This document shows, piece by piece, positions 1 through 36,705 of a stretch of 36,705 nt of DNA. The stretch lies in assembly GCA_048938895.1 (NCBI GenBank), contig JBHLLU010000019.1:1-36705 (forward strand), written 5' to 3'. Position numbers and translations under genes: made by a program. The DNA comes from Promethearchaeota archaeon (lineage in GTDB: Archaea > Asgardarchaeota > Lokiarchaeia > Sigyniarchaeales > SOKP01). The stretch's first letter is position 1; each line of letters begins with the position of its first letter. The notes beneath the pieces are model-generated. The model was not told the origin of the DNA. It saw only the letters and a list, made by a program, of their open reading frames with translations, and made no database searches.

Positions 1-299
1 ATAGGGAGTGAGTTTGGGATAAAGAAAAATATAGCAAGGTTCACTCCTCCAACAATCAAGATGATCATACCACATATTCTTGAAATAAATCCCCTGATGT
101 ATTTCGAGCGGAATTCATTTAATAATGGGTTATTTAAGGTATAATTTGCCCTTTTAAGGCATCCCATTGCAACGAAAACTAAAATCGTAGCTACTAAACC
201 AGCTATCCCTGCGGTAATGCTTACAATTGTTAAGATTGCCGCGACTTGAATATATTTCCCAAAGTCATGGAATTCCTTTCTAACACCTATATTTGACAT
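1..299 (-). CDS. Hypothetical membrane protein, truncated by the window edge (not in the ORF track)
   Basis: ATG at 299 on the minus strand, open to position 1: MSNIGVRKEFHDFGKYIQVAAILTIVSITAGIAGLVATILVFVAMGCLKRANY...ICGMIILIVGGVNLAIFFFIPNSLP. At least two hydrophobic segments. Confidence 0.75.
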   Translation of the reverse strand, partial: MSNIGVRKEFHDFGKYIQVAAILTIVSITAGIAGLVATILVFVAMGCLKRANYTLNNPLLNEFRSKYIRGFISRICGMIILIVGGVNLAIFFFIPNSLP

Positions 300-415
300 T
301 TTTTTTCTAATTTTAATATTTAGGTATTTAATATATTCATACCGAAGACAACTGATTAAAGAGTGGGAGTCCATTAATTGAGATTTTTTAGGTGTTAGTA
401 TTAACCATATAAAAT

Positions 416-1927
416 TTATAATTGCCCTAGTGATTGGTAGACAGCAAGGGCAAGATTATTGGCACGTGTATCAGAAATCATGATATTTTTTTTAGTTTCT
501 TCAGGAGTTTGATATCTCATTCGATTCATAATGTAAGCAAATGATATCTTGTTTTTTTGGTCCATAATTACTCTACTCCCTCCGGTTCCTCCCCAATTAC
601 ACACTTGGTCATTTGGAAATTGTCTCCTCTCACTTTTTAACCCTAAGCCCATCCCATATCGTTCTAATCCGCCATTTACTATATCAATACCTTTAAATTG
701 CTCTTCCATGAGCACATTTGCACAAGTATGCTTTGATAAAAACCTAATTCCATCCACTTTGCCTTGACATGCTATTATAGCACCTATTTTCGCTGTAGAA
801 CGAGCATTTCCATGTCCATTTACAGCAGGTATCTCGGCTGATTTCCAGGCCCAATCAGATGTTCTTTTTCGTAGAGACATTGCATTCAGGTACATTTTCA
901 TACCGATACTTCCTTTTTTCATAGCATCGGATATAGTATATTTAAAAATTAGCTTTATTTTATCAAGATCCTCCGACTTACACTCAATTTGTAAATTCTC
1001 GGATTGGAATTCAGTAGTTTCTTTTATATGAGGGAATAACAAGAAGATCATATTGGGATGATTTTTTGGTGTCTTAAATACGCCATCTGGATGTTCAGCT
1101 TTTCCTACTTCAAAAAACAGCTTATTTTCAGCGATTTTTAAATAGCATACATCTTCTCCCCCAGCGTTAATCTGGAATTCCTTTTCCCAATCTTCGATTT
1201 CTTCTGTAACCAATGGAGATTTATTAGCTAGATCAGCAATCATTTGAAACATTCTAAGGGAGAATCCTTTTGGTTGCTGTGGGTCTGTGATTAAATCAGC
1301 TACTCGTTTATCATCCTTTTTTGACAACCCGATATGGAAATCAGCATTCAAGGGTTCTGTAATTTCTTCTCGAAAGAAAGTTCCAAGTGACTTGCCGGTA
1401 ATCCTCCTAACTAATTCACCGATTAGATAACCATGAGTCAATGCATGGTATCCTGCTTTTGTTCCTGGTTCCCACCAGGGTTTTTGTTCTGCCAGTAATT
1501 TGGTTATTTTTTCCCAATCATAATAATCTTCTGCTGAAATTACCTCCTCAATACCAGCAAGACCGGACATATGAGCAAAAATATATTTTACCGGCATGTG
1601 TTCCTTTCCATTTTGGGCAAATTCAGGCCAATATTTAGACACAGGAGCTTCAAAATCAAGTAAACCCCTATCTGATAATAGTAATCCACAAATGACGGTC
1701 ATTACTTTTGTTGTGGAGTAGGTACAAACTATAGTATCTTTTTCCCAGGGAATTGTGTGGGCTTCATTTGTATAGCCACCCCATAAATCTACAACAAATT
1801 TCCCGTTCATTGTAATCGCAAATGATGCACCATCCTCCCAGCCTTTTTTAAAATGGGATACAAACGTGTCTTTTACTTCTTCAAATTGAGGATCACAAAA
1901 TCCTCCTATATTAATTTCTTCACTCAT
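416..1927 (-). CDS. Serine hydrolase, beta-lactamase/EstB-like esterase family, with an internal SCP2-like insertion
   Basis: SxxK (S71-TTK), YWPEFAQNGK, HMSGL, PWWEPG..GYHA (Y160), AEIPAVNG, C-terminal WGGTGGS. About 115 aa longer than typical family members. Confidence 0.88.
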   Translation of the reverse strand: MSEEINIGGFCDPQFEEVKDTFVSHFKKGWEDGASFAITMNGKFVVDLWGGYTNEAHTIPWEKDTIVCTYSTTKVMTVICGLLLSDRGLLDFEAPVSKYWPEFAQNGKEHMPVKYIFAHMSGLAGIEEVISAEDYYDWEKITKLLAEQKPWWEPGTKAGYHALTHGYLIGELVRRITGKSLGTFFREEITEPLNADFHIGLSKKDDKRVADLITDPQQPKGFSLRMFQMIADLANKSPLVTEEIEDWEKEFQINAGGEDVCYLKIAENKLFFEVGKAEHPDGVFKTPKNHPNMIFLLFPHIKETTEFQSENLQIECKSEDLDKIKLIFKYTISDAMKKGSIGMKMYLNAMSLRKRTSDWAWKSAEIPAVNGHGNARSTAKIGAIIACQGKVDGIRFLSKHTCANVLMEEQFKGIDIVNGGLERYGMGLGLKSERRQFPNDQVCNWGGTGGSRVIMDQKNKISFAYIMNRMRYQTPEETKKNIMISDTRANNLALAVYQSLGQL

Positions 1928-1947
1928 TAAAACTCAACTTCAGACTT

Positions 1948-3120
1948 CTAAAAATCATTAATTTTTACAAGAAATTCCTTCGAAGGAACTTCCCCAAAAG
2001 CGAACATATTCACTACTTGTTCTCTAAATTCTGAATCTATTTCAGCTAGGGAAAGCATATTATTAAGATTTTTCCCTTTATTTTCGTAGAAGTAACTAAT
2101 CATTGAACGTTTAACTTTGAAATTTCTAATTATATTTTTGATTTCACGGTTAGTTCTATACTTTTTTAATATGGTTTTCGAATAATTTTCTTCTTGCAAT
2201 GCGTCTATGGCTGTTTCCGCAGCAATCTTACCTGAGAGTACTGCCGTTTGAATTCCTTCACCGCTAATAGGAGACACAAATCCGGCTGTATCACCTATAA
2301 GCATTAAATTATCAGTATACAGGCTTTTTTCCAATACTCCTTCCGCAGGAAAAGAATACGCGCTTTCCCAGATAATTTTATAATCCGGATTTGGAAGGTA
2401 GTCTTTAATATGGGGATTAGTTATAAACTCATGGAAAATTTTATGCAAATTATACTTTCTATTGTCAATCCCAAATGTAAATACTCCAATATTAAACTTA
2501 TTTCTGCTTAATGGAAAGATCCATCCATAGCCCTGATAAGGCATAAAATATACATAGACAGACTCCTCATCTAAATTGTTATTTCCTTCCATTATAGCAC
2601 ATTTTCCAATAGCGAGTTCATTAATTTTCCATTTCAATCTTAATCCAGACTTAAAAGCCAATTTAGAACTCATACCATCAGCGAGAATAATTATATTTCC
2701 TCGATATTCCTTGACACCAGTAGGAGATTTTGTTATGATCCCTTTTTTTTTATTATTGTTAGTAATGTATTCGAAGGATACATTATTATCAAATAGATTT
2801 GCTCCCGCATCAACAGCAGCATTTCTCATCAAATTATCGAGTTCTAACCTATCCAATATTACTGAGTATTCATTACCAGCACCTTTAAATCCTAATTTAT
2901 GATAATCTGCTGAATGCAGTATCACTCCAACAATTTTTGAGTAGTTTAATTTTTTCAATTGTGGATATAAATCTATAACGCTAGAATGAACTGCTCCACC
3001 ACAGGGTTTTCTCCAATTTGTATTCCTTTCGATTAAGGCAACTTTATATCCTGCTTTAGCTAAAACTTCAGCACATTGAGAGCCTGAAGGTCCCGCACCC
3101 GAGATTACTACATCATACAT
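1948..3120 (-). CDS. Geranylgeranyl reductase family FAD-dependent oxidoreductase (archaeal lipid saturation)
   Basis: YDVVISGAGPSG Rossmann motif, KPCGG, ADG, YGWIFP, GDTAGFVSPISGEGI. Confidence 0.88.
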   Translation of the reverse strand: MYDVVISGAGPSGSQCAEVLAKAGYKVALIERNTNWRKPCGGAVHSSVIDLYPQLKKLNYSKIVGVILHSADYHKLGFKGAGNEYSVILDRLELDNLMRNAAVDAGANLFDNNVSFEYITNNNKKKGIITKSPTGVKEYRGNIIILADGMSSKLAFKSGLRLKWKINELAIGKCAIMEGNNNLDEESVYVYFMPYQGYGWIFPLSRNKFNIGVFTFGIDNRKYNLHKIFHEFITNPHIKDYLPNPDYKIIWESAYSFPAEGVLEKSLYTDNLMLIGDTAGFVSPISGEGIQTAVLSGKIAAETAIDALQEENYSKTILKKYRTNREIKNIIRNFKVKRSMISYFYENKGKNLNNMLSLAEIDSEFREQVVNMFAFGEVPSKEFLVKINDF

Positions 3121-3320
3121 GGTAAAAACCTTTAAATATGTAAACCTCCTTTATTTAAAAATTAATTCATTAGGATTTCATTTGTACTATGGTTAAAAAT
3201 TCTTTTTTGAAGGATAAATTACCAGAAGCAGATACTTTTTCTCAGAGAAATAGCAATTTCAAGAAAAAGAAATTAACCAATATAAAAATATGGAGGTAAC
3301 CATTATCTATTTGTGCTAAA

Positions 3321-4754
3321 ATGGAATTAAATCCCGATTATATTAAAGATAATCTGTCTGAAATTGGGAAAAAGGATGCGCTAAATTTATTAAAAGAGCT
3401 AATTACCAGCTCAAATGACGCCTGTGTACGAAAGAAGGCATTAGAAACTTTTGGTTTCATAGATGAGGGTAATAATTTTACATTTATTGAACAATTGTTC
3501 CTTTCTGATGAAAATTCTGATATGAAGCTAATTGCAGGGATGATTCTAAAAGATAAATATATTACACATAAAAAACTAGTTCGTCTTCTGGAATATACTT
3601 TGAAGAAAGGTGATAATATTGATCAAAGAATCTTTTCAATAAATGCATTAAACGCAATGGATAATGTGAAAGCATATAAAGTCCTAACAGAATATTTAAA
3701 GGAATTTATAAAGACAAAATATAAAGAGAAATTTAAAAATTTGCACATTGATCTTGTACAAAATAGACCTATTCCAGAAAAGTTCATTATGTTATTTATT
3801 AATGTACTTTTAGGAGATTATTATGAAAGTGAATGTGGATATCTCGTGACGTTTAAGAATGGAAAGATCGTTGCATTAAGTTGTGAGGGTTCTAATTTAG
3901 GAGAAGTTTCAGATATTTTTGGATTTCGGTATCTTACTGATTTGGGGCATCTTTCAATACAGAAAAACAGTCTAAGAATAATCTCGAATCTCCAGCATTT
4001 AACCCAATTAAAGACTTTAATTTTATCCAATAATAAATTAGAGAAAATTGAAAATCTTTCGCATTTGAACAAATTAGAAGAATTAAATTTATCAGGTAAT
4101 AAGATAGAAAAGATAGAAAACTTAGAATCGTTAGTGAATTTGAAAAAACTGACACTGAGTGATAATTCAATTAGAACTATTGAAAATTTAAATGTATTAC
4201 CAAGTTTGGAAGTTTTAGATCTAAGTCATAATAAAATTTCAGAAATAAAGAATCTGAGTAAACTAGAGAGATTAACTCGATTAAATCTTTCCTCCAACAA
4301 AATTGAAACGATTGAAGGTCTTTCGCCCCTTACAAATTTAATGTGGTTGTATTTAAATGATAATCATATAATGGAGATAAATGGTCTCTCAACTTTATAT
4401 AGATTAAAAGGTCTATATCTTTCAAATAATTTTATAAACAGGATTTCTTCATTAGAAAATTTGATAAATCTAAAGAAGTTAGAGCTTTCAAATAATAAGA
4501 TTCGTAGACTAGAGGGGTTAGAAAATCTAGTAGAACTTCAAGAGTTGTACCTTGATAACAATCATATTAAAACTATCGATGGATTAGAAGGATTAAATAA
4601 TCTAATTATGCTCCATATCGGGAGAAACGAAATAGAAGAATTTAGAAAAGAATCGATTAAACATTTGAGGAATCTCAATTTTCTATTTCTTAATGAAAAT
4701 CCGTTGAATCAGAAAAGTATGTTAGAGTATCAGAAAAGAATTAGATTTCCTTAA
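3321..4754 (+). CDS. Leucine-rich repeat protein (about 12 SDS22-type 22-aa repeats) with an N-terminal HEAT-like helical region
   Basis: Repeated LxxLxLxxNxIxxIE(N/G)L units ending in LNENPL. N-terminal VRKKALETFG and LFLSDENSDMKLIAG resemble HEAT/PBS repeats. Confidence 0.9.
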   Translation: MELNPDYIKDNLSEIGKKDALNLLKELITSSNDACVRKKALETFGFIDEGNNFTFIEQLFLSDENSDMKLIAGMILKDKYITHKKLVRLLEYTLKKGDNIDQRIFSINALNAMDNVKAYKVLTEYLKEFIKTKYKEKFKNLHIDLVQNRPIPEKFIMLFINVLLGDYYESECGYLVTFKNGKIVALSCEGSNLGEVSDIFGFRYLTDLGHLSIQKNSLRIISNLQHLTQLKTLILSNNKLEKIENLSHLNKLEELNLSGNKIEKIENLESLVNLKKLTLSDNSIRTIENLNVLPSLEVLDLSHNKISEIKNLSKLERLTRLNLSSNKIETIEGLSPLTNLMWLYLNDNHIMEINGLSTLYRLKGLYLSNNFINRISSLENLINLKKLELSNNKIRRLEGLENLVELQELYLDNNHIKTIDGLEGLNNLIMLHIGRNEIEEFRKESIKHLRNLNFLFLNENPLNQKSMLEYQKRIRFP

Positions 4755-5320
4755 GCTTTTGTTTGATTTAGATAATCATCAATCCATAATTCCATAAGCA
4801 CTTCGTCATAATATTTCGCATCCATATAAAATTGCTTTTTTCTTACTCCTATCTCTCTAAATCCCATTTTTTTATAGAGATGTAGTGCTCGTTCGTTGGT
4901 AGAAAAACAGCTTAAAATAATTTTTTCTTTATTATTTAATTTTTTGGATTCTCGAATTGCGGCGTCAATTAAATTGGTGCCAATTCCTAAGTCTCTATAT
5001 TTTTTGTTAATAATTATACCCATAATCCCTACATGTAAACCTGCATCCCATTCAGAATGGGATATTTCACATTGCCCTATGATATTATAGGGAGCTTTTG
5101 TTTTTCGGGTTTCAGCAATAATACAAATTTCTTTTTCATTTTTGATTTTATGATACCATGAATCTTTTTCTAAACGAGATCTCACAGGGAAAAAAACAGG
5201 TAAATAGATCCCTTCTTCTACTACTTCATTAAAATTATTCCAAATTCCTTCAACATCCGATTTATTCAGATGCCGAATGATTATTTTTTCTCCTGTTGCC
5301 AAGTGTAAAGTCTTGATCAT
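4751..5320 (-). CDS. GNAT family N-acetyltransferase (RimJ/RimL-like)
   Basis: YRDLGIG acetyl-CoA motif A, NERALHLYKKMGF, YYDEVLM. Confidence 0.88.
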   Translation of the reverse strand: MIKTLHLATGEKIIIRHLNKSDVEGIWNNFNEVVEEGIYLPVFFPVRSRLEKDSWYHKIKNEKEICIIAETRKTKAPYNIIGQCEISHSEWDAGLHVGIMGIIINKKYRDLGIGTNLIDAAIRESKKLNNKEKIILSCFSTNERALHLYKKMGFREIGVRKKQFYMDAKYYDEVLMELWIDDYLNQTKA

Positions 5321-5364
5321 TACTTAAATATAAATTTTTATAATTATATTCCTTTGGTAATATT

Positions 5365-5772
5365 ATGGATGATAAAGAAGATAAAGCTACAACTGATCGA
5401 AAGAAAAAGCCAGTTGCTAAGGATCTAGTTAAATTAAAACATGTAGAAACTAAAACACAAGAAATCAGTCAAGAGACAAGGGATTTGGCACAGACACTTA
5501 AAGAAAGGTATATAGAATATGATCAATTTGAAAGGCTTACGAATGATGAAATCACCATTTTAGAAACATTCATGGATAGACGATTATTCTTAGAAAGAAT
5601 AGCTATTATTGCAAATCAGTCGAGAATCCCTCTGGGAATTCCTGGATTAAAAAAAGCCGATTTAGAAGAGCTTATTGAAGGGCTTATTACCAAAGGCTAT
5701 ATTGAATTTGACATGGTCGGCGATAAGAAGGTATTCTTTCTCACAGAAAGAGGGAAATATCGTGTGCAATAA
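5365..5772 (+). CDS. Hypothetical protein with a C-terminal winged helix-turn-helix
   Basis: LEELIEGLITKGYIE...VFFLTERG is a typical wHTH helix-3 plus wing pattern. Charged N-terminus. Confidence 0.6.
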   Translation: MDDKEDKATTDRKKKPVAKDLVKLKHVETKTQEISQETRDLAQTLKERYIEYDQFERLTNDEITILETFMDRRLFLERIAIIANQSRIPLGIPGLKKADLEELIEGLITKGYIEFDMVGDKKVFFLTERGKYRVQ

Positions 5773-5803
5773 TAAAGAAAGAGTTATAATTTTACATGGA
5801 AGA

Positions 5804-6106
5804 TTAATCTTTTTTTAATATTAATTTATTAATGGGAATATCTTGATATTCACCATTTGGATTTTCTCTTCGAATGGTTAAAGGTAAGATACCAGATTTT
5901 AATTCAAGCATCGCAATCTTAATGGGGTCAATCATATCTTTGGGCTTCTCGATTAAGATAGGTGCCCCGTAACTTAATTGCAAAGCTCTGGCTCCCGTTA
6001 TACGCGCTTTCTCATATCTGGTTAAAAAGATTGGTCCAATTTTCACATATTCTCTTACTTCTTTGTAAAGTTTGCGTAATTCTCGAGACTCTAAGAAACT
6101 AGACAT
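5804..6106 (-). CDS. rpoK: DNA-directed RNA polymerase subunit K (Rpo6/RPB6)
   Basis: LTRYEKARITGARALQLSYGAP and LPLTIRR signatures. Start revised to the ATG at 6106, because the longer 6217 ORF extends into the tRNA-proximal spacer without recognisable homology. Confidence 0.95.
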   Translation of the reverse strand: MSSFLESRELRKLYKEVREYVKIGPIFLTRYEKARITGARALQLSYGAPILIEKPKDMIDPIKIAMLELKSGILPLTIRRENPNGEYQDIPINKLILKKD

Positions 6107-6248
6107 GGTTAAAGTAACCAAAAAATCAGTAATTAGATTTGTAAAATGCAAGATATCATATAACTTTTTCGATAATCTAGGTATATATAATAAGCGCATA
6201 AGGAGAGAGTCATCCATATTGAATTAATTTTTCGGGGTATGTAAGAAA

Positions 6249-6353
6249 TGCGCGAGGAGGGGTTCGAACCCCCGACCGACGTGACTTACATTTTAAATCA
6301 ATGTAAATTTACACGGTGTGAGCGTGTCGTTATAACCACTAAACCACTCGCGC
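6249..6353 (-). tRNA. tRNA-Val (anticodon CAC) with a 32-nt intron (6278-6309) at position 44/45
   Basis: Minus strand: acceptor GCGCGAG/CTCGCGC plus discriminator A; D arm GTTTAGTGGTTATAAC; anticodon arm ACACG-CTCACAC-CGTGT; T arm GGGGG-TTCGAAC-CCCTC. Removing the intron gives variable loop AGGTC and a 73-nt tRNA with no encoded CCA. Confidence 0.95.
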
Positions 6354-6385
6354 ATGGTTGTATTTAAGAAGAATGGGTTATATGA

Positions 6386-6399
6386 AATAAATCTTTTCT
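6386..6399 (-). promoter_or_regulatory. Putative BRE-TATA promoter of tRNA-Val (and possibly rpoK)
   Basis: AGAAAAGA-TTTATT on the minus strand, about 33 nt upstream of the tRNA 5' end. Confidence 0.55.
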
Positions 6400-6543
6400 T
6401 GCTTAATAAGTATAAATTGTTTATTAAAATATTAGTAATTCGATTTAAGAATATGAGTACTTTTTATTGATCTTGGTAAGACTCATGGTTTATATAGTTC
6501 GTTTTACTTCTTTACTTCAATATAACAAAAAGACTAGATTCTG

Positions 6544-8856
6544 GTGATACATTTCTCAACCAATGACGATTTCATTTCTCATCCCCTTATCAAGAAAGGT
6601 TTCGTGTCAAGACGAGAATATCAAGAGGCTATTTTCATAAATTGTTTAAATCAGAATTGTTTAGTTGTAATTCCAACGGGTTTAGGAAAAACAATTATCG
6701 CTCTAATGCTTGCTGTATATAAATTAGAAGAAATGCCACAATCAAAAGTTATTTTTTTGGCGCCTACCAAACCGTTAGTCGAACAGCACCATAAATCATT
6801 CTTAGATCTTACCGTAATCCCCCCAGATTCATTACAATCGCTTACAGGAACAATTGCACCTCAGAAAAGGAAGGATATTTGGGTTAAATTAAAAGTAGCT
6901 TTTATGACACCTCAAGTCTTACAAAATGATATCATATCCAGATTATATTCCCTTGATGATGTCTCTTTAATTATTTTTGATGAATGTCATCGTGCGGTTG
7001 GTGAATATGCATATGTTTTTATCGCAAAAAAGTATTTAGAAAAATCTAGAGGGCATCAAATTTTAGCTCTTACCGCAAGTCCCGGATCAACTCAAGAAAA
7101 GATAACAGAAATTAAAGAAAACCTTTTTATTGATCATATAGAGATTAGAACTGATAAAGACCGTGATGTAAAGGATTATATTCAGAAAGTTGACAATGAA
7201 TGGATTAAAATTTCTCTTCCAGAGGAATTCCTAGAAATAAAAAAAATATTGGAAGAAAAACTCAAAGATATCTATAAATGGTTAAAAGAAAAGGAGATGC
7301 TCAATTCATTTGATGTAAACAAAATCACACGAAAGGACTTGCTGCAATTAAATACCAAAATTAATAAAAGAATTACAAATTCAAGAGATGATAAAGAGAA
7401 ATACGATCTGTTTTATGCGAAAAAGTTACAAGCGAATGCGATAAGACTTTCTCATATGTCAGAACTTCTTGAAACCCAGGGAATAAATGCCTTAAAGGAT
7501 TATCTCGATAAAAATGATGAAAAAATTAAAAGTAATACGGCAAACAAATCTCTTAAAGAATTATTTGCTGACAAGTATCTTAAAAGAGTAAAAGAGTTAA
7601 CATATCAAATTCAATCTCGAGGTGTTGTTCATCCTAAACTTGAGAAACTAAAAGAAATATTGACTACTCAATTACAGGAAAAATCAGAGTCTCGAATTTT
7701 GGTTTTTGCACACTTTCGTGACTCAGTTAATAACATAGTAAGATACTTTAAAGAAGATGATATTATTAGAACCCATAAGTTCGTAGGACAAGCACATAAA
7801 GGTTCTGATAAAGGATTAACTCAAAAAGAACAGATTAAACTTCTTGAGCAGTTCAAAGAAGGCACATATAACACGTTAATCGGGACTAGTGTTGCCGAAG
7901 AAGGGTTAGATATTGCTGAATGTGACTTAGTTGTATTTTATGATGTTGTTCCAAGTGCTATTCGTTCTATTCAGAGACGAGGTAGAACAGGACGTAAAAA
8001 AGAAGGGAATGTTCTTATTTTGATGGCACAAGGGACACGAGATGAAGGATATTATTGGGCTGAAAAAATCAGAGAGAGAAATATGAAAGAGAGTTTACAT
8101 AGAATAAAGTCTTCTCAAGAAGGATCGAAGAAAGGACAGGCAAATCTTCTAAATTTTATTGAAAAGCCCAAGAATGATACTACTTCAAATCAAAAAGTCA
8201 ATAGCGCAGAAAATGTCAAAATAGCATGCGACAATAGAGAAACGGCCTCTGCTGTTGTCAGAAATTTATCATTAATGGGAGTCAATCTGAAATTAGAGCA
8301 ATTATCTGTGGGTGATTACGTAATTTCAGAACGAGTTGGTATTGAGAGAAAAAGTTCACAGGATTTTACAGATTCAATAAAAGATGGAAGATTATTTAAC
8401 GAATTAAAAAATTTAACAGATAGTTATGAGAAACCTATTTTAATTCTAGAGGAAGATCCATTTGAAAATTCAAGTCTTAATGAAAATGCGATTTATGGGG
8501 CAATTTCTTCTATTATTCTTAACCTAGGGGTTACAATTTATAAAACAAAGGATGCAAAAGAAACTGCTATGTTTTTATATCAACTCGCTAAGAAAGAACA
8601 ATCAGATAGCAGTAGTTCTTTAAAATTAAGGTTTGACAAGGCCCCTATTGAAACTTCTCGTCTGTTAGAATATGTTATAGCAGGAATCCCTGGAGTTAAT
8701 GCCCTTCGAGCAAAGAATTTATTAAAAGAATTTGAGACCTTACAAAATATTTTTTTGGCAGATATACCAGATTTAACAAAAATTGAGAGTATTGGGAAAA
8801 AAATAGCCCAACAAATTTATAAAATTAGTAGATACAAATACAAAAAGGATCATTAG
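6544..8856 (+). CDS. hef: Hef helicase-nuclease (SF2 DEAH helicase + ERCC4/XPF nuclease + HhH; FANCM homologue)
   Basis: PTGLGKT, PTKPLVEQH, DECH, TASPG, EEGLDI, QRRGRTGR, then DNRE...GDY...ERKS nuclease motif and IPGV/IESIG HhH repeats. Confidence 0.95.
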   Translation: MIHFSTNDDFISHPLIKKGFVSRREYQEAIFINCLNQNCLVVIPTGLGKTIIALMLAVYKLEEMPQSKVIFLAPTKPLVEQHHKSFLDLTVIPPDSLQSLTGTIAPQKRKDIWVKLKVAFMTPQVLQNDIISRLYSLDDVSLIIFDECHRAVGEYAYVFIAKKYLEKSRGHQILALTASPGSTQEKITEIKENLFIDHIEIRTDKDRDVKDYIQKVDNEWIKISLPEEFLEIKKILEEKLKDIYKWLKEKEMLNSFDVNKITRKDLLQLNTKINKRITNSRDDKEKYDLFYAKKLQANAIRLSHMSELLETQGINALKDYLDKNDEKIKSNTANKSLKELFADKYLKRVKELTYQIQSRGVVHPKLEKLKEILTTQLQEKSESRILVFAHFRDSVNNIVRYFKEDDIIRTHKFVGQAHKGSDKGLTQKEQIKLLEQFKEGTYNTLIGTSVAEEGLDIAECDLVVFYDVVPSAIRSIQRRGRTGRKKEGNVLILMAQGTRDEGYYWAEKIRERNMKESLHRIKSSQEGSKKGQANLLNFIEKPKNDTTSNQKVNSAENVKIACDNRETASAVVRNLSLMGVNLKLEQLSVGDYVISERVGIERKSSQDFTDSIKDGRLFNELKNLTDSYEKPILILEEDPFENSSLNENAIYGAISSIILNLGVTIYKTKDAKETAMFLYQLAKKEQSDSSSSLKLRFDKAPIETSRLLEYVIAGIPGVNALRAKNLLKEFETLQNIFLADIPDLTKIESIGKKIAQQIYKISRYKYKKDH

Positions 8857-8981
8857 ATTAATATTACTGCATAATCTCTAATTGATTAAGCTATAAAAAA
8901 GATTTTTAACGTTTTTAATAATTATTAATTATATTATTGAATTAAATTTATGAAACAAATATTATTTGAGCGTCAACCTAT

Positions 8982-9566
8982 ATGATAAAATTTAAAGTCG
9001 TTGTTGCTGGAGCAAAAAATGTTGGAAAAACCTCGCTTCTACGGCGTTTTGCGACTGGGAAATTTGAAATATCCACTTTATCTACAATTGGGGTCGATTT
9101 TGAAACAAAAAAGGTAATCATTGACGACACAGAGATACTCCTTAATATTTGGGATTTTGCAGGAGAGAAAAAGTTCCGTTTATTATTTCCTTCTTATGTT
9201 TCAGGTGCTTCTGGAGCTTTAATGCTCTATGACGTTTCGAACAAAGATTCTTTAAACGATCTCTATGACTGGATAAATGTAATATCTTCTGTTCCCAACT
9301 CGCCCAAAACTAAGATTTTGATTGAAGCTAAAAATGATCTGAAAAGGAAAGTACAGCAAGAGGATGCAAGAGAAATCTTTGAAAAATTTAATTTTCAAGG
9401 AGAACTAATTAGCACCTCAGCAAAAACAGGGGAAAATGTTGAGGAAGCATTTAAAATGTTAGGACGTGAGATTTTAAAGAATTCATTACAAAAATGCCCA
9501 AATTGCGGAAAAATGTACCCTCTGGAACTTAAATTCTGTCAGTATTGTGGCTCGAAAACTGCATAA
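8982..9566 (+). CDS. Rab/Ras-like small GTPase with a C-terminal zinc ribbon
   Basis: G1 GAKNVGKT, G2 STIGVDF, G3 WDFAG, G4 AKND, G5 SAKTG. C-terminal CPNC-x10-CQYC. Confidence 0.93.
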   Translation: MIKFKVVVAGAKNVGKTSLLRRFATGKFEISTLSTIGVDFETKKVIIDDTEILLNIWDFAGEKKFRLLFPSYVSGASGALMLYDVSNKDSLNDLYDWINVISSVPNSPKTKILIEAKNDLKRKVQQEDAREIFEKFNFQGELISTSAKTGENVEEAFKMLGREILKNSLQKCPNCGKMYPLELKFCQYCGSKTA

Positions 9567-9681
9567 ATTTCTTTATTAATCAAGGATTCACTCTCTTTCT
9601 TACATCATGGTTTAAAATATCTGAAATTAAGAAAAATTTATTTATCAATGTAGATATGAAGAAATATATTAAAAATCATTA

Positions 9682-10755
9682 GTGGCTTTAGTTATGCATT
9701 ACGAAATAACTCAAGATGTAGAAGAAATTAATGAAAGACTAAAAAAAGAAGGGGTAAGTTTTGAGGGCAAAACAATTTTAGTTACAGGTGGTGCTGGATT
9801 TCTTGGTAGTTGGGTATGTGATGTGTTGGTTAAGCAAAACGCATATTGTATCTGTTTGGATAATTTAACATCGGGACAGCCTCAAAATGTCATACATTTG
9901 ATGGAAAAAGATAACTTTAGATTCATAAACCATGACATATCTTACCCTATATATTTTGGAATGAGTTATCATCCATTAGGTATTTGTATTGGGGATATTA
10001 AGAAAATTGATATTGTTATGCACATGGCAAGTAGAGCATCTCCATTTGAATTCAAAGATAATCCCATCTCAATTCTAAGGAGTAATACTTTGGGCACATT
10101 GAATTCATTAGGTATTGCAAAATTTCATAATTCGATATTTTTCTATACAAGCACTTCTGAAGTATATGGAAATCCCCCTAAAGAAGCAATTCCTTCACCA
10201 GAAAGTTATTTTGGCCATGTGAATCCTGTTGGTCCCAGAAGTTGTTATGACGAATCAAAAAGAGCTGGAGAGGCTTTTATCAAGGCATATGAACTTCAAC
10301 ATCAGATGAGAACAAAGATTGTAAGAATTTTCAATACTTCTGGTCCAAGAATTCGATATGGTCCTGAATTTGGTAGAGTTGTTCCAAATTTTATACATCA
10401 AGCTTTGAATGATGATGACATTACAATCTTTGGAGATGGCTCTCAAACTAGATCGTTTATTTATGTTGTTGATGAGATTGAAGGCATCTTAAAAATGGTT
10501 TATAATGATAAGGCTAATGGGGAAGTTATTAATTTAGGAAATAACCAAGAATACACGATCTTAGAATTAGCGAATATTATAAAGAATTTAACAGATTCTA
10601 ATTCGAAAATAGTATTTAAACCACTGCCGATTGATGATCCGGTACGACGATGCCCTGATATTACTAAAGCAAAAGAAATTTTAGGTTGGAAACCCACAAC
10701 CTCTCTGGAAGATGGACTTAAAAAAACCATTGCATGGTTTAAAGATAATGAATGA
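9682..10755 (+). CDS. NAD-dependent epimerase/dehydratase, UDP-glucuronate decarboxylase (UXS1)-like
   Basis: TGGAGFLG, STSEVYG, VNPVGPRSCYDESKR, RIFNT, GDGSQTRSF, DDPVRRCPDI. Alternative start is the ATG at 9694. Confidence 0.88.
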   Translation: MALVMHYEITQDVEEINERLKKEGVSFEGKTILVTGGAGFLGSWVCDVLVKQNAYCICLDNLTSGQPQNVIHLMEKDNFRFINHDISYPIYFGMSYHPLGICIGDIKKIDIVMHMASRASPFEFKDNPISILRSNTLGTLNSLGIAKFHNSIFFYTSTSEVYGNPPKEAIPSPESYFGHVNPVGPRSCYDESKRAGEAFIKAYELQHQMRTKIVRIFNTSGPRIRYGPEFGRVVPNFIHQALNDDDITIFGDGSQTRSFIYVVDEIEGILKMVYNDKANGEVINLGNNQEYTILELANIIKNLTDSNSKIVFKPLPIDDPVRRCPDITKAKEILGWKPTTSLEDGLKKTIAWFKDNE

Positions 10756-11266
10756 GAATAACTCTGACGAAATAATGGGCGGTATCAAATCTAGCAAAAA
10801 ACAATTTGATACTATACTTAAAATCTGCTTAATGATTGGTATTATCATTGTATCAGGTTTTATAATTTATCATGCTTTTAAACCAGAACCAGGATTTGTT
10901 ACTTTTGGTATTTTAAATGAGAATCAAGAAGCAGAAAACTATCCTACCCAAGCTTCTATAAATGAATCTATTTATTTTTATCTAACTGTCGATAATCATT
11001 TAGATGGAATATTTAGCTTTAATATTAAAATAAAAAAGGGAAACACCACAACTGTATTGAGTTCTGCTGGCTCAAATGGAACCTTAGAATATATTCTCAA
11101 TGGTTCATTGAAACATAAAGAAAAGTGGATGTCTAATAGATTGAATGTTTCATTTTCCCAAACTGGAGTAAATCAAATAATTATTACTGAACTATGGCAG
11201 AATTTTGTGAGTAAACCAGAAGAATTTTATAATATTTTATGGTTACGGATAAATATCACTTCTTAA
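10748..11266 (+). CDS. Membrane-anchored archaeal protein, DUF1616-like
   Basis: One TM helix followed by EPGFVTFGIL...AENYP and C-terminal LWLRINIT. Start revised to ATG 10748, which overlaps the upstream stop. Confidence 0.65.
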   Translation: MNENNSDEIMGGIKSSKKQFDTILKICLMIGIIIVSGFIIYHAFKPEPGFVTFGILNENQEAENYPTQASINESIYFYLTVDNHLDGIFSFNIKIKKGNTTTVLSSAGSNGTLEYILNGSLKHKEKWMSNRLNVSFSQTGVNQIIITELWQNFVSKPEEFYNILWLRINITS

Positions 11267-12639
11267 TCTAGAGCTCCTATTATTTGGACGTTATCTACTC
11301 TGACATATGGAGCTTGCAGTGAACCATAAATTTTAAATTCTTTTGATATGGCACTTATATTTTTATAGAGATCTAAAAGATTAATCCCAATCATCGTTTC
11401 GTTTAAAGGTTCTTGTATCTCACCATTTTTTATTAGATTTCCGTGTAAAATTAATCCTGAAAAATCTCCTGTCGAGATATTTGGATTATCTCCTGTATAA
11501 TCAAAAAGTATACCTTTTTTTACATCCTTAATAATTTCCGTAAATTCAAGTTCGCCTTCTCGCATAATTAAATTTGTAGCACCAATAGACGGGATGGAAC
11601 TATATGAACTTCTGGTTGCATTTCCTGTACTTTCAATTCCTTCTTTACCTGCAGTATAACTATTATGCAATAAACCTGTCTTTAGAAATCTTCCCTTTTC
11701 AAATATCTTTTTGTTTTTACATGGCACTCCTTCACCATCAAATATAGCAGATCCAACAGCACCATCAATTAAGGCGTTATCTTCAATAGTTAAGAATCGG
11801 GATCCGATTATTTCATCTCTTTTATCTACAAGAAAACTACGTTTGTATTGGAAGGATTCTCCATTTATAGCTGATGCAATTGGTCGAAGTATCAACTGTA
11901 TTGTTCCTTTAGGTGTGAGAATAACAGGGGCTTTCATATTTTTTATTTTTTTCCTGTTCAAATTTCTCTTTGCTTCTTTAAGAGCTGTTTGAGCCACTTT
12001 CAGGGCATCTAATTTTTTTATGGATCGCTCAGATTGCCATTCATAACCAAATGAGGTTTCTTCACTGATATTATCTTTCACAATGATATGTGAAGAGAGG
12101 GAACAACTCGTATCTTTTCCTGAAACTTCTAAGCTATTTGAATTAAATATGTTTATTTTGGTATAATTTGAAATAAAGCTTCCGGATTGCGAAATGGCTT
12201 GCTCATCCTGCTCACAAACCTCAATTAAAGTATTGATATAATTCAACGAATCTTCCAGTTGAAGGGTTTTTAATTCTTTATCAAATAATCCATTAATTAA
12301 AGGATAGTTCTGATAAGAACCAGGTAGATCGTGAAAATCCGGATCCGGAGTGCCAACTTTCATCATTTTTAGAGCAGTACTACAGAGGGTTTGGATAGTC
12401 TTCTTATCCGTTTTATTTGAAAATGCAAATCCTAATGCCCCATGTTTACTTATTACTCGAATAGAGACACCATTATCTTCTCCAATTTCACTGTTTTTTA
12501 CTGAATTTTCCTCAATTTCAAGACTAATGTATTTATTTTTTTCAAAATAAATTTCAGCACATTTTAATTCATGAGCTTTTTGTTCAATAAATTTTAAACC
12601 ATAGTTTGCCAGAGAATAAATATCAGAGCCACTTTGCAT
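11263..12639 (-). CDS. pmbA: TldE/PmbA family protein
   Basis: FDGEGVP, STGNA, NISTGDFS, no HExxxH; immediately downstream of tldD. Confidence 0.9.
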   Translation of the reverse strand: MQSGSDIYSLANYGLKFIEQKAHELKCAEIYFEKNKYISLEIEENSVKNSEIGEDNGVSIRVISKHGALGFAFSNKTDKKTIQTLCSTALKMMKVGTPDPDFHDLPGSYQNYPLINGLFDKELKTLQLEDSLNYINTLIEVCEQDEQAISQSGSFISNYTKINIFNSNSLEVSGKDTSCSLSSHIIVKDNISEETSFGYEWQSERSIKKLDALKVAQTALKEAKRNLNRKKIKNMKAPVILTPKGTIQLILRPIASAINGESFQYKRSFLVDKRDEIIGSRFLTIEDNALIDGAVGSAIFDGEGVPCKNKKIFEKGRFLKTGLLHNSYTAGKEGIESTGNATRSSYSSIPSIGATNLIMREGELEFTEIIKDVKKGILFDYTGDNPNISTGDFSGLILHGNLIKNGEIQEPLNETMIGINLLDLYKNISAISKEFKIYGSLQAPYVRVDNVQIIGALD

Positions 12640-14085
12640 TTAATTTAATCCTCCAACAGTAATATCATCAATACGAATATACGGTCCCCCATCACACACT
12701 CTAATACTTTGGCCCCCTTTTCCACACATCCCATCTGAGTAATCTACTTCTTTTCCGATTGCTGAAATCTTATTCAATACTTCGAGGATCATACCACTTA
12801 GAGAAACATCTCTCATTAATTCCTTTTTCTCCCCCTTTTCTATCTTATACGAAAACTTGCATTTAAACTGAAAATTTCCTGTAGAGGGGTCAGTATATCC
12901 ATACTGGAAATCCTCACAAAGGATACCGTTTTTTGTGTCCTTTATGATTTCTTCTGTAGTCCAATCGCCTGGTTCTAAAAAAGTAAAACCCATACGAACT
13001 TGAGGTCGGGAAGAAAACGACGAAGATCTCCCATGTCCATTTGAGGTGGTATCCATCCTTGAAGAGGTTTCTAAGTTGTGCAGATAATTTTTTAATATCC
13101 CTTTCTTAATAATTGTGGTTTTTTGTGAAGGAACTCCCTCATCATCTACGAAATAGCACCCAAATAGCTCATAAGGTATACCAAACTTTTCACCTTGGTT
13201 CATAGTCGGATTATCAATAATATTAACTAATTCAGATGCAACTTTTTCATTAATCTTATTTTTTAATAAACTGTCGTCATTTAATACTAAATCTGCTTCA
13301 ACAGCATGGCCAAAAGCTTCATGTATCATAGTACCTGTGAGTTTTGGATCAACTATGATACTGAATTTACCCCCGATAGGAGATTTCGCCTTTAATAAAT
13401 CAACTGCTTCTTTTGCGGTTTTTTTACTTAAATTTTCTGCTTTTTCTGTATCTATAATTTCAAATCCACCAATACCACCAACTGAATTAATGGCTCTTTG
13501 AAGAATTCCATTATCTTGGGTATACACCAAACTGAATAATCGCAAGAAAGATAAATCCTGCAAAATGTGATTATTAAAGGAATTTATTAATAAACTATTA
13601 GCATGACCATCAATATACAATGTATGAGTATTTTTCACATTGGAAGAATATTCAGAAGCGATTCTTTCATGATGTTTCACTAAATTTATCTTCTCTTCGA
13701 TATCTATATCCTCTAACTTTTTCCGAATGTTTATCTTATAATCTTTAACTAAAGGATCCCGTTCTCTAATTTTGAATTTATGTTTACATAGAGATTCTGA
13801 TAATCTAGCTAATTTAATTGCATTCTTAAATCCATTTATAATTGCTTCTCGATTGAGATCCTTTAAGACACAAAAACCCCACCCTCCATTAATAAAGGTT
13901 CTGATCCCGCATTCAGTAATATAATGAGAGGAAATTTCTTTACTCTTCAAATCTGTAAAATCTAGTGTTACACCCCTACTTACTCCCGATCTAACATCCC
14001 AATACTCTACTTTATTATCTGATAGTATGGACAATTCTCTTATTAATTTATCATCTATTTCTTTTAAATCATCATCGAAATCCAT
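12640..14085 (-). CDS. tldD: TldD metalloprotease
   Basis: HEAFGH zinc motif, DDEGVP, NGHGR, C-terminal CGKGGQ...DGGP. Confidence 0.93.
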   Translation of the reverse strand: MDFDDDLKEIDDKLIRELSILSDNKVEYWDVRSGVSRGVTLDFTDLKSKEISSHYITECGIRTFINGGWGFCVLKDLNREAIINGFKNAIKLARLSESLCKHKFKIRERDPLVKDYKINIRKKLEDIDIEEKINLVKHHERIASEYSSNVKNTHTLYIDGHANSLLINSFNNHILQDLSFLRLFSLVYTQDNGILQRAINSVGGIGGFEIIDTEKAENLSKKTAKEAVDLLKAKSPIGGKFSIIVDPKLTGTMIHEAFGHAVEADLVLNDDSLLKNKINEKVASELVNIIDNPTMNQGEKFGIPYELFGCYFVDDEGVPSQKTTIIKKGILKNYLHNLETSSRMDTTSNGHGRSSSFSSRPQVRMGFTFLEPGDWTTEEIIKDTKNGILCEDFQYGYTDPSTGNFQFKCKFSYKIEKGEKKELMRDVSLSGMILEVLNKISAIGKEVDYSDGMCGKGGQSIRVCDGGPYIRIDDITVGGLN

Positions 14086-14234
14086 TTTGGTAACTCAATT
14101 TTATTATAGTCTCAATATTATAATAATGTCAGTTGGTTAAAGAGGTTTCTTAAAAGAATTGTAGAAAATTATTTTAAATACCTTTGTTTTTTATGATATC
14201 TACTAGGAATTCTATGTAATGTAAAATGTATATT

Positions 14235-14432
14235 TCAATTCTTTGTTTTCAATTCTTTAATAAGAGATATGGCTCCTTTAGGGGTACACTTTTTAGAAAA
14301 CTTTGTAGAATTTTTAAAGTAGAACGAGTGATTACATTTCCAACATTTTTTGGTTTTAATAATTCGGTTGGTGTAATACCACTCCCCACATCGATAACAT
14401 CGATAGAAAAAGTATGTTTGTTCACTATACAT
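14235..14432 (-). CDS. Small zinc-ribbon protein (DUF1922-like)
   Basis: YRCYRCG...KTKKCWKC; 65 aa, basic. Confidence 0.7.
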   Translation of the reverse strand: MYSEQTYFFYRCYRCGEWYYTNRIIKTKKCWKCNHSFYFKNSTKFSKKCTPKGAISLIKELKTKN

Positions 14433-14475
14433 ACTAAAAGGATTGAATGAATTAGTAAATTTAAGCTAAATTAGC

Positions 14476-14490
14476 GAAAAGATTTATTAA
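14476..14490 (+). promoter_or_regulatory. Putative BRE-TATA promoter upstream of purB
   Basis: GAAAAGATTTATTAA; 13 nt are identical to the motif upstream of tRNA-Val. Confidence 0.4.
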
Positions 14491-14611
14491 TTTTTGAAAT
14501 CCTTGACAGAATATCTGTTTATTAATCAATTTTTTTAATCTGAAATAAAATAAGATATATGTTTTGATGAATCATTATTTTAATTATAAGCAATAAAAAG
14601 TAGTCGAAATT

Positions 14612-15970
14612 ATGGGTCATAAATTTATTCATCCAATTGAAACAAGATATCGAACTGAGATTGCTGAGATATTTACTGAAGAAAAAAAACTTGAAAATTG
14701 GTTGAATGTAGAAGCTGTTCTAGCAGAAGTGCATGCAGAACTAGGAAACATCCCAAAAACGGCAGCGAAAGAAATCAGAAAAAAAGCTAATCTAAACTAC
14801 GTTAAATTAGAAAGAGTAAAAGAAATCGATTATGAGATCCACCATGATTTAATGGCAATGGTTAAAGGACTAGCAGAACAATGTGAAGAAGGTGCAGGGA
14901 AGTATATTCATCTCGGAGCGACAAGTTATGATATTGAAGATACTGCTACAGCCATACAGTTAAGAGAAGCCTTGAACTATATTAAATCTTCTTTATTAGA
15001 GTTATTGAAAATTTTACTTATAATCGTCGAAGAAAAAAAGGATTTAGTTTGCATTGGGAGAACGCATGGACAACACGCAATCCCTACAACATTCGGAATG
15101 AGATTTGGAGTGTGGATATATGAGATAGATAGGCATCTAGATAGGATATCTGAAGTATTAGAAAGAATATCATATGGCAAGATGTCTGGAGCTGTAGGAA
15201 CAATGGCGAGTTTTGAAGATAAGGGGATCGAATTACAAAACCGAGTTATGCAAAAACTCGATTTAAAACCAGTACTTATAGCCAACCAAGTGGTTCAGAG
15301 AGATCGTCATGCGGAGGTTATCTTTTTAACCTCATTAATAGGTCAAACTTTGGCAAAAATAGCAAGAGAATATCGAATTCTTCAGAGAAATGAAATAGCT
15401 GAGATGTTTGAACCGTTCAAAGCACAACAAGTTGGAAGTTCTACCATGCCACATAAAAGAAATCCTCATAAATCTGAAAGAATTTGTAGTATAGCAAGAA
15501 TACTTAAATCGAACGTTATTCCTGCTTTAGATAACATTATTTTAGAAGACGAAAGAGACATGACAAATTCAGCTTCAGAGAGGGTTATTTTTGCTGAAAA
15601 TTTCATTCTTTTGGATTATATTATAAAGGGTTTAGTAAATAATCTTCAGGGCATTGAATTTGATGAAATAAAGATTGAAGAAAATTTAAATCTTACAAAA
15701 GGAGCTTGTTTAGCAGAGAAAGTAATGGTCCAATTGGTTGATAAAGGGATTGGAAGACAAGAGGGACATGAACTTCTCAGACAATCAGCAATGTTGGCTC
15801 GAAAGGAAAATCGCTACATGAAAGATATTCTATTTGAAAATGAAAAAATTAAAATTCTGTTCTCAAAAGACGAATTATCTAAATTATTTGATCCTCATGA
15901 TTATATTGGAAAAGCTGTAGAACAGACAGAGAATTTAGTCAAATATCTAAAAAATAAATATAAACTCTAG
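14612..15970 (+). CDS. purB: Adenylosuccinate lyase
   Basis: HLGATSYD, GRTHGQHA, GSSTMPHKRNP fumarate-lyase signature. Confidence 0.97.
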   Translation: MGHKFIHPIETRYRTEIAEIFTEEKKLENWLNVEAVLAEVHAELGNIPKTAAKEIRKKANLNYVKLERVKEIDYEIHHDLMAMVKGLAEQCEEGAGKYIHLGATSYDIEDTATAIQLREALNYIKSSLLELLKILLIIVEEKKDLVCIGRTHGQHAIPTTFGMRFGVWIYEIDRHLDRISEVLERISYGKMSGAVGTMASFEDKGIELQNRVMQKLDLKPVLIANQVVQRDRHAEVIFLTSLIGQTLAKIAREYRILQRNEIAEMFEPFKAQQVGSSTMPHKRNPHKSERICSIARILKSNVIPALDNIILEDERDMTNSASERVIFAENFILLDYIIKGLVNNLQGIEFDEIKIEENLNLTKGACLAEKVMVQLVDKGIGRQEGHELLRQSAMLARKENRYMKDILFENEKIKILFSKDELSKLFDPHDYIGKAVEQTENLVKYLKNKYKL

Positions 15971-15979
15971 CTAATTAAA

Positions 15980-17161
15980 ATGGTTGATAATGATAACATT
16001 TATTCTAAATTGGGTGTATCATCTAAAAAAGAGGATGTTCACAAAGCTATTGAGAAATTAGATAAAGGTCTTTTCCCAGGTTCATTTTGTAAAATAGTAA
16101 AGGATGTAAACGATCGTAAAGATTATTGTTCGGTTTTCCATGCTGATGGAGCGGGAACTAAATCGAGTTTAGCCTATATGTACTATAATGAAATTGGGGA
16201 TCTCAACATTTTTAGAGGCGTGGTCAGAGACGCTATAATCATGAATATCGATGATATCTTATGTGTAGGGGCGACAGGAAATATGTTCCTATCCAATAAT
16301 ATTGGAAGAAACAGTAGACTTATCTCAGGCGATATTATAGAGACGATTATTGATGAATATTATGAATATAGCAAAAAATTGACTGAACTGGGTCTGAATG
16401 TAATAATGTGTGGGGGAGAAACTGCTGATGTTGGTGATATAGTTAAAACTGTGTTATTAGATGCTTCAGTATTCACGAGTATGAAGAAAACGGATGTCAT
16501 CAATACAAATAACATTCAGAATGGCGACGTCATAATAGGTTTTGCAAGCTCTGGAAAAGCACTTTATGAAGAAGAATATAATAGTGGAATAGGTAGTAAT
16601 GGACTTACTTTAGCTAAACATGGTATGCTTTCTCATGATTATTATAAAAAATATCCTGAATGCTTTGATGAGAATTTAAATGAAAACTTAATGTTTTTTG
16701 GTAAATATCTTCTTTCAGATACTATAAAAGGTTATAAGTTAACTATTGGAAAGGCATTATTATCCCCTACAAGAACATACACTCCAATTTTGCTTGAAGT
16801 CTTACAGAAATTTCGATTAAACCTCCATGGAATAATTCACAATACAGGAGGAGGTCAAACAAAAAATCTGAATTATGGAAAGGGTATCAAATTTATCAAA
16901 AATAATTTAATAGCTTTACCCAAAATTTTTGAACTCATTCAAAATTCATCGGAAATTCAATGGAAAGAAATGTTTAGTGTATTTAACATGGGTCACCGAA
17001 TGGAATTATTATGTGAAGAAGAACATGCAAAAGAAATTATAGCAATCGCTAAAAAGTATAACATACAGTCAAAAATCATAGGCTTTTGTGAAAAATCACC
17101 CGAAAAGAATAAAAATATAGTTGAGATTAACTCTGAATTTGGTTCTTTCACATATAGTTAA
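15980..17161 (+). CDS. purM: Phosphoribosylformylglycinamidine cyclo-ligase (AIR synthetase)
   Basis: DGAGTK, GGETAD, SNGLTL, LLSPTRTY, HNTGGG, VFNMG; follows purB. Confidence 0.9.
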   Translation: MVDNDNIYSKLGVSSKKEDVHKAIEKLDKGLFPGSFCKIVKDVNDRKDYCSVFHADGAGTKSSLAYMYYNEIGDLNIFRGVVRDAIIMNIDDILCVGATGNMFLSNNIGRNSRLISGDIIETIIDEYYEYSKKLTELGLNVIMCGGETADVGDIVKTVLLDASVFTSMKKTDVINTNNIQNGDVIIGFASSGKALYEEEYNSGIGSNGLTLAKHGMLSHDYYKKYPECFDENLNENLMFFGKYLLSDTIKGYKLTIGKALLSPTRTYTPILLEVLQKFRLNLHGIIHNTGGGQTKNLNYGKGIKFIKNNLIALPKIFELIQNSSEIQWKEMFSVFNMGHRMELLCEEEHAKEIIAIAKKYNIQSKIIGFCEKSPEKNKNIVEINSEFGSFTYS

Positions 17162-17172
17162 AATTTTAAAGG

Positions 17173-18114
17173 GTGATTATTATTTTTGATGTTATTTGTA
17201 TAGGAGCAGCCCTTGTTGATATGGTCGCTCAAGTGGGAAGACATCCCGAAAATGATGATGAAGTCTTTGTTTCTAATTTAAGTTTATTCTCCGGGGGTGC
17301 TGCTGCTAATACTGCTTATGCTTGTGCAAAATTAGGATTAAGAACTGCTTTTATTGGAAAATTGGGAAGAAGCGATGTTTTTGGGACAAAAATTCTCGAT
17401 GATTTTCATGAAGGAAAAGTTAATACAAAATATATAAAATATAGCGAAAAATTCCCTACAGGATCTGCATATGTAGCATTAAATACCGAAGGAGAGAGAA
17501 GAATATATGCACACAGTGGAGCTGCGAATTATCTTTCAAAAGAAGATATTAAAGAGGAGGAGGTAGCTAATACTCATCTTATTTTTTTAAGCAGTTTGAA
17601 AAATATTGAGGGTTTTATAGAAGCAGCATTAATTGGAAGAAGAAACAAAATTCCGGTTATTCTTAATCCTGGAATGTTGATAATTGAACAGGGGTTGTTG
17701 AATATAGAAACCATACTTAATAAAATAGACGTTTTAATAATGTCTCAAAGAGAATCCAAAAAACTTGTTAATTTTAATAAGAATAATTTGAATCTTAAGA
17801 CAATTAATGAAGATTGTATTACTATATTCTCTTTAGGAGTACGATGTATCATAATCACTTTGGGTGAGGATGGTGCTTTACTTATAACACAAAAAGATTC
17901 TGAAATAATTCCATCTATTAAACCAGAAACGGTAGTAGACACTACAGGTGCTGGAGATGCTTTTTCAGCTGGTTTTATATATGGATTTCACCAAAATCCA
18001 GGGTTTAATTTTGAAACACTTAAAAAAAATGTAAGAATTGGAAATTTTGTAGCAAGTAAATGTATTGGGAAGTTGGGGGCACGAAATGGAATCCCAAAAC
18101 AGATTGAAATTTAG
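17173..18114 (+). CDS. PfkB/ribokinase family kinase
   Basis: GGAAANTA...LG and DTTGAGDAF signatures. Confidence 0.92.
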   Translation: MIIIFDVICIGAALVDMVAQVGRHPENDDEVFVSNLSLFSGGAAANTAYACAKLGLRTAFIGKLGRSDVFGTKILDDFHEGKVNTKYIKYSEKFPTGSAYVALNTEGERRIYAHSGAANYLSKEDIKEEEVANTHLIFLSSLKNIEGFIEAALIGRRNKIPVILNPGMLIIEQGLLNIETILNKIDVLIMSQRESKKLVNFNKNNLNLKTINEDCITIFSLGVRCIIITLGEDGALLITQKDSEIIPSIKPETVVDTTGAGDAFSAGFIYGFHQNPGFNFETLKKNVRIGNFVASKCIGKLGARNGIPKQIEI

Positions 18115-18192
18115 AATAATCTAAGTGAGTAATCAAAAAGTTTTTAATTTTTCAATTCAATAATCTTTTATCAAAAATTGAAGTGAATAGAT

Positions 18193-19257
18193 ATGATCTC
18201 CAGAAGCAATAAGAAAATTATTGCGAAAAAAAGATTTGCTTTTTTTCTTTATGATGTTGCATTTGTATTTATATTCTTGTTTATCATTCTTATAATTCCG
18301 CTTTTTGCAGTGCCTGCTGTAATAGAGGAGGGTTCAGTTTTTTATGGAATTTTTTCCTATTTATTTAGAGCAGCAATGGTTGTCATAGGGATTCCCGTTA
18401 TATTATATCTAACAAACCTTATGTTTGAATTTCAGAAAAAGAAAGTAATTATTGAGGAGGACATTTCCCCTGCTACAGGCCATTTGAAGTTATTTAAGAT
18501 CACTAGAAAAAATTATAAATATCAACTTCTCTATGGATTTCTTATTTTTTTTGTCGTTTTCCTACCTATAGATTTTTTTACCTACTTGCTACTTCCCGAA
18601 GTAATAGAGTATCAAGGATTGGTGTTGGGATTTAGATCCACAAACTCGTATTTAATCGCTAATTATGGTATTTTTTTAATCTCCGCAATCATTATTCAAA
18701 TTTCTGTGTCAATAACAGAAGAGACTATTGCAAGAGGGTTTTTAGCGAAACGGGGAGGTGAATATTTCTCTAATATGTCGGCTATAATTATATCCTCTCT
18801 TTATTTTGGACTAGGTCATTTGTTCTATCTATTTGATATTTATTCTTGGATTCCTGTTCTTTGGTTTACTCAAGCATTTATAATTGGAATTATATTATCC
18901 CTATTTGTTTTAAGAAAAAAGTGGATTATTCCAGTAATAATTGCCCACGCACTGAATAATATTGTGGCAGCTCATACTATTTGGGGTTTCTGGCATAATG
19001 TTAATTTTCAAACAATTGCTCTTTTTATATATATTCCTTTGTTTATTATTGGTATTTTATTCATCACTGTTTGCATATTGTTAGTATGGCCGATATCAAG
19101 TGTAAAAAATGGTCTTTCAAATGGATTTGCTTTATTTACAACCTATTTTAAAAAGGACAAAGATGAAAAAACAATAGGAGACAGTCTATTCCGAGTGTTT
19201 ATTGATATTTTAGTAGGTCTTCTAGTATTTCTGATGGGTTTATTGATTGCTTTTTAA
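18193..19257 (+). CDS. CPBP (CAAX protease/Rce1/Abi-like) intramembrane protease
   Basis: EETIARG (EExxxR), FGLGH (FxxxH), HALNN (HxxxN); many TM helices. Confidence 0.88.
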   Translation: MISRSNKKIIAKKRFAFFLYDVAFVFIFLFIILIIPLFAVPAVIEEGSVFYGIFSYLFRAAMVVIGIPVILYLTNLMFEFQKKKVIIEEDISPATGHLKLFKITRKNYKYQLLYGFLIFFVVFLPIDFFTYLLLPEVIEYQGLVLGFRSTNSYLIANYGIFLISAIIIQISVSITEETIARGFLAKRGGEYFSNMSAIIISSLYFGLGHLFYLFDIYSWIPVLWFTQAFIIGIILSLFVLRKKWIIPVIIAHALNNIVAAHTIWGFWHNVNFQTIALFIYIPLFIIGILFITVCILLVWPISSVKNGLSNGFALFTTYFKKDKDEKTIGDSLFRVFIDILVGLLVFLMGLLIAF

Positions 19258-19272
19258 GGAAGTGCCATTTTA

Positions 19273-19791
19273 ATGAAGCTAGGGATAATTTCCGACACTC
19301 ATATAACCTTCAATACAAATCAAAATAAAATTCTTGCTCTTATCACTCAACTCAAGAATGTATTCAAAGATGCTGATAAAATACTTCATGCGGGGGATGT
19401 TTGCGAGCTAAGCTTTTTAAATCTACTTGAATCCATTGCTCCTGTTGTAGCTGTGAAAGGTGAATTAGACATGATTGAGTACTTAGAACTCTCTACCCAA
19501 ATATCAGTTGGTCATTATAATATTGGATTAATTCACAGATTGCCTGAAAACCTAGAAGATTATATGAAAGAAAAAAATCTGCAGATTCTCGTTTATGGGC
19601 ATACTCATATCCCACTCATACAGGGTACAGCATTTAATACCCTTCTTTTAAATCCAGGTTCCCCGACAACACCAAATGTACCCCCTCAAAAGCCAGGATT
19701 TCTCAAACCAGTAGCAAGGCCTACGGTTATAACTTTAAGCATTGATGAGAATGATGTCTTATCAACTTTTATTATTACATTACGGCTTTAG
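19273..19791 (+). CDS. Calcineurin-like metallophosphoesterase, YfcE/MJ0936/Vps29 family
   Basis: SDTH, HAGD, GELD, GLIH, GHTH, NPGS. Confidence 0.88.
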   Translation: MKLGIISDTHITFNTNQNKILALITQLKNVFKDADKILHAGDVCELSFLNLLESIAPVVAVKGELDMIEYLELSTQISVGHYNIGLIHRLPENLEDYMKEKNLQILVYGHTHIPLIQGTAFNTLLLNPGSPTTPNVPPQKPGFLKPVARPTVITLSIDENDVLSTFIITLRL

Positions 19792-19998
19792 ATAGCCGAA
19801 TAATGCAGAAATAGAACAGACACAATTTGAAAGATCAGAATCATGAGAATTCAATTAATTTTAAATATTATTTAACTCATATTTATTATACATAGAAAGT
19901 TTATGCTAAAAGGTAGCTTTGGGATAATCATAAACTAGATATTAATAATTAATTCCTAGAAACTCCAAAAATTTAATAAAATCTAAGTGAATGTTAAA

Positions 19999-20397
19999 AT
20001 GGTAAGTAAACTCGGTTTAGTACTAAAAGAACTTAATGAAAATGGGAATTTTCGTGCTTCACTTTTTGCAACCTCGGCAGGTTTGGTCCTAGCATCACAT
20101 AAAGAAGAAAAAATAGACGAACGAGTAGTGGCAGCAATGGGTTCCTTATTAAGCGATGCTGCCTATAAAGCTGCTGAAGAAATGGATTTATCTGATGTTA
20201 TGAGTATGAAGATTAAATATAAAGATGATTATATCATCATGAGAAATATTGCGATGAAGGATGATAAAACTAAATTTTTATTAGCAGTTCTAACCAAACT
20301 CCCTGAGAGCGAAGAGATTGAGAAATATATTGATCAACTTCTTGATTGGGCGGAAGAAAATAGTAAAGGAGACTTAGAAAAACTCTCCTCTCTTTAG
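19999..20397 (+). CDS. Roadblock/LC7 (MglB-like) domain protein
   Basis: LFATSAGLVLAS...DERVVAAMGSLL pattern. ATG 19999 is preceded by SD-like AAGTGA; the ORF track start is GTG 19987. Confidence 0.82.
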   Translation: MVSKLGLVLKELNENGNFRASLFATSAGLVLASHKEEKIDERVVAAMGSLLSDAAYKAAEEMDLSDVMSMKIKYKDDYIIMRNIAMKDDKTKFLLAVLTKLPESEEIEKYIDQLLDWAEENSKGDLEKLSSL

Positions 20398-20445
20398 TAT
20401 TATACTTACTTTTATTTTTTATAAAACAGTTTGGGAAAAAGTCTC

Positions 20446-21072
20446 TTAGAAATCATTTAAAAATTTCAATACCTCTTTTCCAACTTGCTCTTCATAACCC
20501 CAATAAAAGTGGTCAGTATCAAGGATCAATTTTTTTTTTGGATCAGGATATGATTCATAATTTTCTTGAAATTGGCTATACTGAGCAACCTGATCCCTAT
20601 TTCCTTGAATAAACAATTTAGGTTTTGATGTTTGCGATTTTTGCTTATAGAATCCCATAAATCCCCAGGGGAAGGCTATTGAGACGAATCCAATCACCTT
20701 ATCTGAGTAATTTACTTCTGAACAACCAATAGCAGCACCATATGAATATCCGCATAATAATACTTTGTTAAAACCTTCATTCATTAAATAGTCAATACAA
20801 GCTTGAACATCACTTGATTCTCCTGTTCCGTTTGAATGGGAACCCGTTGAGTTTCCAACACCTCTAAAATTGAACCTTAAGCAGGGCCAATCATGCTCTA
20901 TTAGCTTATTAAATACTCCAGATATAACATTATTAAACATATTGCCCCCATATTGAGGATGAGGATGACAGATTAATGTAACTGGCTTCTCCTTGCCAGA
21001 TTTCGATTGAAAGAATTCTGCTTCTAGTTTAATTTCATTATTTAATATGAATATTTTTTCAATTGGTACCAT
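20446..21072 (-). CDS. Alpha/beta hydrolase
   Basis: HPHPQYGGNM, RFNFRGVG, GYSYG nucleophile elbow, QGNRD, DHF. Confidence 0.9.
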   Translation of the reverse strand: MVPIEKIFILNNEIKLEAEFFQSKSGKEKPVTLICHPHPQYGGNMFNNVISGVFNKLIEHDWPCLRFNFRGVGNSTGSHSNGTGESSDVQACIDYLMNEGFNKVLLCGYSYGAAIGCSEVNYSDKVIGFVSIAFPWGFMGFYKQKSQTSKPKLFIQGNRDQVAQYSQFQENYESYPDPKKKLILDTDHFYWGYEEQVGKEVLKFLNDF

Positions 21073-21119
21073 ATAGTTAATTTAATTATCAACTTATAAT
21101 AATTATACCATAAATAAAC

Positions 21120-21983
21120 GTGCGAAATATGAGTCATTATAATCGTTTTATTATTCAAGACAAATTGAAGGAATTTATTGAAGAAGATTGTCATTTTGCA
21201 GACATCTCATCAAGTATAATACCTGAAGATGCGGAAACTACAGCAAAAATTTATGCTAAAAGTGCGGGATATATTTCAGGATTAACAGAACTTAAAAGCC
21301 TATTTGAAATGGTTGAAGTATCTACTACTTTAAAAAAAACAGATGGTGAAGCATTTAAGAACGGTGATATAATTGTTGAATTAAAGGGAAAAACTAGAAA
21401 TATTCTACTAGGAGAGAGGTTAGGTCTTAACCTTCTAACTCATATGAGTGCGATAACTTCAACAACAAAAAAGTTTAAAGAAATAATTCAAAATGCAGGA
21501 AAAAATATAAGAATTGCATGCACCAGAAAAACTACTCCTGGATTAAGAATCTTTGAAAAAAAAGCTGTTGAAATTGGGGGAGGAGACCCACATCGCTTTT
21601 CTTTAGATGAAGTTCTTCTCAAAGACACACATTTAAGGTTTTATAAGGGAGATATTGAAAAGATTTTAACAGCGATCAAGCAAAAAGTGAGTTTTACCAA
21701 AAAAATTGAGATAGAAATTGAAGAAGTGAAGGATGTGTTGATTGCAGCTAAAAATGGGGCAGATATTATTATGCTTGATAATTTTACTCCTGATCAAGTA
21801 GAGGATGCAATAACCTTATTAAAGAAGAATAATCTTCGAGAGAGTGTTATCATTGAGGTTTCCGGAGGAATCCAGCCAGAAAATATTGTTGATTATTTGC
21901 TCTCCGAACCGGATATTATTAGTTCGGGGCAGTTAACTCAATTTCCATCTGAATATGTAGATTTTACTCTTAGATTTGACTAA
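21120..21983 (+). CDS. nadC: Quinolinate phosphoribosyltransferase (nicotinate-nucleotide diphosphorylase)
   Basis: TRKTTPG, HRF, KDTH, IEIE, IMLDN, EVSGGI. Alternative start is ATG 21129. Confidence 0.95.
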   Translation: MRNMSHYNRFIIQDKLKEFIEEDCHFADISSSIIPEDAETTAKIYAKSAGYISGLTELKSLFEMVEVSTTLKKTDGEAFKNGDIIVELKGKTRNILLGERLGLNLLTHMSAITSTTKKFKEIIQNAGKNIRIACTRKTTPGLRIFEKKAVEIGGGDPHRFSLDEVLLKDTHLRFYKGDIEKILTAIKQKVSFTKKIEIEIEEVKDVLIAAKNGADIIMLDNFTPDQVEDAITLLKKNNLRESVIIEVSGGIQPENIVDYLLSEPDIISSGQLTQFPSEYVDFTLRFD

Positions 21984-21990
21984 AAATTCT

Positions 21991-22383
21991 TCAGTCGATA
22001 ATTATTTCACGAATAGAACAGATTACATCTTTAATTTTAGCTAGTTCTTTATATAAATCTTGAATAATCTCGATTTCGCCGACTAATAAAATAATTTCAA
22101 TCTTTTTTTCTACTATTCGCCAATCTGTTATTGTTTTTATAATTTGATGAAATCGTGAATAAAGATCAGATATTTGGTCAATAGTAACCTCTTTGAAAGG
22201 GTATACAAGACTTATTGTCATTATCTTGTATCCTTCTAAGTTGCTAAATGATTCATGTTTCTCAATAAAACTGACAATTGAATCTCTTAATGCTTCACTC
22301 TTAGAAGTAAATCCGCTTTGGTTTCGTACTTTTTCAAATCTTTCTAATAAATCATCACTAACTTGCAAAGAAATGATTGGCAT
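21991..22383 (-). CDS. Ribbon-helix-helix regulator with NikR-like architecture
   Basis: IISLQVSDDLL...GFTSKSEALRD RHH domain plus an ACT-like C-domain; nickel ligands not seen. Confidence 0.8.
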   Translation of the reverse strand: MPIISLQVSDDLLERFEKVRNQSGFTSKSEALRDSIVSFIEKHESFSNLEGYKIMTISLVYPFKEVTIDQISDLYSRFHQIIKTITDWRIVEKKIEIILLVGEIEIIQDLYKELAKIKDVICSIREIIID

Positions 22384-22434
22384 GATAAGATCACTAAATT
22401 ACTCTTGAATATAATTTTTATACATATTTCTATT

Positions 22435-23265
22435 TTATAGAAATTTGTTAATAAAACTAATACTCTGATGTAAATCTTTTGCGGTTGATAATTCAATAAT
22501 TATTGGCCCTTGATACTCATGACTTTTCATTTTATTAAATATTTCATGAAAATTCACTTTTCCCGTTCCTAGGGGGGGGTGAGTATCTGAATCTTTACTG
22601 AAATTATCTACTATATGAACATTTTTGATTATTTTGTCGAAATAATCCCATAATTTACTAATGTTCCCATTACAAGTGTAAAAGTGGCTGGTATCATAGG
22701 TTAAATAAAGATCTTTGCGATCAATTATAGTAAAAGTGTTCTTAATGTCATTTTCATCTAACATTATATGACAATTCTTTGGCATATTTTCTAGACAAAT
22801 GCTTACATCTGAGTTTTTTGTTGAATTTAGCAATTTTTGGATTGATTTAGCTAATTGATGTTTATTATGTTCTCTAATTGAATTAATTAAAAAATTTGCT
22901 AATCCTGGGTGAATAGTTAATAGTTTAACACCAAGATCTTTACAAATCTCAACAGTTCTCAAATAGGCCTCAACTGATGCGTTAGAAATGATATCATTAT
23001 GAGTACATAAATTCACATCAATAAAAGGCCCATGTATCTGTTTTTTTAGAGAGAAAGAATTGACCAGCTTTACGAATTTATCTTTGTATGCTTCTTCAAT
23101 AACATCAGAGGGATCAAGAACTAGTTCAACAAGATCTATGTTGTTTTTTTCAGCAAAAATGAGACAATCTTCAGAGGCTTTAAGTACTAAATCAATAAGA
23201 TTCTCATAATTCTTGGAAAGCCCATATTCAATAATATGGCCTAAAGAACTTATCCCTAATTCCAT
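22435..23265 (-). CDS. Sugar phosphate isomerase/epimerase (xylose isomerase-like TIM barrel)
   Basis: IHGPF, IHPG, LENM, DTSH, HIVD, DTHPPLGTG, IIE. Confidence 0.85.
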   Translation of the reverse strand: MELGISSLGHIIEYGLSKNYENLIDLVLKASEDCLIFAEKNNIDLVELVLDPSDVIEEAYKDKFVKLVNSFSLKKQIHGPFIDVNLCTHNDIISNASVEAYLRTVEICKDLGVKLLTIHPGLANFLINSIREHNKHQLAKSIQKLLNSTKNSDVSICLENMPKNCHIMLDENDIKNTFTIIDRKDLYLTYDTSHFYTCNGNISKLWDYFDKIIKNVHIVDNFSKDSDTHPPLGTGKVNFHEIFNKMKSHEYQGPIIIELSTAKDLHQSISFINKFL

Positions 23266-23284
23266 GATTCAACTCCTTATTACA

Positions 23285-23968
23285 TTATCCCTTTTTCTCT
23301 CGCATATTACGTGGATAATTAGCAAACAAGCTTTGATACAATTTTTCAAATCTATTAAGATTTTCATTGGGGATGATTTTTGGTTCTCCTATTTGCAGAG
23401 CGCCCCAATATATTTTAGCCAATTTTTCTACTAATTCTGCAAATTTCACGGCATGGTCAATAGATTTTCCACATACGATAACTCCATGATTCGCTAATAA
23501 GGCAGCATTTTTTGTACCCAATGCATTAAGTGCTACTTGTCCAATTTCTTCTGTATGTGCTTCTCCAAAATCAGATATATCAATTGCACCGCCTAAGAAA
23601 ATGTACATTTCTTCCATTATTATTGGTATTTTTTTTCTAATTGTCGAAAACATGGAAGCGAATGTTGAATGGGTATGAATTACTGCTTGTACTTTGGGTC
23701 GGGATTTATAAATTGCGATATGCATTTTTGCTTCTGTGGAGGGTAATTTTCCAGCACTTAGAAGATTTCCTTCAAAGTCTAAATGAACTATTTCCTCTTT
23801 TTTAAGCGTAGAATATTGGTTAAATGAGGGAGTTATAAAAAATTCGTCTTTCTTTCCATTTCGAATACTAACATTGCCCTCACCTGATTCTACTAATCCT
23901 TTAGTAAAAATCGCTTTTGCGCCTTCGACTACGTCAAGCCGAAGCTTCTCTTCCTTTGTCAATGACAT
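23285..23968 (-). CDS. Class II aldolase/adducin family (FucA-like)
   Basis: GNVS, ITPS, PSTE..MH, HTHS, LLANHG. Confidence 0.9.
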   Translation of the reverse strand: MSLTKEEKLRLDVVEGAKAIFTKGLVESGEGNVSIRNGKKDEFFITPSFNQYSTLKKEEIVHLDFEGNLLSAGKLPSTEAKMHIAIYKSRPKVQAVIHTHSTFASMFSTIRKKIPIIMEEMYIFLGGAIDISDFGEAHTEEIGQVALNALGTKNAALLANHGVIVCGKSIDHAVKFAELVEKLAKIYWGALQIGEPKIIPNENLNRFEKLYQSLFANYPRNMREKKG

Positions 23969-24132
23969 AATTTAAATAATTAAGAATGAGTTAAAAAATT
24001 ATTTCGAATTATAAAAAGAAGGAAATAAGTGAGATATTTGAAAATTCAAAATACTCTAGTCTTATATATAAAATCTAAAAGTATGAATTATGTTATGTAA
24101 AAATTTATTCTTCCAATCAAACCATTCATATA

Positions 24133-25224
24133 ATGACCCGAATTATACTCCATTGTGATTTAGACTGTTTTTTTGCAGCGGTTGAAATAAGGGATAATCC
24201 TCAATACAAAAAAAAGCCAGTTATTGTGGGAGCTGATCCAAAAAATGGAAGAGGAAGGGGAGTCGTATCCACGTGTTCATATGAAGCAAGAAAATTTGGT
24301 CTTCATTCTGGAATGCCAATTTCTCAGGCATTTCTAAGGTGTCCTCATGGGATTTATTTAAGACCTAATATAGAAAAGTATCATATTGCTTCTAAATCAG
24401 TAATGAATATATTAAAGAATTACTCAAATGATTTTCAAAAAATGGGAAGTGATGAAGCATATCTGGATCTTACAGATATATGCAATAATTATCAGGAAGC
24501 AAAGGACTATGGCACTAAAATTCAAAAGGAAGTTGTAGAGAAAGTAGGTTTGACAATTTCTATTGGAATAGCACCCACAAAATCTCTTGCTAAAATTGCC
24601 TCTGACTGTAATAAACCAAATGGGATAACTCTCTTGGAACCACATAATTTTAAGGGTTTATTAAAAGATATGGATATTACTCGTGTACCAGGGATTGGGA
24701 AAAAAACAAAGGGGTATTTTTATCAGAAAGGGATACGAAAGATAGGCGATATATTTAACCTTACTCTTGCAAAGATGATTTCTTTAGTAGGTGAACATGG
24801 AAAATGGATTTGGAAAGTAGTGAATGGATTTGATAACCGAAAGGTCAAAGAATTCCATGAAGAAAGGAAGTCTATCAGTGCTGAAAGAACTTTTTTCGAA
24901 GACACGGATGATTTTAATTCAATATTAGCAAAATTGGAAGATATTAATGAAAAAATCCACAATTCACTTATGAAAAATCATATCACATACAAAACAATTT
25001 CATTAAAAATAAGGTTTGAAGGTTATCGGACATACACTCGTGCGAAAACCTTACCATTTCATATACAAGATAAACAACGGGTAATTGAAGTGGTCTTAGA
25101 TTTATTGAAAGAATTTACAAGAAGTATGAAAAAAGTAAGACTTGTAGGGATTAAATTATCTAATTTAGAGAAAAATATGAAAATTCGGCAGACTAAAATT
25201 TTACATTATGCCTATGTTACATAA
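24133..25224 (+). CDS. dinB: DNA polymerase IV (Y family)
   Basis: DLDCFFA, SYEAR, SDEAYLD, AKIASD..KPNG, little-finger RLVGI. Confidence 0.96.
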   Translation: MTRIILHCDLDCFFAAVEIRDNPQYKKKPVIVGADPKNGRGRGVVSTCSYEARKFGLHSGMPISQAFLRCPHGIYLRPNIEKYHIASKSVMNILKNYSNDFQKMGSDEAYLDLTDICNNYQEAKDYGTKIQKEVVEKVGLTISIGIAPTKSLAKIASDCNKPNGITLLEPHNFKGLLKDMDITRVPGIGKKTKGYFYQKGIRKIGDIFNLTLAKMISLVGEHGKWIWKVVNGFDNRKVKEFHEERKSISAERTFFEDTDDFNSILAKLEDINEKIHNSLMKNHITYKTISLKIRFEGYRTYTRAKTLPFHIQDKQRVIEVVLDLLKEFTRSMKKVRLVGIKLSNLEKNMKIRQTKILHYAYVT

Positions 25225-26149
25225 AAAAATCCGGTAAAATCTCTTTTAATTTATGTATTATCTCCTCATGAAGTACATTATTTGAAGCAATTATTCCCGG
25301 TTTAGTCCATTTACATTTTTCTCTTAAAAATTCCAGGGAAATTCCTTCTAAATCTGATACTGTTCCTCCTGCTTCTCTCACAATCAAATCTCCTGGTAAA
25401 AAATCCCAAGAAGATGAATGATCTGGATCTAGTGGCTTAATGTATAGATCAGCACTTCCATCCGCAATCATCGCAAATTTAGCCATGCTATCAATTTGTA
25501 TAAACTTGGTTATACCAGTTTGCTTAGCAAATTGCATAACCCATGGCTGATCATAATGCAAAGAGTGACATAATTTAATATCTTCTATCTCTTCTGTTTG
25601 ACTTACTTTAAGTGTTATGGCATCTCCATAGTTGTATGAAACTTGAGCACCTTGGCCTTCCTCAGCTGAAAAAACTGCAATTGAATTTCCTTTATAATTT
25701 GGGACTGCGATCGCACATACTTTTGGGACGGAATTCTCCATAAATCCCACTCCTACAGCATATGATAATCCTTTTTGAAAACCAATGGTCCCATCAATTG
25801 GATCAACAGTCCATTGACGTTGCGATGGATATCCCCGATATTTAATTAATTTTTTTATATCGTGTAATTCATTTAGATCCAGTTCTTGAAAACACTGCAG
25901 AACAACATTCTGTGAGGTTTTATCAATAAATTTAATATCCTCTTCTTCTGCAATTATCTCATCATCGACGAAATGGTTTTTTAAGCTAGCTATGATATAT
26001 ATTTGAGAAGCAAAATCAGCTAAAGTAACTGGTGAGTCATCATCCTTAGAGAAGGATTTATATTCCTTATTTCTAAACCATTCTGTGATTTCAGAGGCCT
26101 TTTTTACTATTTTTATAGCTAAGTTTAATTCTTTATTGTATTTCGACAT
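25217..26149 (-). CDS. Inositol monophosphatase superfamily, HAL2/SAL1-like 3'(2'),5'-bisphosphate nucleotidase
   Basis: SPVTLADFASQ, AEE, DPIDGT.GF, IDSMAKF, WD. Confidence 0.85.
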   Translation of the reverse strand: MSKYNKELNLAIKIVKKASEITEWFRNKEYKSFSKDDDSPVTLADFASQIYIIASLKNHFVDDEIIAEEEDIKFIDKTSQNVVLQCFQELDLNELHDIKKLIKYRGYPSQRQWTVDPIDGTIGFQKGLSYAVGVGFMENSVPKVCAIAVPNYKGNSIAVFSAEEGQGAQVSYNYGDAITLKVSQTEEIEDIKLCHSLHYDQPWVMQFAKQTGITKFIQIDSMAKFAMIADGSADLYIKPLDPDHSSSWDFLPGDLIVREAGGTVSDLEGISLEFLREKCKWTKPGIIASNNVLHEEIIHKLKEILPDFFM

Positions 26150-26169
26150 TGTTAATTAAAAAATAGCGG

Positions 26170-28251
26170 TTACATTAGTATTGCTTTTATTTCAAATAGA
26201 TAATTTTCTAATGAAGATGACATATTACTAGTTAGAGCAATTTGTTTAAATCTTTTTAATTCTGATTCGAAATTATATTCACCTAATAACCATATTAATT
26301 TATGAAGTTCAATTTTTTTCCTAAAATTAGCATCAATTTTATAATATTTGGAGTAAGCATTATAAAAAGCATCAGAAAAAGAGGGAATATTTAAGGGTTT
26401 TAAAATAAAATAATCAATTTTTATAAAATCTTGGGCTCTACTTCCTACACACCAATTATCAAAGTCAACTAATCCATTTAAATTAATAACTCCTTGTTCT
26501 TCTTTTACAATAACGTTTTGGCTATGAAAATCATTATGTAGCAATACAAATTCATCTTCATCTTCAATTAATGCTTCAGTATCTCTATAATATTCCCTTA
26601 TTTCATTACTTAAATCAATTTTATTCTTTTTTATTTCTTGTAATTCGAGTTCTAGTTTATTATTGAAATATTCTGAATATTTTTCTCTTTTTTTTTTCCC
26701 TAGATTGGAAATTGTCTTATAAAAGGAGTCAAACCTAATATTATGTAGATTTCCTAAATGAACTCCCAATTTTTCAAATAAATTTATCACTTTTTTGGTG
26801 TTTAAGTTTTTTCCTTCATTGATATAGGTATTTATAAGTTCAAATAATGGTTTTCCCCGGATATAATCTTGTACTGAAAAAATATAGGGAATAAGTGTTT
26901 TACGTTCATCATAATAGATTAAATTACTTACTGGTATAATAGGGGGATTGTCTTTCTGGAAAATATATGATCCTGTTTTTGCCGCAAGAATTTCCTTTAC
27001 TTTTTCCCTTAACTGTGAATCTTTGGGTGTCAATGTATTATCTAATAGAGGAAATAGTAATTTTTCTTTAACCAGATTTTCAAATTGAAAAATTTTACTA
27101 GTTCGAAATCTAAATACTAATTTGCTATTTTCAAATTTTACCTTATATATTGTATTGATATCTGCCCCATAAGGTCCTGTGATTTTTATTACTTTTCCTT
27201 GTTGAACTAAAACATCAATTTTTGAAAATGTCTCTATAATATCCCGAAATTGATACAGATCTTTAGTACCAATAAAATATAATTTATAGATTTGTTTGTT
27301 ATTAATTAAGGAATTGACAGTGGCTTCAATTCTTTCTTTACTTATTGTTTCGATTTCAGTTTGTAGTGCAGAAATGATAGAATTAATTTCTCCGTTTGAC
27401 GAGGAAATTAAATCTCGATATAGATAAAGAAATGCGTATGATAAACCACGTTTTTCTTGATCTTGTCCTGTCTTATTATCATAAATTTTTGTTCTAATAT
27501 CATTAATTTGATCTTGAAGTTGCAGAAGTTCAAGGAGATTATCTTCCAGAGCGTAGTAATATAATTTTGAAGACATATTAACTAAATTGCTGATATTAGA
27601 CACAATTCCACTATATTTTCTCAGGTTTAAAGGGATTAATTGAAAAAAATTTTGAGAATTTTCTTCTAATCCGCAAAATACAGAAAAATTCTCATTTAAT
27701 AACTCTATATAAGATTTGCAAACTTTAATATTATAAAAGGAATCATTTAAACCCTTTAGATTAGGAAAAGCTAGTAATCGATTAAGGAAAGAAGGTTCAA
27801 TCTCATTTCTAGCGCATAAAAGAGGATTATTATACAAATATATTTTATTTCTTGGATTAATTGAACTTAAAATGTTTTCAAAATGAGAATAAATTGCATC
27901 TGATGAAATTTTCTCAGAGAAGGGAGGAGATATCATATAATTTAGATCTTCATATTTTTTACTAAAAGTTTCAATGTGGTTAATAACATCATCCGCAGAG
28001 TTATCATGAAATTCAGTTAGTATAGGAATTTTATTCTGAGTAATTTCCAATACTAAATCAATAAACTTAGATTTTTGTTCAATATTAGATAAAAAGCCTC
28101 TATTATCCCCCATATTCCCAAAAAGCAAGATAGCATTTGCATCATTTGTAAGAATATGACGAAATAGAAGTGAATTTAAATTTTCTACAATATCACCATT
28201 TTTGTTGATGAATGTAAGAGCATCACAAATTACTCCATTGATTTGCGACAA
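26170..28251 (-). CDS. Fusion: degenerate DHDPS/NAL-family TIM barrel + APH/choline-kinase-like phosphotransferase
   Basis: N-terminal LFGNMGD, SPPF, YLYNNP, PNLKGLNDS. C-terminal LHNDFHSQN and LVDFD. TTG start with upstream GAAGTGA. Confidence 0.8.
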   Translation of the reverse strand: MSQINGVICDALTFINKNGDIVENLNSLLFRHILTNDANAILLFGNMGDNRGFLSNIEQKSKFIDLVLEITQNKIPILTEFHDNSADDVINHIETFSKKYEDLNYMISPPFSEKISSDAIYSHFENILSSINPRNKIYLYNNPLLCARNEIEPSFLNRLLAFPNLKGLNDSFYNIKVCKSYIELLNENFSVFCGLEENSQNFFQLIPLNLRKYSGIVSNISNLVNMSSKLYYYALEDNLLELLQLQDQINDIRTKIYDNKTGQDQEKRGLSYAFLYLYRDLISSSNGEINSIISALQTEIETISKERIEATVNSLINNKQIYKLYFIGTKDLYQFRDIIETFSKIDVLVQQGKVIKITGPYGADINTIYKVKFENSKLVFRFRTSKIFQFENLVKEKLLFPLLDNTLTPKDSQLREKVKEILAAKTGSYIFQKDNPPIIPVSNLIYYDERKTLIPYIFSVQDYIRGKPLFELINTYINEGKNLNTKKVINLFEKLGVHLGNLHNIRFDSFYKTISNLGKKKREKYSEYFNNKLELELQEIKKNKIDLSNEIREYYRDTEALIEDEDEFVLLHNDFHSQNVIVKEEQGVINLNGLVDFDNWCVGSRAQDFIKIDYFILKPLNIPSFSDAFYNAYSKYYKIDANFRKKIELHKLIWLLGEYNFESELKRFKQIALTSNMSSSLENYLFEIKAILM

Positions 28252-28531
28252 ATTAGATTCACTTCTTTAAATGGTAAAATGATTGAATTTCTATAGTATT
28301 ATATTTAGTATTATATGTATATCAGTTTTTAAGAGTTTTTAACCAATAATATTTTCTTTTTTATACCTAAATTTTAATTGCTCTTTTATTTATAATTTCT
28401 TATTCAATATAAATAGATGTGAAATTCCGTTAAAGGAACGAGTTATTAATTCCCGTAAAATTGATGCTAATAATAGATCACTTGTTTCTCTTATTAGTTT
28501 TCCTTCTATAGGCTAATTTTTACAAAAATAC

Positions 28532-30205
28532 CTAAATTTTTTTCGATTCTTTGAATATTTCAAATATATCCATTTCATAATCTATAGTATCTTCTGGTAA
28601 TAAATTAGGATCTTTGATAAGTTTGGCTAGATAATAAATTTTTGCCCCCCTCTCAAGGTATTGTAAAACTGTATAAGCTCCCTTTAAGTGACTGCCACAA
28701 CATAAATTACCATGATTAGAGAGAAGTACTGCATTTCTCTCAGCTAAATCTTTAATAACATGCTCTGCTAATTCTTCTGAGCCTGCTTCTCCATATATAG
28801 CGCATGATACTTCACCACCGATATATGGGACTAGCTCTTCCATAATTGGTGGGAGGGAGAGATTTAAAGTACTGAGGATAGTAGAATATATACTGTGAGC
28901 ATGGATAATTGCATTAATATCATCTCTTGCCTTGTATACACTTAAATGCATATGTTTCTCTACTGAAGGATTTCTTTCTCCTTCTATAACTTTACCTTCC
29001 ATATCAATTATAAGAATATCCTCTGGTTTCATTTCAGTGTAGTTTACATTACTTGGTGTAATTAGAACAAATTCATTTTCGTCGTCTCTTACTCTTACAC
29101 TTACATTCCCTGCAGAACCAATTACATGCTTCTGCTTTAATAGAATTTTGCATAATTCAACTATATCTTTCTTCATTTCATTACTTTGTGATTTGGAAAT
29201 TAGATTTTTATTTGAATACACTTCGGGATTCATAATATTAGAAGGGATCTTATTGTTTAGCCATAATTTAATGTCATCCAAAATCATTTTAGATTGGCGT
29301 TCAATTATCTCAAATGTGTTTCCTCCAATATGGGGTGAAACAATGGAATTGGTAAATTCAAGGAATTCATTTTCCTCATCAATGGGTTCTAACGGGAATA
29401 CATCCAATGCTGCTCCAGCAATTTTTTTTTCTTTTAATGCTTTTTGTAGTGCTTCATAATCAACAATACTCCCCTTAGCGGTATTTATTAAATATGCTGT
29501 TTTTTTCATTGAATCAATACGAGTTTCATTTAGTAGATCATCGTTTTCATCTGTTGCACTAGCATGAATGGTTATAAAATCGGAATTTCTGACAAGGAAA
29601 TCAATATCGACTTTTTCACCATACTCATCAGTAATGTCTATAGCAACATAGGGATCATAAATTAGGAATTTAACACCAAAGGGTCTTAATCTCTTTGCTA
29701 CCCTAGAACCAATTTGGCCAAAACCTATTATACCCACCGTTTTTCCTCTTAATTCATTACCTTTAAATTCTTCATAATAATCAACCCAGTTTTCAAAATC
29801 TATAATCTCAAAATCTTTAGAATGAAGGATTCTATCGACTATATGAATGTTACGAGCAAGCATCAAAATATAGCAGACAGTCAAATCTGCAACAGCATCA
29901 ACATTTCTCAGTGGTGTATTAAGTACAGGAATTCCTTTTTCTGTTGCAGCTTTTAAATTAACATTATATGGATCCCCTCTACAAGAAATGAGAAGTTTTA
30001 AGTCAGTTAAATCATAGAATTCTTTTTTCTTTACATCATCAGTTTCAGTAATAAAGATGTCTATACCTTCTAACTTTTCTGCTAATTCTTTAGCATCAAA
30101 ATAAATTTCTCGAGTTTGAATCCATGGTTCATACTCAATTTCTATTAAATTTTTTAGTTCTTCAAGAACCTCTGGACTTATACTTGCGGTTACTAGAGCT
30201 TTCAT
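28532..30205 (-). CDS. Fusion: D-2-hydroxyacid dehydrogenase-like + class II aldolase
   Basis: GFGQIG, YDPY, INTAKG, LDVFPLEP, SPHIGG, then GNVS, PSVE..MH, HAHS, LSNHG. Confidence 0.9.
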   Translation of the reverse strand: MKALVTASISPEVLEELKNLIEIEYEPWIQTREIYFDAKELAEKLEGIDIFITETDDVKKKEFYDLTDLKLLISCRGDPYNVNLKAATEKGIPVLNTPLRNVDAVADLTVCYILMLARNIHIVDRILHSKDFEIIDFENWVDYYEEFKGNELRGKTVGIIGFGQIGSRVAKRLRPFGVKFLIYDPYVAIDITDEYGEKVDIDFLVRNSDFITIHASATDENDDLLNETRIDSMKKTAYLINTAKGSIVDYEALQKALKEKKIAGAALDVFPLEPIDEENEFLEFTNSIVSPHIGGNTFEIIERQSKMILDDIKLWLNNKIPSNIMNPEVYSNKNLISKSQSNEMKKDIVELCKILLKQKHVIGSAGNVSVRVRDDENEFVLITPSNVNYTEMKPEDILIIDMEGKVIEGERNPSVEKHMHLSVYKARDDINAIIHAHSIYSTILSTLNLSLPPIMEELVPYIGGEVSCAIYGEAGSEELAEHVIKDLAERNAVLLSNHGNLCCGSHLKGAYTVLQYLERGAKIYYLAKLIKDPNLLPEDTIDYEMDIFEIFKESKKI

Positions 30206-30249
30206 ATATACTACTCCTTTAAAAATCTTAAAAAATAAATGAATTATAG

Positions 30250-30600
30250 TTAAAAAAGTAAGCTCTTCAATTTAAGTAAATTTCGGATTTTCCCCTCAAC
30301 TATTTTTATTTGTCCCGTACTATATGCTTTTACAGCACCAATATCTTTGTTGAATAAATTAATTAAAACCTTTTCAGAACTAAATTCAATCTTAACGGGA
30401 GATTCTTCATTTCCAGAATCATCTTCAATGCTAATGCCCTGGTCTCCCTTAACAAAGATAAAAAATGAAGATTCAGTATCTAAAAAAGTAACTTTGATTG
30501 GTTCATTGTAGTTGGCTAATTTTCTTCTGACTTTTTCATTATTGTTGTATCGATCTTCAATTTCCTTTAAACAACTCTGAATATCTTCGAATTTTGACAA
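30250..30600 (-). CDS. SCP2 sterol/lipid-binding domain protein
   Basis: C-terminal LFNKDIGAVKAYSTGQIKIVEGKIRNLLKL matches the SCP2 A-x3-G-x-IK-x-G-x4-LKL pattern. TTG start with upstream GGGGA. Confidence 0.78.
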   Translation of the reverse strand: MSKFEDIQSCLKEIEDRYNNNEKVRRKLANYNEPIKVTFLDTESSFFIFVKGDQGISIEDDSGNEESPVKIEFSSEKVLINLFNKDIGAVKAYSTGQIKIVEGKIRNLLKLKSLLF

Positions 30601-30693
30601 TATTTATTATCCCCATCTTATAATGACTAATCTTAATAATTGATTGAATTATTGATTAAATTTTATCTTTTTGAAAAAATTCAAAGGTTAGAT

Positions 30694-32199
30694 TTAAAGA
30701 TGATCAAGTTTATTTTTTAAATGCTTCCATTGTGTAAAAATACTCTTATATTCAGCAGAAATAGAGGGATCAATATCAAAAGTTTCAAATTTCATAAGTT
30801 CATTACAGATTTTCTTATGATCAGGGTAATGATTTAATCCAATCAACGTATTAATTGTAGTACCAATAAAAGCTGAATCTCTGGTATAAGGTACTTTTAG
30901 TTGTGTGTTTAGAATGTTTGCTAGAATTTGACAAAATTCTTTGGATTTAGACATTCCTCCAGCACAGAATGTTGTTAGTGTTGATTTTGAAAATTTTTGT
31001 AGGGCAATATAGTTTTCGAGAATTCCGAAGCAGATACCTTCAATTACACTTCGCGCGAAGTTTTCTAACTTAGGTAATTCTTCCTCAATCATACTGGGAG
31101 GTTGAAACACAAAAACACCTCTTTTAATAGATGTTTGATCCTTTACTGCCATGAGTTCTGGCCCTAGATAAGTAAAAGTTGAACCTGCTCCGGGTGTAAC
31201 CCTTGACAAGAATTTATTAATAATTTCGTTTATATCCCCCTGAATATAGGGAAAGAATGTATCTTTGAACCAGTCATAAGCTCTTCCTGTACCCCCGGCA
31301 TTAGCCTCAATTAACCAATTGCCTTTTACTGCATGATATGCTGTCCAAAAATTAAGATTTGGATCAATGATTGGCTCATTTACCACTAAATTTACAGGAG
31401 CAGTAGTGCCTAAGCTAATCCCGATTTGATTTGGCTCGATCGCTCCCATACCAATTAAATTTGCTTGTGTGTCTCCACATCCTTTTATAATAGGAATCTT
31501 TTCTTTTGTTAGTCCAAATTCTTGCATTAATTCTGATCTCAAATTTCCTATTATTGCCCCGGAATCAATGATCTCTGGAAAAATTTCTGAATTAAGATTA
31601 AATCTATCTATTATTTCAATACTCCAATTTTTTTTCTTAATATCAAAAAGTTGTGATTCTCCTATTGATGTGTAGTCAGTATAACTTAATCCAGTTAACT
31701 TATAGTCGATCCAATCATCCAGCATTAGAATTTTATTGATTTTTTCAAATTTATCCTTTCGTTCTTCCTGAAACCATAATAAACGAGCTAATGTAAACAT
31801 TAAGGAAGGGCTATGAGCGGTTATATGAAATAGTTCTTCCTCAGAGAACTCATCTTCGATGAGATATGCTGAATCAATCCCCCGTATATCAGTGTTAGGG
31901 CCCCCATAAATCTCATTTCCTTTACTATCTAAAAAAATGGTGGCTACTCTTTGACCACATGAAGATATGCCGATAATGCTATTGGATTTATCTTTTTTTA
32001 GTACTTCTTTTATTCCATCCTTAATTTTTTTCCAAATACTATTCATATCAAGACGTTTAGCAAATCCATCGACATCTTCATTAATGATCTCATACTCTTG
32101 TGCTGATACTGACTTTAGTTCTAATTTATCAGAGACAAGACCAACTTTAACTTTTCTAGAAGATACATCAATCGAGAGAATATTTTTGGAATTTTCCAT
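30694..32199 (-). CDS. FGGY family carbohydrate kinase
   Basis: IDVSS..VK, GQR, DIR, LLWF, GDTQA, SLGT, IEGI, AGGMSKS. Confidence 0.9.
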   Translation of the reverse strand: MENSKNILSIDVSSRKVKVGLVSDKLELKSVSAQEYEIINEDVDGFAKRLDMNSIWKKIKDGIKEVLKKDKSNSIIGISSCGQRVATIFLDSKGNEIYGGPNTDIRGIDSAYLIEDEFSEEELFHITAHSPSLMFTLARLLWFQEERKDKFEKINKILMLDDWIDYKLTGLSYTDYTSIGESQLFDIKKKNWSIEIIDRFNLNSEIFPEIIDSGAIIGNLRSELMQEFGLTKEKIPIIKGCGDTQANLIGMGAIEPNQIGISLGTTAPVNLVVNEPIIDPNLNFWTAYHAVKGNWLIEANAGGTGRAYDWFKDTFFPYIQGDINEIINKFLSRVTPGAGSTFTYLGPELMAVKDQTSIKRGVFVFQPPSMIEEELPKLENFARSVIEGICFGILENYIALQKFSKSTLTTFCAGGMSKSKEFCQILANILNTQLKVPYTRDSAFIGTTINTLIGLNHYPDHKKICNELMKFETFDIDPSISAEYKSIFTQWKHLKNKLDHL

Positions 32200-32205
32200 T
32201 TCTCA

Positions 32206-32844
32206 CTATTTAAGATACTTTCTAATTATTTCTCCCCTCGGTGTCTCTTCTTCAAATAAAATTGCCTGAAAAGAGTAGATTTTTGTGTCTAAATTTTTCC
32301 AAGAATTTGCCGGGAGCATAGCTTTTTGACACGTATGTTTGAGAAACGTTTCAGCATCCCAATTCCTATCATAATCGACCGGAACCTGAGGCAGAAGTAA
32401 TCCTCTTTGCCATCCTCTTTCCGCAATTAATCCATCCCTTCCGATTACAATTTTATCAATATATTCCTTGGGATCTTTTACTTTGAGTAACTCGGGAGGA
32501 GTTAATATTGATAATTCAATTACAATATTATCCATTTCTTCAATAGTCACAGAAGGGAATCTAGGATCTTCTATTGCAGAACTAATTGAAACTTTATGGA
32601 TAACATCATAAAGTGTAAATTTAGGTTCAATATAACCGATGCAACCCCGTAATGGATTGCCAGATACATTATGTCTATTTAGGGTTACAAATGCCCCGAA
32701 TTTATCACTAAATTTTTCTTTAATATGTTCAGGAATTAGAATTGCTCTATTGTTTTTAAGAAAAAATTCAATATTTTCCCTTGCGAATTTGATTAATGTT
32801 TTGCCATCTTCAAGACTAAATTTCTCTTCGTAGGTCATTGTCAA
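32206..32844 (-). CDS. AMMECR1-domain protein (TIGR00296-like)
   Basis: GAFVTL, LRGCIG, EDPRF, IELSILT, GLLLPQV, TCQKA. Confidence 0.93.
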   Translation of the reverse strand: MTMTYEEKFSLEDGKTLIKFARENIEFFLKNNRAILIPEHIKEKFSDKFGAFVTLNRHNVSGNPLRGCIGYIEPKFTLYDVIHKVSISSAIEDPRFPSVTIEEMDNIVIELSILTPPELLKVKDPKEYIDKIVIGRDGLIAERGWQRGLLLPQVPVDYDRNWDAETFLKHTCQKAMLPANSWKNLDTKIYSFQAILFEEETPRGEIIRKYLK

Positions 32845-32891
32845 CTTCCTATATATGAGGTGAGTTATATATTAATATACTGTTTAGACAT

Positions 32892-34292
32892 TTATATTTT
32901 ATAACTTGCCCTTATAATGTTTCCAATAGGATTAATTTTTTCATTATTTATTTCTTTCCCTTTTAAGAACACCTTCCAAATTTTAACAGTAGAATTTTGG
33001 TTTTCAAAAGGAGAAAATTTAGCTTTTGATTTAAAATTTTGAGCTTTAATTGGGTATTGAAGCACTTTATCAATAATCATTAAATCCGCATCATAACCTT
33101 CTTTAATAAAACCCTTTTTATTTAAATTGAAAATCCTTGCTGGATTTTCAGAAGAACTCTTAACAAACTGTTCTAAAGCAAGTTTAAAATTAAAAATTTT
33201 ATCTAGCAACACTAACGGATAAGTATCAAAACCAGGGAAACCTGATGGTGCAGCTAAAAATTCTTGATTCTTTTCTTCTATTGTATGAGGTGCGTGATCA
33301 GAACCAATTAAAGGAATATTTCCTTCTACGAGCTCATTAAAAAGAAAATTCGTATTTTCAGAACTTCTCAATGGAGGTAACACTTTTCCGTAAGTATCTC
33401 TTTTCAATTTTATTCCATAAGACAAGATTAGGTGATGTGGGGTTATTTCAAAGGTAATTTTGAGATTACTATCTGATTTAATTGCATTCTGAATGATTTG
33501 ATATCCCTCAATAGAACTAACATGACAAAAGTGAATGATTGGATAGTACTGTGGATTTAGATCATTTGTATCAACAAAATTTTTATAATTATCAACTACA
33601 AATTCTATGTAATTTCGTTCCATCTTTATAGGATTTAATCGGTCATGGAGTTCTAATGAATGATATTTTTGAGTATTAATTTCGGTGAGTAAAGTATTTT
33701 TCTCACTTTCAGAGAGGGGAAATGCAGCATGGAAAAAAATAGGGACCTGGTATCTAGAGGAAATTTTTAAGATATTTTGGATGGAGTCTGGGTTATTCCA
33801 ATCAATATTATTCAAGGGACTTAATGGATATATTTTAAATCCGATAACTCCTAAATTTATGATTTTTTTTATTTCATCTTCATCAATATCATTAGGAACT
33901 CCCGCAATAAATCCAACATTCACATAAAGGTTAGTTGAGGCTTTTTCCATCCACTTCTTTACGAATTCCCATGTAATCGCAGGTGGTTTTGTATTCGGCA
34001 TATTAAAAACAGTTGTTATTCCAGAATAAGCTGCTGCTTTAGTTCCTGTTAAAAAGGTTTCTTTCTCACTTTGTCCCATATCTCGCAAATGAGAATGAAT
34101 ATCAATTATCCCGGGTAAAATCAATTTATTATCACAATTAATTTCCTCGTTATCTTCATTGTTTCTTGCTAATTTTATATAATCTTTATCTGTAGGATTA
34201 AAAATTACTGTTTTAATACTGCCACTGGCAATAAGAATAACTCCATTTTGTACTAATCCATCGGAATAAATTTTAGCGTTTTTTAAAAGCAT
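32892..34292 (-). CDS. pyrC: Dihydroorotase family amidohydrolase
   Basis: PGIIDIHSHLR, MPNTKP, CHVS, TPHHL, PPLR, SDHAPH, NPARIF. Confidence 0.85.
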   Translation of the reverse strand: MLLKNAKIYSDGLVQNGVILIASGSIKTVIFNPTDKDYIKLARNNEDNEEINCDNKLILPGIIDIHSHLRDMGQSEKETFLTGTKAAAYSGITTVFNMPNTKPPAITWEFVKKWMEKASTNLYVNVGFIAGVPNDIDEDEIKKIINLGVIGFKIYPLSPLNNIDWNNPDSIQNILKISSRYQVPIFFHAAFPLSESEKNTLLTEINTQKYHSLELHDRLNPIKMERNYIEFVVDNYKNFVDTNDLNPQYYPIIHFCHVSSIEGYQIIQNAIKSDSNLKITFEITPHHLILSYGIKLKRDTYGKVLPPLRSSENTNFLFNELVEGNIPLIGSDHAPHTIEEKNQEFLAAPSGFPGFDTYPLVLLDKIFNFKLALEQFVKSSSENPARIFNLNKKGFIKEGYDADLMIIDKVLQYPIKAQNFKSKAKFSPFENQNSTVKIWKVFLKGKEINNEKINPIGNIIRASYKI

Positions 34293-34304
34293 ATCGAAAT
34301 TAAC

Positions 34305-34955
34305 TCAACCTTGTTGATCGTTTCGAAAATTAATATACAAAATTTTATTTTCTATTGGTTTAATTTTAGAAAGAGATAATAAATATATATTTTTCATATG
34401 TGTTAATGCTTTTATAAAATCTAACAGTTGAGGGGTAATAAAATAAGTTGGGATTATATACAAACCTTTTTCCCCTTTAATTTTGAAATTTTCATCTAAA
34501 ACAGGGGTTTCTACTATTTCTTCGAGAGGTCTATAATCATCTGTTATGAAGTAAATATTCCCATTACTTTCGTTATTAAGAACTCTAAAAAATGATTTGT
34601 TATCTAAGAATTTCATACAATAAATACCTGGTGTCGACTTCATCATCTTAGCTTCATCTTTAATAGAAATAAGTCTCCCTTTTTCTATAGCTTTTAATAG
34701 TAAAAGAGCTTGAGAACGCTCATCTGGACCAAGATATCTTAATTCTTCACCTATAAAACTTAGAAGAAGATTATCTTCTTGGAAGTATAAATATAAATTA
34801 TTGTCTTTTCTGATAGAATATGATAAACAAAAAGTTTCCCTAATACATGAGCATATCTCATAGACTTCTTGAGGCGTATTTCCTTTATCTATCTGTTCTT
34901 TTGAGTATTTAACTGTTTTTTCTAGAATTAATAAGAAATCTACCAATCTAATCAA
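34305..34955 (-). CDS. Divergent TrmY-like (SPOUT, tRNA pseudouridine-54 N1-methyltransferase-like) protein
   Basis: FCLSYSIRKD, GEELRYLGPDERS, STPGIY match the central part of TrmY. C-terminal SAM-knot motifs are not recognisable. Confidence 0.65.
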   Translation of the reverse strand: MIRLVDFLLILEKTVKYSKEQIDKGNTPQEVYEICSCIRETFCLSYSIRKDNNLYLYFQEDNLLLSFIGEELRYLGPDERSQALLLLKAIEKGRLISIKDEAKMMKSTPGIYCMKFLDNKSFFRVLNNESNGNIYFITDDYRPLEEIVETPVLDENFKIKGEKGLYIIPTYFITPQLLDFIKALTHMKNIYLLSLSKIKPIENKILYINFRNDQQG

Positions 34956-34980
34956 GCTATATATGAGTAAAATGAGGATT

Positions 34981-36354
34981 CTAAAACTTACCTAATTTCT
35001 TCATAAAATCTGCCGCGGCTTTTCCTCCGGGCAAACCGGGCATTCCGGGCATACCCTTACCTTTTTTCTGCATCTGAAGGAATCTCTTCATAAACTTTTT
35101 CATTTGCTGGTATTGATCGAGCATTTTATTTATTACAGAATAATCTGTACCTGACCCAATAGCAATTCTTCTTTTCCTTGTCTTTTTTATTATTTTTGGC
35201 TCCATTTTTTCTTCATGAGTCATGGAATCTAACACAATTCTCCATCGTTCAAGATTTCTCTCAGCATCACCTTTTAACGCATCGGGTATGTTTCCTCCAC
35301 CCATCATTGTTAAAATTTGCTGAAATTTTCCAACCTTTTTAATTTGTGATAATTGTATATATAAATCTTCAAGCGTGAATTTTCCATGCATCATACGTCT
35401 GATGGTTTCATCATCTGGTATGATTTCTGCTTCCTCGACTTTTTGAATTAATGATTCAATGTCTGGGATACCAAGTAATGATCCTACAAATTTTGATGAT
35501 TCAAAATCTTCGAGATCATCTATTTTCTCTCCCACACCTATAAAACGAATACCTGCATTTGTAGCAGCACATGCAGATAAAGCACCTCCGCCTTTAGCAG
35601 TTCCATCTAATTTCGTAACAATTATACTTCCAATATTCGTTGTTTTATCAAATTCTTCAGCTTGACTAAAAGCTTGTTGACCAAGAGTTCCATCTATAAC
35701 TAGGCAGACTTCATTTGGTTTTAATTTTTGTTCAAGAATTGCCATTTCTTTCATTAATTCCTTTTCTTCCTTATGCCTACCTGCCGTATCAGCAATAATT
35801 ATATCATTCCCATCATTTATTGCTTTTTTAGTTTCTTGAATTGCAATTTTAATTGCATTTTTTTCATTAGGATTTCCATAGCATTTAACCCCAATCTGTT
35901 CTGTTAATTGAAGTAACTGTTCATAAGCTCCAGGTCGCCATGTGTCTGTAGTCAAAGCAGCAACTTTATACCCCTTACTTTTATAATATTTTGCTAATTT
36001 ACCAACGGTAGTTGTTTTACCAGATCCTTGGATTCCCACAAGTAATATCACATTCTTTTTGCCAGGTTTTATTCGTATAGGAGCTGGTTTTCCGCCTAAT
36101 AGATTAATAAGTTCATCATGGACTAATTTTATAATGAAATCCTTTCGTTTTGCCTTTTGGAGTTTGGTATTCATCGCTTCTTTTTTAATATTTTCAGTCA
36201 TCTGAAACACTAAATCGACTTTTACATCCGCAGTAAGAAGACTTCGTTGTAGATCCTGAATAAGGGCATTAATCGCATCTTTATCTACTAAAGGAAGTCG
36301 CCTAATCCTTCGTATTGCATTATCCAATTGTCTACCGAGATTTTCTAAAACCAT
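34981..36354 (-). CDS. srp54: Signal recognition particle protein SRP54
   Basis: GIQGSGKTTT, DTAGR, TKLDGTAKGGG, Met-rich M domain with RIAIGSG. Confidence 0.97.
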   Translation of the reverse strand: MVLENLGRQLDNAIRRIRRLPLVDKDAINALIQDLQRSLLTADVKVDLVFQMTENIKKEAMNTKLQKAKRKDFIIKLVHDELINLLGGKPAPIRIKPGKKNVILLVGIQGSGKTTTVGKLAKYYKSKGYKVAALTTDTWRPGAYEQLLQLTEQIGVKCYGNPNEKNAIKIAIQETKKAINDGNDIIIADTAGRHKEEKELMKEMAILEQKLKPNEVCLVIDGTLGQQAFSQAEEFDKTTNIGSIIVTKLDGTAKGGGALSACAATNAGIRFIGVGEKIDDLEDFESSKFVGSLLGIPDIESLIQKVEEAEIIPDDETIRRMMHGKFTLEDLYIQLSQIKKVGKFQQILTMMGGGNIPDALKGDAERNLERWRIVLDSMTHEEKMEPKIIKKTRKRRIAIGSGTDYSVINKMLDQYQQMKKFMKRFLQMQKKGKGMPGMPGLPGGKAAADFMKKLGKF

Positions 36355-36541
36355 TAAAACAGAGCCCTATATTTTTTTTGTAGTTGTAATAATTCTTAGA
36401 GACTAATATTTTTTATTATGATACCAAACTATATAATTAATTGAAAGAAATCTCATTATTAAAAACGTTTTGGTAGAATTTTTTTAGTTTGACGAATTAT
36501 AAAATTATAATAAAAAAGAACAAATTAAGGTTTAAAATTTA

Positions 36542-36705
36542 ATGTCTATTAGAAGAACAGAGATACAAAAGTTAAAAACAGGACAATATATTATGGTTGA
36601 TGAAGAGCCCTGTATAATCAAATCAACTGAGCGCTCTAAAAGCGGTAAACATGGTCATGCTAAAGTTAGAGTCGTATGTGTTGGTCTTTTTGACGATAAT
36701 AAACG
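36542..36705 (+). CDS. eif5a: Translation factor aIF5A/eIF5A, truncated by the window edge (not in the ORF track)
   Basis: ATG 36542: MSIRRTEIQKLKTGQYIMVDEEPCIIKSTERSKSGKHGHAKVRVVCVGLFDDNK, containing the hypusination motif GKHG. Confidence 0.95.
   Translation, partial: MSIRRTEIQKLKTGQYIMVDEEPCIIKSTERSKSGKHGHAKVRVVCVGLFDDNK

Follow-up and report, generated by a model that had tools for sequence, protein, structure and literature searches.

Gene content of the locus

We analyzed a stretch of 36,705 nt (the window) from a Promethearchaeota archaeon (GCA_048938895.1, contig JBHLLU010000019.1), in which the region 22435..32199 holds seven ORFs on the minus strand together with an oppositely oriented dinB. 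The ORF list and Pfam reproduce the coordinates and domains that a first-pass annotation had given for these genes, which we assign as follows.

30694..32199, minus strand: FGGY-family kinase, XylB/LsrK-like, 501 aa, unit 1 (Pfam FGGY_N, E 2.6e-45; FGGY_C, E 6.5e-15)
30250..30600, minus strand: small SCP2-fold protein, 116 aa, unit 1 (Pfam SCP2, marginal at 21.5 bits, cut-off 21.3)
28532..30205, minus strand: dehydrogenase::class II aldolase fusion, 557 aa, unit 1 (Pfam 2-Hacid_dh and Aldolase_II in one frame)
29201-30205, minus strand: D-2-hydroxyacid-dehydrogenase-family domain of this fusion, approximately residues 1-335 (Pfam 2-Hacid_dh)
28532-29191, minus strand: class II aldolase domain of this fusion, approximately residues 339-557 (Pfam Aldolase_II)
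28252..28531, no strand: AT-rich spacer of 280 bp between units 1 and 2 (read from the sequence)
26170..28251, minus strand: DHDPS-like/APH fusion, 693 aa, unit 2 (Pfam DHDPS, residues 5-257; APH, 437-612)
25217..26149, minus strand: HAL2/SAL1-type member of the inositol monophosphatase family, 310 aa, probably unit 2 (Pfam Inositol_P)
24133..25224, plus strand: DinB, DNA polymerase IV (Pfam; NCBIfam PRK02406, 341.5 bits, above the cut-off of 256)
23285..23968, minus strand: stand-alone class II aldolase-family protein, 227 aa, unit 3 (Pfam Aldolase_II, alignment)
22435..23265, minus strand: xylose-isomerase-like TIM barrel, 276 aa, probably unit 3 (Pfam AP_endonuc_2)

None of the 32 window ORFs scanned matched a transporter family, which bears out the earlier remark that the locus lacks a sugar transporter. 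Both fusions are genuine, each being encoded by one uninterrupted frame in every relative found (692-701 aa for DHDPS-like/APH, 555-569 aa for dehydrogenase::aldolase). The spacer probably provides a separate promoter for the next gene; most relatives have at this site a gene in the opposite orientation (about 200-245 aa, no Pfam match), whose counterpart in this genome lies on contig C85.

Conserved gene order and division into three units

Across 50 related loci, we found the order SRP54-trmY-pyrC-AMMECR1-[unit 1]-DHDPS/APH-IMP-dinB-aldolase-TIM-nikR-nadC-hydrolase to be kept, with dinB at the same place in 43 of them. A single Asgard family shares the region as one macro-syntenic block, and the units adjoin because the gene order of the whole stretch has been retained within that family. 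Since SRP54, pyrC, dinB and nadC are part of the conserved order as well, synteny is no argument for shared function, and the linkage of the DHDPS-like/APH fusion, phosphatase, second aldolase and TIM barrel follows from a family-wide macro-synteny that includes housekeeping genes. We treat dinB as lying outside all units, as a marker of conserved synteny. The linkage in relatives that the first-pass annotation had anticipated does exist, but it loses its value as a sign of one pathway.

That annotation had joined all seven genes as steps of one sugar- or polyol-phosphate pathway, a reading that we now hold to be the least probable of those considered. The genes are co-directional and close together, their order is identical in many relatives, the logic of kinase, isomerase and aldolase is familiar, and two genomes of the family (loci L085 and L086) carry a paralogous module that is likewise in the vicinity of the phosphatase and second aldolase. 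However, the phyletic patterns of the parts differ. Unit 1 is missing from 16 of 43 loci that retain the rest, and among 41 family genomes the two fusions vary independently: 14 encode both, 7 DHDPS-like/APH only, 10 dehydrogenase::aldolase only and 10 neither, such that unit 1 is independent of unit 2. Moreover, the DHDPS-like/APH fusion was found in none of 160 genomes from 26 other families, where the unit 1 module exists, but only in the GTDB family of the window, and the run is interrupted by dinB and by the 280-bp spacer. The genes divide instead into (1) FGGY kinase, SCP2 and dehydrogenase::aldolase, (2) DHDPS-like/APH with the HAL2-like phosphatase, and (3) the second aldolase with the TIM barrel. 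The kinase, SCP2 and dehydrogenase::aldolase grouping of the earlier reading thus stands, while placing the other four genes in the same pathway does not.

Units 2 and 3

The unit 2 fusion combines a TIM barrel (approximately residues 1-290) with an APH/FN3K-type small-molecule kinase (approximately 400-693). When aligned with PDB structures, the DHDPS-like domain of the window has Asn169 in place of the Schiff-base lysine, Met for the Thr of GTTGE and Phe for the Tyr of PPY, and among 48 sequences the lysine position is N in 36, I in 11 and K in only 1. A domain without this lysine would provide no aldolase step; the domain named by the first-pass annotation is present, but as a pathway enzyme of aldolase type it is catalytically degenerate. 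The kinase part of the window protein retains its motifs (HxDxxxxN, DFD), and the Asp of HxD is present in 41 of the 48 sequences, kinase residues being lost in the other 7. Resemblance to DHDPS/NAL class I aldolases (KD(P)G aldolase 4uxd, DapA) is that of TIM-barrel homology (E 1e-12), and the kinase C-lobe resembles FN3K and APH(2'') (Foldseek E about 5e-5); unit 2 differs from the former in having lost the Schiff-base lysine and helper residues, and from both in its fusion, found in one Asgard family only. The phosphatase is closest to HAL2 (TIGR01330, 172 bits, below the cut-off of 267) and, in the PDB, to 4hxv, a putative Entamoeba 3'(2'),5'-bisphosphate nucleotidase (E 1.5e-41), as well as to yeast HAL2. 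It is encoded in all 20 family genomes with the DHDPS-like/APH fusion and in 6 of the 16 that lack the fusion, so that it probably belongs to unit 2. Unit 2 is a family-restricted, degenerate DHDPS-like barrel fused to an APH/FN3K-type kinase and paired with this phosphatase.

Unit 3 is probably a family-wide pair of a class II aldolase-fold enzyme and a TIM-barrel partner. This genome has just two genes for class II aldolases; the stand-alone one is 33% identical to the fused aldolase domain and has an orthologue in 54 of 61 family genomes. The TIM barrel, present in 43 of the 61, often but not always adjoins the aldolase; this protein reaches no NCBIfam cut-off (the best being CbiR, 64.5 of 105 bits, with a weak OtnI match at 30.9 bits), and in the PDB it is closest to the uncharacterised MJ1311 (3wqo, E 7e-17).

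Unit 1 is gained or lost as a whole and recurs across the phylum

At the insertion point of unit 1, 43 spanning loci carry either all three genes (27 loci, of which 26 hold the full set and 1 a paralogous set) or none (16 loci), with no partial set, showing that the unit is gained or lost whole. The gap between the FGGY and SCP2 genes measures about 1 kb in 18 of the 26 loci with the full set; at locus L014, it houses a FilR1/ArsR-like regulator.

Beyond the family, the module recurs across the phylum as an SCP2-dehydrogenase-FGGY-aldolase operon in which dehydrogenase and aldolase are separate genes on either side of FGGY, often with an aldehyde:ferredoxin oxidoreductase (AOR). Of 34 loci that represent 22 genera, 33 carry FGGY, 29 an aldolase as a gene of its own or as a domain (4 of the 5 loci lacking it reach a contig edge), 24 SCP2 and 16, belonging to 11 genera, AOR; such co-occurrence counts overstate the association, because kin genomes are not independent. 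AOR is missing from the other 18 loci and from the window, and the roughly nine AORs of this genome are all unlinked to unit 1. Aldo-keto reductase and FucO-like Fe-alcohol dehydrogenase genes are also found beside the module in relatives. We detected no isomerase or mutarotase in the module at any of the 34 loci; the split operons also lack a TIM barrel, a phosphatase and an APH kinase, which again argues against a seven-gene pathway.

Using the dehydrogenase::aldolase fusion as a query against 1.84 billion representatives, we found that the best matches after two Asgard clusters include 17 proteins of 911-1485 aa, each with two matched stretches. All six tested proteins of at least 1281 aa display the order FGGY, 2-Hacid_dh, SCP2 (one or two copies) and Aldolase_II. 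The nearest non-Asgard relatives of unit 1 are proteins of roughly 1280-1480 residues fusing all four parts. At 80 metagenome loci of these giant fusions, the commonest neighbour clusters are P450 (11), acyl-CoA ligase (8) and AOR (7), followed by 3-beta-HSD/epimerase-like (7), TetR (6) and thiolase-like (5) clusters, each lipid-type neighbour occurring in at most 11 of the 80 loci and the ORFs having been called naively in high-GC DNA; no sugar-isomerase family is among the 23 annotated neighbour clusters. The whole gain and loss, the adjacency of SCP2 and dehydrogenase described below and the four-part fusions establish the kinase, SCP2 and dehydrogenase::aldolase as a true functional unit.

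The proteins of unit 1

According to NCBIfam scores, the kinase is nearer to XylB (199.7 bits, cut-off 380), LsrK (191.9, cut-off 528) and GlpK than to the ketose-1-kinases FucK (121.8, cut-off 471) and RhaB, although all NCBIfam scores for unit 1 lie below their cut-offs and specificity is therefore unreadable from them. Its best PDB match is LsrK (5ya0, E 9e-35). It is the sole orthologue in this genome of the split-operon kinases, for which LsrK is the top model at 275-350 bits, again below 528. Neither the kinase nor the aldolase is thus a plain FucK or FucA.

The 116-aa protein has the SCP2 fold: its Pfam score is marginal, those of its homologues rise to 53.8 bits, and its predicted structure (pLDDT 86) matches, by Foldseek, alkylsulfatase SCP2 domains, AF1534, eukaryotic SCP2 and UbiJ, at 11-22% identity to the solved structures. 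Among the 150 of 327 SCP2 places listed, the distance between an SCP2 gene and the dehydrogenase is 500 bp or less in at least 69 of 99 loci (37 of 37 fused, at least 32 of 62 split) and 6 kb or less in at least 82, with none of these places within 6 kb in 17. SCP2 stands beside the dehydrogenase across the phylum and is fused with it in the giant proteins, confirming it as a member of the kinase-dehydrogenase set. In SdsA1/PisA1, MFE-2 and UbiJ, the same fold occurs beside or within enzymes whose substrates are hydrophobic, and ligand-bound entries among the matches suggest that it accommodates a hydrophobic chain there; the unit 1 protein differs in its low identity to these and in being coupled to enzymes of sugar-phosphate type.

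The dehydrogenase domain most resembles phosphoglycerate dehydrogenase (best PDB matches PGDH 1wwk and GyaR 2dbq), and also glyoxylate reductase (205-237 bits) and PdxB (103.8 bits). In all 19 sequences from the clade of the window protein, its catalytic Arg is replaced by Lys (NTAKGS), a change that could mean altered or weak activity. The aldolase domain looks catalytically competent, since it retains the GNxS, PSxE, HxH and NHG motifs; phosphate, zinc and Glu73-like motifs are retained, and a Glu occupies the position of FucA Tyr113, in 34 of 34 aldolase sequences. Its best PDB match is 6btd, labelled fuculose phosphate aldolase, which we take to be the 5-deoxyribulose-1-phosphate aldolase DrdA.

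A proposed reaction for unit 1

Based on these features, our preferred reading, held with middling confidence, is that the locus holds three units rather than one pathway and that unit 1 cleaves a terminal polyol to give dihydroxyacetone phosphate (DHAP) plus an aldehyde, on a substrate whose amphiphilic nature is suggested by SCP2. The kinase would first phosphorylate the terminal CH2OH of a -CHOH-CHOH-CH2OH substrate, as XylB, LsrK and GlpK act on a CH2OH beside CHOH. The dehydrogenase would then oxidise the adjacent CHOH to a ketose-1-phosphate-type end, -CHOH-CO-CH2OP, just as phosphoglycerate dehydrogenase oxidises a CHOH beside CH2OP, and the fused zinc aldolase would cleave this end to DHAP and an aldehyde. 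In relatives, the aldehyde would be taken by the neighbouring AOR, aldo-keto reductase or Fe-alcohol dehydrogenase, and in this genome by one of the unlinked AORs. We infer this order, like the polyol substrate, from family resemblance, from the lack of an isomerase in the module and from the sequence of kinase, dehydrogenase and aldolase in the giant fusions; we know of no enzyme of the D-2-hydroxyacid dehydrogenase family that oxidises a polyol phosphate. In Brucella erythritol catabolism, phosphorylation by the FGGY kinase EryA is likewise followed by oxidation of the polyol phosphate to a ketose phosphate, by EryB; there, the dehydrogenase is a flavoprotein, the product is isomerised without aldolase cleavage and the polyol is small and soluble.

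A route for small sugars, with no lipid role for SCP2, would keep every enzyme to textbook chemistry, and we consider it unlikely. The kinase would form a ketose-1-phosphate of the fuculose, rhamnulose, ribulose or xylulose type, the aldolase would yield DHAP and lactaldehyde or glycolaldehyde, AOR would oxidise the aldehyde to a 2-hydroxy acid and the dehydrogenase would convert this to pyruvate or glyoxylate, in keeping with its glyoxylate reductase likeness, with the fuculose phosphate aldolase labels of the aldolase's best solved relatives and with the AOR, aldo-keto reductase and FucO-like neighbours. Fucose and rhamnose catabolism (FucK-FucA-FucO/AldA; RhaB-RhaD) likewise uses an FGGY kinase, a zinc class II aldolase yielding DHAP and an aldehyde, and a neighbouring enzyme that oxidises or reduces the aldehyde, and RhaEW of rhamnose catabolism is a precedent for an aldolase-dehydrogenase fusion. 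Unit 1 differs in lacking an isomerase or mutarotase, in its XylB/LsrK-like kinase, for which FucK and RhaB are among the weaker scores, in a dehydrogenase of the D-2-hydroxyacid family rather than an SDR, ALDH or Fe-ADH, in the Glu replacing FucA Tyr113 and in its constant SCP2 partner. One FucI-like protein is encoded elsewhere in the genome, but at an unlinked site, and the genome yielded no RhaA. Furthermore, the aldolase-fused dehydrogenase would not use the aldolase's direct product, and the route leaves unexplained SCP2, its place between dehydrogenase and aldolase in the giant proteins, and the P450, acyl-CoA ligase and thiolase neighbours.

The earlier tetronate pathway runs LtnD-OtnI-OtnK-OtnC, and the known kinases of tetronate pathways belong to another family than that of unit 1, DUF1537. 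According to PMC12994016, L-threonate routes, among them a bypass (Ltn3D-3OtnK-3OtnC), combine dehydrogenase, kinase and class II aldolase-fold enzyme to convert a terminal -CHOH-CHOH-CH2OH to DHAP, the logic proposed here for unit 1, and the bypass has no need for an aldose-ketose isomerase. A threonate, erythronate or related sugar-acid variant, in which kinase and dehydrogenase yield a 3-oxo-acid phosphate and an OtnC-type domain decarboxylates it to DHAP and CO2, would let the dehydrogenase act on a true 2-hydroxy-acid phosphate, like PdxB and SerA, and fits the OtnC score of the aldolase (102-125 bits) and the weak OtnI match of the TIM barrel. We nevertheless judge it improbable: the OtnC score lies below those of FucA-type models and the 250 cut-off, the TIM barrel lies outside the module elsewhere, and decarboxylation of a sugar acid yields no aldehyde, yet AOR, aldo-keto reductase and alcohol dehydrogenase neighbours are frequent. 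Tetronate pathways also use an SDR dehydrogenase and have neither an SCP2 protein, which this variant leaves unexplained, nor an aldehyde-handling neighbour.

A role in removing a small by-product that is reactive, for example an AI-2/DPD-like diketone or an S-adenosylmethionine (SAM)-derived 5-deoxy or methylthio sugar (a "DHAP shunt" variant), is suggested by the LsrK-like split-operon kinases, by the presumed DrdA as closest solved aldolase and by an MtnA orthologue in the genome (372 bits, above cut-off). Against this very improbable function, the LsrK scores fall short of the cut-off, MtnA lies on another contig amid unrelated genes, the module has no linked MtnA/DrdI-type isomerase, LsrG or LsrF, the DHAP shunt has no dehydrogenase step, and SCP2 and the lipid-type neighbours are left unexplained.

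We thus retain a hydrophobic or alkyl-polyol substrate, as first suggested from the window, as the best reading, given the constant SCP2 and the P450, acyl-CoA ligase and thiolase-like neighbours of the giant fusions. In the preferred scheme, SCP2 would hold the substrate or the aldehyde, so that the rest of the molecule would be hydrophobic. Taken together, these results identify unit 1 as a real, widely conserved and unstudied module, which would be self-contained and catabolic and which probably releases a three-carbon sugar phosphate from a hydrophobic molecule that ends in a polyol.

Gene content of the window

The genome amounts to 4.65 Mb in 174 contigs, with about 31% G+C, and the window covers positions 1-36705 of contig C130. 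ORF listing and Pfam searches recovered every domain claimed by the first-pass annotation at the coordinates given there; among the 32 window ORFs scanned with Pfam there is no transporter, which agrees with the missing sugar transporter it had remarked on. The features that matter here are the following.

Genes of the window referred to in the text, with the source of the assignment where a profile was used

30694-32199, minus strand: FGGY kinase (Pfam FGGY_N, E 2.6e-45; FGGY_C, E 6.5e-15)
30250-30600, minus strand: SCP2-like protein, 116 aa (Pfam)
28532-30205, minus strand: fusion of a 2-Hacid_dh dehydrogenase (DH) and an Aldolase_II domain, 557 aa (Pfam)
26170-28251, minus strand: fusion of DHDPS and APH domains, 693 aa (Pfam)
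25217-26149, minus strand: Inositol_P-family protein (IMPase), nearest HAL2 (Pfam/NCBIfam)
24133-25224, plus strand: dinB (Pfam)
23285-23968, minus strand: second Aldolase_II protein (Pfam)
22435-23265, minus strand: AP_endonuc_2 TIM barrel (Pfam)
3321-4754, plus strand: LRR/HEAT-repeat protein
6544-8856, plus strand: Hef-type helicase-nuclease
8982-9566, plus strand: Ras-family small GTPase

The other window genes are housekeeping or Asgard-typical ones (SRP54, pyrC, nadC, nikR, the Ras-family GTPase, the LRR protein and Hef). None of the catabolic-looking proteins in the window reached an NCBIfam equivalog cut-off, and they are not plain FucK, FucA, XylB, SerA, DapA or CysQ. All homologues with a named organism are from Asgard archaea (Promethearchaeota, Loki-, Thor-, Hod-, Hermod-, Odin- and Heimdallarchaeota). 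Scans for sigma-70 promoters (59 promoter-like sites versus 62.7 expected) and for terminators (2 versus 4.4 expected) used models that are the wrong ones for archaea and were uninformative. About 9 kb beyond the window end, the same contig carries, in the stretch C130:44907-49759 (locus L092), a second FGGY kinase of 512 aa, which is 30% identical to the LsrK-like operon kinases and has an MFS transporter and two proteins without a Pfam match in its vicinity.

Conserved gene order does not delimit a pathway

A scan of one genome per species yielded 50 loci with the DHDPS/APH fusion, onto which we mapped the window proteins by tblastn. The common order runs SRP54-trmY-pyrC-AMMECR1-[FGGY-SCP2-DH::aldolase]-DHDPS/APH and continues with IMPase-dinB-aldolase-TIM-nikR-nadC-hydrolase. 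Since housekeeping genes are part of this order, it does not speak for a pathway of seven genes. In the 43 loci that span AMMECR1 to DHDPS/APH, FGGY, SCP2 and DH::aldolase are either all present (26 loci) or all missing (16 loci); one locus holds a diverged, inverted paralogous set, and a subset of the three genes was found in none. The phosphatase is absent between DHDPS/APH and dinB in 7 of the 43 loci, and the TIM barrel in 5 of 35. The first-pass reading of these genes as one sugar/polyol-phosphate pathway of seven genes is supported in part: its extent is not supported, given that the order takes in housekeeping genes and that the three genes are gained or lost as a whole; its core, a three-gene module, is real and conserved. 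The object of interest is these three genes, smaller than claimed but far more widely conserved. In this lineage, gene order is preserved over such long distances that neighbouring genes of one orientation need not form a pathway, however suggestive their domains.

Several features of these loci differ between relatives. The gap between FGGY and SCP2 is about 1 kb in 18 of the 26 loci with the module, and in many relatives it is occupied by a divergently transcribed FilR1/ArsR-like HTH regulator, as in L014 (5927-6715, minus strand); the gap in the window measures 93 bp (30601-30693) and has no regulator. The inverted paralogous module occupies the same chromosomal spot in locus L023 (4009-9068), is 29-48% identical to that of the window and consists of a 578-aa DH::aldolase, a 279-aa SCP2 with an N-terminal extension, a FilR1/ArsR-like regulator (6708-7490, plus strand) and a 522-aa FGGY kinase; the same long-SCP2 type is found in other families (loci L066, L068 and L084-L086). 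Directly upstream of the DHDPS/APH gene, most relatives encode a conserved protein of about 200-245 aa without a Pfam match (for example L014:9086-9694 and L019:9082-9816, both minus strand), whose gene lies on another contig in the window's genome (C85:23746-24471).

The distribution of the genes was followed in 201 genomes across the phylum, from which 99 DH or DH::aldolase loci were extracted; as related genomes are not independent, the resulting co-occurrence counts describe rather than test. The DHDPS/APH fusion was found in 21 of the 201 genomes, all in the window's GTDB family, where 20 of the 40 other members carry it, and in none of the 160 genomes outside that family. In three families, that of the window among them, the DH::aldolase query found a match over its whole length; in the remaining families the match was divided between two genes about 1.5 kb apart. 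Within the family (41 genomes), 14 genomes have both fusions, 7 have DHDPS/APH alone, 10 have DH::aldolase alone and 10 have neither: the two fusions vary independently. The co-occurrence across Asgard genomes that the first-pass annotation had proposed to check extends to the parts of the three-gene module, which recur jointly, but not to the DHDPS/APH fusion. Searches of 61 family genomes found the stand-alone aldolase in 54, and the phosphatase and the TIM barrel in 43 each; in the genomes shared by both samples, the phosphatase accompanies DHDPS/APH in 20 of 20 cases and is present in 6 of the 16 genomes that do not have the fusion. In one family, f7 (e.g., G087:C1, G093:C34 and G103:C12), many DH matches contain a single internal stop near the match end, mostly TAG and sometimes TAA or TGA, which probably reflects matches that run beyond the true stop into the next gene.

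The three-gene module recurs across the phylum

We fetched 34 module loci from 22 genera, all outside the syntenic block, and their genes are typically arranged as an SCP2-DH-FGGY-aldolase operon. Of the 34 loci, 33 contain FGGY and 29 an aldolase gene or domain; in four of the other five, the contig stops right next to the module. SCP2 is found in 24, with 19 of these proteins being short and 5 measuring about 270 aa because of an unassigned N-terminal extension. Other recurrent genes encode aldehyde:ferredoxin oxidoreductase (AOR; 16 of 34 loci, from 11 genera), aldo-keto reductase (6), an AEC-type carrier (4) and ABC-2 components (3-5), and an Fe-alcohol dehydrogenase lies near the module in one locus. 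With a 12-sequence SCP2 profile, SCP2 was located within 500 bp of DH in 37 of 37 fused loci and in at least 32 of the 62 split ones; at least 13 further loci have it within 6 kb, these being lower bounds from 150 of 327 SCP2 places. In the window's genome, the three genes are the sole orthologue of the split operon; this genome encodes just two class II aldolases, its AOR paralogues, about nine in number, are all unlinked, and a search of it found no FucI-like, RhaA or MtnA genes linked to the aldolases.

In several genera, the split operon adjoins sulfhydrogenase-like genes (Fer4_22, DHODB Fe-S/NAD-binding, Oxidored_q6 and NiFe large subunit; loci L059, L061, L065, L080 and L081), and in two further loci (L062 and L069) it adjoins Fer4_20/Pyr_redox_2 oxidoreductases. 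Through the products of such flanking redox genes, the NADH and reduced ferredoxin that the module would make could possibly be discharged. We found no description of the module in the searched literature; portions of a preprint on a Hodarchaeales microcompartment (PMC12747264) place a class II aldolase in a different context.

Active sites of the kinase, dehydrogenase and aldolase

The kinase has both actin-fold halves of FGGY carbohydrate kinases (FGGY_N and FGGY_C). It is not a plain fuculokinase, a possibility that the first-pass annotation had named as damaging to its own reading, nor a rhamnulokinase: it scores 121.8 bits against a cut-off of 470.9 with TIGR02628, and 78.3 against 528 with TIGR02627. 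Its best NCBIfam scores are with the XylB, LsrK and GlpK models, FucK and RhaB being lower. XylB, LsrK and GlpK phosphorylate a CH2OH beside a CHOH, not beside a keto group.

The dehydrogenase has both Pfam domains of the D-isomer-specific 2-hydroxyacid dehydrogenases, and its best scores are with phosphoglycerate dehydrogenase (PGDH; 208-238 bits) and glyoxylate reductase. PGDH oxidizes a CHOH that sits next to a CH2OP. The NAD site (GxGxxG, here GFGQIG) as well as PHIGG and LEP align to PGDH and GyaR, and the catalytic His292 and Glu273 are invariant in our alignment A5. The catalytic, carboxylate-binding Arg (N-x-[AS]-R-G), otherwise near-universal in D-2-hydroxyacid dehydrogenases, is replaced by Lys (NTAKGS, residues 241-246 of DH::aldolase; window 29471-29488, minus strand). 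All 19 sequences of the clade to which the window belongs share this Lys. The other fused forms (3 of 3) have Arg, as do 6 of the 7 split forms; the remaining split form, L060, shows neither residue.

In the aldolase domain, the GNxS and (T)PS phosphate motifs, the three zinc His residues (HxH and NHG) and the acid/base Glu73 are conserved, as seen in alignment A2 and in alignments to 6btd and 4c24. All 34 module and Ald2 sequences examined retain these FucA-type phosphate, zinc and Glu73-like residues, and because of this the domain should still be able to make and protonate the DHAP enediolate. The position of FucA Tyr113, which comes from the neighbouring subunit, is Glu in all 34. A plain FucA, the counterpart of the fuculokinase concern, can likewise be dismissed (TIGR01086, 124.8 bits against a cut-off of 400; PRK06833, 194 against 264). 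The tetronate pathway equivalogs were also rejected, with NF043034 (OtnC) at 116.7 and 101.8 bits against 250 and, for the TIM barrel, NF043033 (OtnI) at 30.9 against 325. For B. subtilis YoaD/YoaC, a section of PMC2885750 offers a guessed role in cysteine degradation.

An Asgard SCP2 subfamily

The window SCP2 protein barely exceeds the Pfam PF02036 cut-off (21.5 bits against 21.3), and its homologues reach up to 53.8 bits. Its structural model (pLDDT 86) has SCP2 domains as top Foldseek matches (TM 0.6-0.68), namely those of alkylsulfatases, AF1534, yeast and mammalian SCP2 and UbiJ. The subfamily counts 260 database members at E <= 1e-10, and all the named ones among the 120 listed are Asgard. 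For the extra N-terminal part of the long forms, which measures about 165 aa, the ESM Atlas gave no usable match. One SCP-2 homologue of the cultured Lokiarchaeon is mentioned, but not studied, in parts of PMC12139934.

The syntenic neighbours: a barrel-kinase fusion, a phosphatase and a stand-alone aldolase

In the DHDPS-like barrel, PDB alignments place Asn169 at the Schiff-base lysine (GxK[DE]) of KD(P)G aldolase and DapA, and the helper residues are changed as well (Thr to Met, one Tyr to Phe). Over 48 DHDPS/APH members, the lysine position is N in 36, I in 11 and K in 1. With lysine and helpers lost, a class I aldolase of the DHDPS/N-acetylneuraminate-lyase type was rejected. The APH half carries the catalytic loop HxDxxxxN as HNDFHSQN and the metal-binding Asp in VDFD (DFD); each motif is kept in 41 of the 48 members, and the catalytic Asp is lost in 7. 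Its similarity to APH/FN3K kinases of solved structure is distant (E 0.004 with phmmer, 5e-5 with Foldseek), its model matches the FN3K and APH(2'') folds with a poor N-lobe (mean pLDDT 62.9), and the ESM Atlas returned generic APH clusters only. Methylthioribose kinase (MtnK) was discarded, no MtnK model being among the NCBIfam matches at E <= 1e-5. We propose that the fusion phosphorylates a small molecule and that its barrel is non-catalytic and may bind a ligand; a pseudoenzyme domain would here have been cleanly recruited to a kinase.

The phosphatase matches TIGR01330 (HAL2) over its full length (172.3 bits against a cut-off of 267) and CysQ at 101 bits. Its closest solved relatives are Entamoeba 4hxv (E 1.5e-41), yeast HAL2 and plant SAL1, and in these comparisons it resembles PAP phosphatases of the eukaryote type more than bacterial CysQ.

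Nearly every family member has the stand-alone aldolase, which adjoins the TIM barrel in many genomes, not all. Among solved structures, the TIM barrel comes closest to the uncharacterized M. jannaschii MJ1311 (3wqo, E 7e-17); weaker matches include CbiR and endonuclease IV, and sugar isomerases are not among them. Membership of the DHAP shunt (MtnK-MtnA-Ald2) was rejected, the isomerase MtnA being unlinked to the aldolase: its gene lies on contig C95 of the same genome, amid unrelated genes. Because MtnA is nevertheless encoded in the genome, the stand-alone aldolase may have a DHAP-shunt-like role.

Giant fusions join the same parts in one protein

Searching 1.84 billion representatives with the window DH::aldolase (phmmer), we found two Asgard fused clusters as top matches and, among the next ones, 17 proteins of 911-1485 aa that each had two matched stretches. 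Twelve of these were tested with Pfam: all six of at least 1281 aa have the domain order FGGY_N/C, 2-Hacid_dh, SCP2 (single or duplicated), Aldolase_II, and the shorter ones have partial domain combinations. Relatives of the giant fusions number at least 534 in metagenomes, and 80 loci were kept (median G+C 66%). In a rough census of their neighbours, based on naive ORFs clustered over the 80 loci with 23 cluster representatives run through Pfam, the families were cytochrome P450 (11 loci), acyl-CoA ligase (8), AOR (7), epimerase/3-beta-HSD-like (7), TetR (6), and thiolase-like, class III aminotransferase, SDR and GntR (5 each); no sugar-isomerase family was among the 23 annotated clusters. 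This neighbourhood leans, weakly, to lipid-type over sugar-type substrates.

A proposed route to DHAP and an aldehyde

The module probably works by the simplest scheme, in which the kinase would phosphorylate a terminal triol to a polyol phosphate, the dehydrogenase would oxidize it with NAD+ to a ketose-1-phosphate-type end, and the aldolase would split this end into DHAP and an aldehyde. The aldehyde would then be converted to an acid by AOR, or to an alcohol by an aldo-keto reductase or alcohol dehydrogenase. The module has no isomerase, and the giant fusions are ordered kinase, dehydrogenase, SCP2, aldolase. The erythritol route has the same logic with other enzyme families. Tetronate routes, in the portions of PMC12994016 that treat them, share the dehydrogenase/kinase/aldolase-fold logic, again with other enzyme families.

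Both the SCP2 protein and the genes around the bacterial fusions point to a substrate whose remaining part is hydrophobic. A specific form of this reading, which we regard as a long shot, is that Asgard archaea use the module on amphiphilic membrane lipids, releasing DHAP from their terminal polyol chain, with bacteriohopanepolyols as the model case; the four-domain fusion would let its carriers, whatever organisms they are, do the same. Bacteriohopanetetrol would be phosphorylated at C35, oxidized at C34 and cut at the C32-C33 bond, and the resulting C32 aldehyde would give C32 hopanoic acid through AOR or C32 hopanol through a reductase. In an anoxic carbonate setting, the 17-beta,21-beta C32 acid is the most abundant hopanoic acid, according to the part of PMC11884234 concerned with these acids.

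If the three genes work as proposed, the uncharacterized SCP2 protein of Asgard archaea would have a job. The scheme, if true, would represent a conserved, undescribed and O2-free way to take a glycolytic three-carbon unit off the polar end of a greasy molecule, and would provide testable enzymes for lipid-polyol turnover in sediments. Should the hopanoid reading also be true, abundant sedimentary hopanoid products would have an enzymatic, anaerobic origin, and Asgard archaea could feed on bacterial membranes.
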